Positions 1-64,000 are shown, numbered from the stretch's first letter. The stretch is DNA of 64,000 nt from an uncultured bacterium (GCA_965373035.1 CBDVEP010000001.1:272-64271), one strand, 5' to 3'. Numbers and translations: made by a program. Notes: a model not told the origin generated them from the letters alone.

Positions 1-868
1 CAGTATTACACCTGTAGATCCAATTAGAAGATATATATGGGAAGTAAACCAATATCCACTTTTATCCAAAGAAGAAGAGGAGGATTTAATAAGACGGTAC
101 AGGGAAAACCATGATGTTGAGGCAGCAAAAAAAATATTAATGGCTCATTTAAGGCTTGTGGTTAGAATATCTTTTGAATATTATAATCAGTATTATGTCA
201 GTTTATTTGACTTAATTCAGGAAGGGAACCTTGGCATTATAATGGCTGTAAAAAAGTTTGATCCTGCTAAAAAGGCGAGATTTTCCACTTATGCTCAATG
301 GTGGATTAAAGCTTATATTTTAAAATATTTAATGGATAATTACAGTATTATCCGTATAGGGCACTCAAGGGCTGAAAAACGTCTTTTTTATTCATTGAAA
401 AAGGCAAAAGAAAAGTTAGTTGAATCTGGTTATGACCCGGATAATACAAAAAAACTTGCTGAATTCATGAATGAAGATGAAAGAGATGTTATTGAAATGA
501 GTAAAAGATTAAGCCATGGAGTAGTTTCATTAGATCAGCCTTTAAGCCATGACAGCAGTAATAATATTGCCAGCATGGTTGAAGCAAAATCAGTTAATTT
601 AGAAAAAGAAGTAATTGAAAAAGATTTAAATGAAAAGCTTAAAGGTAAATTTAAAGAATTCAGCAGAGATTTAAATGAAAAAGAAAAAGTTATATGGGAA
701 AAACGATTGTTGTCAGAGTCCCCATGGAGCCTGCAGAAAATAGGCGATATGTTTAATATTTCACGTGAGCGTGTTCGTCAAATTGAAGAGAGGTTAACTA
801 AAAGATTAAAAGAATTTCTTTCCAGGCAAAAAGATTTTAAAGCAGAGGATTTTTTATTATATGAGTAA
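1..868 (+). CDS. RNA polymerase sigma factor, sigma-70 family (RpoH/sigma-32-like); 5' end lies outside the window
   Basis: The reading frame is open from base 2 (..YIWEVNQYPLLSKEEEEDLIRRY..). It has the region 2 motif DLIQEGNLGIIMAVKKFDP, an RpoH-box-like EKRLFYSLKK and a region 4 HTH (ISRERVRQIEERL). Confidence 0.65.
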   Translation, partial: SITPVDPIRRYIWEVNQYPLLSKEEEEDLIRRYRENHDVEAAKKILMAHLRLVVRISFEYYNQYYVSLFDLIQEGNLGIIMAVKKFDPAKKARFSTYAQWWIKAYILKYLMDNYSIIRIGHSRAEKRLFYSLKKAKEKLVESGYDPDNTKKLAEFMNEDERDVIEMSKRLSHGVVSLDQPLSHDSSNNIASMVEAKSVNLEKEVIEKDLNEKLKGKFKEFSRDLNEKEKVIWEKRLLSESPWSLQKIGDMFNISRERVRQIEERLTKRLKEFLSRQKDFKAEDFLLYE

Positions 869-1826
869 AGTTTTTCAGTTAAAAAAAATATTAAAAAATG
901 AAAGCTTTGTTTTTATTCAGCCGCATAATTTTCCTGATCCGGATGCTGCAGCATCTGCATTTGGTCTTCAATTTATACTTAAGCAGTTTAATATTAAGAG
1001 TAAGATTATTTATTCAGGATTTATTACAAATAAAACTGTAAATGATATGGTAGAGAAATTAAAAATTAAAATTTATCATATCACTCAGGTTTCTATAAAG
1101 CCTACTTCTAAAATACTTGTTGTAGATACAAAAATCGGAGTGAGTAATATTACATTTTTAAAAGCCCAATATATTGGCTTTATTGATCATCATGAGGGCA
1201 ACTTCAATAAAAAAAATTCAGCAGAGTTTTATGACCTTCAGCCTAAAACCGGAGCTTGTTCTACAATTATTGGAGATTATATTTTAAATTTAGGATTAAA
1301 AAAGATTCCCCGTAATGTTGCAACAGCCCTTTTAATAGGTATTTATATTGATACTTTTAGATTGATGAGAAAGACAACTCAGCTTGATGTTGAAATAGTT
1401 GATAAATTATATCCTTTTGTAGATGTTAAATTTTTAAATTTTGTAGCATTAAATATTATTGAATTGGATGATTTAAAAAATTTTAGTTTAAGTATTAAAA
1501 ATTTAAAATTAATAAAAGATATAGGTATTGTAAAAGTAATGAAATTAAGATCAGGTCATTTTTTAGGTATTGTTTGTGATTTTTTTATTCAATTAAGAGA
1601 ATTGACTTTAATTATTGGATATTATCCTAAGCAAAAAAATATTTCTATATCCATCAGAAGCGAGAAGCCTGAATACAGTGCCTTGAAAATTATAAATGAA
1701 ATTACACATAATATAGGGGTTGGCGGAGGGCATTCAACCATGGCAGCAGGAGTAGTAGATTTAAATCTTGTCTGTAAAAATTTTAATTTTGAGAAACATT
1801 TACTTAATATTATACAAACCTTATAG
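861..1826 (+). CDS. DHH-family phosphoesterase (NrnA-like oligoribonuclease / pAp phosphatase)
   Basis: DHH motif (FIDHHE) and DHHA1 GGGH motif near the C-terminus. ATGA overlap with the upstream sigma gene. Confidence 0.6.
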   Translation: MSKVFQLKKILKNESFVFIQPHNFPDPDAAASAFGLQFILKQFNIKSKIIYSGFITNKTVNDMVEKLKIKIYHITQVSIKPTSKILVVDTKIGVSNITFLKAQYIGFIDHHEGNFNKKNSAEFYDLQPKTGACSTIIGDYILNLGLKKIPRNVATALLIGIYIDTFRLMRKTTQLDVEIVDKLYPFVDVKFLNFVALNIIELDDLKNFSLSIKNLKLIKDIGIVKVMKLRSGHFLGIVCDFFIQLRELTLIIGYYPKQKNISISIRSEKPEYSALKIINEITHNIGVGGGHSTMAAGVVDLNLVCKNFNFEKHLLNIIQTL

Positions 1827-2210
1827 TGCCAGGTACTTATTTCTTACTATTTAACTGTACTATATGATTGAAACTATTGAATTAATTATTTTTTTTAATT
1901 CATTATTATTTTTTATTTTTTGCTTTATTTTAAATAATCGTTGAGATACTGCATTCGGATTTTTTATTTGTAATTTTTTGGCTATATCTATATTTGACAT
2001 TTGACTATATTGATTTAAAAAAAATAGTAGAAACCAAGTCTTTATTTTTTACTTTAGAAACTTAATAATAATCTTTAAAAAAAGCGCCTGATATTTCAGG
2101 TTGCTGCTTATTACTAAATTAAGATTTCTTTATAACATTAATGCAGAAAGAGATTTCAACCCCATTTTGACTCAATTAAACGAGCCTAAAGGCTCTTGCT
2201 TCATTCTTTT

Positions 2211-2720
2211 TTATTTAGTTACTTTTTTATTCAAACCAGGATAAAAATGCATAATTCTGGGAGTGTTTAATATCTCTTTCATAATAATAGCATGTTTTAA
2301 CTCATCTATACTGAAAATCAGTCCTGCTTCAATGTCCTTTTCTTCAGCCTCTTCAACTCTGTTCTTTTTTATTTCCTTGCCATAATCTATCCTCTTTATG
2401 CTTTTCAACTCCAGACTTTTACGCTCAATAACTGTTTCCTCTAAACTTCTCTTTTCCAAACTATCTCCCTCAAGTGTTTTTCCTTCAAGGCTTTCTTTTT
2501 CTAAACTTGATCCTTCTAATGATATACTTTCCCTTAAACCCTGGGTCGATGACTTATCTACTTTATAATCATCTGTCTCGTCTTCTCCATTATGCTCTTT
2601 CACTTCATCTGTATCCAGCCAATAATCATCATGATTTGTTTCTTCAGAAGAGGATACTCCCTTAAAAACATAACGGATGATTAAATATGCTATTAATCCA
2701 AAAATAAGTAAATAATACAT
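2211..2720 (-). CDS. Small membrane-anchored protein with an acidic, repetitive SLE(K/G) tail (YqfB-like position downstream of floA)
   Basis: N-terminal TM helix MYYLLIFGLIAYLIIRYVF. Repeated SLEGSSLEKESLEGKTLEGDSLEKRSLEE is visible as tandem DNA repeats at about 2400-2530. Confidence 0.4.
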   Translation of the reverse strand: MYYLLIFGLIAYLIIRYVFKGVSSSEETNHDDYWLDTDEVKEHNGEDETDDYKVDKSSTQGLRESISLEGSSLEKESLEGKTLEGDSLEKRSLEETVIERKSLELKSIKRIDYGKEIKKNRVEEAEEKDIEAGLIFSIDELKHAIIMKEILNTPRIMHFYPGLNKKVTK

Positions 2721-2820
2721 AGTTGTTTCCTTTTTTTTACAGGTTACACCTGAATTAACTTTTAGAGGCTTATGTATATAAGGTTATCCCAAATGTAATA
2801 AGCCTCTAAATGTTTTAATT

Positions 2821-3813
2821 TTATGTAGATTTTTTCTTTCCTTTTCCGGAAATAGAATCCCTCATTTGTGTATCAGCTGCAATATTTTTCATTCCATAAT
2901 AATCCATCACACCCAGATTTCCATCCCGAAATGCTTTTGCCATTGCTTTTGGAACTTCTGCCTCTGCTTCCACAACCTTTGCTCTCATCTCCTCTACTCT
3001 GGCTCTCATCTCCTGTTCACGTGCAATAGCCATGGCTCTCCTTTCTTCTGCTTTAGCCTGAGCAATTTTTTTATCTGCTTCTGCCTGGTCTGTCTGCAGT
3101 TGTGCTCCGATATTCCGTCCAACATCCACATCCGCTATATCAATTGAGAGGATATCATAAGCTGTACCGCTGTCAAGCCCTTTCTCAAGTACTGTTCTTG
3201 ATATCAAATCCGGATTTTCCAGGACCTCCTTATGGTTTTTTGCTGAACCTATAGTAGAGACAATACCTTCTCCTACCCTTGCAAGGATAGTCTCCTCCCC
3301 TGCTCCGCCGACTAACCGCTCAATGTTTGCCCTGAGTGTTACACGGGATAAAGCTGTAAGCTGAATACCGTCCCTTGCAACTGCTGAGACCTTTTTTGTC
3401 TCAATTACCTTTGGATTAACACTCACCCTGACAGCATCTAGAACATCACGACCTGCAAGGTCAATTGCAGTAGCACGTCTGAAGTCTATCGCTATATTTG
3501 CCTTATCCGCGGATATCAAAGCATTAACCACTGTTAATACATTGCCGCCAGCCAAAAAATGCGCTTCCATCTCATTAATATTCAAAGTAAGTCCTGCTTT
3601 TGTAGCACTTATCAATGGCCGTATAATAGAATGAGGAGAAACTTTCCTCAGCCGCATTCCAATCAAGGTGAAGATACTAATCCTGACACCTGAGAAAAAA
3701 GCAGTAATCCAGAGTCCAACCGGTATCATATAAAAGAAAAAAATCAAAAATGATAATGCTGCTACAATTATTATAAAAATCACTGTACCTGTAAATTCCA
3801 TAAAAACCTCCAT
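2821..3813 (-). CDS. floA: Flotillin-like protein FloA (YqfA/UPF0365)
   Basis: Near full-length similarity to B. subtilis YqfA (..[11 protein letters not shown].., ..[27 protein letters not shown].., [12 protein letters not shown]..). Confidence 0.85.
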
Positions 3814-5153
3814 TATTTTAATTTGTTAATTTTTTTAACCACAACACGGTTGCCCTCAACTTTTAAAACTTTAATCTTTTCACCTTTTTTAATAAAATCA
3901 CCATCAGACATAACATCAACTAATTGTCCTTCTATCTCTGCTTTGCCAGCAGGTCGAAGTGGAGTAATAACTTCTCCCTTGCTTCCTTCCAGATTTTTAA
4001 TTTTTTTTGAAGAAGCATGAAAACCATTTTTTTTTACCTCACTGAACTGTAGAATAAGGCGATTAAAAATAGTACTCTTAGGTAAAAATTTAGCCATAAA
4101 ATAAATACCAACTGCACAAGCAACTATAACTGAAAAAATGGAATATAAAGCTGTGGTAAAATTTGAAAAAGACATAAAAAAACTTACTGCTATGGCAGCA
4201 ATTCCCGACATGCCCACTATTCCAAAGCCCGGGACAATAAAAATTTCAACACATAAAAGAATAATCCCCACAATAAATAAAACCACAGCTCCCCAGCTTG
4301 CATATCCAGCCATTATCTGTGATATAAAAAAAAGGGACAAGCATAAAATTCCAACTGTTCCCCCAACTCCCCATCCTGCTGTTTTTACTTCAAAGATTAA
4401 TCCTAAGACCCCAAGGGTCATTAATATCCCACTCACAAGTGGGTGCGTTAAAAAAGAAACAGCCCTATCCCATGAGGTTGGTAAAGCCTGTATAACAACA
4501 GCTTTTTCCAATTTTAAAATTTTCAATATATCATTTAATTCTTCTGCCTTATAATCAGCAATCATTAAATTTAAAGCTTCCCTGGTAGTTAAAGTCAATA
4601 ATTTCCCTTTTGCAAGGGCAATTCCATCCTGCTTTTTATACAGTCTAATATCAGGATCAACCATTGCTTCTACGACTTTTAATGGCCTGCCATATTTTTC
4701 AGCACAGGTTCTCATTTGAGCCCTCATAACAGAAATCATTTTTTCTGAAGCTGTTTCTGTTTTTCCATTCTTCATGTAAACCGGGGTGGATGCACCAATA
4801 ACTCCTGCCGATGCCATAAATATCTTTTCTGCGGAAAGAGAAATCAATGCTCCTGCGGAAATAGCATTCTTATTAATAAAAACAACTGTTTTTAACCTGG
4901 TACTCAGCAAGGCATCTGTTATCCTTAAAGCAGCATCAACTCTTCCACCTGGTGTATTTAGTTCAATTATCAGGGCAGATGCACCTTCATTTTCAGCCTT
5001 TTTTATTGTGCGCTTAATAAAATTAGCAAAGGGAAGGTCCACCATCTCAGTAATATCAGTTTTAGGAATAAAATAAACCTTTTCCGCGTTTAATGGATAA
5101 GTTAAAAAAAATACTATTATCAATATAAAAATTTTAATATAAATACTTTTCAT
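3813..5153 (-). CDS. nfeD: NfeD-family membrane-bound ClpP-class serine protease (YqeZ-like)
   Basis: Signal peptide, ClpP-like domain ([17 protein letters not shown]), C-terminal TM segments and OB fold. Sits upstream of floA and overlaps it by one base, the canonical nfeD-floA operon. Confidence 0.8.
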
Positions 5154-5261
5154 AATATTATTATTTAAAATTTACTTATTTGTTTTATTATACCATATAA
5201 AAAATAATAAGTCATTTTTTTTTAGTTTCTTAATCATCATCTCTTATATAAACACAACTGT

Positions 5262-5393
5262 AGGGAGGGTTTAAACCCTCCCCTACATACAAAAAATACA
5301 GATTTAATGAATTAAAGTTTAATTTTTTCAGAGTTTCTAAGTTATCACCTCTTATGTAATCACAAAAGTAGGGGAGACTTTAGTCTTCCCTAC
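5262..5393. repeat. Two palindromic hairpin repeats of the CACA..GTAGGG-[stem-loop]-CCCTAC family (5262-5293 and 5366-5393)
   Basis: GTAGGGAGGG-TTTAAA-CCCTCCCCTAC and GTAGGGGAGAC-TTTA-GTCTTCCCTAC, downstream of hydF. The same terminal motif appears in the core of the MITE at 8984-9039. Confidence 0.55.
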
Positions 5394-5434
5394 TTTATTG
5401 CTTAAAAAAGATGGTAACCGACCCATTACTGTAA

Positions 5435-6682
5435 CTATTTTTCTACTTTATTTCTTTTTAAAACATCAAGTGCTGCCGGGAAAGGTGATAATACTTTTTC
5501 CAGCACACCATGCAGCATAGAAATACATACACCATAATTAGTAATAGGAACCTCATGCTCTCTTGCCTTTTGTATTCGCGACAGCATCTGCCTGCGATTC
5601 AGCATACAGCCTCCGCAGTGGATAATCAATTTATACTCTCCTAAATTATCAGGATAATCTTTACCTGCATATACCTTAATATCCAAATCAGTCCCTACAT
5701 ACTGCTTTAACCATCGTGGAATTTTTACCCTCCCAATATCATCTTCCAGAGCATGATGAGAACATGCTTCCGCAATCAGGATTTTATCATCAGGTTTAAG
5801 ATTATTAATCTGAGCAGCTCCCTTAACTGCCTCAATTAAATCACCTTTATACCTTGAAAAAAGAATGGAGAAAGTTGTACATTTTATATTAACAGGAGTA
5901 TCAGCAACCATTTTTAAAACAACTTGTGAGTCACAAACTACTATGGCAGGAGCATTTTTTAAATTATTAAGTAAGACAGGATATTCCCGCTCTTTTACTA
6001 TTAAAGCAGAAGCATCATTATCCAAAGCATCGCGTATTGTTTGTACCTGCGGCAGTATCAATCTTCCTTTTGGTGCTTCCATATCAATAGGCACTATTAA
6101 TATGCAGCTGCTTCCTGAAGGTAATAAATCACCAATCAAAGGAGGCGGTGATAGAAAATCATCGGGGCAAACTTCAATGAGATATTTTTTTAAGGTACTG
6201 ACATAAAAATTTCTTTTATCCTTATCAACACTACAGCAGAGAAAAAACCTTTTTGTCTTTTTTTTAATTTTTTTTAAAAAAGTTTTTGAAGGAATTTTTA
6301 AATCAATTTTATTAATCACAATAATTAAGGGGATTTTTCGATGCTTTGCTTCTAATACAATATCTTCTTCATAATGGTTCCAGATACCAGATTCTGCAAG
6401 CAGTATCATAATATCTGCCTGGTCAAATACTTTTTTTGTTTTTTTTATTCTTTGAGCAGCAAGAGCAGATTTATCAGATAACCCTGCAGTATCCAGAAAA
6501 AGCACAGGACCTAATGGTAAAAGCTCCATTGTCTTTTCCACTATATCTGTAGTTGTTCCGGCAACAGAAGATGTTATAGCCACATCCTGCCCGGCAATCA
6601 TATTTAAAAAACTTGATTTTCCTGCATTAGTCCTGCCAAATAAAGCAATATGTAATCTTAATGATTTAGGTGTTTTTTTCAT
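5435..6682 (-). CDS. hydF: [FeFe]-hydrogenase maturation GTPase HydF
   Basis: N-terminal GTPase (GRTNAGKSS, DTAGL, NKID). C-terminal Fe-S motif CSHH...HCGGC typical of HydF. Confidence 0.75.
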   Translation of the reverse strand: MKKTPKSLRLHIALFGRTNAGKSSFLNMIAGQDVAITSSVAGTTTDIVEKTMELLPLGPVLFLDTAGLSDKSALAAQRIKKTKKVFDQADIMILLAESGIWNHYEEDIVLEAKHRKIPLIIVINKIDLKIPSKTFLKKIKKKTKRFFLCCSVDKDKRNFYVSTLKKYLIEVCPDDFLSPPPLIGDLLPSGSSCILIVPIDMEAPKGRLILPQVQTIRDALDNDASALIVKEREYPVLLNNLKNAPAIVVCDSQVVLKMVADTPVNIKCTTFSILFSRYKGDLIEAVKGAAQINNLKPDDKILIAEACSHHALEDDIGRVKIPRWLKQYVGTDLDIKVYAGKDYPDNLGEYKLIIHCGGCMLNRRQMLSRIQKAREHEVPITNYGVCISMLHGVLEKVLSPFPAALDVLKRNKVEK

Positions 6683-6738
6683 TATCCCTATATCCTTCTT
6701 AATTTATAATCAGTAAAAAAAATTCCCAAATCTATTCT

Positions 6739-7509
6739 TTAATCTGAATCACCGCTGATTAAATTACCTAAAAGAGACCCTCCTAATCCTGCTATTCCTC
6801 TTTGTTCCCCTTTATTTTGATAACGGGATGCAGCAAAAATCCGATCTGCTAATCTGGAAAAAGGAAGACTTTGTAAGTATATCAGTCCAGGACCTGTTAG
6901 CTTAGCCAGAAAGAGCCCTTCTCCACCAAACAATGCATTTTTAAAGCCTCCTATAAACTGGATATCATAACTAACATCAGGATGAAAAGCAACTAAACAT
7001 CCTGTATCTACACGGAGAACTTCATTTTCTTGTAATTCCTTTTTAATGATAGTTCCGCCAGCATGAACAAATGCCATTCCGTCTCCTGTCAAACGCTGTA
7101 AAATAAAACCTTCCCCGCCAAAAATGCCTGCTCCAATTTTTTTAGTAAAAGCAACCTCAATTTCAATTCCCTGAGCAGCACATAAAAAAGCATCTTTTTG
7201 ACATAAAAACTGACCTCCCATGTTATCCAGTTCCAAAGGAATAATCTTTCCTGGATAAGGAGCACCAAAAGCTACATGAGTTTTCTCATTGCTTTTATTT
7301 AAAAAGGTGGTTATAAAAAAACTTTCACCTGTTATCATTCTTTTAAACCCTTTAAATAATCCACCTCCAGTTGATGTCTGCATTTCAATACCCTGCTCCA
7401 TGTACATCATAGCCCCTACCTCTGCTCTTACTCCTTCTTCAGGATCAAGCTCAATCTCAATTAACTGCATATCATCTCCATAAATTTTATAATCAATTAT
7501 ATCTGCCAT
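6739..7509 (-). CDS. AIM24/TIGR00266-family protein (DUF124)
   Basis: Pattern MADIIDYKI..MQLIEIELDPEEGVRAEVGAMMYM characteristic of TIGR00266. Confidence 0.6.
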   Translation of the reverse strand: MADIIDYKIYGDDMQLIEIELDPEEGVRAEVGAMMYMEQGIEMQTSTGGGLFKGFKRMITGESFFITTFLNKSNEKTHVAFGAPYPGKIIPLELDNMGGQFLCQKDAFLCAAQGIEIEVAFTKKIGAGIFGGEGFILQRLTGDGMAFVHAGGTIIKKELQENEVLRVDTGCLVAFHPDVSYDIQFIGGFKNALFGGEGLFLAKLTGPGLIYLQSLPFSRLADRIFAASRYQNKGEQRGIAGLGGSLLGNLISGDSD

Positions 7510-7608
7510 TACACATCCTCCTTTTAAATATTAGACTGTGATTTAATTAAAGACTGTACCAAAAACATATAAATGAACTTTTCAGACAGCCCCTGCCTTT
7601 TCATTCCT

Positions 7609-8103
7609 TTATAATTCAATGTTGAATTGTTTAACTTTTAAAATTTTCAATATTCGATAAAGTGATTCAATAGTAATATTAGTTTTGCCCTGTTCAATTC
7701 TTGAAATATCTGATTGCTTAAATCCTGTTCGTTTTGCTAAGTCTATCTGAGTCATGTCTTTTTCAATCCTTGCTTTTTTTATTTTCTTCCCTATATCTAT
7801 CAAAAGTTGGATAGGTTTATCAATAGGTTGCTTTTTAATTAATTGTTCATAAATTGTTTCCCACCATGCAAGGAAAGTAGTTGCATGTGCAGTTTTATTC
7901 CAATATTTTTTAATCTTTGGCCATGAATTAATAAATTTTTCCTTATCTATAACTGAAAAAACTTCTTCTGGTCTATCACAATGAGAAAGTAATGTAACAA
8001 TTCTTGTTAAAAATTTAGGATGTTCAGGGTCTGGCAAAATATAATTTACTGTTTCTATTTGCGCCTGCTTATTTAAATCCCAAAAATATTTCTTTAAACT
8101 CAT
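7609..8103 (-). CDS. HTH_XRE-domain protein (putative antitoxin/regulator partner of the upstream nucleotidyltransferase)
   Basis: C-terminal XRE helix-turn-helix (DMTQIDLAKRTGFKQSDISRIEQGKTNITIESLYRILKIL). 4-nt overlap with the upstream gene. Confidence 0.55.
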   Translation of the reverse strand: MSLKKYFWDLNKQAQIETVNYILPDPEHPKFLTRIVTLLSHCDRPEEVFSVIDKEKFINSWPKIKKYWNKTAHATTFLAWWETIYEQLIKKQPIDKPIQLLIDIGKKIKKARIEKDMTQIDLAKRTGFKQSDISRIEQGKTNITIESLYRILKILKVKQFNIEL

Positions 8104-8807
8104 GATATAACACTCTCCATGAATTTTTTTATTTCATCATCTAAATATTTAATCATTATCGAAGAATCAAATTTTTTATCATATATATCAAAATCTAATA
8201 TGTTTATTTTAAGCTCCTGCCTGGAATAACTTCTATACCAGTAAATTATTCCTCTCTGTTGTTCTCTGGGCATCTTTTTTAAAAATTGATGAATAGGTAT
8301 ATAATTTTTAGATAAATAGTAAATATCAATTATATCTTTTCCCTCATTACGTCTTGTTATTTTTTCCCTTCCGATATTATCTATTTTCAAACGAGTACCT
8401 GCAATAGCCATAATTTTCTGGTAATAAATATGTTCAATATCATAGACTGCAACCTTATTAAATATATTTATAGTAGGATCACGAAAAAACACATCTTCAA
8501 TAAAATCAATTTTAAAAGTTAAATCTTTTTCAATTTCTGTTATATAAAATTTAACTTTTGCTCTGTTATTAGTAGTAAATTCATTTTCTAATTTTAATTC
8601 ATTATTTGTGACTTTTTCAAATTTAGTAACCAGATTACTAATCTCATTTTCATTATATTCATGACTAAAAAAATCAAGATCTCTTGAAAATCTATGGTGC
8701 AAATAATAAAGATCTAATGCTGTTCCACCTGCAAGTGCAAAACTATTATTATGTAAAGAAAAAACATTTAAAATATCTAATTGCAATTTTTTAATTTTTT
8801 TTTTCAT
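8100..8807 (-). CDS. Nucleotidyltransferase, AbiEii/DUF1814-like toxin family
   Basis: N-terminal LAGGTALDLYYLHHRFSRDLDFF motif typical of AbiEii-type nucleotidyltransferases. Confidence 0.5.
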   Translation of the reverse strand: MKKKIKKLQLDILNVFSLHNNSFALAGGTALDLYYLHHRFSRDLDFFSHEYNENEISNLVTKFEKVTNNELKLENEFTTNNRAKVKFYITEIEKDLTFKIDFIEDVFFRDPTINIFNKVAVYDIEHIYYQKIMAIAGTRLKIDNIGREKITRRNEGKDIIDIYYLSKNYIPIHQFLKKMPREQQRGIIYWYRSYSRQELKINILDFDIYDKKFDSSIMIKYLDDEIKKFMESVIS

Positions 8808-8949
8808 ATATTTTCAAAAATTATTATTTTAGTAAAAGTTCAAATATTATAGGTTCTAACCTATTTTTATTATAGCCTATAACCTATATTAATACATTTT
8901 TTTTCTTTTGTCAAGCTTTTTAAAAATAGATAGGGGAATATTAGACTCT

Positions 8950-9083
8950 AATTCCAGTAATGCGTAAATTACACTCACATTTTGTAGGGCGGGGATTTAT
9001 TCCCCGCCAAAAAAGGCGGTATATAAAATACCGCCCTACCATATTCCATAAAAAGAGGTGATAACTGACGCATTACTAATTCC
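8950..9083. mobile_element. MITE-like element: 6-bp direct repeat AATTCC flanking 10-bp terminal inverted repeats (AGTAATGCGT / ACGCATTACT) and a GC-rich hairpin core
   Basis: TSD at 8950-8955 and 9078-9083. TIRs at 8956-8965 and 9068-9077. Interior carries nested stem-loops (GTAGGGCGG..CCGCCCTAC, CGGGG-ATTTAT-CCCCG, GGCGGTA-TATAAAA-TACCGCC). Confidence 0.5.
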
Positions 9084-9095
9084 AAAACTTAAATA

Positions 9096-9130
9096 TTGAC
9101 ATTACATATAAATAATATATAATAATTATT
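9096..9130 (+). promoter_or_regulatory. Sigma-70-type promoter for the HDOD response-regulator gene
   Basis: TTGACA at 9096-9101, about a 16-17 nt spacer, then a TATAAT-like element. A strong SD (AAAGGAGGGGG) precedes the ATG at 9211. Confidence 0.4.
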
Positions 9131-9210
9131 ATTAAAATATCTTAATTTATAAGGGACTGTTAAGATATATTTTAACTGGAAGAAAATACTATTATAAAAA
9201 AGGAGGGGGT

Positions 9211-10392
9211 ATGGTTAGATCTATTCTTGTTATTGATAATAAAGAATTAAATAATGTATTAAAAGAGGCTTTGCCAGGTAATGATTATAAAATTCTTTTT
9301 GCTGCAGATATAAAAGAAGGGTTGAATATTCTTGCTGAAGAAAAAATTCATTTAATGATATTAAATATGAAGATGCCTGGTATTGTTGAATTTGAGTTTT
9401 TACGTGAAATAAAATCAAAATATTTTTCATTAATAAAAGTAATATCTATATTAAATGAAGATGTAAAAGAAGATATTGTTATTCGCTCTATTACAGAAGG
9501 AATGGCAAAATCGTATATTACTAAACCATGGGATAACTCGTTATTAAAAAAACAAATTGTTTCCTTATTTGCCATGCAGGAGTCTTTAAATCAAAAAGAT
9601 TTACTGGAATTAATTAATAAAATTGACGAATTGCCTGTACTTCCTTTATTATATCAAAAAGTCATGAACCTTATTCAGCAGAATAAAGGGATCAATGAAA
9701 TAGCTGATGTGATTGAAAAAGAACCAGGATATGTAGCTAAAATAATAGGAATTGTAAATTCCGCGTTTTATGGAGGAAAGATCGGTTCTGTAAAACAAGC
9801 ACTCCTTTATCTTGGGACTAATACGATTAAGGATGTAATTCTCTTTGCTGATATTTTTGAATATTTCAGGCATGCTAAAATCAAAGCCTATGATATTAAC
9901 TTGCTCTGGAAACATTTTAATCTTTGCAACAAAATTATGCAGCATCTTTATTATAAAATTCATGGAAGAAAAATATTTGATAAATTTGCTTCAACAGGAT
10001 TATTACATGATATTGGTAAATTAATTATGTTGAAATATTTTCCTGAACAATTTCGGCAGATCTGGATAAAAAAAAATAAAAACCCTGACATTCCTTTTAC
10101 TGTCATTGAAAATGATATCTTAGGAGTATCACATACCCAGCTTGGAGCTTATCTTCTCAACTGGTGGAATCTCCCCAGCTATTTTATTGAAGTCTGCCTG
10201 TATCATCATAACCCTCTTAGTCAACAAATTGTTCATAGAGAATTAATATCCTTGATTCATATTGCTGATATTTATTCATGGAAAAAATTAAAAAAATTTT
10301 TATCAGTAAAAGTAATTCCAGAAGCCTATCAAATAGCCAATATTGATGAAGCAGCAGTTCAGGAAGTAGTTAATAAAGTAGATATAAATTAA
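9211..10392 (+). CDS. Response-regulator receiver + HDOD domain protein (atypical receiver, phospho-acceptor Asp replaced by Asn)
   Basis: CheY-like N-terminus in which the usual ..DLxxMP.. reads MILNMKMPG. HDOD signature (LPVLPLLYQKVMNLIQQ.., LLHDIGKLIM). Confidence 0.6.
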   Translation: MVRSILVIDNKELNNVLKEALPGNDYKILFAADIKEGLNILAEEKIHLMILNMKMPGIVEFEFLREIKSKYFSLIKVISILNEDVKEDIVIRSITEGMAKSYITKPWDNSLLKKQIVSLFAMQESLNQKDLLELINKIDELPVLPLLYQKVMNLIQQNKGINEIADVIEKEPGYVAKIIGIVNSAFYGGKIGSVKQALLYLGTNTIKDVILFADIFEYFRHAKIKAYDINLLWKHFNLCNKIMQHLYYKIHGRKIFDKFASTGLLHDIGKLIMLKYFPEQFRQIWIKKNKNPDIPFTVIENDILGVSHTQLGAYLLNWWNLPSYFIEVCLYHHNPLSQQIVHRELISLIHIADIYSWKKLKKFLSVKVIPEAYQIANIDEAAVQEVVNKVDIN

Positions 10393-10512
10393 AATACAGA
10401 ATCTGTGTACATCTGGCGGAAAAATTTCCATGAGTCATCTTTATGCAGATATAATTTATGCTCCTTGCAGCCGCTGCGGCTGCAAAGCTGGATAAAAAAG
10501 CATTTAAAAGCA
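10339..10512. repeat. Direct repeat copy A (~175 bp, ~93% identical to 12059-12245) flanking the DUF4143 ATPase insertion
   Basis: Includes the last ~50 nt of the HDOD gene plus the 3' end of a truncated copy of the convergent Cys-rich gene. Confidence 0.7.
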
Positions 10513-10528
10513 TAGACTAAATTATCAT

Positions 10529-11854
10529 CTAAGTTTTATAAAATTTTGGAAACAAAGAAATAGCATATAATGGAATATCACAAACATTCCTTGTTTGATT
10601 AAAATTCCTTTGAGATGTTCTTGTTAAATATTCAGGATTGTATTTTTTATCATAGACTTTTAAACTTTTAGCTTTAGTATTTAATCCTGATTTTACTTCT
10701 AATGGATATATTTTTTCATTATAACTCAATATGAAATCAACTTCTGCTGTATTTTTACTTGTCCAATAATATAATTCATTAAAATTATTTACTACTAATT
10801 CTTGTGCTGCATAATTTTCTGTAAAAGCACCATTATAAAATGTGAATAATTTATTACCGTCAATAATAGTCTTAGGAGATAAATTCAGCATTGCTCCAAG
10901 TAAACCAACATCAATTAAAAATAATTTGAAAAAATTATCATTTTTATATGCAGATAATGGCAATTTCGGAGTGGAAACATTATAAGATTTATATACAACA
11001 CCTGCATCAATTAACCATTGTATCGAGTCATGATACTCTCTTGATTTAGAATTTTTACTTATTTCAGAATATTTAAATTTTTTCTTTTCTTTAATTAATT
11101 GATTTGGAATTGAATTCCAGATATTATTTATTTTTATAGCTTCAGCCCTTGATGCATATCTTGTTACATCAATTGAATAAGCTGTTAATATTTCTTTTTG
11201 AATTTTTCTTACCGAAGTATAATCTTTAGTAGTAACATATTTCACTATAGCTTCCGGCATACCTCCAATATAATAATATAATTTCAGATATTCCAATAAT
11301 TTTTCATGGAAAGCTTCTGGTATTTCATCTAAATTTTTCTTGTTATCTAAAAACTTTTTTAATTGATTTTCTTTATTTGAATTTAAAAATTCACCAATTG
11401 ATAAAGGGAATAATTGCATAAAATTCACTTTCCCAACAGGAAATGAGGTCTTTTGATTTTTATATAAAAAAATCCCCAGTAATGACCCTGTAGCAATAAT
11501 ATGGTATTCATTATGGGTTTCATTAAAATATTTTAAACATGTTAATGTTTGAGGAGAATTCTGTATTTCATCAAATATAATTAATGTGTTTAAAGGTTCT
11601 ATTTTTTTATTTGAATAAATTGATAATTTTTCAATTATTTTTTCTGGATACTTTTTTCTCTGAAACAAGTTTATCAGATCAGGGTCTTCTTCAAAATTAA
11701 AATATACATAATTGACATATTCATTTTTACCAAATTCTTTTAAAATAAAAGTCTTTCCAACCTGTCTGGCACCTTTTAATATTAACGGTTTTCTATCTTC
11801 TGCATTCTTCCATACAATTAATTTATTATATATATCACGTTTTAAGCTTATCAT
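10529..11854 (-). CDS. AAA ATPase (AAA_14 + DUF4143 'ATP-binding protein' family)
   Basis: Walker A KGARQVGKTF and a DUF4143-type C-terminus. Paralog of 24806..26047. Confidence 0.75.
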   Translation of the reverse strand: MISLKRDIYNKLIVWKNAEDRKPLILKGARQVGKTFILKEFGKNEYVNYVYFNFEEDPDLINLFQRKKYPEKIIEKLSIYSNKKIEPLNTLIIFDEIQNSPQTLTCLKYFNETHNEYHIIATGSLLGIFLYKNQKTSFPVGKVNFMQLFPLSIGEFLNSNKENQLKKFLDNKKNLDEIPEAFHEKLLEYLKLYYYIGGMPEAIVKYVTTKDYTSVRKIQKEILTAYSIDVTRYASRAEAIKINNIWNSIPNQLIKEKKKFKYSEISKNSKSREYHDSIQWLIDAGVVYKSYNVSTPKLPLSAYKNDNFFKLFLIDVGLLGAMLNLSPKTIIDGNKLFTFYNGAFTENYAAQELVVNNFNELYYWTSKNTAEVDFILSYNEKIYPLEVKSGLNTKAKSLKVYDKKYNPEYLTRTSQRNFNQTRNVCDIPLYAISLFPKFYKT

Positions 11855-11892
11855 ACATATAAATTTAATACTAAAATTTAAAAAGTCAACTT
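11855..11892 (-). promoter_or_regulatory. Promoter of the DUF4143 ATPase gene (TTGACTTTTTAAA -35 box shared with the 24806 paralog; no SD, probably leaderless or very short leader)
   Basis: On the minus strand: aagTTGACTTTTTAAATTTTAGTATTAAATTTAT-ATG. Confidence 0.4.
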
Positions 11893-12058
11893 TTTTATAT
11901 GAAAAAGGTGTAAATTTATTACTTTATTCATATGAAAAAAGTGTATGTTTTAATATTTTTCCTCCTAAAAATATAAATGTTTCAATTACAGCTGGCTAAA
12001 AAATAAGGAAAAACACATAAAAAAGGTTTTAAACTCTCCTAACATGCTTTTTCGGTTT

Positions 12059-12245
12059 AATATTGATGAAGCAGCAGTTAAGGAAGTAGTTAATAAAGTA
12101 GATATAAATTAAAATATAGAATCTGTGTACATCTGGCGGAAAAATTTCCATGAGTCATCTTTATGCAGATATAATTTATGCTCCTTGCAACCGATACGGC
12201 TGCAAAATTGGATAATACTGTTTGTAAAAGCATTTAAAAGTACAG
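12059..12245. repeat. Direct repeat copy B (partner of 10339-10512)
   Basis: Same sequence as copy A with a ~12-nt indel. Overlaps the 3' end of the intact Cys-rich gene 12109..12585. Confidence 0.7.
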
Positions 12246-12585
12246 AAGGGGCACTACATTTAGGACAGTTATGCTCGACTTTCAGGACAAGGCTTTTCTT
12301 ACAATGTGGACAAAAAAATTCTACAATTATCTCTTTTTTATAATTAAACTGCTCTGGAAACTCAACCTTAAAATCATCCAGTTTATCAGAAAGAATAAAT
12401 ATACCATGTTTTTTATCATCCCATTTGCCCAGTAAAACTATCTCTCCTTTTTTATTAGTAAGGGCTGTATTACATTCCGGACATTTTGTCCATAATTTAA
12501 CATAAACACTATGACCTTTTTTTGCATAGGGATTATGTTCAATTGATACATATTCTTCTTTGTTTTTTAATTTTAGTTCCAGCAT
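12109..12585 (-). CDS. Cysteine-rich hypothetical protein (three CPxC-type pairs; putative zinc-ribbon protein)
   Basis: CPEC...CPHC...CPKC plus further Cys residues. No recognisable family. Confidence 0.35.
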   Translation of the reverse strand: MLELKLKNKEEYVSIEHNPYAKKGHSVYVKLWTKCPECNTALTNKKGEIVLLGKWDDKKHGIFILSDKLDDFKVEFPEQFNYKKEIIVEFFCPHCKKSLVLKVEHNCPKCSAPSVLLNAFTNSIIQFCSRIGCKEHKLYLHKDDSWKFFRQMYTDSIF

Positions 12586-12604
12586 TTCTTTGTTCTACCT
12601 CACT

Positions 12605-13960
12605 TTAAAGGAAATAATTTTTATAAAGTATTTGAACGGTCTCTTCCACATCATCCTGAGCTACACATAAAATAATACTAATTTCAGAGCCGCCTTTCAT
12701 AATCATTTTTATATCAATCTTCTTTTTATTTATAGCATCAAGCATAGAGACTAAAGAGCTGTTATCATCCTTTAACCCTTTACCAACAATTGAGATTAAA
12801 GCACGGTTATAATCAAAATAAACATTATCAGCCTTCATTTCATTATATACCTGTTTGCATATTTCTCTTATTTTCTCCAGTGGCAACTGGTCCTGTTTTA
12901 ATATTACTGATATACTGTCAATACCGGATGGAGAATGGTCAAAAGACAGTTTGTTTTTTTCAATAATTTCAAAAAGCCCCCTGCAGAATCCCTTTTCCTG
13001 ATTCATCATATATTTTTCAACATTAATAGTACAAAATCCTTTATCATAAGCTATTCCAACAATGCTTTTTTCTTTCAGATCCCTGTCCTTAACTATTAAA
13101 GTGCCTGGTTGGGCTAAGTCGTGAAAATTTATAAGATGTATGGGAATGCTCTTTTTCATCACAGGATGAAGCAGCTCCTCATGAAATGTCTTAAATCCTG
13201 CATAAGTAAGTTCTCTTAATTCCTGGTATGTAATTTTAGGAATCACCTTTGCATCAGGAACCAGTTTTGGATTAACTACTGTAAGACCATTATAATCAAT
13301 AAAATTTTCATATAATTCTGCATTAACTGCGTTTGCAAGTATAGAACCTGTCATATCATTTCCACCCCTGCTGAATGTAGCAATATGACCTTTTTTTGTA
13401 TAACCGAAAAATCCTGGAATTATAATAATACCTTCTCTATTTTTTAATAATTCTAACTTATTATATGAATCATCTATAAGTGAAGCACAGCTAAAATCCG
13501 TTGTAACAATCAATCCTGCATCATGAGGGTCAACATACTGGCAGGAAACTCCTTCATTCTGCAGGTACTCAACAACCAGACGTGCGCTGTATTCTTCACC
13601 AGCGGATTTGACTTTATTCAGATACCTTGCTTCTTTCCCCCTGGAAGTGCTGATACGCTTTTTCAAATCCTGAATGTATCTATTTACAGACCTGCTGGAT
13701 ATTTTCAAGCCATGGTAGATATTATCAAACCGCTTTTGTATCTGTTCAATTAATAACACAGGTAATTTTTTATTTTTTATATAATATTGTGCACATTCTA
13801 TCAGCATATCAGTCATATTCTCTTCAGTATCTGTTTTCCCGGGTGCTGCCATAACAACTATCTTTCTCTTTTCATCAGCCAGAAGTATCTTCTTAAGCTG
13901 TTTGATATGTTCAGATGCTGTTAATACATTCCCGCTGAATTTACACACTTTAATACTCAT
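12605..13960 (-). CDS. Aspartate kinase (amino-acid kinase fold + C-terminal ACT domains)
   Basis: N-terminal KFSG..VVMAAPGKTD kinase motif region. C-terminal ACT-like segment ..ISIVGKGLKDDNSSLVSMLDAINKKKIDIKMI... Confidence 0.55.
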   Translation of the reverse strand: MSIKVCKFSGNVLTASEHIKQLKKILLADEKRKIVVMAAPGKTDTEENMTDMLIECAQYYIKNKKLPVLLIEQIQKRFDNIYHGLKISSRSVNRYIQDLKKRISTSRGKEARYLNKVKSAGEEYSARLVVEYLQNEGVSCQYVDPHDAGLIVTTDFSCASLIDDSYNKLELLKNREGIIIIPGFFGYTKKGHIATFSRGGNDMTGSILANAVNAELYENFIDYNGLTVVNPKLVPDAKVIPKITYQELRELTYAGFKTFHEELLHPVMKKSIPIHLINFHDLAQPGTLIVKDRDLKEKSIVGIAYDKGFCTINVEKYMMNQEKGFCRGLFEIIEKNKLSFDHSPSGIDSISVILKQDQLPLEKIREICKQVYNEMKADNVYFDYNRALISIVGKGLKDDNSSLVSMLDAINKKKIDIKMIMKGGSEISIILCVAQDDVEETVQILYKNYFL

Positions 13961-14170
13961 CTACCTTTTCTCCTAAAGTATTTATAACTGAAACAGTACC
14001 GCCCAAAATATTTGGTATTATCCAATTTCATTCCTCCAGTCATAATTATCCGTCAAATATAATATACAAAATTTTACTGTCAATTTTTAATTCATAATAA
14101 TCATTTAAATTTTATAAAATCTTGGAAATAATGAAATAGCATAGCAAAGTAAACTTAAAAACCAATAAAT

Positions 14171-14253
14171 AAAGAATGGGGACGGTTCTAATACTTTTTT
14201 ACAACATCTATTTTTTCTCTTTCTAAAAAGTATTAGAACCGTCTCCATTCTTT
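14171..14253. repeat. Long near-perfect inverted repeat (29-bp arms, 24-nt loop) containing the TGGGGACGG box
   Basis: AAAGAATGGGGACGGTTCTAATACTTTTTT ... AAAAAGTATTAGAACCGTCTCCATTCTTT, with a single G·U position. Related half-copies occur at ~16262 and ~18299. Confidence 0.6.
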
Positions 14254-14299
14254 TTACTTGATTTTATTTTTCTTGTTGCTATAATTAAAATAATATAAA

Positions 14300-14695
14300 A
14301 TGAATAAAAAAGATTTAATTAAATATTGGATTAAAAGTTCTGATCAAGATATAAAGGCAATGGATCATTTGTTTAATAATAAAGATTATCATTGGTCATT
14401 ATTCCTAGGGCATTTAGTAATTGAAAAACTTCTTAAAGCATATTATGTTAAGAAACAAAATAATAATGCACCACCTATACATAATTTATTAAGAATAGCT
14501 GAAAAATCAAAATTAAAAATTGATAACCAACAAGAAGATTTACTCGCAACATTATCTACTTTTAATATCCGAACGAGATATGATGATTATAAATTAGAAT
14601 TTTATAAAATGTGTACTAAAAATTTTACAGCAAACTGGCTCAAGCAAATAAAAAGGTTTCGAAAATGGATAAAAAAAAAATTATCAGATCAATAA
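14300..14695 (+). CDS. HEPN-domain protein (HEPN/MNT toxin-antitoxin pair)
   Basis: Size and context. Overlaps a minimal nucleotidyltransferase gene. Confidence 0.5.
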   Translation: MNKKDLIKYWIKSSDQDIKAMDHLFNNKDYHWSLFLGHLVIEKLLKAYYVKKQNNNAPPIHNLLRIAEKSKLKIDNQQEDLLATLSTFNIRTRYDDYKLEFYKMCTKNFTANWLKQIKRFRKWIKKKLSDQ

Positions 14696-14973
14696 AAGGG
14701 TATATTGCCTTACTAAAACAAAATAAATATGCCATCCAAAAAGTATACCTATTCGGATCAATTATAAAAGGGAAAAGTCATAAAGATAGTGATATTGACA
14801 TAGCTGTTATAATAAAAAATTTAACAAACAGTTTTAACACTCAAGTACAATTAATGAAATTAGTAAAAAATATCGATTCCCGTATTGAACCTCATCCATT
14901 TGATGAAAAAGCTTTTAACTCTTCAAATCCCTTTGCTGCAGAAATTATTAAAACTGGAAAACAAATTATATAA
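14665..14973 (+). CDS. Minimal nucleotidyltransferase (MNT) partner of HEPN
   Basis: VYLFGSIIKGKSHKDSDIDIAVII (GS..DxD nucleotidyltransferase motif). Confidence 0.6.
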   Translation: MDKKKIIRSIKGYIALLKQNKYAIQKVYLFGSIIKGKSHKDSDIDIAVIIKNLTNSFNTQVQLMKLVKNIDSRIEPHPFDEKAFNSSNPFAAEIIKTGKQII

Positions 14974-14986
14974 AAAGAAGAAAAGA

Positions 14987-15100
14987 ATGTATTTGTTTGG
15001 TTCATTTTTACATAAAAATAATTTTTATTGCAACTCTGATATTGATATAGCAGTTGAGGGTAACTTCTCAAAATTCCTCCCGTCAGTGACGCATTACTGA
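14987..15100 (+). pseudogene. Truncated second MNT copy (38-codon fragment)
   Basis: MYLFGSFLHKNNFYCNSDIDIAVEGNF then stop. Overlaps/abuts the full MNT gene. Confidence 0.4.
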
Positions 15101-15154
15101 AAATTAAAATTTATTGACAACTGATTAAAAATGGTAAAATTATAAAAAATGAGA
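15097..15154 (+). repeat. ~58-bp repeat carrying a TTGACA / TG-n-TAAAAT promoter-like module (copy 1; copy 2 at 18390-18451)
   Basis: Identical 44-mer TTATTGACAACTGATTAAAAATGGTAAAATTATAAAAAATGAGA in both copies. Copy 1 is preceded by a solo TGACGCATTACT, the MITE TIR sequence. Confidence 0.55.
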
Positions 15155-15434
15155 ACATGATCTTTAGTCATAATTTAATAACCTAATATTTAAGCCTATA
15201 AATAAATTTTATAGACAGCCAACGTAACAGAAGTTTTATAATATTTAATCCAATACTGAAATATAATATAAAATTTTTTACTGTCATTTTCAATTGTATT
15301 TTAAACTATAATATGACAAATTAATTTGACAGTCCATGATAAATAATTATTATATAATAATAAACAAATTTTTTAAAAAAAATTACTTTTCATATAAATT
15401 TTATTAAATAATACTCTATTTTAAGAAGGAAACC

Positions 15435-15767
15435 ATGAAAAATAAATATATTTATAATAATCATACACAAAAAAATTTCAAAAAAATTATATACTGTAGC
15501 CTTTTTTATTTTATTTTCAACATGGTATTACAAGCTCCAGTATACAGTAAAGTTGAATTTTGTGATCCTAATGTTGGCTGGGGGCCAATTTCTAAGCCTG
15601 GAAAAAATCTATTACTTGAAGAATTTGAAGATGCATTAAAATGGAATTCATGGGTTTTTAAAAATGAATCACTCAAATTAAAAAATGTAAAAGGCCTTTC
15701 TGGTAATGCATTAAGAATAGAATACAACATACCAGATGATAGTGCATTTAGACAATTATCTGAGTAA
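15435..15767 (+). CDS. Hypothetical secreted protein, N-terminal part (possibly one gene with 15736..16236, disrupted by a frameshift)
   Basis: Signal peptide (KKIIYCSLFYFIFNMVLQAPVYS). Stops at 15767 while an overlapping ORF continues in another frame. Confidence 0.3.
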   Translation: MKNKYIYNNHTQKNFKKIIYCSLFYFIFNMVLQAPVYSKVEFCDPNVGWGPISKPGKNLLLEEFEDALKWNSWVFKNESLKLKNVKGLSGNALRIEYNIPDDSAFRQLSE

Positions 15768-16236
15768 AACTGATTATAAAATAAAAAAAATATTATTTTA
15801 TGGAGAAAAAACACCTTGGACAGAACAATCTAGTCCAGATATTCAATATAATATTTCTATAAAAAATAAAGCAATAAAAATAGATTATCAAACAGGTAAA
15901 GCTGGTGCATGGACTCAGATATCTATAGACGCACAAAATAAAATTCATAAAAACAGTATCTTTTATATAAAATTAAAATCAACACAGGACCCAAATGCAA
16001 ATTTAGAAATAAAAATCATGGCTGAAGATGGTTCTGTATTTATGAAAAAAATACTATGTAAAAATTTATCAAAAAAATGGAAAAATATAAAATTTAGAAT
16101 AAAAGATTTTAATTATGTCTGGGGAGGAAATAATGATATCGATAAAATTAAATTTCTACAAATTGCTATTGCTACCTTATCAAAAACATCAGGCTCAGTT
16201 TCTATTAAAGAGATAAAAAAGTCAAATAGTAATTAA
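15736..16236 (+). CDS. Hypothetical protein (likely C-terminal part of the secreted protein above)
   Basis: Overlaps the previous ORF by 32 nt in a different frame. No recognisable family. Confidence 0.3.
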   Translation: MIVHLDNYLSKTDYKIKKILFYGEKTPWTEQSSPDIQYNISIKNKAIKIDYQTGKAGAWTQISIDAQNKIHKNSIFYIKLKSTQDPNANLEIKIMAEDGSVFMKKILCKNLSKKWKNIKFRIKDFNYVWGGNNDIDKIKFLQIAIATLSKTSGSVSIKEIKKSNSN

Positions 16237-16329
16237 ATAGAGATAAATTAACACTATATATAAAGTTGGGGACGGTGCAAAACAATATAAACTAATAATA
16301 TTTTGCCACAAATTTGTAACACCTGCCGA

Positions 16330-16565
16330 AGGTGGAAAGATGAAGAATATGATTTTTTATATAGAACATATATAATACAGGTAAAATAATTACCATAGGG
16401 CCATGGGAATTAAAAGGAGGAAATGAAAATATAGCTAAAAAACTATTTGTTTCTGCTCTTTCAAATCTGAGACCCAGGAAAAAAATATTTTTAGACGTAC
16501 CTTCAACAAACAAAACAGCAAACAAGATATTAACCAGACACAATTTTATAGTTAGAAGAATATGA
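16330..16565 (+). pseudogene. Decayed fragment copy of the C-terminus of the GNAT gene at 36040..36915
   Basis: Translation GKIITIGPWELKGGNENIAKKLFVSALSNLRPRKKIFLDVPSTNKTANKILTRHNFIVRRI* compared with ..GKIITIGPWELKGGDEDIAEKLFVSSLSNLKSGKKIFLDIPSTNKTAKKILTRHNFII.. of the intact gene. The near-identical antisense ORFs 16292..16543 and 36143..36334 in the track reflect the same duplication. Confidence 0.7.
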
Positions 16566-16659
16566 AATTACTTATAAGGATATTTTAGCAGTATTAGATT
16601 ATGCTGCAAAAATTTTATCTAATGAAGAAGTTAGAGCTGTAGGATAAAAAGTATTATAA

Positions 16660-17469
16660 TTATTTCAAAACTATCTTATTCTTCTTCAATAATGAAGATA
16701 TAATATCAGAAGCATTGCTGATTAATTCTGCATCATGCTCATCAAAGAGAAAAGGTCTGAGCTGCTCTGCCTGCTTTTTTAATTCTCCTTTTGAAAGACT
16801 TTGTATTCTTTTTATAATAATATTTTCAGGTTTATCTTTAATGCCCAGTATAGAAAGAATATGTTTATCCACAGGATGCTTATTTGAAAGCATAAAAATA
16901 ATATCATATAAATGCCGTGCCCTATTCTTTTTAACAAGAGCATCTATTTTATTAGCAAAAAGTATAGCATTATTTGTACATATACAGGGATAAATTTCTC
17001 CAAATCCGGATATACCTTTAGATTCTTGTATAACTTTCCATTTAGGCAGATTGGTTTCTAATTTAATAATTATTCCCGTTTTTTTTGAGTATTTTGATAC
17101 GATATTATAAAATTTCTCTATTGCTGGGAATATTAACTTTGAAACATACATATTATCCCAATGTGAAAATTGAACTGATGATTCTATGCCTTTTCGCTGT
17201 AATTCTTTTACTACTTTATATAAAAGATTTTCAAATTCTTTTTTAGAAATTTTATTTGCATAAAAATCTAAATCTTCTGAAAATCTTTTACTATTGTAAA
17301 TAAGTCTGAGATAAGTACCCCCTGTAAAAAAAAGTTTTTTACCTGAAGGTGTTCTATAAATTTCTTTTAAAATAAGAACATGGAGGTATTCTCTTAATAT
17401 TCCTCTTGTTTTTGTAACTGGCATTTGACGCAATCTTGCCTGTTCTATTAATGCATCATAAGTAAGCAT
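16660..17469 (-). CDS. Nucleotidyltransferase AbiEii/AbiGii toxin (type IV TA)
   Basis: KLFFTGGTYLRLIYNSKRFSEDLDFY motif. Overlaps the upstream AbiEi-like gene by 14 nt. Confidence 0.65.
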   Translation of the reverse strand: MLTYDALIEQARLRQMPVTKTRGILREYLHVLILKEIYRTPSGKKLFFTGGTYLRLIYNSKRFSEDLDFYANKISKKEFENLLYKVVKELQRKGIESSVQFSHWDNMYVSKLIFPAIEKFYNIVSKYSKKTGIIIKLETNLPKWKVIQESKGISGFGEIYPCICTNNAILFANKIDALVKKNRARHLYDIIFMLSNKHPVDKHILSILGIKDKPENIIIKRIQSLSKGELKKQAEQLRPFLFDEHDAELISNASDIISSLLKKNKIVLK

Positions 17470-18064
17470 TTAATTCCTCTAATTTAAGATTATACTGTTT
17501 TATATATTTTTTTAATTTTTTTTTATTAAAAGAAGAAATTATATCAAAGTCTAATCGTTCTTCTTGTAAGTTAAATTTTTTATTTCGGTATGTTTTAAAG
17601 TAAATAAAATCTATAAGAGCTTTTTCCGGTTCAGCAATAAAAATTTCAAACTTTCCTTGTTTTTCAATATAGTATCCTGTAAAAAATTCAGGTCTAAGAG
17701 TATGGTATATAAAAAGACCGTGAACATTTTTAAATTGGCGTGTGGGTTTTGTAGTGATAGAAGTTACAGCCATGGATACTTCCGGGATGATACTGTAATT
17801 TGACAAAGCTGTTTCTAATGACACATAAGAGGGGCTGTACAATTTGTTGGCAATATACATATCCGGGATAATATACTCATCAGGATAGGTAAGTTCATAT
17901 AATCCTTTTTTTAAAGAGCGAATCCAATTTTTTTGTTTCCATCTATAAAGCATTTGCTTAAGATTTTGCTTGTTTTCATTATAATAAAGTGTTAATAAGT
18001 CTTCAAATGAAAAAACATAATATTTGTTTTTGATTATATCTTTATATAACTGTTTAAAATTCAT
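17456..18064 (-). CDS. AbiEi-family antitoxin / transcriptional regulator
   Basis: Positioned immediately upstream of and overlapping AbiEii. AbiEi-like size and the RSLKKGLYEL motif. Confidence 0.55.
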   Translation of the reverse strand: MNFKQLYKDIIKNKYYVFSFEDLLTLYYNENKQNLKQMLYRWKQKNWIRSLKKGLYELTYPDEYIIPDMYIANKLYSPSYVSLETALSNYSIIPEVSMAVTSITTKPTRQFKNVHGLFIYHTLRPEFFTGYYIEKQGKFEIFIAEPEKALIDFIYFKTYRNKKFNLQEERLDFDIISSFNKKKLKKYIKQYNLKLEELNAYL

Positions 18065-18389
18065 TTCAGATAATATACTTTTTTGTTAACTATCTGAAAT
18101 AAACATATTATTTTTTATAATTATGTCAAGTAAAAAGATTTGAAACATCCTGTTCAATAGAGCCACAACGGAATTAATGAAGAAATGAGAAAGATTCTTA
18201 AGGTGATTTTGCAATCGCTTTTCTTATGTTTTTAAAACATATTTATATTTTAGCCCGATTATTATAAAAGTCAAGTTTTGTTTCTATCGTGTTTATTTGA
18301 AAAATGGGGACAGATCCTATTTTTTTCTATTTTTTTATGTCAAAGTAAAAAGTAAAGACCCGATATTTTCCTGATTTTCCTTGAATCCG

Positions 18390-18451
18390 GTGAAAAATTA
18401 ATAAATTTATTGACAACTGATTAAAAATGGTAAAATTATAAAAAATGAGAA
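18390..18451 (+). promoter_or_regulatory. Copy 2 of the TTGACA/extended -10 repeat, positioned as the promoter of the MBL-fold gene
   Basis: Identical 44-mer at 18408-18451. The gene's ATG is at 18474. Confidence 0.5.
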
Positions 18452-18473
18452 AAGGAAATTTTTATATATAAAA

Positions 18474-19085
18474 ATGAAAATTAAAATTATATATGATAAC
18501 AATGCCCAAAAAGGATTTAAATCAGGTTGGGGATTTTCTTGTGTAATTGAAAATAAAGAAAAAGTTTTGTTTGATACCGGAGCGGATGCTAAAACCTTAC
18601 TTTATAATATGAACCAATTAAAAATAGACCCTAAAGATATAGATATTGTTATTCTTTCACATTCACATGGAGATCATACCGGAGGATTAAGAGGATTTTT
18701 AGAATTAAATGGTAATAAAGCAAAAGTATATCAACCAAAAGCTTTTTTAAAGCCAACTCAAATTTGTGGAGATGTTTATTCAACAGGGGCTTTAGGCGAT
18801 TTTTTAGGTATAGCAGAACAATCTCTGGTAGTAAAAACAAAAAAAGGCAATATTGTTATTACAGGATGCGCTCATCCTGGTGTAGAAAATATTATTGAAA
18901 AAGCAAGAACATTAGGAAAAATTTATGGTATAATTGGTGGTTTTCATGGATTTTCAAAATTGGAGAAGCTTGAGGGGATTGAATTAATTGCTCCTTGTCA
19001 CTGTACGCAGCATATCCAAAAAATAAAAGAAAAATATCCTGTAAACTATACAGAAATTAAAGCAGGCTCTGTAATTAAAATTTAA
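18474..19085 (+). CDS. MBL-fold metallo-hydrolase (small archaeal-type family)
   Basis: ILSHSHGDHTGG motif. N-terminal IIYDNNAQKGFKSGWGFSCVIE pattern. Confidence 0.6.
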   Translation: MKIKIIYDNNAQKGFKSGWGFSCVIENKEKVLFDTGADAKTLLYNMNQLKIDPKDIDIVILSHSHGDHTGGLRGFLELNGNKAKVYQPKAFLKPTQICGDVYSTGALGDFLGIAEQSLVVKTKKGNIVITGCAHPGVENIIEKARTLGKIYGIIGGFHGFSKLEKLEGIELIAPCHCTQHIQKIKEKYPVNYTEIKAGSVIKI

Positions 19086-19194
19086 AATTATAGAGGTAGA
19101 TTTTCACTTGAATTCTCGAATCCCAGAATCCTTGAATCCTTTGCCTTGCGTAGCCAGGCTTATCTTGTGTTATTAGATAAATATAGAGATAAAT

Positions 19195-20133
19195 ATGGAA
19201 ATTGAAATCCTGGGAGCAGAATCTTTAGGGGTTAGAGGCTTATGCTGTTTTATAAAAACTAAAAACAAAAAGATATTAATTGACCCGGGAATAGCATTAG
19301 GTTATCAAAGACATGGATTACTTCCTCATCCTTTTCAGATAGCAGTAGATGAAAGAATACAAAAAAAAATTTTAGATAGATGGAAAGAAGCTACGGACAT
19401 AATTATAAGCCATTTTTATGGAGACCACATCCCTTTAAAAAATGCAAATCCTTTTCAGCTCAGTTTAAAAAAAGTTGAAGTAAAACGAGATGCAAATTTT
19501 TGGTGCAAAGGATCTGATTCTCTTTCTCCAACCATGCTTGAGCGTTATAAAGATTTATCAAAAATTTTTAAGTTAAAAAATGCGCAAGGTAAAAATTATA
19601 AACTTTTAAGTTTTTCCAGACCGGTTCCTCATGGAGAAGCAAATAATAATTCTGATACAGTTATGATGACCAGAATCAAGGATGAAAATTTTACATTTGT
19701 GCATGCCTCGGATATTCAACTTCTTAACAATAAAGCAATTGATAAAATATTATCATGGTCTCCGGATATAGTACTGGCAGGCGGTCCTCCCCTTTATTTA
19801 TCTGAATTTTCTGAAAATCAAATTAAGAAAGCATGGCATAATGCCAAACGGCTTTCCTGTAAAGTTGATATTTTAATTCTTGACCATCACCTAATGAGAA
19901 ATCTTAAAGGACTCAAGTGGTTAAAACGCCTATCCCTTGAAACAGGCAAAAAGGTTATTTGTGCGGCTGATTTTATGAAAAAACCCAGAATGCTCCTTGA
20001 AGCCAAACGCGAGCAGTTGTATAAAGATATGCAGGTTCCTGAAGGATGGCATAAAGATTATGCAAAAAGTAAAGTCAATACTAAATCTTATTGGAATAAG
20101 GCTTTAAAACTTTACAAAATGTTAAAATTATAG
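19195..20133 (+). CDS. Hypothetical metal-dependent hydrolase (MBL-like HFYGDH motif; UPF0282-like)
   Basis: ILGAESLGVRGLCCFIK..DPG.. and SHFYGDHIP motif. Low-confidence family call. Confidence 0.35.
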   Translation: MEIEILGAESLGVRGLCCFIKTKNKKILIDPGIALGYQRHGLLPHPFQIAVDERIQKKILDRWKEATDIIISHFYGDHIPLKNANPFQLSLKKVEVKRDANFWCKGSDSLSPTMLERYKDLSKIFKLKNAQGKNYKLLSFSRPVPHGEANNNSDTVMMTRIKDENFTFVHASDIQLLNNKAIDKILSWSPDIVLAGGPPLYLSEFSENQIKKAWHNAKRLSCKVDILILDHHLMRNLKGLKWLKRLSLETGKKVICAADFMKKPRMLLEAKREQLYKDMQVPEGWHKDYAKSKVNTKSYWNKALKLYKMLKL

Positions 20134-20232
20134 AACTAACAGTTAAGGAAAAGGCTGGGGCATGAGGATTAATAAAAAATATATTGAATTTATTTTAAAT
20201 GTTAATTTTTTATAAAAATTTTTAATAAAAAG

Positions 20233-20275
20233 ATAAGGGTCAACTGTTTTGAACAGTTGCCCCTTATCTTTCTTT
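20233..20275. terminator. Bidirectional intrinsic terminator between the convergent MBL-like gene and glnK
   Basis: 14-bp stem ATAAGGGTCAACTG / CAGTTGCCCCTTAT (one mismatch), loop TTTTGAA, T-runs on both sides. Confidence 0.55.
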
Positions 20276-20617
20276 TTAACCTATGGCTGCTTTACCTGTC
20301 TCTCCTGTACGAATTCTAATTACTTTTGGTAAATCCAATATGAAAATTTTTCCATCTCCGATTTTGCCTGTTTTGGCTCCTTCTATAATCGCATCAATTG
20401 TTTGCTGGACAAACTCATCATTTATTGCTATTTCCAATCTGGTCTTTTTTAACAGGTTAATATCTGTAATAACACCTCTATAGGTCTCAGTGAATCCTTT
20501 TTGCTGTCCACAGCCTAATGCTGTGGATACAGTCATTTTATGGATATCAGCTTCAAATAAAGCTGCTTTAACATCTTCCAGTTTATGAGGCTGTATCAAT
20601 GCAATAATTAACTTCAT
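20276..20617 (-). CDS. glnK: PII nitrogen regulatory protein GlnK (amtB-linked)
   Basis: PII fold signature (T-loop region ..GQQKG..RG.., GDGKIF). Immediately downstream of amtB. Confidence 0.85.
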
Positions 20618-20634
20618 ATCCTTTGTACCTCCTT

Positions 20635-22005
20635 TTAATTAATTATTTGAAATCCACCGTAGGATTCCATGCCATGTTCTCCAATATCCAGTCCTTTCAA
20701 TTCTTCTTCCTTGGTTACACGAAGTCCTATGGTATATTTTATACTGAGAAACAATACTGTTGCTGCTGCAATTGTCCATCCAGCCACAGCAAGAACACCA
20801 ATTGCCTGAATACCAAGCTGATGAGTCCCTCCTCCGAAAAATAAGCCATTAACAGCACCAAATCCAGATGCCTGTGCATAAGAGGCCTCTGCAAATAAAC
20901 CCACAGCTAAAGTACCCCATACTCCATTTATTCCATGTACTGAAACAGCACCAACAGGATCGTCAATTTTTAATACCTTGTCGAAAAACTCAACTGACAA
21001 TACAACCAGTACTCCTGCAATAGCTCCGATAATAACAGAGCTGACTGGTGATACAACTGAACAGGGAGCTGTAATTGCAACAAGTCCTGCTAATGCACCA
21101 TTCAATGACATTGACACATCAGGCTTTCCATTAAGTACCCAGACAGTACACATAGCTAAAATAGCGCCAGCTGCTGCTGCAAGATTGGTAGTCATGGCAA
21201 CATGTCCGATAATATCACTATAGCCTAAAGTACTACCAGCGTTAAATCCAAACCATCCAAACCACAATAAAAATACTCCTAATGCAGCAAGAGGAATACT
21301 GTGTCCTAGTATTGCTTTTGCCTTTTTATTTTTATCATATTTACCTAATCTTGGGCCTAAAACTAATGCTCCTACTAAACCAACCCATCCGCCAACTGAG
21401 TGAACAACTGTTGAACCTGCAAAATCAATCATGCCTAACTTGGAAAGCCAGCCGCCACCCCATATCCAATGTCCGGATACAGGATAAATCACCAGGCTTA
21501 TTACAAAACTAAAGATCAGATAACCAACAAACTTGGTTCTTCCTGCCATAGCTCCTGATACAATTGTAGCAGCAGTTGCAGCAAATACAACCTGAAAAAA
21601 CCATGAGGCATATTCCCATAATCCTTCATTTGTAGCAGGATTGGCTGAGCTTAAAAAAAAGTTGCTTGCACCAAATAAGCCACCCAGTTTGCTTGTTCCA
21701 TACATAATTCCATAACCAACAGCAAAATAAGCTATAGAACCTATGGAAAAATCCATTACGTTTTTCATAAGAATATTACCGGCATTTTTTGCCCTGGTAA
21801 ATCCAGTTTCTACCATTGCAAAACCAGCCTGCATCATAAATACTAAAAACCCGGCAACTAAAAGCCATACAAAGTCAATAGGCAAATGTGCTGGTGCAGA
21901 TGATGCTTCTTCTTCAGCAAAAAGCATTCCTGCAGAAAAAAGTAAAGTGAAAAGAATCATCAATGAAATGATTTTAGTTGAATTTTTAAAAAACTTTTTT
22001 ACCAT
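20635..22005 (-). CDS. amtB: Ammonium transporter AmtB
   Basis: Signal peptide followed by a typical Amt/MEP 11-TM core (..[14 protein letters not shown].., ..GFNAGS..). Confidence 0.85.
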
Positions 22006-22079
22006 TTTGTTTTTACCTCCTTATTTTTATCTATAAAAGGGAATTTCAGGACAATCTAAAATCCCCTTTTATTTTTAAA

Positions 22080-22757
22080 TTAAAAATTATAAGCAACACC
22101 TAAAGAAACAAAACCATCTACAGAATCTCCATTATCTGTGTTGTTATATTGATCATCTAAAGCCACCTGTCCAAAAACCAGTGGTGTAATCTCAACTGGA
22201 CCGGCAGGAATAGCTGCACTTAGTCCTAAACCTAAAACAGATAAAGATGAATCATCTGTCCATTGTCCAGCATTATATCCAAGAGATAAATCCAGAGAGA
22301 GTATCATAATAGGATAAGAAGCACCCAGTTCTACATACAAACCATCACCATCATCAACATCATAATAAAGAGTTAACCCAGGGGAAAGAAATACATCCAG
22401 GCTAATACCTGCAAAGAATTCATGTGAATCACAACATTCCGGCTGTGGGAAAGTGTAAAAAGTATAACCAGCACTTAAGCCAACTATTTCTGAAACAGTA
22501 GTTTCATAACTTAAAGTGAAATCCGCCTCTGCAAAATCACCAGGGTCAACATGATAGCTGCCCCAGAATCCTAATGAAAAAGAGCCGTAATTCAAATCAG
22601 CACCTGGCTGAAGAGCAAACTTATCAAAAAGATTCCAGCCTCTCCATAAGTATTTGCTGACACCAGCTACATACACATCTCCGCTTATTTCAGCGGAAAA
22701 AACATTGCTACTTAACATTAAAAGCAGCAAAATAAAAATAATGAATGTTTTCTTCAT
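22080..22757 (-). CDS. Outer-membrane beta-barrel (porin-like) protein, first gene of the amtB-glnK operon
   Basis: Signal peptide, alternating amphipathic strands, C-terminal ..VAYNF aromatic terminus. Confidence 0.45.
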   Translation of the reverse strand: MKKTFIIFILLLLMLSSNVFSAEISGDVYVAGVSKYLWRGWNLFDKFALQPGADLNYGSFSLGFWGSYHVDPGDFAEADFTLSYETTVSEIVGLSAGYTFYTFPQPECCDSHEFFAGISLDVFLSPGLTLYYDVDDGDGLYVELGASYPIMILSLDLSLGYNAGQWTDDSSLSVLGLGLSAAIPAGPVEITPLVFGQVALDDQYNNTDNGDSVDGFVSLGVAYNF

Positions 22758-22937
22758 TTTAATAAACCTCCTTATAAATTTTAAGTATGATAAAACTCAT
22801 ACTATGATTTTAAATCTTAATAACCCATGGCAGCTTGTTTAAACAGCCACATGGTCTATTATTAACTTTGTTTGACTGGCAACACCTCCTTATCCAATAT
22901 TTTTTTTAATAATCCACATATCTGAACATGTGAAATG

Positions 22938-22952
22938 TTTCTGATGTTAATT
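22938..22952 (-). promoter_or_regulatory. Sigma-54 (-24/-12) promoter of the porin-amtB-glnK operon
   Basis: Minus-strand reading TGGCAC-GTTGT-TTGCT, a perfect match to TGGCAC-N5-TTGCW. Confidence 0.7.
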
Positions 22953-23038
22953 ATAAAGCAAACAACGTGCCAAGTCATACTTTATAACTATTGATATTCA
23001 ATAAATTATAAAAATAATTTTTTAATTAAATCATCAAT

Positions 23039-23057
23039 TTGCACTAAATTTATGCAA
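23039..23057. promoter_or_regulatory. Candidate enhancer/UAS palindrome TTGCA-N9-TGCAA about 90 bp upstream of the amtB sigma-54 promoter
   Basis: TTGCACTAAATTTATGCAA. The same arms and spacing recur upstream of nifH. Confidence 0.4.
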
Positions 23058-23489
23058 GTTTATAATATTTTTAAAATCCGCATAATTAATATGCAATTTT
23101 TATATACACTATCCTCCACATTTTACAATAAAATTTATAAAATTAAACAAATTTAGTAACTTTCAGCAGAATATATTTTGGAATTAATCCTTCAGGATTT
23201 CATTACTTTAAAAATGAAACATGAGCAAGCCATTTCATCCCAAGAAGAGGTAGTATATACTCAAAAAATTTTACAAAGATAAAAAGCTTCCTTGATATAA
23301 GGAAATTATAATATATATTTGTCTTTAGGTGAAAGAAACTATGAAAGCAATATTTGAACAGTTAATTGTAGATTTTCATGGGTCTAAAATTCCACAGCCT
23401 AGTAAAAGAGAATTAACTCTTCTGTCTCTACCTATTTTAAACAAATGATATCAGGACATTTTTTATATTTATCTTATTCTTTTTATTTC

Positions 23490-23925
23490 TCATTTCCATG
23501 GTCCATGAGCTTTCCATGTTTCGTTAAACTTATAATCCTTCTTGATTGCATCAAGTGGCTTAATAAGAAACCTTTCTATCTCCTTTGCTGTAGTAGACAA
23601 CTTTTCAGGTGCATGTTTAATATCTCCCTTTTTCAAAAATGCATTCCAAAGTATTTGGCGATCCGATTTTTCATCATAGATTTCTTCAGCAAATAATGGG
23701 CTATCCTGCGGAAAAGGAGTCTTACGATGCTTAAAAGTTCTTCTTAACGCTTCGGCAAGTTGAAATCCATTAAAATTGAACTGGCGCATCATTAGCCATA
23801 TATCATAGAAATCTTTCCATACCATAATACTGCAGAATTTCTGAAAATGAACGATTAGTTTCTTTAGCTTTATTTTGGAGCCGGGCTCGTACAGAAGCTT
23901 GTAAATTCTTGATATCTTTTTTCAT
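23490..23925 (-). pseudogene. Degraded AbiEii toxin gene (N-terminal 40 codons, stop, then C-terminal 111-codon ORF in another frame)
   Basis: MKKDIKNLQASVRARLQNKAKETNRSFSEILQYYGMERFL* starts at 23925, overlapping the AbiEi stop. An AbiEii C-terminal-like ORF 23490..23825 follows. Confidence 0.5.
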
Positions 23926-24524
23926 AGCATAGTCTCAAGTATTGGTTTTATGATATTATCAACACGGCAAATCTTGGCATATTGCATTATTTCTTTTGGT
24001 TTTACATTCTTTTCCGTAACAGCTACTTTAAGAGCTTCCCGTATAATGTTCATCCCGAGTTTATTACGGAATTTAAAACAATCCGCAATCGTCTTGGCAA
24101 GATTATAAACCTTGATTTTATAACCTTCTATTTTGTGTTCTTCAATTCCAGCCTCCCATGGTTTAGGACCAAAACGGTAAAATCTAACTGGAGGATATTT
24201 GATTCTATAAGCATGAGTACCCCGTGGAATAGCTATGTCCACATACTTAGGGATTTCAGTTGTTGCCTCATGAAAAGAAAGAGCAGAGAGAAGACAGATA
24301 ACTCCCCGGGGAGCCTGAAAAGATACAGCAACAAGGTCAGGATGGATCCCGGCAGTATAATTAGTCAGCTTGTAAAGTCCCCTGGCAATCTTTTCAACTT
24401 TCTTCTCTTTCTCAAGAGTGTTAAGTGAATCGGGATGAAATCCAGCTTTTAGAATAGCTGAAAACCTGACCACTCCGCCATTACTCTGGAAAAAATTTAT
24501 AAGTCCTTGTGTTTTTCTTTGCAT
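23922..24524 (-). CDS. AbiEi-family antitoxin domain protein (probable start at internal Met; long ORF extends to 24656)
   Basis: RGLYKL.. wHTH-like N-terminus from MQRKTQGLINFFQSNGGVVRFSAIL. Directly upstream of the AbiEii remnant. Confidence 0.5.
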   Translation of the reverse strand: MQRKTQGLINFFQSNGGVVRFSAILKAGFHPDSLNTLEKEKKVEKIARGLYKLTNYTAGIHPDLVAVSFQAPRGVICLLSALSFHEATTEIPKYVDIAIPRGTHAYRIKYPPVRFYRFGPKPWEAGIEEHKIEGYKIKVYNLAKTIADCFKFRNKLGMNIIREALKVAVTEKNVKPKEIMQYAKICRVDNIIKPILETML

Positions 24525-24771
24525 ACTGCCTCCGTATAATATTGTAACATTTATGAATAAGTATATATAATTTATACGAAAATGTAAAATATTTTTTTTA
24601 AACGTCAAATTCAGGGTTTCTTGAATCTCGTAATGCGAAAAAATTTTATCCGTCAATAAGCTTTTACCCTATCGGGTATCTGTGATCTATCATAAGTGTG
24701 AAATAAACTATTTACAGAAACAGGTGTAGAAGTAAGCTTTCCACCTTATAATAAAACAATGTAAATTTAAA

Positions 24772-24805
24772 TTGACTTTTTAAAATTACATGGTATAATT
24801 ATTAT
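24772..24805 (+). promoter_or_regulatory. Strong sigma-70 promoter with extended -10 placed for a leaderless transcript of the DUF4143 ATPase gene
   Basis: TTGACT (24772-24777), 16-nt spacer, TGgTATAAT (-10 at 24794-24799). ATG at 24806 is 7 nt after the -10. No SD. Confidence 0.55.
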
Positions 24806-26047
24806 ATGAATTATATTATAAGACAATTAGAAACTAAACTAATGCAGTATATTAAACAGTTTCCAATAGTTGTACTTACTGGTGCGAGACAATCAGGTAA
24901 ATCAACTTTATTAAAGCATTTATTCAGTAGTGATGACTGGGAATATATTAACTTAGATCAACGCGGGATATTAGAACAAATTAATTCTGATCCAGATTTA
25001 TTTATAAAGGATATTCGATCAAATATTATTATTGATGAAGCACAAAAATCTCCAAATTTATTTCATTCAATTAAATGGAAAATTGATGAAGGAATGAAGT
25101 ATAAAATAATCTTATCCGGATCAGCTAATTTTCACTTACTTCAAAAAGTAACTGAAACTTTAGCTGGTCGTGCCGGAATTTTGGAATTATATCCTTTATC
25201 TTTAAGTGAAAAACATAAACAGCATAATCTATTAGATTTACTTATAAATACTAATAATATTAATGAATTAAAAAACAAATTAAAGAAGATTAATCTTGTA
25301 AAAGATGATGATATATTTCTATATATACTTTGGGGTGGTTATCCAAAATTACTTGAGTATAAAAATTCAGAATTTAAGCTGAACTGGTTTGAAAATTATC
25401 GTACAACTTATATAGAAAGGGATTTAAGAGATTTAGCTCAAATAGCTGATCTAAGTGATTTTCAGCGTTTTTATCAATTGTTAGCCTTTCAAACCGGGAA
25501 TATATTAAATCTTTCCAATATAGCTAATGAAATAGGTATTACGGTACCTACATGTAAAAAATACATGCAAATTTTAGAATTATCATATCAATACTTTTTA
25601 CTAAAGCCTTATTATTCAAATATTAGAAAAAGATTAATTAAGTCTCCAAAAATTTACTGTATGGATACAGGTTTATGTAATTTTTTTCTAGAAAATAGTT
25701 CGCGTAAATTATTAATGAATTCCAGTAAATTAGGTAATTTGTTTGAAAATAGTGTAATTGTGGATATTATGAAACAAAATAGTTTTTTAAATAAAAAATG
25801 TAATATGTATTATTGGAGAACTTCAAATGGAACTGAGATTGATCTTGTAATTGAGCATGGTGAAAATCTTATACCAATTGAAATTAAATCCAGTATAAAA
25901 ATTTCATCTGTTTCAATAAGAGGTCTAACTGATTTTTTAGTATTAAAAATAAATAAAAAAATACCTTATGGAATAGTAATATATCGTGGAGACAGAGTTT
26001 CACAAATTTCAGATAAAATATTAGCTGTACCAATTGGTTATTTATAA
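24806..26047 (+). CDS. AAA ATPase (AAA_14 + DUF4143 family), second paralog
   Basis: Walker A TGARQSGKSTL. Same architecture as 10529..11854. Confidence 0.75.
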   Translation: MNYIIRQLETKLMQYIKQFPIVVLTGARQSGKSTLLKHLFSSDDWEYINLDQRGILEQINSDPDLFIKDIRSNIIIDEAQKSPNLFHSIKWKIDEGMKYKIILSGSANFHLLQKVTETLAGRAGILELYPLSLSEKHKQHNLLDLLINTNNINELKNKLKKINLVKDDDIFLYILWGGYPKLLEYKNSEFKLNWFENYRTTYIERDLRDLAQIADLSDFQRFYQLLAFQTGNILNLSNIANEIGITVPTCKKYMQILELSYQYFLLKPYYSNIRKRLIKSPKIYCMDTGLCNFFLENSSRKLLMNSSKLGNLFENSVIVDIMKQNSFLNKKCNMYYWRTSNGTEIDLVIEHGENLIPIEIKSSIKISSVSIRGLTDFLVLKINKKIPYGIVIYRGDRVSQISDKILAVPIGYL

Positions 26048-26169
26048 TAAAAACAGAGAAAAATAATAGCAATTTGCTTATTAAAAAATTATAGCTATTT
26101 AATTTAAAAAATGTATTTTATAATAACACAATTATAATATAGTAATTTTGCATTAATAAGGAGGCGTTT

Positions 26170-26640
26170 ATGAAGACAAGGACTAAACAATTCATTTCCC
26201 TGGGAATAGTTTTTTTAATTCTTTTTTTTATCAGTTGTGCTCCTGGTAATGTGAAATTTGATAAAACTCCTGCGGGATTTTTGGCAGGATTGTGGCATGG
26301 ATTTATCTGTCTTTTTACATTCATTATAAGTCTTTTTTCAGATAAAGTAGTAATTTATGAAACAGCAAATACCGGGGGATGGTATAATTTCGGATTTATT
26401 CTTGGGCTGGCTATATTCTGGGGAGGCAGCAGCAAATCGCATTCTAAGTCAAAATCTAAGAAGAAAAAATTGAAAGAAAAAGAGTGGGAAGGGATTGTTT
26501 CAAAAGTTGAAGAAAAAGTCCGCAAAGGTATAAAAAACTGGTTAGATGAGTCTAATGAGAAAAATAAAGACTGGGAAGAGATTGGTAAAAAAATAGAAGA
26601 AAAGATTAAACGGGAATTATGCAATTGGGCAGAGAAGTAA
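26170..26640 (+). CDS. Hypothetical membrane/lipoprotein with a Lys/Glu-rich C-terminal tail
   Basis: Signal/lipobox-like FFISC, two TM-like segments, then KSHSKSKSKKKKLKEKEWE... SD GGAGG upstream. Confidence 0.35.
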   Translation: MKTRTKQFISLGIVFLILFFISCAPGNVKFDKTPAGFLAGLWHGFICLFTFIISLFSDKVVIYETANTGGWYNFGFILGLAIFWGGSSKSHSKSKSKKKKLKEKEWEGIVSKVEEKVRKGIKNWLDESNEKNKDWEEIGKKIEEKIKRELCNWAEK

Positions 26641-26666
26641 TTAATTCGGCAAAACAATCCTCCTGT

Positions 26667-27080
26667 TCATGAGTTTTTTATAATTTTTACACGGAAAAAT
26701 TTTGTTTTTTTCTTAAAAATATATTTTAAAAATATCATTAATAATATAAATACTATAATACCTGTTAATAGTGCCATTAATTCTGAGTTTTTTATCAAAT
26801 CAAAATATTTAGCAATATAATTTCCTAAAACAAGACCAAATAACAAACCAATAATAGGTATTCCTTAAATTAATAGTATATATAGAATCATCTTATTTTC
26901 CGGAATCTCAATTGCAATTTTCTGATTTAAAGATAAATCTCCAGTATTTTTCGTATAAATAATATAAGTTCCATCAACTTTTTTTGTGCATAATTGACAA
27001 TTACTACATGCTGAAGATGGGCTTACCTTTACTGTTACAATATCATCATTTATATTTACAATTCCCCCTTTTTCCTTCAT
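26667..27080 (-). pseudogene. RseC/MucC-family protein gene interrupted by an in-frame TAA (26865-26867)
   Basis: N-terminal ..VKVSPSSACSNCQLCTK.. (RseC-like Cys motif). After the stop the same frame continues GIPIIGLLFGLVLGNYIAKYF..MALLTGIIVFILLMIF.. (the two TM helices expected for RseC). Confidence 0.45.
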
Positions 27081-27589
27081 GTTCTATTCTCCTTTAAAAA
27101 ATAGAATAGTAGACTGCTAAAACAAGGATTATATAAAAAGAACAATGATTATCCAACCAGTAATTGTATCACCCTACTTTTTATAACAGTGTTAAATTCT
27201 CCTTTAAGCATAGCTTCATTTACATTAGTATTTCCTTCAACTCTATCAAGTAGTCTAACAGCATAATATCTATCAGAGTAACCAATTCCCAAAAAAACAA
27301 TTTACCCTTGAAGCCCTCCTGAAATAAAAAGAGAGATATTAATATCTCTCTTTTTATAATATTAATGTAAGGATTAACATAGGAATGTCAAGTATATTAT
27401 CTCTAAATTTTGACCATTTCACTTAATGTTTAGCAGATTAAAAGAAGTTGACAAATAAATACTAATAGTATTAATGAATTAAAAAACAAGTTAAATGATT
27501 GATTGTAAATATTTCATTCCATCAGAAGAATATACAGCGATGAAACAGCAGATTGTTATGCAAAAAGATATTACAAAAATAGTTACCTG

Positions 27590-27642
27590 ATTTAAAGTAT
27601 AAAAAAAGGAGAGATTAACCACAATGGGTTAACCTCTCCTTT
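27590..27642 (-). terminator. Intrinsic terminator of glnA
   Basis: 16-bp stem AAAGGAGAGATTAACC / GGTTAACCTCTCCTTT followed, on the minus strand, by a U7 tract. Confidence 0.6.
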
Positions 27643-27674
27643 AAAAAGGGGGAATACATGAAATTCATAAACTT

Positions 27675-29087
27675 TTAAATATCATAATAAAGTGAGAATT
27701 CATAAGGATGTGGTCTTTGATTAATTTTACCTGCTTCTTCTCTTTTATATTCAAGCCATTTATCAATAACATCCATAGTAAAAACATTTCCTTCCAGTAA
27801 AAATTTATAATCTTTTTCTAATGAATCAAGTGCATCTTCAAGAGAAACCGGCACATTCTTAATTTTCTTTAATTCTTTTTCAGACATAGAGAAAAGGTCA
27901 CCTTCAAGTGGTTTTCCCGGATCTATACGGTTCCTTATACCATCCAGTCCAGCCATTAATATGGCAGGGAAATACAGATACGGATTAGCAGAAGGATCAC
28001 CAGAGCGGAATTCTATTCTCTTGCTCTTTGGATTTTCCGAATAAACAGGAATCCTGACAGCAGCACTTCTGTTGCCTGCAGAATAAACAAGATTTACAGG
28101 AGCTTCAAATCCAGGGACTAATCTTTTGTAAGAATTTGTAGTTGGAGCACCAAAAGCCATAATAGCTTTTGCATGTTTAAAAATACCGCCTATAAACCAT
28201 AATCCAAGCTGGCTTAAAGAAGCATATCCTTTTTTATCATAAAAAAGATTGTTACTTCCTTTCCATAAGCTGACATGCACATGCATACCATTTCCATTAT
28301 CATTAAAAATAGGTTTCGGCATAAAAGTAACAGTCTTGTTATACTTATAAGCTGTGTTTTTAATGATATATTTAAACATCATTAAATTATGTGCCTGTTC
28401 AACTAAAGGGGAATATTTAATATCGATCTCAGCCTGTCCTCCTGATGCTACTTCATGATGATGAACTTCAATTGGCAAACCTACTTTCTGCAGGTTCATC
28501 ACCATTTCACTTCGAAGATCCTGAAATTTATCATGTGGGGGACAGGGAAAGTATGCTTCCTTATACCTCATCTTATAACCAAGATTAGGCTTTTCTTCTT
28601 TACCTGTATTCCAGTCACCTTCAATAGAATCAATATAATGGTAGCCATAATTTTCACCAAAATCAAAACGAATGTCATCAAAAATAAAAAATTCAGCTTC
28701 AGGCCCCCAGAAACTTTCATCCGCTATTCCTGTTTCTTTTAAATATTTTTCAGCTTTTTTAGAAATAAAACGAGGGTCCTTAGAATAAGGTTTCCTTGTC
28801 CTTGGGTCATAAATATCACAGGATATACTGGCAGTAGGATGTTCCAGCAATGGCTCGATAAAAACAGTATCAAGATCCGGTATTAGAACCATATCACTTT
28901 TCTGGATACCCTGGAATCCACGAATACTGGAACCATCAAACCCAATTCCTTCAGTTAAAATATTTTCTTCAAATTCTCTAATTGGAACTGAAAAATGCTG
29001 CCATAAGCCTGGCATATCATTAAATTTGAGATCAATCATTTCAATCCCATTTTTTTTAAAAAACTCAAACAAATCTTTTGGTGTCAT
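27675..29087 (-). CDS. glnA: Glutamine synthetase, type I
   Basis: Full-length GSI architecture (~470 aa, N-terminal beta-grasp, catalytic domain motifs). Confidence 0.85.
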   Translation of the reverse strand: MTPKDLFEFFKKNGIEMIDLKFNDMPGLWQHFSVPIREFEENILTEGIGFDGSSIRGFQGIQKSDMVLIPDLDTVFIEPLLEHPTASISCDIYDPRTRKPYSKDPRFISKKAEKYLKETGIADESFWGPEAEFFIFDDIRFDFGENYGYHYIDSIEGDWNTGKEEKPNLGYKMRYKEAYFPCPPHDKFQDLRSEMVMNLQKVGLPIEVHHHEVASGGQAEIDIKYSPLVEQAHNLMMFKYIIKNTAYKYNKTVTFMPKPIFNDNGNGMHVHVSLWKGSNNLFYDKKGYASLSQLGLWFIGGIFKHAKAIMAFGAPTTNSYKRLVPGFEAPVNLVYSAGNRSAAVRIPVYSENPKSKRIEFRSGDPSANPYLYFPAILMAGLDGIRNRIDPGKPLEGDLFSMSEKELKKIKNVPVSLEDALDSLEKDYKFLLEGNVFTMDVIDKWLEYKREEAGKINQRPHPYEFSLYYDI

Positions 29088-29147
29088 AATTTGTTCCTCC
29101 TAATTATAGTTTATTTTATAGACTATTGTCTATGTATATTTATTAAA

Positions 29148-29162
29148 GCAAAAGATGTGCCA
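29148..29162 (-). promoter_or_regulatory. Sigma-54 promoter of glnA
   Basis: Minus-strand TGGCAC-ATCTT-TTGCT about 60 nt upstream of the glnA ATG. Confidence 0.7.
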
Positions 29163-29352
29163 AGCTGTTTTTATAATTATTTGATATATAATAGATTATA
29201 AAATTTATTTATTAATGAATTTCCTTAATTGCACAAATTTCAGTCATTATATAATAAACCTTAATTTGATGCATAATTTTTATTCATTTTTTATTTGACA
29301 TAATGTTTTAAGAACCTATATTAATTTTAATTAAAAACAAGAGGATAAGAAA

Positions 29353-31392
29353 ATGATTTATTCTGATAAAAAGTTAGAAGCATTAAATAATATTTTAATT
29401 TCTCTTAATCATTCTGACACCCCCTTAGAAATGCTGAATTACTTAATGGACAATTGTATTAAAATCACCAGTGCTAATTCAGGCAGCATTATGCTTATAA
29501 ATCCTGAGACAAATATCCTTGAAATTAAAGTTGTCAGGGGTCTTAAAAAAAACACAGTTAAAAATGTACTTTTAAAAACAGGGGAAGGAGTAACCGGTAA
29601 AGTTGCAGAAACTGGCACTCCTCTTTTAATTAATAATGTAAAAGAAGTAGATTATTATGTAAGAATCAGAGATGACCTTAAATCAGAACTGGCTGTACCA
29701 CTTATAACCAAGGAAAAAATTGTAGGCGTTTTAAGTGTGGACTGCAATAAAATAAATGCTTTTTCTGAAGAAGATCTCAACCTACTTCAATTAATTTCTA
29801 ATATAGTTGTTCAAATCCTGAAAAAAGAAAATATTATTAATGAGTTAAAAGATAAAATTAATCAACAGATTTTACTTTTAAAAATAGCAGAAGTTCTTGA
29901 AAATCCTGATAAGCTTGATGAAATATTCCATAACATTATGAATATCTTATCAAGCTTTTTTCCCATTAAACGGGGAATGATGGTTTTGTTGTCAACAGAC
30001 AAAAAATTAAAAATATTTCAGGGATACAGATTAAGTGAAGAAGCTGTAAACAGAGGAGTTTATGAAATTGGTGAGGGGATTACAGGCAAAGTTGTAAAAA
30101 CCGGTGAACCTATATGTATTAAAAATATTTTTACTAATCCTGAATTTTTAAACAGAATGAAAATCAGAAGAAATAAAAAAGAAATAAGTTCATTCTTTGC
30201 TGTTCCTATTAAATATAATAAAAAAGTTGGCGGGGTGCTTTCTATTGAAAAAAACTTTATTGACGATACTAATTTTCAAAGCACCAAAGAGACATTAATA
30301 TTAATCTCATCCCTTATCTCTTATAAAGTAGCTAATTATGAAAAAATGGAAAATGAAAGAAATGATCTTATCGCAAAAAATCTCGAGTTAAAAGAAAAAT
30401 TAGGCATAAAAGAAACTGAACCTGATTTGATAGGAAATAATATTAAAATCCGGGAAATATTAGAAACAATTAACATTATTGCAAATACAGATGCTACAAT
30501 TCTTATAACCGGTGATACCGGTACTGGAAAAGAAGTTGTTGCAAAAAAAATTCATTTTACAAGCAATCGATCTGTTCATCCATTTATAAGCATTAACTGT
30601 GCAGCCATTCCTGACAATTTACTGGAGTCTGAATTATTTGGGTATAAAAAAGGAGCATTTACAGGAGCGACTTCAGATAAAAAAGGAAAATTTTTACTCG
30701 CCCATAAAGGTACTATTTTTTTAGATGAAATAGGTGATCTTGATTTAAACCTTCAATCCAAACTGCTGCGTGTTATCCAGGAAAAGACACTTGAACCCCT
30801 GGGAGATGAAAAAAGCATAAAAGTGGATATCAGGATTATTACAGCTACAAATAAAAACCTGCAGCAGTTGGTAAAAGAAAATAAATTCAGGGAAGACCTT
30901 TATTACAGAATTAATGTTATATCATTTCATATACCCCCTTTGCGAGAACGCAAGGATGATATACCTTTTTTTATTAATTATTTTATTGAAAAATATAACA
31001 AGAAATATAAGAAAAAAATCACAGAAATTACTCCTAACTGTCTTACAATTTTAATAAATCATAAGTGGCCGGGTAATATAAGAGAGCTGGAAAATGTTAT
31101 TGAACGGGCAATTATTTTATCTACTTATAATGTTATAGATGAAACTGCTATTCCGTCAAATATTATTAAAAGTGAAGGAGATACTGTTCGTTTAGAAAAT
31201 TTCCTTTTAAAAGAAATAGGAATTAATCCTTCCGGAAGTATTCACAAAAATATTGTTGAAAAAATAGAAAAATTCCTTATTGATTATGCCCTGGTTAAAT
31301 CAAATAACAAACAAACAGAAGCATCCCAGTTTCTGGGTATCCACAGAAATACATTACGTGAAAAGATAAAATATTATAAAATAAATAAATAA
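29353..31392 (+). CDS. Sigma-54-dependent transcriptional activator with two N-terminal GAF domains (NifA-like)
   Basis: GAF x2, AAA+ sigma-54 interaction domain (GDTGTGKE, GAFTGA, ..ESELFGY..), C-terminal Fis-type HTH. Divergent from glnA. Confidence 0.8.
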   Translation: MIYSDKKLEALNNILISLNHSDTPLEMLNYLMDNCIKITSANSGSIMLINPETNILEIKVVRGLKKNTVKNVLLKTGEGVTGKVAETGTPLLINNVKEVDYYVRIRDDLKSELAVPLITKEKIVGVLSVDCNKINAFSEEDLNLLQLISNIVVQILKKENIINELKDKINQQILLLKIAEVLENPDKLDEIFHNIMNILSSFFPIKRGMMVLLSTDKKLKIFQGYRLSEEAVNRGVYEIGEGITGKVVKTGEPICIKNIFTNPEFLNRMKIRRNKKEISSFFAVPIKYNKKVGGVLSIEKNFIDDTNFQSTKETLILISSLISYKVANYEKMENERNDLIAKNLELKEKLGIKETEPDLIGNNIKIREILETINIIANTDATILITGDTGTGKEVVAKKIHFTSNRSVHPFISINCAAIPDNLLESELFGYKKGAFTGATSDKKGKFLLAHKGTIFLDEIGDLDLNLQSKLLRVIQEKTLEPLGDEKSIKVDIRIITATNKNLQQLVKENKFREDLYYRINVISFHIPPLRERKDDIPFFINYFIEKYNKKYKKKITEITPNCLTILINHKWPGNIRELENVIERAIILSTYNVIDETAIPSNIIKSEGDTVRLENFLLKEIGINPSGSIHKNIVEKIEKFLIDYALVKSNNKQTEASQFLGIHRNTLREKIKYYKINK

Positions 31393-31562
31393 AGAACAGT
31401 CATCCCCTTTTTTTCTCACTTTTGATATAACTCTTCTGCTATTATATCTCTTCTTGAAAAATTTAAACAAATAATCAATAATTATTTAAGGATTACCATT
31501 TTCCAACTCTTGAAAAAAATATTTTAATTAAAAAATGAAGGATAATTTAAAGAAGGTTATAA

Positions 31563-31609
31563 TAAGGGAGATAATTCATAAATTTATAAAAATTATCTCC
31601 CTTATATTT
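31563..31609 (+). terminator. Intrinsic terminator after the NifA-like gene
   Basis: 13-bp perfect stem AAGGGAGATAATT / AATTATCTCCCTT followed by ATATTTT. Confidence 0.55.
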
Positions 31610-31621
31610 TATAATTAACTT

Positions 31622-33262
31622 TTAAGAATTTAAAATATTTTTAGCTTTATCATCTGATATATCTGTAATAAATGGGATATCAGTTTCTTTTTCTGTTTCT
31701 CTGTTAGCTGAAAAAATGTCATCACGCGAAATTTCAGTAACTGAAAATTTTCTTGTTCCAGCTAAAAGTTGCTGAACTCCTGCTTTTAATTTATCTGAAA
31801 GAGTCCATACAGCTATAGCACCTAATGGAATATTTTTCATTTCATCTTTTCCAACTTTTTTTTCAACATCATAATACCCTGCAAAAATATCTTCTGGATG
31901 TTCTCCAATATCAGAAACAGCTTTTGGCAGTTTATCCCAATTGCCATTAATTTTCTCTTTCCTGGATGGATCCATTACACCTTCTATGTTTGCACCAAGA
32001 TATCCTGGTATCATAAGTGAGCGTCCCATACAAACTAACTTTGTAAAAGGTGCACCAATCGCCAGTGCTTTAAAAATATGATCTTCTCTTGCCAGTCCAC
32101 CTGCAAAAGCCATATCCACAACATTTTTTCCTTTAGCAGCAAGCATAGATGCATATTCATAAGCTTTTGAATGAAGCAAAACAGATGGAACACCCCATGT
32201 CTCCATCATATTCCATGGGCTCATTCCTGTGCCACCTCCAGATCCGTCTATGGTTAACAAATCCAGTTCTGCATCAGTTGCATACTTAATAGCCATTGCA
32301 AGAGCTTCCATACCATAAGAACCAGTTTTCAGTGATATTCTTTTATATCCCAACTTACGCAAATATTCTACGGATTTCATAAAATCATCCTGGACATCTT
32401 TAGATTCAGAAAGATTGGTATAACCAAGTCTGCTGTGTCTAGCTATGGATTTAATTGAACCATGGTGAAAAGCTTCTATTACTTCATGATTTTCCGGATC
32501 AGGATCAACAATATATCCTCTTTTCTTCAGAAACACGGCATAATCAAGATTTTCAACCTGAATCTCTCCGCCTATTACTTTAGCACCCTGGCCCCATTTT
32601 AACTCTATAATTACTTTATCACCATACTTATCAATTAAATACTCTGCCACTCCATTGCGTGTATCCTCAACATTCATCTGAACAATAATAGCACCATATC
32701 CATCATAATAACGCAGGAATGTATCCACTCTCCTGTCCAATTCAGGTGCTTTCTTTATCCTGCCATCTTCAATAACTGCTTCCTTATCAATTCCAACAAC
32801 ATTTTCACCTACAACAATAGGAAATCCTACAAGTGCAGCTCCTATTGAAAAAGAATCCCAGTATTTTGCTGCAATAAAAGTAGAACCTAAAGCACCTGTC
32901 ATAATTGGCACTCTGGCTTTTGTTTTTATTTTTGACCCGAATTCCACCTCAGTAGTAACATTTGGAAAGATACAATCATCAGGATCATTTGACAATCCAT
33001 TAGCAAGTGCATGGGCTCCATAGAGATATCCCTGTAATCTTAAAGAATTATAAGAGATACCAACATGAGTTGTATTAGCACTTCCAGCAGTTATTTGTGA
33101 AAAATCACGGGGATAAATCAATGCTCTTCCCTTCATACTGGAAAGCCATGTTTCACATTTCCCCTGACAATCTGCACGACATAAAGTACAAAGTCCTGAT
33201 TCAGCAGGATTTCCTCTGTTTACAGTTCCCAGGGCATCATTTGATTTAGGCCATTGAATCAT
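31622..33262 (-). CDS. Archaeal-type glutamate synthase FMN-binding domain protein (GltB domain 2)
   Basis: N-terminal Cys cluster (CTLCRADCQGKC), FMN/Fe-S GOGAT central-domain motifs, ~546 aa. Confidence 0.6.
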   Translation of the reverse strand: MIQWPKSNDALGTVNRGNPAESGLCTLCRADCQGKCETWLSSMKGRALIYPRDFSQITAGSANTTHVGISYNSLRLQGYLYGAHALANGLSNDPDDCIFPNVTTEVEFGSKIKTKARVPIMTGALGSTFIAAKYWDSFSIGAALVGFPIVVGENVVGIDKEAVIEDGRIKKAPELDRRVDTFLRYYDGYGAIIVQMNVEDTRNGVAEYLIDKYGDKVIIELKWGQGAKVIGGEIQVENLDYAVFLKKRGYIVDPDPENHEVIEAFHHGSIKSIARHSRLGYTNLSESKDVQDDFMKSVEYLRKLGYKRISLKTGSYGMEALAMAIKYATDAELDLLTIDGSGGGTGMSPWNMMETWGVPSVLLHSKAYEYASMLAAKGKNVVDMAFAGGLAREDHIFKALAIGAPFTKLVCMGRSLMIPGYLGANIEGVMDPSRKEKINGNWDKLPKAVSDIGEHPEDIFAGYYDVEKKVGKDEMKNIPLGAIAVWTLSDKLKAGVQQLLAGTRKFSVTEISRDDIFSANRETEKETDIPFITDISDDKAKNILNS

Positions 33263-33636
33263 ATAACTCCCTCCTTAATAGTTTATTGATTTATTCAGTA
33301 AATTAGCAGATTAGTATATCATCTACTATTCACATTAAGTTTTAAAACAAAAAATATAATATTATTATTTTTAGTGTCAATTGAATTTTTTAAATTTTAG
33401 AAAAAAACAAGTAAAATTTAATAAAATAAAATTTAAAAAGTACTTTTTTTACTATAAAATAACGATTTTTTAAAAAAATCATATTAAATTTAACTGTTTT
33501 TTAAATGTCTACTTATTGTGCAAATATAATATAAATATATCAAAAAAATTTATTTATAAGGTTACAATATATTGGTTTGAGTTTTATAACTCAAATCAGC
33601 GAATAAAAAACAAATGCTAATCATAAATGTTACCTC

Positions 33637-35019
33637 TTACCCCATAATCCCATATGCTGCCTTCCGTCCCATTTCCATAGCAGCAATAACTGTGGCAGCA
33701 CCTGTTACAATATCTCCACCTGCAAAGACCCCTTTAATAGAAGTCATCATATCTTCATTTGCAACAATTGTTCCCCATTTAGTAATTTCTAATTCAGGTA
33801 GTGATTTAGATATTAAAGGATTAGGTTTCTGACCAATAGCCATAATTAAAGTATTAACATCTATAGTAAATTCAGAGCCTTTTATTGGAACAGGTCTTCT
33901 CCTTCCACTCTCATCAGGTTCCCCTAATTCCATTTTAATACATTTAATTTTTTTAATCCAGCCATTTTCATCTCCCAAAATTTCCACTGGATTTGTTAAA
34001 AAATGAAATTCTATATCTTCTTCCATAGCATGATGAACTTCTTCAATTCGTGCCGGCATCTCTTTTTCAGTTCTTCTATAAACTACTATAACCTTCTCAG
34101 CTCCAAGCCGTTTTGCCACACGGGCTGAGTCCATAGCCACATTCCCCCCACCAACTACTACAACAGGGGAGACTGCTCTAATGGGAGTATGTGATTCATC
34201 TGAAAATGCCAGCATAAGATTATTTCTTGTTAAAAACTCATTAGCAGATAATACGCCATTTAAATTTTCTCCCGGTATATTCATAAATGAAGGTAATCCT
34301 GCTCCTACTGCAATAAAAACTGCTTTAAACTCTTTATCTTTTAAATCTTTCAAAGTCAAAGACTTACCAATAAGAACATTATTAATTATTTTTACACCCA
34401 ACTGCTTAATATAATTAATCTCATTATCAAGAACCCTATGGGGCAGCCTGAATTCAGGAATACCATATCGAAGCACACCACCTGATAAATGAAGGGATTC
34501 AAAAATAGTAACTGAATAACCTTTTTTAGCTAATTCACCAGCACAGGTCAGTCCTGCCGGACCACTGCCTACAACTGCAATCTTAATGTGATTTGACGTA
34601 ATATTTATCTTTTCTGTTATTCCTTCTTTTTCTGCATAATCAGCTACAAATCTTTCCAGTTTACCAATAGCTACGGGCTCACCTTTTTTTCCAAGAGGAC
34701 AATATACCTCACATTGTGTTTCCTGGGGACAAACCCTGCCGCATATACCAGGCAAAGAATTAGTCTCCTTTATCTTTTTATTAGATTCATTATATTTTTT
34801 TTCCTTAATTAGATGTATAAATGCTGGGATATTTATCTCCACCGGGCATCCTTTTATACACTGCCCACATTCAATACAACGTGATGCTTCTTTAATTGCT
34901 TCTTCTTCAGTATATCCAAGGTTTACTTCATCAAAATTTTTAATACGTTTGAAAGGAGACTGTTCTTTAGCTTTTACTTGATTTAACTGCATAACATTCC
35001 TCTTTTTCATAATGTTCAT
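33637..35019 (-). CDS. NADPH-dependent glutamate synthase small-subunit-like / NfnB-type FAD-NAD(P) oxidoreductase with 2x[4Fe-4S]
   Basis: CIECGQCIKGCP.. ferredoxin motifs, Rossmann VAVVGSGPAGLTCAGELAKKG. 460-aa class (GltD/NfnB). Confidence 0.65.
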   Translation of the reverse strand: MNIMKKRNVMQLNQVKAKEQSPFKRIKNFDEVNLGYTEEEAIKEASRCIECGQCIKGCPVEINIPAFIHLIKEKKYNESNKKIKETNSLPGICGRVCPQETQCEVYCPLGKKGEPVAIGKLERFVADYAEKEGITEKINITSNHIKIAVVGSGPAGLTCAGELAKKGYSVTIFESLHLSGGVLRYGIPEFRLPHRVLDNEINYIKQLGVKIINNVLIGKSLTLKDLKDKEFKAVFIAVGAGLPSFMNIPGENLNGVLSANEFLTRNNLMLAFSDESHTPIRAVSPVVVVGGGNVAMDSARVAKRLGAEKVIVVYRRTEKEMPARIEEVHHAMEEDIEFHFLTNPVEILGDENGWIKKIKCIKMELGEPDESGRRRPVPIKGSEFTIDVNTLIMAIGQKPNPLISKSLPELEITKWGTIVANEDMMTSIKGVFAGGDIVTGAATVIAAMEMGRKAAYGIMG

Positions 35020-35818
35020 ATTGTCTATTCCTGTTTAGCAACTCATCAAAATTAACAAGACTGCCATCAAACTCAGGGCCATCCACACAAGCAAATTTTG
35101 TTTCACCGGCAACTTCCACACGGCAACTGCCACACATACCGGTCCCATCCACCATAATAGGATTAAGACTGACAATTGTTTTAACATTATATTTTTTTGT
35201 CAATTCTGTTACTGCTTTCATCATAATTATCGGGCCTATAGCTGTTACCTGATCTACTTTTTCTTTTTCTAAAATTTTCATTAAAGGAGCAAGTACCAAT
35301 CCCTTTTCCCCATAAGAGCCATCATCAGTAGTTATAAATAATTTATCTGAAAATTCTTTTACTTCGTTTTCAAGAAGCAATAAAGACTTTTCCCTGGCAC
35401 CGATTATAGAATAGACTGTATTCCCGGCTTCTTTTAATGCTTTGATTTCCGGATATAACACAGCAGTCCCCACACCGCCTCCAATGCATACTGTTTTACC
35501 AAATTTCTCGATTTCAGCAGGCTGTCCCAAAGGACCAAGAACAGCCTCAACATTATCCCCTACTTTTAATGTGGAAAATATTTCCGTACTCGTACCAACA
35601 ACCTGAAAAACAACTGAAACATCTTCCTTATCAGCATTATATATAGTTAAAGGAATACGCTCACCTGACTTTTTAGGAATTATGATTACAAACTGCCCCG
35701 GTCTGGCATTTTTAACTGCCATAGGAGCATGAATAGTATATTTAAAAACCTGTGAAGCGATCTCTTCTCTTGATTTGATCTCATACATAATAGTCTCCTC
35801 ATAATGTAAATAAGGCAA
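34967..35818 (-). CDS. NfnA/SudB-like FAD/NAD-binding, 2Fe-2S electron-transfer subunit (probable start at MYEIKS.., ~35788)
   Basis: ..ARPGQFVIIIPKKSGERIPLTI.. ferredoxin-NADP reductase-like fold. C-terminal Cys cluster (C..C..C). Paired with the NfnB/GltD-like gene. Confidence 0.55.
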   Translation of the reverse strand: MPYLHYEETIMYEIKSREEIASQVFKYTIHAPMAVKNARPGQFVIIIPKKSGERIPLTIYNADKEDVSVVFQVVGTSTEIFSTLKVGDNVEAVLGPLGQPAEIEKFGKTVCIGGGVGTAVLYPEIKALKEAGNTVYSIIGAREKSLLLLENEVKEFSDKLFITTDDGSYGEKGLVLAPLMKILEKEKVDQVTAIGPIIMMKAVTELTKKYNVKTIVSLNPIMVDGTGMCGSCRVEVAGETKFACVDGPEFDGSLVNFDELLNRNRQYEHYEKEECYAVKSSKS

Positions 35819-35857
35819 AAAATTAATAATTTAATTTTTAAAAGCAAGAATAAATTT

Positions 35858-35966
35858 ATGGGAACATCGATTTACTATATAATGTTGTTCCCATACAGGG
35901 CATTAATACCTTGAAAAACCACATTTAAATAAAAAATAAGAGGTTTTTCAAGATGCCCTTTTATAA
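35858..35966 (+). terminator. Two consecutive stem-loops ending in a T-run, oriented for plus-strand transcription where no plus-strand gene is annotated (candidate sRNA 3' end or orphan terminator)
   Basis: Hairpin 1 ATGGGAACA..TGTTCCCAT (35858-35894). Hairpin 2 GGGCAT-taatac-CTTGAAAAACC..GGTTTTTCAAG-ATGCCC (35898-35958) followed by TTTTATAAAAAAATT. Confidence 0.4.
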
Positions 35967-36039
35967 AAAAATTGTAATTATTCAGGTATTACAGTTAAAT
36001 TACATTTTTATGTAGTGTAAGCTTTAGTACCTTTATACA

Positions 36040-36915
36040 CTATCCCATTGATCCCATTGTAGCAAAACTAAAAATTTCATTAAAATGAATCCTGGGCAAT
36101 TTCCCGCGGCACATAAATATTGTAGAACTTATAATTATAAAATTGTGTCTGGTTAATATCTTTTTTGCTGTTTTGTTTGTTGAAGGGATATCTAAAAATA
36201 TTTTTTTTCCGGATTTCAAATTTGAAAGAGAAGAAACAAATAGTTTTTCAGCTATATCTTCATCTCCTCCTTTTAATTCCCATGGTCCTATGGTAATTAT
36301 TTTACCTGTATTTTTATACATTATAAATCCATGAGAATTTGGATAGAATAAAGAATTATGCGAAGATGAAAGCCGGAAAATTAAAGAACCCCTTTCATCT
36401 CTCCATAATGATGTATCTAACTTTATAAAACGTGTTGTCTCAGGAATAGTTTCCTGTAGAATTGCTTTACTATTTTTAGATTTTTTTGACCTGCCCTGCC
36501 AACGGTTTATTTGCATAACTTTTTTAAATCCAAATTTTTCATATAATCCTTTTGCTTTTAAGGCAGCATTTAAATAAATCTGCTTTTTTTTCATTTTATC
36601 CAAATACTCAATGGCACTTGATAAAAGTTTTTTGCCTATAGCCTCTCCACGATGTTCTTTAGCAACAATTAAATTACCTATCCACGAACTTTTTGCATAA
36701 CTAAAAGTCATAACAGAACCAATAACTTTTTTATTTTTAACACAAACAAAACAACCTAATGGATTAAATTCAAGAAACATTTGAAATTCAACTATATCAG
36801 ATATCCAGCCCTCTTTAGCTGTTATTTGTAAAATAGCTGGCAGATCTTTTTTTGTCATATATCTGATTTGCATAGTTTTTTCCTTACTTTCCTTATTATT
36901 GAAACTATTGAACAA
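36040..36915 (-). CDS. GNAT-family N-acetyltransferase (tandem acetyltransferase-like domains), last gene of the nif-linked minus-strand cluster
   Basis: ..IGKKLLSSAIEYL.. acetyl-CoA-binding-like motif. Its C-terminal fragment is duplicated at 16330-16565. Confidence 0.5.
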   Translation of the reverse strand: MFNSFNNKESKEKTMQIRYMTKKDLPAILQITAKEGWISDIVEFQMFLEFNPLGCFVCVKNKKVIGSVMTFSYAKSSWIGNLIVAKEHRGEAIGKKLLSSAIEYLDKMKKKQIYLNAALKAKGLYEKFGFKKVMQINRWQGRSKKSKNSKAILQETIPETTRFIKLDTSLWRDERGSLIFRLSSSHNSLFYPNSHGFIMYKNTGKIITIGPWELKGGDEDIAEKLFVSSLSNLKSGKKIFLDIPSTNKTAKKILTRHNFIIISSTIFMCRGKLPRIHFNEIFSFATMGSMG

Positions 36916-37633
36916 TAACAGTTTGTTTCTCCTTATGACAATTACAAGGTTTATTTTCCATTATCATCCTGCAGTCAGTTTTTTTAAATATATTTTCAGG
37001 TGAATCAATTTGAATAATTTTTCCATTATTTAACACTGCAACTCTATCAGCCAATGAGAAAGCTTCTTCAAAACAATGTGTAACATATATAGTAGTCATT
37101 CGCAGTTTTTTTTGGAGCTTTTGGATTTCAATTTTTAAATTTCCGGCAGTATTGAAATCCAGACTGTTTAATGGTTCATCTAAAAGCATGATTTCAGGAG
37201 ATGGAGCAATTGTTCTGGCTAAAGCAACTCTCTGTTTTTCACCTCCGCTTAAATCTTTAGGAAAGCGTGCGGCAAGATGTTTGATATTCATTAATTCTAA
37301 CAATTCATCAACTATAAAATTTATTTCTTTTTGTGATTTTTTTTGGACATGGAGACCATAAGCTATATTTGAACTTACATCCATATGAGGAAATAAAATT
37401 AAATTCTGAAAAAGATAACCTGCTTTTCTCTGGCACAGGGGAAAGCTATCTACCGGTGTATTATTAAATAATACTGAACCTTTATATTCAATAAGTCCTG
37501 CAATTATATTAAGTAAAGTAGTCTTCCCGGCTCCTGTCTCTCCCCAGAGGACTAAAAATTCTTTATCAGATACTTCAAGATTGATATTATCAAGTATAAA
37601 ATTATTTATATTTTTTAATTTAATATCAGGCAT
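36905..37633 (-). CDS. ABC transporter ATP-binding protein (NitT/TauT-type); ORF extends to 37687 but the start is probably MPDIKL
   Basis: Walker A GETGAGKTT, signature LSGGEKQRVALAR, Walker B LLDEP. Confidence 0.7.
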   Translation of the reverse strand: MPDIKLKNINNFILDNINLEVSDKEFLVLWGETGAGKTTLLNIIAGLIEYKGSVLFNNTPVDSFPLCQRKAGYLFQNLILFPHMDVSSNIAYGLHVQKKSQKEINFIVDELLELMNIKHLAARFPKDLSGGEKQRVALARTIAPSPEIMLLDEPLNSLDFNTAGNLKIEIQKLQKKLRMTTIYVTHCFEEAFSLADRVAVLNNGKIIQIDSPENIFKKTDCRMIMENKPCNCHKEKQTVIVQ

Positions 37634-37634
37634 T

Positions 37635-38387
37635 TTATCTCCATTTATAAGTTGATTTATTTTCAATAAAAATAAAAAATTTTTCAAAAGAAAGGCACAT
37701 TACTGCTAAAACTATAAGGCATACTATGATTATATCTATACGCAGCAGGTTTTCTGCTCTCATTAGCATTGCACCAATACCAGTAGGAATTGCAACCATC
37801 TCAGCGGCAATTATTACTCTCCATGCCATACCTGCTTCCAGCCTTAAACCTGTAAATATATTAGGCAGTGCCAGTGGTATCATAATTGTTGTTAATATTT
37901 TCCATTCAGATGCCCCAAGGCTCTGTGCTGCTTTAATATAATTTTTATTTACGCCCCTTATACCTGTAACTGTATTATAAAGGATAGGAAAAAATGAGCA
38001 TATAAATATTATCATAATTGGAAGTATCTCATTTATTCCAAACCATAACATTAAAATTGGCAGCCAGCCAAGAGCTGGAATAGGATAAAACAAACTTAAT
38101 ATCGGATGTGTGATTTTATGTATTCTTTCTTCATAACCCATTATAATTCCTATTATTATACCAGCTATGGACCCGCATGTAAGACCTATTAAAACTCTAA
38201 TAAGACTGCTTAGGAAATTGTTTATTAAAACTCCACTGGCTGTTAAATGGTAAAATTCTTTAATTATAGTGGTAAAAGGAGGGAAAAAGAAATATCCTGG
38301 TATAAGTTTTAACCTGACAATAATTTCCCATGCTAATAAAAAAACAAGTACAGGAATTATACTATATACAGCTTTTATCTTTTTCAT
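37635..38387 (-). CDS. ABC transporter permease (NitT/TauT family)
   Basis: Six TM segments; EAA-like loop region ..AAQSLGASEWKILTTIMIPLALP... Confidence 0.65.
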   Translation of the reverse strand: MKKIKAVYSIIPVLVFLLAWEIIVRLKLIPGYFFFPPFTTIIKEFYHLTASGVLINNFLSSLIRVLIGLTCGSIAGIIIGIIMGYEERIHKITHPILSLFYPIPALGWLPILMLWFGINEILPIMIIFICSFFPILYNTVTGIRGVNKNYIKAAQSLGASEWKILTTIMIPLALPNIFTGLRLEAGMAWRVIIAAEMVAIPTGIGAMLMRAENLLRIDIIIVCLIVLAVMCLSFEKFFIFIENKSTYKWR

Positions 38388-39403
38388 TTTAAAAACCTTA
38401 AATCAATAAAATTTTCTGCTTTAAATGATTTTTTTATATATTCCAAATCAGTACAAATATCTATTGTTTTCTGAATTTCTTTAGGATTAATATCAGTGGT
38501 ATTAACTAATCTTACAGTTAAAGACTTTAATATTGACGAAGGAGTAATCATAAGTTTTGAAGCTGTGCCTATATCTTTAATTGGAAATATTTTTTTTCCA
38601 GCAACCTGTAACCCCCTGGTGACAATTTTTGCTGCTTCTTCAGGATGAGTATTAATAAACTGTGTTGCTCGTTCAGTAACATTTACTAATTTTTTAACTA
38701 TATCAGGATGTTCTTTTAAAAGTTCTTCCCTGACAACCAAAACACTCCCCTCCATATCCGGCCAGAGGTCTTCTGCGGTTAAAAATACTTTAAACCCTAA
38801 TTCTTCTGCCATACTTGGAAATTGTTCACACATAAAAGCCGCGTCCAATTGTCCCATTTTAAGTGCAAGGAGAAGTTTTGGAGGATTCATTCTCCGGACT
38901 TTTTTTAATATTTGTTTTTTATCTATTTTATCTAAGTGATATTTTTCGAGCATCTTATGCAAAAGCGCATCAACAGGGCTGCCTTCTCGACTACAACCAA
39001 TACGGATTTCTTTTTTATACAAATCCTTGATAATTTTGACTTTATCAGGATTAACAATAAAACCATAACCATATTTATGGATTCCGGCAACAATTTTTAT
39101 TGGCACATTAGCATTTGCCTTTGCATTAATTGCAGGTATTAAACAGATATAAGCAGCATCAATATCACCCCTTGATAAAGCAGCCGCTAAAGCCATACCT
39201 GTTATGTAACTTTCATAACTGAAAACTGCTAATCCTTCATCTTTATACCAGCCCTTTTGATTGGCTATATGGGCACACGCAGAATGGGTTGTGAATTCTA
39301 CAGCTATTTTAATAGACTTATCAGTTGTCTGGTGCTTTTTACTGCAGTTTATTATCCCGGATAACATTATTAATGTCATTATTAATGAAATATTTTTATT
39401 CAT
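38384..39403 (-). CDS. ABC transporter periplasmic substrate-binding protein (NMT1/NitT/TauT family lipoprotein)
   Basis: Lipoprotein signal (..SGIINCSKK). SsuA/NMT1-like fold; operon with the permease and ATPase. Confidence 0.55.
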   Translation of the reverse strand: MNKNISLIMTLIMLSGIINCSKKHQTTDKSIKIAVEFTTHSACAHIANQKGWYKDEGLAVFSYESYITGMALAAALSRGDIDAAYICLIPAINAKANANVPIKIVAGIHKYGYGFIVNPDKVKIIKDLYKKEIRIGCSREGSPVDALLHKMLEKYHLDKIDKKQILKKVRRMNPPKLLLALKMGQLDAAFMCEQFPSMAEELGFKVFLTAEDLWPDMEGSVLVVREELLKEHPDIVKKLVNVTERATQFINTHPEEAAKIVTRGLQVAGKKIFPIKDIGTASKLMITPSSILKSLTVRLVNTTDINPKEIQKTIDICTDLEYIKKSFKAENFIDLRFLK

Positions 39404-39523
39404 TTTATTATCATCTCTAAAAATTAATTTTTATTTTTATGTCAATTACATTAACAACACTTCAATCATTTCTGTTTTTATTATTTTTTTTTCTTTTATC
39501 CTTCTTCCTTTACTTTTTATTGT

Positions 39524-40243
39524 TTAAGTTCCTTCCGGACAGTATCTTTTTAAGTTCGAAAGATACACTGCTCCGGCACAGGTAACGCCGTAAAATACAG
39601 TTGGTTTGTTTTTTACTATAAATTGTTTATAGGTGTTATTCACAAAAGTTGAGCCGGTCGCAAATATTAAATCACACCACTTTATATTTTTTTCAGTATT
39701 TTCAGGAGATTCTATTGTTACTCCATTAATTTTTTTTCCAATATTATCTTTGTCTATATCAGTTACGCGAAGCTCGAACTCTCTGCTCAGTGCCTCCACA
39801 AAGCGGGGCTGAAAACCCGCCTGAAATATTTTTGGATTTCCAAAGTTCTCTCTTATAAATTCAACTATTTTTTTTTGACAGTTAACAAGACCTTCATTCT
39901 TGCAGTGACTCGTCTTATCAATCGAACCAAGACCTTTTAAGACAGCGTTAATAGTTGAAATAAATACAGCTCGTCTGAAATTATTTTTTAGTTCCATATT
40001 TATTATTTCATACAAAGAGCCTTTATAATTACCAAACATATCTGTAAAAGCCACACCATAATCGCGGTTAAAATCAGCCTGCATCAATCTTTCACGCCCT
40101 TTTTGAATAGGATAGTCATCATGCTCAGGATTTCCTATTGCTTCTTCAGCCGATAGTACCTTTGTTTTTATTCGCACAATTCCATCTTTTATTTTATGGC
40201 TCTTAATAATTTTATTTATTTGTTCTTTAAGTTCTCTCATCAT
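39524..40243 (-). CDS. Rossmann-like DUF364/DUF4213-type protein often found with nitrogenase genes (putative cofactor/metal-handling)
   Basis: Architecture and nif context. Tentative family call. Confidence 0.3.
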   Translation of the reverse strand: MMRELKEQINKIIKSHKIKDGIVRIKTKVLSAEEAIGNPEHDDYPIQKGRERLMQADFNRDYGVAFTDMFGNYKGSLYEIINMELKNNFRRAVFISTINAVLKGLGSIDKTSHCKNEGLVNCQKKIVEFIRENFGNPKIFQAGFQPRFVEALSREFELRVTDIDKDNIGKKINGVTIESPENTEKNIKWCDLIFATGSTFVNNTYKQFIVKNKPTVFYGVTCAGAVYLSNLKRYCPEGT

Positions 40244-40258
40244 AAAATCCTCTAAGAT

Positions 40259-40561
40259 TCATGCAATCAGATAATCCTCTACAGATTTGTTTTCTTCAAG
40301 GGCATCAAGAATTTTATCGATTACCTCTTCGGTTACTTCACCGTACCAGTAATTATCCGGATAAACTATCATAACCGGCCCTTTTTCACACATTTTAAGG
40401 CAGCTGGTGCTGGACACCATTGCATCTATGCCTCTGTCAATTATTTCTTCTTCAATATATTGAAGAAGAGCCGGGGCCTCTTTTTTGTTGCATACACCCT
40501 GAGGCTCACCCGTAAGCCTGAACGAATTACATACAAAAATATGATGTTTTGGTTTTTTCAT
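40259..40561 (-). CDS. (2Fe-2S) ferredoxin-like protein, thioredoxin-like fold (start taken at MKKPKHHIFVC; ORF in track runs to 40660 overlapping nifB)
   Basis: HIFVC..C(N)..SCLKMC Cys pattern typical of thioredoxin-like [2Fe-2S] ferredoxins found in nif clusters. Confidence 0.5.
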   Translation of the reverse strand: MKKPKHHIFVCNSFRLTGEPQGVCNKKEAPALLQYIEEEIIDRGIDAMVSSTSCLKMCEKGPVMIVYPDNYWYGEVTEEVIDKILDALEENKSVEDYLIA

Positions 40562-41460
40562 TTTTTCTCCTCCTGTATTGTTTGATTTGATTTTGATAGA
40601 GAACTCATATTTATACGTTCCCTTAAAAGACCTACTGCATCTGCTCTGCATCTGGCACAATGATACATCTGGGAAATATACCTGCCTGCTTGTTTTCGCA
40701 CCTGTTTAACCATTTCCATGGAAGGTTCATCAATATTGGCAAAAACTGTATTTTTAACAGGATAAAGCGGAATGCAGTTTAATATATCAGCATTATATTC
40801 TGAAATTTTTTTAGCAACAGCCGGAATATGTTCATTATTAATACCGGGAATAATTATTGTGTTTATTTTAACTTTTATTCCTTTGCTTTTAAGCTTTTTA
40901 ACTGCTTCAAGCTGCTTTTCCAGTAAAATAACTGTGCCTTCTTCAGCACTGAATACTTTCTTATTATAATAAATCCATGAATATATTTTTTTACTTATTT
41001 CAGGATTAACAGCATTTATTGTAATAGTTACATGACTTACTTTAAGTTTTGAAAGTTCATTTATATAAGGCAGGATATTAAGACCATTGGTTGCAAGACA
41101 TAAAAGCATATCAGGATATCTTTTTCTTACAAGGCTTAAAGTTTCCATTGTCTCCTCAGGATTAGCAAAAGGATCACCCGGTCCAGCTATGCCAACCACA
41201 GAAATATCTGATCTCTTTTCAATTATTTTTTCAAGAAAACAAATAGCCTGATAAGGTTTAAGCACCATGCTTGTTACTCCTGGCCGGCTTTCATTTACAC
41301 AATCATATTTACGATCACAGAAATTACATTGCATATTACATTTTGGAGCAACAGGCAGATGTACTCTTCCAAAAAGATGTCTTACCTTATCATTAAAACA
41401 TGGATGATTTAATAATTCTAAACTCATTTTACACTTCCTTTTATATATATGTATATCCAA
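40558..41460 (-). CDS. nifB: Nitrogenase FeMo-cofactor biosynthesis radical-SAM protein NifB (short form without NifX domain)
   Basis: CNMQCNFC radical SAM motif. ..HLPVAPKCN.. NifB signature. ~300 aa. Confidence 0.85.
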   Translation of the reverse strand: MDIHIYKRKCKMSLELLNHPCFNDKVRHLFGRVHLPVAPKCNMQCNFCDRKYDCVNESRPGVTSMVLKPYQAICFLEKIIEKRSDISVVGIAGPGDPFANPEETMETLSLVRKRYPDMLLCLATNGLNILPYINELSKLKVSHVTITINAVNPEISKKIYSWIYYNKKVFSAEEGTVILLEKQLEAVKKLKSKGIKVKINTIIIPGINNEHIPAVAKKISEYNADILNCIPLYPVKNTVFANIDEPSMEMVKQVRKQAGRYISQMYHCARCRADAVGLLRERINMSSLSKSNQTIQEEKK

Positions 41461-42799
41461 CAGGGGATAATTCCTGTTTTTTATTAATTATAGTATTTAC
41501 AATTTTATCAAAAAGCTGTTGAGCACCACGGTAACCTAAATGCAATGTTCTCTGTGCTCCGAATCTGTCGTGTATTGGAAATCCTATACGAATAAGCGGG
41601 ATGTTAAGCCTGCGAGTGAGACTGTATCCTTTACTATTGCCAATAACAAAATCAGGCTTAATTTTTTCAGTCTCTTCTTCTATTTCTGTAAAATCTACTC
41701 CGTCCTGTACAGAAATATTCATTTCATCAAAATCTGGAAACAGGGAGCGGATTTTTTCTTTAAAAAAGCCACTCTCTCCACCAGATGCACAAAGTGCCGG
41801 GATAACACCTATTTCACTTAAAAAAGATGCTATTCCTATAACAAGATCCTCTTCTCCATAAATTACTGCACGGGATTCAAAAACATATTTATGACCATCT
41901 GCATACGAATCTATCAGTCTTCCGCGTTCTTCTGTATGTTCATCAGGTGTATGCCCTCCGGATATTTTTTCAAGGATATTAAATAATTTATCTGTTTCAT
42001 TTATCCCAATAGGCAGACCTAATTTATAGTTAGTTATATTAAACTGATTATTTAAAAATTTGCCGGCACTTTCTTTTTTTTCCAGTACTTTTCCAAATTC
42101 TATATTAGCCTTAGCACCTCCCATTTTCATAATATCACTTACAGGTGTTCCTCCTTCAGGAATTTCCTGATATTCTTTCCATAAACTGCCATCAAGTGTT
42201 TTTGAATAATCAGGGAGCATGACATATTCAAGTCTGAAATCTGTAAGTATTTCTTTTAAATAACGAATATCAGCAGGGGATACCATGCCGGGAAAAATAT
42301 TTACATGTTTTCCTTTGTAATTATCCCTTGCAAGAGACATAACTATAGATTTTACAGCAGAGTGAAAACCATCTATATGTGTTCCTATGTAACTTGGAGT
42401 GGATACAGGAACTAATAATGGTAAATTTTTATCCTTGTTTTCCTCTTGATACTTTTGAAGAATCATGGTTATATCATCTCCTATTGTTTCACTTAAACAG
42501 GTTGTGGCAACACCAATTACAGCAGGATCATACTGTTTTATAACATTTTCAAGACTTAAGCATAAGCTTGCCTCCCCTCCAAATACTGTTGCATGTTCAC
42601 TGAAATTTGAAGAAGCAATATCTATAGGTTCCTTGAAATGACTTATCAAATAACGCCTGATATATGTTGAACATCCCTGGGATCCATGAAGAATAGGCAT
42701 GGCTTTTTTAATACCGCGAAATACCATACAAGCACCTAAAGGAGTACAAAGCTTACATGCATTTCTTGTTGCTGTAAAATTCCTATCTGTCCTTTTCAT
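41441..42799 (-). CDS. nifN: Nitrogenase cofactor biosynthesis protein NifN
   Basis: NifK/NifN-family fold. Position after nifE. Confidence 0.75.
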   Translation of the reverse strand: MKRTDRNFTATRNACKLCTPLGACMVFRGIKKAMPILHGSQGCSTYIRRYLISHFKEPIDIASSNFSEHATVFGGEASLCLSLENVIKQYDPAVIGVATTCLSETIGDDITMILQKYQEENKDKNLPLLVPVSTPSYIGTHIDGFHSAVKSIVMSLARDNYKGKHVNIFPGMVSPADIRYLKEILTDFRLEYVMLPDYSKTLDGSLWKEYQEIPEGGTPVSDIMKMGGAKANIEFGKVLEKKESAGKFLNNQFNITNYKLGLPIGINETDKLFNILEKISGGHTPDEHTEERGRLIDSYADGHKYVFESRAVIYGEEDLVIGIASFLSEIGVIPALCASGGESGFFKEKIRSLFPDFDEMNISVQDGVDFTEIEEETEKIKPDFVIGNSKGYSLTRRLNIPLIRIGFPIHDRFGAQRTLHLGYRGAQQLFDKIVNTIINKKQELSPVGYTYI

Positions 42800-42862
42800 T
42801 TTTTACTCCTAAAAAAATTTAAATTTAACCACAGAGACACAGAGGGAGAACACAGAGATTTT

Positions 42863-44245
42863 TTATAAATATTTTTTTATATTCTCTGTGACTCTTAAGT
42901 CTCTGCGGCTTTTTTCCCTTGGTGCAAATTGCCATACAGGGCTTTTGATTGATGAATAAACTTCTCTGGCAAAATTAAGCATACCAATATACCCTGCAAG
43001 AGGATTTTTTCTTTCATGATTGTGGTCACAGAATCCTATGCCAAGTTTATAAGCAATAGGTCTTTCCTTTACACCGCCAATAATAATATCTGCTTTTTTT
43101 TCAATTACAAATTTCGCAAGCTCAATGGGATTTGAATCATCAATAATTATAGTTCCTTCTTCACACATATCTTTTAATTTTAAATAATCATCTTTATTTC
43201 CTGTTTGAGACCCTGTAAGTATGACCTCTATTCCAAGATAATTTAATGCTTTAATAAGAGAAAATGCCTTAAATGCACCTCCTACATATATTGCTGCTTT
43301 TTTTCCCTGAAGTATACTTTTATAATGCTGTAATTGAGGACGAATTTTAGATACTTCTTCCTGTATAAGTTTTTGGGTTTTCTCCATAATATCAGAATTA
43401 TCTTTGAAAAAATTTGCCACATCATATAAAGCAGTTGACATATCATCAATACCAAAATATGAAACACGCATAAATGGGATGTTATATTTTTTTTCCATCA
43501 TTTTTGCCAGGGTTGTCATTGAGCCTGAGCATTGTACAACATTAAGGCAAGCACCATGTGCTTTTTTAATCTCATCAACCCTGCTGTCGCCTGTCATAAC
43601 AGAAACAACTTCAATACCCATTTTTTTATAGTAATCCTTTATAATCCATGATTCACCTGCAATATTAAATTCTCCTAATATGTTAATACTGTACTTGCTT
43701 ATATTTTTTATTGAACCTGTGCCAATAAGGTTAAATATGGATTCACAAGCAGCCTTGTATCCATCTTTTTTTGTTCCTTTAAAACCCTCTGAATGAACAG
43801 GAAGTACAGGTATGTTTTTTTCTATACTTACTTTTTTACAAACAGCATCAATATCATCACCAATAATACCAACAATACATGTACAATAAATAAAAGCAGC
43901 TTTGGGATGATATTCATCTATCAGTTCTACAAGTGCATTATAAAGTTTTTTTTCACCTCCATAAATAACATCTGTTTCCTTAAGATCAGTTGAAAAGCTC
44001 ATACGGTGAAGCTGTGGACCGGAAGAAAGAGCTCCTCTTATATCCCAAGTATAAACAGCACAGCCAATGGGTCCATGAACAAGATGCAGGGCATCAGCAA
44101 TAGGGTACAGTACAACGCGTGACCCGCAGAATACACATGCCCTCTGGCTTACAGAACCTGCAAGACTGTGCTTTTCACAGGCAATATTAAAAGGATCTCC
44201 TTTTCTATATATCTGTTTTTTTCTTTCAGTTAATAGCTCTTCCAT
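42863..44245 (-). CDS. nifE: Nitrogenase cofactor biosynthesis protein NifE
   Basis: NifD-like fold with ..VHGPIGCA.. cluster ligand motif. Position after nifK. Confidence 0.8.
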   Translation of the reverse strand: MEELLTERKKQIYRKGDPFNIACEKHSLAGSVSQRACVFCGSRVVLYPIADALHLVHGPIGCAVYTWDIRGALSSGPQLHRMSFSTDLKETDVIYGGEKKLYNALVELIDEYHPKAAFIYCTCIVGIIGDDIDAVCKKVSIEKNIPVLPVHSEGFKGTKKDGYKAACESIFNLIGTGSIKNISKYSINILGEFNIAGESWIIKDYYKKMGIEVVSVMTGDSRVDEIKKAHGACLNVVQCSGSMTTLAKMMEKKYNIPFMRVSYFGIDDMSTALYDVANFFKDNSDIMEKTQKLIQEEVSKIRPQLQHYKSILQGKKAAIYVGGAFKAFSLIKALNYLGIEVILTGSQTGNKDDYLKLKDMCEEGTIIIDDSNPIELAKFVIEKKADIIIGGVKERPIAYKLGIGFCDHNHERKNPLAGYIGMLNFAREVYSSIKSPVWQFAPREKSRRDLRVTENIKKYL

Positions 44246-44264
44246 ATAATTAAACCATTCTTTT

Positions 44265-45647
44265 TTACATAACTAATTCAAAACTCTCTTCAGGGGCATC
44301 CCTGTCCTGACGATCCATAAATGCCTCCAGTATTTTTTCCAGTATTCTCATTGCGCCTGCATATCCTACTATTGGGAAATAGCTGTGTCCAATTCTGTCA
44401 AGTATTGGAAATCCCATTCTTATAAATGGGATATCCTCATCTCTTGCAATATACTTTCCATAGGTATTCCCCATTAAAAGATCAACTGGGTTATTCTTTA
44501 TCCACTGGTGAAGAAGGAACATATCAGCATTCATACCATTTTTTATGTTTAAATCAGGCACTTTGTCTCCAATTATTTCTCTTATTCTTTTTTCAAAAGC
44601 TTTCCCCGGGGTTCCACTGACAATATGAACAGGCTTCATGTCAAGGTCAATAAGAAATTCTGTAAGAGCAATCAGATGATCAGGATCACCGAATAATGCA
44701 ACCCTTTTATTGTATAAATATTGCTGCATATCAGTAATAATGTCAACAACTCTTCCCCTTTCCTCTGTAATGGAATCAGGTACTTCAATATCAAAAGTTC
44801 TCTTCAAAGCAAGGATAAACCTGTCTGTTGCTGAAAGTCCTATGGGAAGATCAAGTAACTTATATCGAACCTTGCATTTTGTATCGAGCTCTTTTGCTGC
44901 TGACTCTGATGCAAGATTTCCCAGGGCAAGAGTAAATTTACTGTCTCCAGTGCTTTTCAGTTCAGGTATAGTAACTCCGCCTTTTGGATAAAAAATATGT
45001 TTACCTGTTTGAGGAGCATCAAGAACATCAGATGTATCAGGAAATAGGACTGTTTTAATATTCATCTCTTTTGTGATTTTTTTTATCTCCCGCATATCTG
45101 AAGGTTCAACCCATCCTGGAATTATATTTATTTGCTTTTTTTTATTGCCTGTTGATTCTGAAAAATGTTTAACCATGCTTTTTACCATGTTTGCAAAACC
45201 AGTCACATGAGAACCAACATAACTGGGAGTGTTTGTGTGTATTAAATACTTTCCTTCAGGAACTTTTCCGTCATCTCTTGCTTTTTGACAGATCTGATTT
45301 ACGTCATCGCCTATTGTTTCGGAAAGGCATGTGGTATGAACAGCAATTATATCCGGGTTGTAAATTGTAAAAATATTATTAATTGCCTGTATTAAGTTTG
45401 CCTGACCCCCGAATACTGATGTCCCTTCAGTAAAAGAACTTGTTGCAGCCATTATAGGTTCTTTATAATGCCTGGTAAGTGTACTTCTATGATAAGCACA
45501 GCATCCCTGTGAACCATGACTATGCGGCATACAGCTATGTATTCCAAGTGCAGCATACATTGCTCCAATAGGCTGGCATGTCTTTGCCGGGTTTACAGTA
45601 AGTGCTTTTCTTTCTTTGATTTCATCTGTTGTATGTCTTAAAAGCAT
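44265..45647 (-). CDS. nifK: Nitrogenase MoFe protein beta chain NifK
   Basis: ..SHGSQGCCAY.. P-cluster ligand motif. ~460 aa. Confidence 0.85.
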   Translation of the reverse strand: MLLRHTTDEIKERKALTVNPAKTCQPIGAMYAALGIHSCMPHSHGSQGCCAYHRSTLTRHYKEPIMAATSSFTEGTSVFGGQANLIQAINNIFTIYNPDIIAVHTTCLSETIGDDVNQICQKARDDGKVPEGKYLIHTNTPSYVGSHVTGFANMVKSMVKHFSESTGNKKKQINIIPGWVEPSDMREIKKITKEMNIKTVLFPDTSDVLDAPQTGKHIFYPKGGVTIPELKSTGDSKFTLALGNLASESAAKELDTKCKVRYKLLDLPIGLSATDRFILALKRTFDIEVPDSITEERGRVVDIITDMQQYLYNKRVALFGDPDHLIALTEFLIDLDMKPVHIVSGTPGKAFEKRIREIIGDKVPDLNIKNGMNADMFLLHQWIKNNPVDLLMGNTYGKYIARDEDIPFIRMGFPILDRIGHSYFPIVGYAGAMRILEKILEAFMDRQDRDAPEESFELVM

Positions 45648-45659
45648 ATTAACCTCCTA

Positions 45660-47303
45660 TTAATCAACAACAAAAGTTGCAGTGATCTCCGGTTCATTTT
45701 TCCACGGTGGTTTAATTAACTGCCATATTTTTGTATTTATAGCACGGTCAATTTCTTCGTAAAAATTAATAGCACCTTTAAATACTGCAAAGGGACCACC
45801 ATAATCATAACTGTGAAGCTGTTTCATGGGGAACCCCCTTTTTTGAACAACATATTTTTCTTTAATTCCAGCACAGAATATTGCAGGCTTATATTGTTCA
45901 ATTAGCTTTTCCATTTCATATTGACTTATATCATCTATTACAATTGAATTTTGTTTCATTTCTGTCATCATACCTTTATATTCACTAATAGCCAGACCTT
46001 TTTTCTTTAATTTTTCAAGTTCTTCAGGGCTTTTTCTTAAGTTGTATCTCTTCGGGTCTTTTTCAACTTTCAGCTCTTCAATATTTCTGCTGTCAGCATC
46101 AACCTGGATATCAGGTAAAACTTCCCTTCCTTCATAATCATCCCTGTGGGCAAATTCATATCCTGCGGCAATTGTTTCCATGCCAATTTCATGAAAAACA
46201 TTCTGGTAATGATGAGCTCGGGAACCACCAACAAAAATCATAGCAAGTTTACCCTTTGTCCTGGGTGTTATTTCTTTTTGGGCTTTTATGACTTCTTTCA
46301 TTTCCTCTTCAATTATTTTTTCAACCCTATCAATAAGACTTTTTTTGCCAAAATACTGTGCAATTTTTCTTAATGATTCTGATGTGGCTTTTGCTCCCAA
46401 AAAATTTATTTTTATCCATGGTATTCCAAATTTTTTTTCCATCATTCCAGCTATATAGTTAATTGACCTGTGGCACATAACAAGGTTGAGATCAGCAGTA
46501 TGAGAATTAGCAAACTGGTCAATACTTGAATTCCCGCTGAATGTGGATATCAAAGTTATGCCGCAGCGTTTTAGAAGATCTTCAATTAAAAATGCATCAC
46601 CGCCAATGTTATATTCACCAAGAAGATTGATTTTGAATTCTCCATCCTGAACAGTATCATCAAGACCTACTACATGTTTGAAAATCTGGTTATTGGCAAT
46701 ATGATGACCGGCAGACTGGCTTACACCTTTATATCCTTCACAGGAAAATCCAAAAATATTAATACCAAGTTTCTCCTTCATTTCTTTAGCAACACCGTGA
46801 ACATCATCACCGATTAATCCAACAGGGCAGGTGGAAAATATACCTATGGCTTTTGGATGAAAAATATCATAAGCTTCCTGAATAGCCTGCCTGAGTTTTT
46901 TTTCTCCACCAAAAACAATATTGTCATCCTGCATATCAGTAGAAAAACAATAAGGCATGTAGTTATCACCATCAGGGCCGGGGCGTGTCTGATTACGTCG
47001 TGTTGCCCAGCTAAAAAACCCACACCCAATAGGACCATGTGTAAGATTAATAATATCTCTTGTAGGGCCAAGCACTACACCTTTACATCCGGCATAGCAG
47101 CAGCCTCGCTGTGTAATAATACCGGGAATGGTTCTTATATTTGCCTGTATTTCCTGATCTTCTTTGGGATTATTAATAACTATTGACTTATTTCTTTTTC
47201 TTGCAACCTTTGGAGGATACTTTTTGAGAATATCTTCCTTAAGAGTTTCCACATCAGGAAACTTTGTATTCTTAGTCATAACTTCCTCCTTTTTTTTAGT
47301 CAA
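45660..47303 (-). CDS. nifD: Nitrogenase MoFe protein alpha chain NifD
   Basis: ..LTHGPIGCGFFSW.. and other FeMoco/P-cluster ligand motifs. ~547 aa. Confidence 0.85.
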   Translation of the reverse strand: MTKKKEEVMTKNTKFPDVETLKEDILKKYPPKVARKRNKSIVINNPKEDQEIQANIRTIPGIITQRGCCYAGCKGVVLGPTRDIINLTHGPIGCGFFSWATRRNQTRPGPDGDNYMPYCFSTDMQDDNIVFGGEKKLRQAIQEAYDIFHPKAIGIFSTCPVGLIGDDVHGVAKEMKEKLGINIFGFSCEGYKGVSQSAGHHIANNQIFKHVVGLDDTVQDGEFKINLLGEYNIGGDAFLIEDLLKRCGITLISTFSGNSSIDQFANSHTADLNLVMCHRSINYIAGMMEKKFGIPWIKINFLGAKATSESLRKIAQYFGKKSLIDRVEKIIEEEMKEVIKAQKEITPRTKGKLAMIFVGGSRAHHYQNVFHEIGMETIAAGYEFAHRDDYEGREVLPDIQVDADSRNIEELKVEKDPKRYNLRKSPEELEKLKKKGLAISEYKGMMTEMKQNSIVIDDISQYEMEKLIEQYKPAIFCAGIKEKYVVQKRGFPMKQLHSYDYGGPFAVFKGAINFYEEIDRAINTKIWQLIKPPWKNEPEITATFVVD

Positions 47304-47673
47304 GGATATTATTTCCTGTTTCTTCTGTCCTGACTCTTATAGCATCCATAACAGGCATTACAAATATTTTGCCATCACCTGCATTTCTAGTTTGATTCAC
47401 CTCAATTATAGTCTTAACAGCAATATCAATTTTATCATCAGGTAAAATAATTGTAATAAGCCTTTTAGGAACAAGCCTTGGTCCCTGTCCAAGCTGGGCA
47501 ATTGCTTCCTGATAACCATTCTCTGCACCATGAAGTATTCTATAGTCAACTACTCCTTTTCCTCTGCCAAGAACTTTACCAGTAGCTGTAAAGGATGATA
47601 TGCCTGCTTCTGAAAGTGCCCTTTTTGTTTCATTAATTTTATTTATGCGAATTACTGCCATTACTTCTTTCAT
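47296..47673 (-). CDS. nifI2: PII-family nitrogenase regulator NifI2
   Basis: PII fold with extended T-loop. Second of two PII genes between nifH and nifD. Confidence 0.75.
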   Translation of the reverse strand: MKEVMAVIRINKINETKRALSEAGISSFTATGKVLGRGKGVVDYRILHGAENGYQEAIAQLGQGPRLVPKRLITIILPDDKIDIAVKTIIEVNQTRNAGDGKIFVMPVMDAIRVRTEETGNNILD

Positions 47674-47687
47674 GGGTTTCTCCTTAA

Positions 47688-48020
47688 TTATTTTTCCTTA
47701 TTGCCGGAACTTATTGTATATACTTCATCTACCTGTGTAACAAATATTTTACCATCACCATAAGCTCCGGATTCTTTTGTTTTTGCATTCTTAATAATAG
47801 TTCTGATAACAAATTCCTTATCTTTCTGGGGGATTACAGTTATCAGTAACTCCTTTGGAAGTTCATCATAGGTTACTTCTCCAACTTTTAATCCTCTTTG
47901 TTTACCCCTGCCAAATACTGATACCTTTGTAACCGCAGGACATCCTGCTTCAAGCAATCCTGCAAGTACTGCATCAGTTTTTTCAGGTCTTACTATTGAT
48001 CTTATCATTAACATAGACAT
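47688..48020 (-). CDS. nifI1: PII-family nitrogenase regulator NifI1
   Basis: PII fold (GRGKQRG..GDGKIFV). First PII gene after nifH. Confidence 0.75.
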   Translation of the reverse strand: MSMLMIRSIVRPEKTDAVLAGLLEAGCPAVTKVSVFGRGKQRGLKVGEVTYDELPKELLITVIPQKDKEFVIRTIIKNAKTKESGAYGDGKIFVTQVDEVYTISSGNKEK

Positions 48021-48045
48021 AATATATCCTCCATTTTATAATTTT

Positions 48046-48968
<923 letters not shown>

Positions 48969-48985
48969 CTTTCAAATATTATAAA

Positions 48986-49000
48986 GCAATTACTATGCCA
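48986..49000 (-). promoter_or_regulatory. Sigma-54 promoter of the nif operon
   Basis: Minus-strand TGGCAT-AGTAA-TTGCT. Flanks TATGACTTGGCA..TTGCTTTATAAT shared with the amtB promoter. Confidence 0.65.
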
Positions 49001-49068
49001 AGTCATATTTTATAATTTGTTTATAATTAAATGATTATAGAAAAGATATTTATGTAGAAATGATGTTG

Positions 49069-49087
49069 TTGCACAATATTAGTGCAA
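49069..49087. promoter_or_regulatory. Candidate enhancer/UAS palindrome TTGCA-N9-TGCAA upstream of the nifH sigma-54 promoter
   Basis: TTGCACAATATTAGTGCAA about 70-90 bp upstream of the -24 element. Confidence 0.4.
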
Positions 49088-49307
49088 GTAGTTTATTTGT
49101 AAAATATATGCATAATTAATGTTCATATATATATTTATACAGAAGATTCTCCGGCTCCTTACAAATTTTTTTAATATTATTTATTAATACTGCCTTAAAT
49201 AAAAAAATATGATATTAATACTGTTATAAAAGAAGTGAAATTTTTATTAGAAATATTTTTTTAAGGGATTGGGAAGAAATAAAATCACATTTATTAACAT
49301 TTTTTCC

Positions 49308-50183
49308 TCATAATTTTATTTTTTGCATAATATCCTCAGTAGCTTTAATTCCTTTTAAATAGCTTTTATATCCATCATAAAAACCTAATGCAGCAATATT
49401 ATCCACAGCAGGCTTGATGATTAAATTCACATTGTAATTGTTTAAATTAAATTCCAATATTTCATTAGACATAATATCAATAGTTGATGATAAAATATTT
49501 ATCATTCCTGACTTTTTATTTCTTTTTTTATAATCTGGTAAATACTTTATTATTGGTGAAAATCTTTCATTTAAAAATTTTTTAATTTTAGTTTCTATTT
49601 TCATTTTTCTTTTTGACCACTTTTTAATTTTTTTATATTCCTGAACAACAACAGCAATTTTATAATCAGATTTATCTAACAAATTTACAGGTACAGGGTT
49701 AATAACACCACCATCAACAAGTAATTTACCCTGATATTCATAAGGCATAAAAAATCCAGGGATAGAAATACTTGCCCGTATAGCTGGAACTAAATCACCT
49801 TTATCAAATATAACTTCTTTCCCTGATTTTATATCAGTTGCAACACATTTAAATGGAATTTTTAAATTTTCAAATCTTCTTACAGGTAAAATATCTTCAA
49901 GGAATTCTTCTACTATTTTCCCTTTAACAATTCCACCTGTTGATGGATTTGTGAAATCAAACAAATTTAATGTTTTTTTTAAATTTATACTAAAAGCAAT
50001 CTCTTTCATTTTTTCAATAGAAACACCAGCAGCATAAGCCCCTCCAACAATAGCACCAATACTGCATCCTGAAATTTCATCTATTTTTATATTGTTTTTT
50101 TCAAGTACTTCTAATATTCCTATGTGCGATATACCTTTAGCACCACCATTCCCCAGTGCTATGCCTACTTTTTTATCTTTCAT
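49308..50183 (-). CDS. Patatin-like phospholipase (start probably at MKDKKVGIALGNGG; ORF runs to 50234)
   Basis: GNGGAKG oxyanion hole motif and GCSIG (GxSxG) nucleophile elbow. Confidence 0.7.
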   Translation of the reverse strand: MKDKKVGIALGNGGAKGISHIGILEVLEKNNIKIDEISGCSIGAIVGGAYAAGVSIEKMKEIAFSINLKKTLNLFDFTNPSTGGIVKGKIVEEFLEDILPVRRFENLKIPFKCVATDIKSGKEVIFDKGDLVPAIRASISIPGFFMPYEYQGKLLVDGGVINPVPVNLLDKSDYKIAVVVQEYKKIKKWSKRKMKIETKIKKFLNERFSPIIKYLPDYKKRNKKSGMINILSSTIDIMSNEILEFNLNNYNVNLIIKPAVDNIAALGFYDGYKSYLKGIKATEDIMQKIKL

Positions 50184-50187
50184 ATAA

Positions 50188-51321
50188 TTAAATTTTCTTC
50201 TCATATATCCTGTATTTTTTATAAATTTTTCCACCTAAATCCTGATCAAACTTGTTTATTAAATAATTATCTTCAAGATTCCAGCCGAGTTCGCACCATT
50301 CATAGCCTAATTGATAACAGGCTTTTTCAGTTTCATAATATAAAACAGCAATAATACCTTTACCTCGCCATTCTTTTTTTACACCACCGATTAATGAACG
50401 AATACCTTTTATTTTACGCTTATAATATAAATATTTAAGTATTCCCAGTATTCCTAATTTGCCATTTAAATGTTTCAAAACCTGATTTATATCAGGCACT
50501 GTAATAGCAACACCTATTGGTTCTCCATTAACTTCAGCAATTACACAAAGTTCAGGGTCAACAAACGGTTTCATTTCTTTAGCTGCTAAATTAAGTTCTT
50601 CTTCAGTCATTGGCACAAATCCCCAGTTTTTCTCCCATGCTGTATTGTATATATCTTTTAATATCTGCATGTCCCGGTTAAAATATTTCATTTCAAAAGG
50701 TCTTACTTTTACGCCTGTTCTTTTTTTAATAATGTTAACCATTCTCTCTATTCTTTCGGGTATGCCGTCTTTTGCATATTTTATTAATGCATACAAATCC
50801 TTTGCTTTTCTAAATCCACTTTTTTCCATTAAATCAAGATAATATTTATGTGTATATGGCATCACAATAGTAGGATCATAATTAAAACCTTCTAATAAAA
50901 AGGCACACTCATCATTTATACTTGGATTAAATGGTCCCATTATTAAATTAAAACCTCTTTTTATGTTCCATTCAATAGCAGCATCTAATAATTTTTTTGT
51001 TGCTTTTAAATCATTAATAGATTCAAAGAAACCAAAAAACCCAGTCTTTGTTTGATGAAGTTTATTATAAGTATAATTATCTATTGCAGCAATTCTGCCA
51101 ACAACTTTATTATTTTTTACTGCCAGAAATAAATCTCTTCCAGCATGTTTCCAGAAGGGGTTCTTTTTAATGTTAAGCAGATGTCTGATTTCATTTTTAA
51201 GGTGTGGTACCCAGTGAGGATTATCTTTATAAAGTTTGTAAGGTAATTTTATGAATTCTTTTAAATCTTTGTTTGATTCAACTTTTCTAATAACTACATT
51301 TCCTGAATTTTTCATTCTCAC
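50188..51321 (-). CDS. Hypothetical protein, possible GNAT/FemAB-like acyltransferase fold
   Basis: ~377 aa with no firm motif. Family call tentative. Confidence 0.25.
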   Translation of the reverse strand: MRMKNSGNVVIRKVESNKDLKEFIKLPYKLYKDNPHWVPHLKNEIRHLLNIKKNPFWKHAGRDLFLAVKNNKVVGRIAAIDNYTYNKLHQTKTGFFGFFESINDLKATKKLLDAAIEWNIKRGFNLIMGPFNPSINDECAFLLEGFNYDPTIVMPYTHKYYLDLMEKSGFRKAKDLYALIKYAKDGIPERIERMVNIIKKRTGVKVRPFEMKYFNRDMQILKDIYNTAWEKNWGFVPMTEEELNLAAKEMKPFVDPELCVIAEVNGEPIGVAITVPDINQVLKHLNGKLGILGILKYLYYKRKIKGIRSLIGGVKKEWRGKGIIAVLYYETEKACYQLGYEWCELGWNLEDNYLINKFDQDLGGKIYKKYRIYEKKI

Positions 51322-51403
51322 ACCTCCTCGTAATTTTTTATTTTTACATCTTTTGAAAATTAATTTTTAGTATATTAATTTTTTTTTAATAATGACTTCT
51401 CTT

Positions 51404-52132
51404 TTATTTCCCAAATCTTCTCTTTCTTTTCTGATAATCTTTTATTGATTTAATCAATTCTTTCTCGTTAAAATCAGGCCATAATGTTTTTGTAAAATAC
51501 CATTCAGAATAAGCTGACTCCCATAATAAAAAATTACTTGTTCTTATTTCTCCACTTGTTCTAATGATTAAATTTGGTTCTGGTATTTCAGAATGATAAA
51601 GAAATTGGTTGAATGATTTTTCATTTAATTTTTTAATAGTAAATTCTTTTTTTTTAATAGTTTTATACATCTTTTTAACAGCATCAATAATTTCAGATCT
51701 TCCGCCATAATTAAAACACACATTAAAAATAAATTCATCATTATTTTTTGTTTTTTTAACAGTGTTTATAATTGCTGTTTTTATTGGAGAAGGAATCTTG
51801 CTCCATCTTCCACTATGTACTATTTTTATTTTATTTTTTTGAAATAATTTTAAATTTATTTTAAAATGTTCCAATAATAAATTCATTAAAAAATTTACTT
51901 CTTTTATAGAGCGTTTCCAGTTCTCTGTTGAAAAAACATAAACTGATAAAATTTTTATTCCTGTTTTCTTAAAAAATTTTATAATTTTGCCCAGATTCTC
52001 AGCCCCGGCTTTGTGCCCTTCCATTGGTGGTAGTCCTCTTTTTTTCGCCCACCTTCTATTCCCATCAAGTATTATACCAATATGTGCAGGTATGTTGTTT
52101 TCATCAATTGAAATATTAAAATAATTTTTCAT
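51404..52132 (-). CDS. uppS: Isoprenyl transferase (undecaprenyl-diphosphate synthase)
   Basis: HIGIILDGNRRWAK.. and ..SVYVFSTENW.. cis-prenyltransferase motifs. Confidence 0.85.
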   Translation of the reverse strand: MKNYFNISIDENNIPAHIGIILDGNRRWAKKRGLPPMEGHKAGAENLGKIIKFFKKTGIKILSVYVFSTENWKRSIKEVNFLMNLLLEHFKINLKLFQKNKIKIVHSGRWSKIPSPIKTAIINTVKKTKNNDEFIFNVCFNYGGRSEIIDAVKKMYKTIKKKEFTIKKLNEKSFNQFLYHSEIPEPNLIIRTSGEIRTSNFLLWESAYSEWYFTKTLWPDFNEKELIKSIKDYQKRKRRFGK

Positions 52133-52239
52133 TATTATCCTTTTTTAAAAATAAAATAATTTAATTTTTATCATTACTGTATATCTCATGATTATTTCCT
52201 TATTAAAATTAGGGTAGTATCAATCCAATAAATCATTTT

Positions 52240-53235
52240 TCACCATTTTAAAATCACAGAACCCCAGGTATAACCACCGCCAAATCCTATTAAGGCAATT
52301 ATATCACCTTTTTTTATTCTTCCTTCATTTAAAGCTTCATATAAAGCAATAGGAATTGAAGCAGATGATGTATTTCCATATCTATCAAGATTTAAATAAA
52401 ATTTTTCCATTGGAATATTTGATTTTTTAGCATTTGATTCTATAATTCTATAATTTGCCTGATGTGGGATAATTAAATCAACATCTTCTAATTTAATGTC
52501 AGCTTGTTTTATGCCATTGAGTAAAGCCTCTTTAAAAGCCCATATAGAAAACTTAAAAACTTCTTTGCCGTTCATTTGTAAATAATGTTGTTTGTTTTTT
52601 ATTGTATTTTCAGAGGCAGGCAGTTTACTTCCGCCTGCAGGAATATTCAAATATTCAACACCATACCCATCAGCTTTTATATATGATGATAAAATTTGGT
52701 TATAATTATTTGACTTTGTTAATAAAACTGCACTGGCACCATCACCAAATAATATACAGGTAGAACGATTTTCCCAATTTGCAAATTTACTCATGATTTC
52801 AGTGCTTATAATTAATACATTTTTATATTTCTCATTTTTTATAAACTGCTCTGCAATTGTAAATGCGTATATAAATCCAGTACAGGCTGCTGATATATCA
52901 AAAGCAGGTATATTTTTAGCTCCAATATTATGTTGAATTTTACACGCAGTTGATGGTAAAATCCTATCCGGTGTTAAAGTTGATACAACCATTAAATCAA
53001 TTTCATCAGGCTCTATATTTGATTTCTTTAATAACTTTTTAGCTGCTTTAGTGCCTAAATCAGATGCACTCTCGTTACTATCTGCAATTCTTCTTTCTTT
53101 TATGCCCGTCCTTTGCATAATCCATTCGTCAGAAGTATCAACCATTTTTTCTAAATCAAAGTTTGTAAGTCTTTTCTCTGGTAAATAAATCTCAATTCCT
53201 GCTATTTGACTGTTCATTTTCCTCCTTTTTTCCAT
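52240..53235 (-). CDS. fabH: 3-oxoacyl-ACP synthase III
   Basis: Active-site Cys region (..ISAACTGF..), His/Asn catalytic region, C-terminal ..GFGGGYTWGSVILKW. Confidence 0.85.
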   Translation of the reverse strand: MEKRRKMNSQIAGIEIYLPEKRLTNFDLEKMVDTSDEWIMQRTGIKERRIADSNESASDLGTKAAKKLLKKSNIEPDEIDLMVVSTLTPDRILPSTACKIQHNIGAKNIPAFDISAACTGFIYAFTIAEQFIKNEKYKNVLIISTEIMSKFANWENRSTCILFGDGASAVLLTKSNNYNQILSSYIKADGYGVEYLNIPAGGSKLPASENTIKNKQHYLQMNGKEVFKFSIWAFKEALLNGIKQADIKLEDVDLIIPHQANYRIIESNAKKSNIPMEKFYLNLDRYGNTSSASIPIALYEALNEGRIKKGDIIALIGFGGGYTWGSVILKW

Positions 53236-53251
53236 AACGGCTAAAGAATTA

Positions 53252-54643
53252 TTAAAAAAACAACTTGAATTTTAAATATATCTGGTCATCATCTTTTAAT
53301 TTGCCAAAGAATGTTTCATCAGACCCTTCAATTGCCATACAGCCAAGAGTTAATTCTGTGCTGTCTGCCGGGTAGTATGTGATTTCTGGTCCCCACATAT
53401 TGCCTGATTTCTTTTTTACATCTTTAAATTTTTTTGCTTTATTTAAATCCTTTACTCCTATTGCTCCATTTAATCCTAGTTTTAATTTTTCCTGAAAAAA
53501 TTTCATCTCTATTCTTGCAATTATATAATCCTGTGATTTCTCCTGATGATAACCCCGTTCAACAAAAAAACCATGGATGAACTGTGAATTAATGTAAATC
53601 CCGTTTTTAAATGTATAGTCAAATCCTATTGTGTATTTAAAATATGGTTCTTTATCGAGCACTGTATTTGTGTTAAAAGAAGTTGCAGTAGGCATTTCAG
53701 TTGTTGTTATAATTTTAACTTCCTTTGGTATAAAGCAGGCTGCTTCTGCCCATACTCCGATTTTAAATAATTCACCTGCTGTATCAAGACCTATTACCTG
53801 CATTTCAGGGAACTTCATTTTATAATTTGCCTTAACATCTCCAGTTGTAATTCCTGTGGCATCAATATACATTTTTTTAACTATTGGCAAATCATCATAG
53901 CCCTTGAAATAGCTCATTGAAAGATCAAAATTAAATAATTTACCTGAAAGTTTTATACCAAACATTGAATTTCCTGCTTTTTTTTCAGGCATCTCAATAA
54001 GCCCTGAAATATCCGGACTGACTCCCAACTGTTGACTAATACCTGTTTTTAAGCCATGGGTTAACATTTCCGGGTAATTAAATTCATTGTCAGAAAATCT
54101 TGATGAAGTAAAATAAGGAATCCAGATTCCCTGTAAGGATATTTCTTTTGGAAAATAGTATGTTGCCTTTATTGCAATTGTAGGTATCTTTTCACCAAAA
54201 TTAAAAATATCTGTTAAATCATCAGGATTTAAATTATCAGTTGGATTTAATTTGTCAGCAGTTCCCCATGCAATTCTTTGTTTCCCGGCTCTTAAATCAA
54301 GCTTATCAAAAAGAAAGCCATAATAATCAATATAAGCTTCCTTTAATTGTAATTCAATTGGTTCTACATTTATACGATTATTTAAATCCTGCGGGGTACT
54401 AACATCAGAAAAATTTTGATACCGAAAATTTAAAGAAGCAAATCCTGCAAGATTATCAGATACGTCTGCTTGATATTTCAACAATAAATTTTCTTCATTA
54501 TACAAGTAATTTCCTTTTTTTATTTTGGCTCTTATATCTGATTTTATCTCACCTTCAAAAGAAGTATCTGCTGAAAGAAAAATTGGCAAGAATAAAAATA
54601 TTATCAATACTATTAAGAACTTCTTCATTATAAGTACCTCCAC
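53252..54643 (-). CDS. Outer-membrane beta-barrel protein (DUF1302-like partner of MMPL exporters)
   Basis: Signal peptide, strand-rich sequence, C-terminal ..KFKLFF. Confidence 0.45.
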   Translation of the reverse strand: MEVLIMKKFLIVLIIFLFLPIFLSADTSFEGEIKSDIRAKIKKGNYLYNEENLLLKYQADVSDNLAGFASLNFRYQNFSDVSTPQDLNNRINVEPIELQLKEAYIDYYGFLFDKLDLRAGKQRIAWGTADKLNPTDNLNPDDLTDIFNFGEKIPTIAIKATYYFPKEISLQGIWIPYFTSSRFSDNEFNYPEMLTHGLKTGISQQLGVSPDISGLIEMPEKKAGNSMFGIKLSGKLFNFDLSMSYFKGYDDLPIVKKMYIDATGITTGDVKANYKMKFPEMQVIGLDTAGELFKIGVWAEAACFIPKEVKIITTTEMPTATSFNTNTVLDKEPYFKYTIGFDYTFKNGIYINSQFIHGFFVERGYHQEKSQDYIIARIEMKFFQEKLKLGLNGAIGVKDLNKAKKFKDVKKKSGNMWGPEITYYPADSTELTLGCMAIEGSDETFFGKLKDDDQIYLKFKLFF

Positions 54644-54665
54644 TTTTCTTTAGATATATATATTT

Positions 54666-55457
54666 TTATCTGCTTAAGTAACGTTTTGTGAATTTGCTGT
54701 TAGACAGTCCGGAATCAAACTTTACATCTTCAATAATCATTTTTGTCTTATGTTTTGCTTTCAGGTTATTCATTTCCGATTCTTTTGATATCCAGTATCC
54801 TTTAACTTTCTCTATTTTTTTTCTAATCATTATTTTATAGAGTTTTCCACCTTTATTATAATGTTCAATTTTAACAGGATAAAAATTGTCAGTTCTTACT
54901 TTCATAATTAATTTTGAATAATCTGTTTTTATTCCCTTCCGTGGATTAAGTTGAAGGATATAATAATTTTTTTCTTTTTTAAGTAACTTTGGAATATATT
55001 TTTCTAAATATCTTTTTGCTTCCATATCATCATAGGAAAAGTCAGTCCCTGCAAATTTAGTATTTTTTACATGAGAAGCAATTCGTCTTACTTTTTTAAA
55101 AGCAGGCAGATAAAGATACATAATATCGTTTGGCAGTGAAAGAAAAGCAATACCTTTTTGATTAGCCGGTGAAAGAAATTTTACCATTCTTTTTTCACTG
55201 CCTTTCTGAAGCATACTCATCTTTCGAATTTTTTCTTTTCCTTTTTTGTCAGTCAGGACAAGTTTTATTTTTAAATTCTGATCCTTGGGAGCATTAATAA
55301 CATCGTCAGCCTTATTAAGAATTTGCGAAGCTGTAATTTTTTTCTCCTCTGCCTGAACCTGAGAAACAAATATTATTATTAGTAATGATAAAAAAGTAAA
55401 TAACATAAATTTTTTCATTTTAATTTCCTCCTCTTTTAGATTAAAAAATTTTATCAT
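54666..55457 (-). CDS. LolA-like outer-membrane lipoprotein-sorting/carrier protein
   Basis: Signal peptide, LolA-like size and composition. Conserved position between the RND/MMPL exporter and the beta-barrel. Confidence 0.45.
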   Translation of the reverse strand: MIKFFNLKEEEIKMKKFMLFTFLSLLIIIFVSQVQAEEKKITASQILNKADDVINAPKDQNLKIKLVLTDKKGKEKIRKMSMLQKGSEKRMVKFLSPANQKGIAFLSLPNDIMYLYLPAFKKVRRIASHVKNTKFAGTDFSYDDMEAKRYLEKYIPKLLKKEKNYYILQLNPRKGIKTDYSKLIMKVRTDNFYPVKIEHYNKGGKLYKIMIRKKIEKVKGYWISKESEMNNLKAKHKTKMIIEDVKFDSGLSNSKFTKRYLSR

Positions 55458-55462
55458 TCAAT

Positions 55463-57769
55463 TCATGACTTATTTTTTTTCATGAAATGATTTTTTGACA
55501 TATTTATAAATCTTTGAAAATCACCAATAAAACCGGCTTTTGTTGCAAGGATTATTGATGGTAATAATGTGATAGCACTAACTCCTGAACCAATCATAGT
55601 GATAGCAACCAGAATACCAAATCGTCTTAATGGAATTAAATTAGCTAAAAGAAGCACTAAAAATCCCAGCATTACAGTTATTACGTTGATTAGTATTGCC
55701 TTGCCACTTGTTTCAAGTGTCCTGTCCAGTGCTTCAAGCTCGGTTTTATCTTTTTTAAATTCCTTACGGAACCGGCTTACAAAATGAATTGAATAGTCTA
55801 TTCCAATACCAATTGAAATACTTCCTACCAGTACAGTGGCAATATCCAAAGGAATTCCTGAGAAACCCATAAAACCAAAAACAACTATAAGCGTGAATAC
55901 AATTGGAACTAGTCCTATTAATCCGCCAATAAATGAATGAAGTAGAAATACAAGGCAAATAAATACCAAAATAATAGCAATAATTAAACTCTGGATTTGA
56001 CTTTGCAGCATACTATCATCTAAATGCTGATAAATAGATGGCATTCCTGTTTGAGTAAAGGTAAATGAAGATGATTTAGTTCGATTAATATATCGCTCAA
56101 TATTTTTTACTAAACTTCGCATTCGTTTTGTATTAACACTGGCAATAGTTGCTTGAATAATTGCCTCAGTTTTATCATCATTAACCAGTTGGCTCATAAC
56201 CTCTTCTCCTTCCAAAAGAAACCAGAGATTGCATACCTTGTCTTTACTATCCGGAATAACTTTCCCTTCACCCATTACATCAGACATTTCTTCGATAAGG
56301 TCAGCAACGGACTGAGAATTTTTAACATCATCAAGGGATTCTAAAAAATCTTCCATTTTTTTCATTTCTGTAAGAACAGCAGGATCCTGGATATCTCCTT
56401 TTACTAAAATTTGAATGGGAATAGACCCGCCAAATTTATTCTGCATTATTTTTTCAGTTAATCTGATACTACTTCCATGTTGAAAATAATCCAGCATATC
56501 TACTTTTCGCTGTATTTTTGGTATCCCCAGAACACTAATAATAACAATAACAATCCCGGCAGCAATAATCTTTTTTTCATTTTTTAAAACCCATTCACCA
56601 ATCTTATCCATGAATCGAGTAATCCCATCTTTCTTTTTAATATTATCATTCAAGTATGCAGTCTTATTTTTAAGGGATAATAATGATAAAACAGAAGGAA
56701 CAAAAGTAATTGAAATAAGTAACGAAAACAGAACTCCTAATCCGGCAAATATTCCAAATTCTTGGATCATGCTTAAATAAGAGCCAAAAACAAAAGCCAT
56801 GAACCCTGCTGTTGTAGTTACTGCTGCAAGTATTACAGGGATTCCAATTTCTTTTAAAGCTCTTTTTGAATGGTTTAATTTATCTTCATCTATATCTGAT
56901 TCTTCATTAAACTTGCTAATTACATGTATGCTGTAAGCACTTCCAACAGCAATAAGAATTACCGGGATAATATTTGAGATAACAGTAAGTGGAATTTTTA
57001 AAACACTCATTATCCCCAGTGTCCAAATTGTACTAATTAGTACAGAAAGGATAGGGAGGAGAACTCCTCTTAAAGTACGAAAGCTTAAAAAAAGTGATAT
57101 AAAAATTAAGAGGAGAATAAATGGAATTAGTACCCTCATATCATTCAGGATAATATCGCTGATATCTATCATCTGAAAAGGTATTCCGCCAAAATACACT
57201 TTTTCCTTTAAATTTGCCTTTTTAATTATTTCTTTTAACTGCTTTGCTGTTTCTATCTTATCAATTTCTACATTTAAACGGCAAATAATAAGTGTTGCTT
57301 TTGCATCATCTGAAATAAGACGACCTCGATACATATCCTTTGAAAGAGTATATTTTTTAAGTTTTTGAAGTTCTTTAGCTGTCTTTGGTAAAGCATATTC
57401 ATTAATAAGACGCCCGATTTCTATTCCATCCTCTCCTTTTTTAATATCAAGAACATTAGCAAGACTTGTAACATAGGAAACTCCATCAAGAAGTTTAAAT
57501 TGTGAAGTTAAATAATTCAATTGTTCAATTGTCTCTTTATTAAAAATATCATCTGTTTCAAGAGCAACCATTGCTAAAGAATTTCCGCCGTATTCTTCTC
57601 CTATGTAATTAAATAGTTTTACAACTGGATCGCTTTTAGGCAAATAACTTGTTATATCTGCATTGATTGTTAAATCCTTCAGGCAATACCCTAAAACTAA
57701 AGTAATAAAAACAGTAGTGAAAATAACTATTTTGCGGTGTTTAATCACTAATTCAGAAAACTTTTTCAT
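55463..57769 (-). CDS. MMPL/RND-superfamily exporter (COG1033-type, 12 TM with two large periplasmic loops)
   Basis: Two 6-TM bundles each followed by a soluble domain. 768 aa. Confidence 0.7.
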   Translation of the reverse strand: MKKFSELVIKHRKIVIFTTVFITLVLGYCLKDLTINADITSYLPKSDPVVKLFNYIGEEYGGNSLAMVALETDDIFNKETIEQLNYLTSQFKLLDGVSYVTSLANVLDIKKGEDGIEIGRLINEYALPKTAKELQKLKKYTLSKDMYRGRLISDDAKATLIICRLNVEIDKIETAKQLKEIIKKANLKEKVYFGGIPFQMIDISDIILNDMRVLIPFILLLIFISLFLSFRTLRGVLLPILSVLISTIWTLGIMSVLKIPLTVISNIIPVILIAVGSAYSIHVISKFNEESDIDEDKLNHSKRALKEIGIPVILAAVTTTAGFMAFVFGSYLSMIQEFGIFAGLGVLFSLLISITFVPSVLSLLSLKNKTAYLNDNIKKKDGITRFMDKIGEWVLKNEKKIIAAGIVIVIISVLGIPKIQRKVDMLDYFQHGSSIRLTEKIMQNKFGGSIPIQILVKGDIQDPAVLTEMKKMEDFLESLDDVKNSQSVADLIEEMSDVMGEGKVIPDSKDKVCNLWFLLEGEEVMSQLVNDDKTEAIIQATIASVNTKRMRSLVKNIERYINRTKSSSFTFTQTGMPSIYQHLDDSMLQSQIQSLIIAIILVFICLVFLLHSFIGGLIGLVPIVFTLIVVFGFMGFSGIPLDIATVLVGSISIGIGIDYSIHFVSRFRKEFKKDKTELEALDRTLETSGKAILINVITVMLGFLVLLLANLIPLRRFGILVAITMIGSGVSAITLLPSIILATKAGFIGDFQRFINMSKNHFMKKNKS

Positions 57770-57837
57770 ATAATAAATCCTCCTCTTTGTAATTATAGAC
57801 TAATCAGGTTTTTTAGTCGGTTTATAGACAAAAAAAA

Positions 57838-58422
57838 TTATTGTTTAATTATCCCATTAAAAAGAAGATCTAACAGCTTATCAATGCTTTCTTCAATTTT
57901 TAAGGAATCATTTTCTATTGCCCAGGGATACTCTAACCCTTTTAATGCCATAATGATAGTAAATGCTGTTAACTCTAAATCCTGGACAATAAAAATATTC
58001 TGATCAATTCCTCCTTTTAATATCGTTTTAATTATTTTAATCTCATCTTCAAAATGCTTTTTCCTTACTTTTTCAATAAAACTGTAATATTCAAGATACT
58101 CCTCTTTAAGTGCACTGTAGAAATTTGCTAAACGGTGAAGAACTGTCATTCTTGTTATAATACAAGCACGCAATTTTTTCTGGGGAGTATCTTCCTGATT
58201 GATAGCTTTTATGATTTCTTCTTTTAATACACAACTTTCTTTTTCTACTATTGTTTGAAAAATTTCTTCCTTACTTTTGAAATAGTGATATATTGAACTC
58301 TTTGCTTTATGAGCTGCCTTTGCTATTTCATCCATAGTGGTTTTATTAAAACCAAATCGAGCAAAGATACCCTGCGCTGCTTTTATAATAATTTCTCCAA
58401 CATTTTTTTGTGATTTTTCCAT
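57838..58422 (-). CDS. TetR-family transcriptional regulator
   Basis: N-terminal HTH ..FARFGFNKTTMDEIAKAAHKAKSSIYHYF... Confidence 0.8.
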   Translation of the reverse strand: MEKSQKNVGEIIIKAAQGIFARFGFNKTTMDEIAKAAHKAKSSIYHYFKSKEEIFQTIVEKESCVLKEEIIKAINQEDTPQKKLRACIITRMTVLHRLANFYSALKEEYLEYYSFIEKVRKKHFEDEIKIIKTILKGGIDQNIFIVQDLELTAFTIIMALKGLEYPWAIENDSLKIEESIDKLLDLLFNGIIKQ

Positions 58423-58656
58423 ATTTTTATCCTTATATTATATTTCGATTTATCGACTAAATTAGTCTTATGGTCTATAATATAATCCCTTTTTATTATT
58501 GTGTCAAGCTTTTTTTTAATTACTTTTATGATGGAATTAAAATTGACAATAAAAAATTTTATATTATATTTCAGTATTGGATTAAATATTATAAAATTTG
58601 TATGTAGGATTGCTTAAAAAATTTATTTACGAATTGTAGGATTAGGTTGTTGAATT

Positions 58657-60915
58657 ATGGTTAAAGATCATGTCCAATTATTATGTAATATATGTAACAT
58701 TGGTGAACTAAATCAGATATTCAGTGAAAGTACAGATATAAAAACCATCTTTCAAAAAATTATTAATTTAGTTGTAAAAAATTTAAAAGTAGATGTTTGT
58801 TCCATTTATATATATGATGAAAACACAAATGAACTTACATTAAAAGCTACAAAGGGATTAAATTCAAAATCAGTGGGAAAAGTTAAACTTAAATTAGGTG
58901 ATGGTATAGCTGGTTATTCTTTAAAAGAAAGAAGAGTAATTATTGAAAAAATCGGGAAGAATAATCCTCACTTCAAAGCAATTTCCGGTATAAATGAAGA
59001 ATTTTATGAATCTTTCTTAGCTATCCCTATTTTACGTGGAATTTCAAGGATAGGAGTTTTAATGCTGCAGCGTGATAAAAAAAATTATTTTAAAACAAGA
59101 GATATTATGGTTTTAAAAGCTGTAGCTTCCCAGCTTGCTAATCTTATAGAAAATACTGAAATGATTATATCATTGCATAAAAAAAATAAGCAAAAGGAAA
59201 TCAATGAAATAATACCTGAAAAAAAATTTATAAAAGGAAAGCCGGCTTCTGAGGGTTATGCTTATTCTAATATAATTATTCCAGACAAAGTAAGAGCTAT
59301 ACACTTCCTTGAACAAAAAAAATATAATAAATATACATTAAAAAATTTTAATAATGCTGTTAGGTCAACTGAAATTCAATTAGAAAATTTACAAAAACAA
59401 GTAGAAGAAAAATTATCTGATGCAGCTTCTCTTATTTTTACTGCTCACCTTTTAATACTGAAAGATAAAGAATTTACTAAAGCCATGACTAAACTAATCC
59501 AGCAGGATGTTAATCCTCCTCAGGCTATATTACAGATAGGAAGAAAGTATGTGAATATTTTCTCAGAGAGTTCTAATCCATATATACAGGAAAAAGTTCA
59601 GGATATAGAAGATCTTATCATTCGCTTGATGGGAAACCTTACTAAAGATATTTGCCAGTGGAGTAATGTGGAAAATCATATTATTATTGCAAAGGACCTT
59701 TTTCCATCAGACATTTTAAAACTCACTGCTGAAAAAGCCAGTGGAATTATTTTAATAAGTGGGGGAGTTACTTCCCATCTTTCTATTCTGGCACGTTCTC
59801 TTCAGATACCACTTATTATTATTGATGAGCTGTTTCTTTTAAAAATATCTGCAAATACAAAGATACTGATGGATGCAGACCTTGGTAATATTTACTTAAA
59901 TCCTTCCTCTGATATTATAGAAACATTTAAAAAAAGAAATAAAGCTCGTATCAGTCTTAAGCAGCAAAAACGTTTTGTTAAAAAAATAACCAGGACTAAG
60001 GATAATATTCGTGTGAAGTTAATGGCAAATATTAATCTTTTAAGTGATTTAAAAACAGCCTGTGAACTTCATTTAGAAGGGATTGGACTATATCGTACTG
60101 AGTTTCCTTTTTTAATACGAAGGGATTTTCCATCAGAAGAAGAGCAGTTGGTTATTTATAAAAAATTAATAGAAGGAATGCCTGGAAAGGAGATTACTTT
60201 TAGAACACTGGATATTGGCGGGGATAAAGTTCTCTCTTATTATCAAAATGCAAGTGAAAAAAATCCTTTCCTGGGAATGAGATCTATTCGATTTTCCCTG
60301 CAGAATAAAGAAATCTTTAAACAGCAGATCAGGGCAATGCTTCGAGCAGATGAGAAAGCTAAAATTAAAATCATGTTCCCTATGATTTCTTCTCTTGAAG
60401 AATTTTTAGAGGCTAAAAATATTGTTTTCAGTTGTATAGAATCTTTAAAAAAAGAAAAATTAGCTCATAATGATAAACCAAAAATAGGTATGATGGTGGA
60501 ACTTCCTTCTGTAGTAGAAATCATTGATGATTTTGCCAGGGAATCTGAATTTTTTTCTATAGGGACCAATGATTTTATTCAATATATGCTTGCTGTTGAC
60601 AGGACAAACGAAAAGGTAGCTTCACTTTATTTACCTTATCATCCTTCAGTATTAAGAGCAATTAAAAAAATAGTTGATTCTGCCTTAAAACATAAGATTG
60701 AAATTTCTGTCTGTGGTGATATGGCGCATCAAGAAAAATATATACCCTTTTTATTGGGTATTGGTATCAGAATGTTAAGTTTGGATCCTATTTATTTCCC
60801 TAAAATTCAAAAATTCATTTCTCAAATTAATTTAAAAAATGCAGAAAACCTTTCCCAGTCTATTTTAAAACAAAGTAAAATGGAAGAAATTATTTATCTT
60901 TTAAACACTTTTTAA
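58657..60915 (+). CDS. ptsP: Phosphoenolpyruvate-protein phosphotransferase with N-terminal GAF domain (PtsP / EI-Ntr)
   Basis: N-terminal GAF (~170 aa), PEP-utilising enzyme mobile domain (..GGVTSHLSILARS..), C-terminal PEP-binding TIM barrel (..ISVCGDMA..). Confidence 0.8.
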   Translation: MVKDHVQLLCNICNIGELNQIFSESTDIKTIFQKIINLVVKNLKVDVCSIYIYDENTNELTLKATKGLNSKSVGKVKLKLGDGIAGYSLKERRVIIEKIGKNNPHFKAISGINEEFYESFLAIPILRGISRIGVLMLQRDKKNYFKTRDIMVLKAVASQLANLIENTEMIISLHKKNKQKEINEIIPEKKFIKGKPASEGYAYSNIIIPDKVRAIHFLEQKKYNKYTLKNFNNAVRSTEIQLENLQKQVEEKLSDAASLIFTAHLLILKDKEFTKAMTKLIQQDVNPPQAILQIGRKYVNIFSESSNPYIQEKVQDIEDLIIRLMGNLTKDICQWSNVENHIIIAKDLFPSDILKLTAEKASGIILISGGVTSHLSILARSLQIPLIIIDELFLLKISANTKILMDADLGNIYLNPSSDIIETFKKRNKARISLKQQKRFVKKITRTKDNIRVKLMANINLLSDLKTACELHLEGIGLYRTEFPFLIRRDFPSEEEQLVIYKKLIEGMPGKEITFRTLDIGGDKVLSYYQNASEKNPFLGMRSIRFSLQNKEIFKQQIRAMLRADEKAKIKIMFPMISSLEEFLEAKNIVFSCIESLKKEKLAHNDKPKIGMMVELPSVVEIIDDFARESEFFSIGTNDFIQYMLAVDRTNEKVASLYLPYHPSVLRAIKKIVDSALKHKIEISVCGDMAHQEKYIPFLLGIGIRMLSLDPIYFPKIQKFISQINLKNAENLSQSILKQSKMEEIIYLLNTF

Positions 60916-60986
60916 AAATGATTGCTATTATAAAAATTAAAAATATAACCAAAAAAATTATGATATTTATGAAAAAAACAATAAAC

Positions 60987-61263
60987 AAAATATTGGAATA
61001 AAACTGCACATGCAACTACTTTCTTCACCTGGTGGGATACGATTTATGAACAATTAGTTAAAAAGCAACCTATTGATAAACCTATTCAACTTTTAAAAGA
61101 TATTGGGAAGAAAATAAAAAAAGCAAGAGAGTATGAGGTTCCCATCACTAATTATGGTGTATGTATTTCTATGGTACAGGGTGTATTGGAAAGAATATTA
61201 TCACTTTTTCCAGCAGCACTTGATGTTTTAAAGAGAAATAAAGTGAAAATAAAAATATCTTGA
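60987..61263 (+). pseudogene. Chimeric gene remnant: N-terminal fragment of the HTH_XRE protein (7609..8103) fused in-frame to the C-terminal fragment of hydF (5435..6682)
   Basis: Translation KTAHATTFFTWWDTIYEQLVKKQPIDKPIQLLKDIGKKIKKARE|YEVPITNYGVCISMVQGVLERILSLFPAALDVLKRNKVKIKIS*. No start codon. Junction at shared ..KKAR-E.. microhomology. Confidence 0.75.
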
Positions 61264-61333
61264 CAAGGAAATATATTATTGTAAATATTTAAGGGATTTT
61301 AAATAATATAAAGGTTTTAAAGGATTAAGGTAA

Positions 61334-64000
61334 TGGAAAAAGGATTATATAACCCAGATTATGAGCATGACAGTTGCGGTGTGGGCTTTGTTGTTAATGT
61401 TAATGGAACTTCTTCTCATCAGATTGTAAGGGATGGAGTAACTATTTTAAAGAATTTAGTTCACAGGGGAGCTGTTGGCGGGGATTTAAAAACCGGTGAT
61501 GGGGCAGGTATGATTCTTCAGATACCTCATGATTTTTTTTTTAATAAAATAAAAAAAATAGGTTTTTCCATTCCTAAAAAAGGAGAATATGGTGTTGGCT
61601 TTCTTTTTTTACCTCAAGAAGAAAAGTCCCGTAAACAGATTGAAGAGATAGTTAAAACTGTCATAAAAAAAGAAGGAGGGACTATCCTCAGATGGCGTGA
61701 TGTTCCTGTTTGTCCTGATTGTCTGGGTGAGATGGCAAGAGATGTTATGCCGTTTATGAAACAGGTTTTTGTCAGTTTTCCCGGACTTGCTGATAAAGAA
61801 TTAGAACGCAAACTTTATATAGTTCGAAAATGTATAGAAAATGCTGCTTTAAAAATGAAATATTCTATTGATGAATTTTATATCCCATCTTTTTCATGTC
61901 AGACTATAACTTATAAAGGTATGTTTGTAGCTCCTCAATTTGAATCTTTTTTCCCTGATCTTATGGATAAAAGGTTTAAAAGTGCCATGGCACTGGTTCA
62001 CCAGCGTTACAGTACAAATACATTCCCTTCATGGCCTTTGGCACAGCCTTTTCGTTATTTAGCTCATAATGGAGAAATTAATACTTTGCGGGGAAATATT
62101 AATAAAATGAATGCCCGTGAATCAACTTTATCATCAGAATTTTTTGGAAAAGATATTAAAAAATTATTTCCTGTAATTATTAAAAATGGCAGTGATTCCG
62201 CCATGTTTGACAATGCTTATGAATTATTAGTATCAGCAGGGAGAAGTGTAGAGCATTCCATGATTATGATGATACCAGAAGCTTTTGGAGTAAAATATCA
62301 TATAAGTACGGACAAACGGTTTTTTTATGAATATCATGCTGCAATTATGGAGCCATGGGATGGGCCTGCTGCCATTGCTTTTACAGATGGAATAAAAATT
62401 GGTGCTATCCTTGATAGAAACGGGCTTCGTCCTGCCCGGTATATTGTAACCAAGAAGGGTGAGTTGATTTTAGCTTCAGAAATTGGGGTGTTGGATATTC
62501 CTCCTGAAGATATTTTAGAAAAAGGCAGGCTTGCTCCCGGAAAAATGATTTTTGTTGATACTTCCATTGGAAGAATTATAAAGGATAATGAGATTAAAGC
62601 ATCAGTATCCAGGCAGAAACCTTACAGGCGCTGGCTGGAGAGAAATAAGATTGAATTAAAAGGTTTATTCCAGACGCCGGTTTCTATTAAAGTGCATAGT
62701 GAAAATTTAATTACAAAGCAGAAAGTTTTTGGTTATTCAATAGAAGATTTAAACATGATACTTTCCCCAATGGCAAAAAATGCCCAGGAACCTATTGGCT
62801 CAATGGGTGATGATGAATCCTTAGGGGTTTTATCAGACCGTCCCCAGCTTTTAACAAAATATTTCAAACAGCTTTTTGCACAGGTAACCAATCCTCCTAT
62901 TGACCCTTACAGGGAGAACCTTGTAATGTCTTTAATGAGTTTTGTAGGAAGAGAAAAGAATCTTCTGGATGAGACTCCCAAGCATTGCCATCAGCTTAAA
63001 CTTTCACATCCAGTTCTTACTAATGAGGACATGGAAAAAATACGGAATATTAATGTTAAAGAATTCAGGGCTGTTGTTATTCCAATGCTTTTTAATAGTA
63101 AAAAAGCAGGTAAAGGACTTGAAAATGCATTAACTGCTTTATGCAAGGATGCAGAGAAAAAAGTTGATCAAGGTTATTCTCTTGTTATTATCAGTGACAG
63201 GAATATGGATAAAGAAAAAGCTCCTACGCCATCGCTTTTAGCTGTTTCTGCTGTTCATCATCATCTTATTAAAGTTGGCAAGAGGCATTTGACAGGTCTG
63301 GTTGTTGAAACAGGAGAAGCAAAGGATGTAATGGATTTCGCTGTTTTAATAGGTTTTGGTGCCAGTGCAATTAATCCATATTTGGCATTTGAAACTTTAG
63401 CTGATTTAAAGGAAAGAGGAAAACTTTCAAAGGATTTAACACTGGAATCAGCCATTGAAAATTATATTACAGCTATTAAAAAAGGTCTTTTAAAGATTAT
63501 GTCAAAAATAGGCGTTTCAACTATTCGGAGTTATAAAGGTGCTCAGATTTTTGAAGCTGTGGGATTAAATTCTGAACTGGTCAACCGGTATTTTCCAGGG
63601 ACACCTTCAAGAATAGAAGGAGTGGGGCTTGAAATTATTGCTAAGGAGACTTTGCTTCGTCATGGAAATGCATTTAATAATGAAAATTATCCGGATAAAC
63701 CACTTGATTCCGGAGGACATTATCATTATAGGAGATTTTCAGAAAAGCATTTATTAACACCGGAAGCTATTGTTCTCATACAAAAGGCTATCAGGGAAAA
63801 TGATTATGATATATATAAAAAATATGCCAATTTAATAAACGAACAAAGCAGAAATCTTTATACATTACGTGGGTTATTTAAGTTTAAGAAAGGAAAGTCA
63901 ATTTCCATAGATGAAGTAGAATCTGTTGAGGCTATTGTAAAAAGATTTGTCAGTTCAGCAATGTCTTTTGGAAGTATAAGTAAAGAGGCACATGAGACAA
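61334..64000 (+). CDS. gltB: Glutamate synthase large subunit GltB (N-terminal amidotransferase and central domains; continues beyond window)
   Basis: MEKGLYNPDYEHDSCGVGFVVNVNG.. (Ntn amidotransferase Cys1), ..LVHQRYSTNTFPSW.. Open to the end of the window. Confidence 0.85.

Follow-up and report, generated by a model that had tools for sequence, protein, structure and literature searches.

A chimeric XRE-antitoxin/hydF segment between ptsP and gltB of an uncultured bacterium, probably the remnant of a second, inverted gene block

The closest described counterparts of the locus reported here are short-homology (RecA-independent) deletions, bacterial pseudogene fragments, the products of homology-facilitated illegitimate recombination (HFIR, homologous at an anchor and illegitimate at the far end) during natural transformation, and the repeat pairs of diversity-generating retroelements. 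HFIR operates via microhomologies of 3-10 bp (PMC6382021). The locus, a short segment between ptsP and gltB, resembles short-homology deletions in that colinear segments of one locus are joined over 5 nt, with no filler DNA and a loss of 2.19 kb; it differs from classical bacterial deletion end-points in being, as it appears, an old scar in an ectopic second copy. With pseudogene fragments it shares the loss of both ends, the absence of a start, the replacement of conserved residues and the presence of an intact copy elsewhere; it differs from them in that two genes are fused in frame, 53 kb from the intact copies and inverted relative to them. The likeness to HFIR products (PMC6382021) lies in a junction that uses few bases of identity and in a possible anchor, ptsP, with raised divergence next to foreign-looking DNA; by analogy, HFIR is a possible origin of the segment. 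A repeat of about 140 bp with some 88% identity to the 3' end of a gene is also reminiscent of retroelement pairs, but here the repeat is fused to an unrelated gene fragment. The mechanism to which the segment is attributed below is well known, and the segment is an ordinary instance of it.

The window, i.e., the whole stretch of DNA that was analysed (64,000 nucleotides), represents a nitrogen-metabolism supercluster (20276-48921 and 58657-64000) with amtB-glnK, glnA, a GAF/sigma-54 activator gene, glutamate-synthase-like genes, an ABC transporter, ptsP and gltB, as well as three nitrogenase-component-1-type genes and a radical-SAM gene. The closest species-level relatives are Fibrobacterota/Chitinispirillaceae MAGs, with 56% PtsP identity. 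Between ptsP and the start of gltB (61333) lie 417 bp, with the following features in and next to them:

58657..60915, plus strand: ptsP, EI-Ntr type, with GAF and PEP-utilising domains (Pfam); left neighbour of the chimera
60909..60986, plus strand: AT-rich spacer, from the end of ptsP homology to a sister strain to the start of the XRE' piece
60985..61263, plus strand: open frame through the chimera, 92 sense codons followed by a stop
60987..61127, plus strand: XRE' piece, codons 66-112 of the 164-aa XRE-type antitoxin gene (blastn, tblastn)
61123..61127, plus strand: crossover GCAAG, identical in both source genes (three-way junction alignment)
61128..61249, plus strand: HydF' piece, last ~38 hydF codons, end of the HydF_tetramer domain (blastn, Pfam)
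61260..61289, plus strand: promoter-like site TTGACA-18-AATATT (consensus scan only), 44 nt before the gltB start

A blastn search with positions 60801-61400 as query and the whole window as target returned two strong matches. Positions 60987-61127 are identical to the reverse complement of 7769-7909 at 130 of 141 positions (92.2%, ungapped, E 7e-55), and 61113-61249 match the reverse complement of 5439-5576 at 121 of 138 positions (87.7%, one 1-nt gap, E 5e-44). The remaining matches of the query within the window have E values of 0.003 or higher, and the two matches are thus far beyond chance. This bears out the initial annotation, which had described the segment as a chimera of the middle of an XRE protein and the tail of HydF and had set about 70% nucleotide identity as the limit of chance similarity; both values are well above it. 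By tblastn, the chimera, 263 bp in size, corresponds to amino acids 66-112 of the XRE protein (89% identity) and 369-414 of HydF (80%). The homology of the XRE' piece starts inside the XRE ORF, takes in the last part of the N-terminal domain and reaches ~5-8 residues into the helix-turn-helix (HTH). The HydF' piece has a 1-nt deletion near its end, and its homology stops within a few bases of the hydF stop codon; the translation still matches Pfam HydF_tetramer at positions 82-117. Absent from the chimera are the HTH (aa 108-157), the GTPase domain of HydF and the Fe-S ligands. The chimera and the source genes share identical stretches of 37, 28, 27 and 23 nt.

The fusion had been called in-frame, and the frame is indeed open over the 92 codons. 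An in-frame TAA at 60982-60984 directly precedes it, and the first ATG, GTG or TTG within it is the ATG at 61171. As no start codon occurs earlier, the open frame through the junction has no coding consequence today. The sole ORF listed in the chimera (61171-61263) encodes 30 aa, and no clear ribosome-binding site was seen upstream of its ATG. In DNA of 31% G+C an open frame of 92 codons has a random expectation of about 1e-3; given only 25 substitutions since an open parent, it is not unlikely. The promoter-like site directly after the chimera, the sole strong one in the scan, is probably the gltB promoter. In the spacer at 60909-60986, no similarity to AbiEii or to the N-terminus of XRE above shuffled controls was found, and a third, AbiEii-derived remnant in this interval was rejected, its score being equal to the shuffled mean. 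At the protein level, no further remnants of NfeD, AIM24, AbiEii, TetR or PtsP were found at either locus.

The source genes lie near the other end of the window, as follows:

5435-6682, minus strand: hydF, with HydF GTPase, dimer and tetramer domains (Pfam)
5439..5576, minus strand: resident source segment 2, the 3' end of intact hydF
6739-7509, minus strand: AIM24 (Pfam), between the XRE gene and hydF
7609-8103, minus strand: XRE-type antitoxin gene, 164 aa, Pfam HTH_3 at aa 108-157
7769..7909, minus strand: resident source segment 1, inside the intact XRE-type antitoxin gene
8100-8807, minus strand: AbiEii toxin gene (Pfam), 4-nt overlap with the XRE-type antitoxin gene

The minus-strand location of both sources with AIM24 between them agrees with the initial annotation, but the XRE and hydF ORFs are separated by 926 bp, not by about 1.1 kb. 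Of the XRE protein, 89 full-length homologues with 41-58% identity were found; the pairing with an AbiEii gene (235-244 aa) recurs in other genomes, where the surroundings are unrelated. Resident HydF matches the HydF proteins of PDB entries 5lad, 3qq5 and 5kh0 from end to end (E ~1e-108). The full-length XRE family, its pairing with AbiEii and the structure matches of HydF together identify the intact genes as original and the chimera as the derivative. The spacer between hydF and nfeD (5179-5434) contains two tandem units of ~100 nt, in each of which a conserved box, TTGTG.TTA.ATAAGAG.TGAT.A.TTAGAAACT, comes after a G+C-rich hairpin (AAAGTAGGGAAGAC...GTCTCCCCTACTTTT and TGTAGGGGAGGGTTTAAACCCTCCCTACA).

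The junction of the chimera was resolved by three-way alignment. The two blastn matches overlap by 15 nt (61113-61127), an imperfect match of 13/15 within which GCAAG is the exact identity; the microhomology proposed earlier for the junction was thus recovered, narrowed to 5 nt. At this point the XRE source reads ...AAAAAAAGCAAG|GATTG, the hydF source ...ACAAAAGGCAAG|AGAGC and the chimera ...AAAAAAAGCAAGAGAGT. The chimera is XRE-type at 61117 and 61122 and HydF-type from 61128, which confines the crossover to GCAAG, and the alignment contains no filler DNA. Relative to the source locus, positions 5577-7768 are missing, and with them the remainder of XRE, the whole of AIM24 and hydF up to codon ~375. 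A deletion of the intervening DNA had been postulated correctly, but its length is 2,192 bp rather than 2.3 kb. The minus-strand order XRE, AIM24, HydF recurs on the plus strand without AIM24, and this identity of order and orientation argues for one parental copy with an internal deletion and not for two insertions.

On this sequence evidence, the segment is probably what is left of a second, inverted XRE-antitoxin/AIM24/hydF block between ptsP and gltB, and is now non-functional. Such a copy would once have stood between the two genes. It would have lost 2.19 kb, from XRE codon 113 to about hydF codon 376 and with all of AIM24 included, by a RecA-independent short-homology (illegitimate) deletion with its crossover in GCAAG, and would also have lost everything upstream of XRE codon 66. 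The remainder would now be a passive spacer from the ptsP stop to the gltB promoter, at most forming part of the ptsP 3' untranslated region. The earlier suggestion of a duplicated and then internally deleted segment, or of a product of illegitimate recombination, is supported by the colinearity, the 5-nt crossover without filler and the relaxed constraint described next. A point against the remnant model is that the homology ends at the hydF stop codon, which is rare for a random duplication boundary.

Over 255 non-overlapping aligned bases, the chimera differs from its sources at 25 positions, with 19 transitions and 6 transversions (C>T 6, G>A 6, A>G 4, T>C 3, others 6); 14 differences are synonymous and 11 non-synonymous. 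Relative to the resident genes, dS is 0.34, dN 0.059 and omega ~0.17 (Nei-Gojobori). The synonymous share exceeds that predicted if a gene is duplicated and one copy then drifts, with P between 0.01 and 0.1 depending on transition bias; the excess is marginal and not significant once the 19:6 transition bias is included (P about 0.05-0.1). It hints at a parent copy that, during some of its divergence, may still have been a functional gene; as evidence of a functional diverged parent it was rejected, its significance being lost after the correction for transition bias.

The replacements were polarised by alignment with 19 XRE homologues and with the three solved HydF proteins. In the XRE part, all five replacements are derived in the chimera, including that of the near-invariant E82 by D. 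Of the HydF replacements, three (L->V, H->Q and P->L) are derived in the chimera and affect the conserved ...SxLHGVLE...P(F/L) stretch of the PDB HydFs, one (R->K) arose in the resident gene, and a further two are uninformative. The resulting ratio of derived replacements, 8:1 for chimera to resident genes (P about 0.02 under equal constraint, from small numbers), with conserved residues among them, indicates relaxed constraint and marks the chimera as a decaying pseudogene. As polarised here, it shows a substantial pseudogene phase under duplication or import alike. The chimera is homologous to intact genes, can encode neither parental protein and, by its substitutions, has evolved under relaxed constraint, the attributes of a pseudogene fragment; it is real and almost certainly dead. 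A template/variable pair of a diversity-generating retroelement was rejected, since the mismatches are not adenine-specific (7/25 at A; 19 transitions, with changes of all kinds) and none of the 40 sequences scanned from the window, 39 ORFs and the translation of the chimera, has a reverse transcriptase domain.

Two further strains, the sister strain (samples SRR29278628/29) and a third strain (ERZ25746724), were reached via members of clusters of at least 90% identity. The sister strain is colinear with the window over 50293-60912. Its divergence from the window (contig L081) rises from ~3-4% to ~8% at ~58448, and dS is 0.32 for ptsP as compared to 0.10-0.13 for the tetR, MMPL, TP_0789-like and DUF1302 genes. 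The sister PtsP has 760 aa, that of the window 752. Homology to the sister ends at ~60908, in the last ptsP codons; the sequence downstream differs, and contigs L081 and L082 stop there at a repeat. The step in divergence and the ptsP dS indicate a recombination tract from a diverged lineage over ptsP in one of the two strains, and ptsP with its spacer is, judging from these comparisons, a recombination hot spot. An extra gene for a 497-aa radical-SAM protein is present in the sister strain (L081, 2909-4588), where in the window the flanking genes are adjacent (53220-53249).

At the source locus, the sister strain (L086/L087) has AIM24 with 95.6% identity, but XRE, AbiEii and the HDOD response-regulator are absent from upstream of it (window 7548-10385). 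Instead, 45 nt upstream of AIM24, a copy of the repeat of window 10339-10516 / 12059-12246 is found (L087 1-78); as the sister contig breaks inside this copy, the repeat is multi-copy in the sister, too. Downstream of AIM24 (window 5179-6686), the sister strain has the hydF ribosome-binding region but not hydF itself at this position; the sequence that comes next is unrelated and terminates in a hairpin repeat. Both sister contig ends at the gap between AIM24 and nfeD carry the same 23-nt hairpin, GGTTCGGGTTTCATAACCCGAAC, in inverted orientation, which suggests that the gap may be a repeat-bounded or mobile segment. By this arrangement, both source genes are in strain-variable positions.

The parent copy may have been an intragenomic duplicate or DNA of a diverged relative. 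For the latter origin, the chimera or an intact parent block would have come from a diverged relative with the present ptsP allele, the route would have been HFIR, with ptsP as the homologous anchor and an illegitimate joint at the far end, and the 8-12% difference from the resident genes would mostly be divergence between donor and recipient; each of these three propositions is tenable but rather doubtful. The dS of ptsP (0.32, as against 0.10-0.13 at 53.2-58.4 kb, with the sharp step at ~58448 and the end of homology at ~60908) is close to that of the chimera (0.34), and together with the strain-variable source genes this would favour import. The omega of 0.17 between chimera and resident genes resembles that of real orthologues (0.12-0.17), the sister strain lacks XRE directly upstream of AIM24 and hydF after AIM24 at the position of the window, and the 5-nt junction falls within the 3-10 bp at which HFIR works (PMC6382021). 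However, it may be the sister strain and not that of the window which carries an imported ptsP, and a donor would still need the arrangement ptsP-XRE'-HydF' or a further rearrangement. Under the observed transition bias, the excess of synonymous differences lacks significance, and the 8:1 excess of derived replacements on the chimera implies a substantial pseudogene phase in any case. A donor-type XRE or HydF, which would be marked by the peptide ends of the chimera (HydF end ...EYEVPITNYGVCISMVQGVLERILSLFPAALDVLKRNKV; XRE stretch ...TTFFTWWDTIYEQLVKK...), was not found in limited searches of metagenome and protein collections.

In those searches, the DNA pattern of the junction gave 0 matches in metagenomes, and the 600 pattern matches to the chimeric peptide included no relative. 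Exact matches for the PtsP, XRE, AIM24 and FloA of the window were absent from the contig index, a search of genome contigs with PtsP returned only distant relatives (<=56%) with no synteny of gltB, hydF or XRE, and among proteins the best match to the N-terminus of GltB was at 72%, not from a close strain.

An unlikely alternative is that hydF and a preceding toxin-antitoxin cassette were originally located upstream of gltB, the HydF' piece being the residue of this native gene and the intact hydF at 5435-6682 a paralogue or xenologue in another context. Homology that stops at the hydF stop codon is what would be seen for homologous genes in unrelated surroundings, and the AIM24-nfeD interval of the sister strain is without hydF at the same junction. 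Against this, XRE would have had to come to lie upstream of hydF independently at two loci, the synteny ptsP-hydF-gltB is absent in distant relatives, and the sister strain retains the hydF ribosome-binding region after AIM24, which suggests that hydF has long occupied its resident position.

A chimeric contig, or chimeric reads from assembly or amplification that join unrelated pieces, is a very improbable source of the segment. The genome is represented in public data by a single contig of 82.85 kb, and the junction pattern occurs in no other assembly searched. However, the chimera differs from the resident genes at 27 aligned positions and by one 1-nt gap, whereas amplification chimeras would match their sources at 100%, and the 8-12% divergence means that it cannot be a mis-join of reads of its own genome. 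The 5 nt common to both sources at the internal junction are far below any assembler k-mer and cannot create a de Bruijn mis-join, which speaks against the assembly error that the initial annotation had wished to see excluded.

Also barely credible is a present function of the segment, either as a translated 30-aa ORF or as an antisense RNA that would be transcribed from minus-strand sites close to gltB and act in trans on the AbiEii-antitoxin and hydF mRNAs by way of the 23-37-nt matches. The exact runs in common with the source genes, the promoter-like sites on the minus strand (61303-61275 and 61373-61344) and the frame that is still open would speak for it. The promoter-like matches are, however, weak consensus in AT-rich DNA, conserved residues have been hit by substitutions, the ATG at 61171 lacks a clear ribosome-binding site, and the chimera is conserved in no other sequence searched. 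The Rfam search of the ptsP-gltB spacer yielded no relevant family, the RNA fold of 60900-61340 is no more stable than that of shuffles (z -0.12), and no intrinsic terminator was found after ptsP on the plus strand; all three kinds of element were rejected on these Rfam, shuffled-fold and consensus scans. If it existed, such an antisense transcript would couple the nitrogen-regulated ptsP/gltB region to a toxin-antitoxin module and to the maturation of hydrogenase, and would represent a regulatory RNA born from captured gene fragments. A plasmid or phage origin of the chimera was likewise rejected, no similarity to either being found. Two independent insertions of unrelated fragments that abut by chance are hardly to be believed, since, even with other single-gene fragments scattered through the window, the pieces have the order and orientation of the source locus, a shared microhomology overlap and similar divergence.

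The remnant of a second block, which remains the preferred reading, has company in the window, where several ectopic fragment copies with 81-97% identity were found, most of them in the toxin-antitoxin-rich stretch at 7.5-20 kb:

10339-10516 and 12059-12246: direct repeats, 188 bp, 90% identity, one 10-nt indel, flanking the DUF4143/AAA_14 ATPase gene at 10529-11854
15100-15295: second chimeric mosaic, two abutting copies joined at 15155
16374-16558: GNAT fragment, 185-bp ungapped copy (91%) of codons 202-262 (36128-36312) of the GNAT gene at 36040-36915 (minus strand)

Their presence, at similar divergence, indicates that such events recur in this genome. The GNAT fragment is located between an ORF of unknown function and an AbiEii toxin gene; its differences are distributed over the codon positions as 9:2:5 and cause 10 amino-acid changes, and it looks like a sequence under relaxed constraint. 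In the second mosaic, 15155-15295 is an inverted copy (81%) of the ptsP promoter and first six codons (58535-58673), and 15100-15155 is a copy (97%) of the promoter region (18394-18451) of the metallo-beta-lactamase (MBL)-fold gene at 18474. The ptsP promoter of the sister strain is equally distant from the copy at 15155-15295 (79.6%). The direct repeats include a hairpin rich in G+C, and within the second of them is a relic of the final 17 codons of the HDOD response-regulator gene. On one strand, the minus strand at 15.3-5.4 kb and the plus strand at 58.5-61.25 kb, the ptsP promoter/5' end, XRE and hydF follow one another in the same order. This shared order would fit an old inverted duplication followed by complementary loss; with two independent markers, it has a chance of ~1/4.

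In the third strain (L088), amtB-glnK directly adjoin the aspartokinase gene, which identifies 14097-20234 of the window as a strain-specific island. In the sister strain (L089; window 14097-23479), the aspartokinase gene adjoins the AbiEi/AbiEii pair which the window has at 23.5-24.7 kb. Among the genes of the island in the window are HEPN-MNT, an AbiEii/partner pair, the MBL-fold gene and ORFs of unknown function. At its boundary (14141-14282), just upstream of HEPN-MNT, lies a long imperfect inverted repeat with arms of ~60 nt and the core AAGAATGGGGACGGTTCTAATACTTTTT.

In annotation, the chimera should be treated as a pseudogene fragment and not as a gene. Taken alone it is of little consequence, a clean and datable trace left by illegitimate recombination in a lineage that has been poorly sampled. 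Its value is that of a marker, and with the other ectopic fragments it marks the strain-to-strain reshuffling of toxin-antitoxin islands and of the ptsP flank in a nitrogen-fixation neighbourhood. The inverted repeats of 140 bp, with exact runs of up to 37 nt, could in principle invert the nif-containing interval of 53 kb between them.

Further observations concern the regulatory regions and the organisation of the supercluster. A promoter-like motif of ~40 nt, AAAATTGACA-N17-TATATTATATTT, occurs at 14055-14100 (upstream of the aspartokinase gene), 58526-58571 (upstream of ptsP) and 15259-15295 (in the ptsP' remnant), and is conserved in the aspartokinase upstream regions of both other strains. 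This motif may represent a promoter or operator that nitrogen-related genes have in common, and not a copied fragment. At ~58400-58660, the orientation of genes and the GC skew change sign, and the cumulative GC skew has its minimum at ~58 kb; this could reflect a replication origin or coding-strand bias, and no dnaA was seen. In the spacer downstream of glnA, 27455-27495 is a 41-nt copy (95%) of 25244-25284, an internal stretch of the second DUF4143 ATPase gene (24806-26047). The upstream regions at 22950-23105 (before a 225-aa ORF) and 48978-49134 (before the 291-aa ORF at 48046-48921, which precedes the nitrogenase-like genes) are ~70% similar. Both contain paired TTGCAC/TGCAAG boxes with a spacing of ~8-9 nt, forming the near-palindrome TTGCAC...GTGCAAG in 48978-49134, and these boxes may be binding sites of the sigma-54 activator encoded at 29353-31392.
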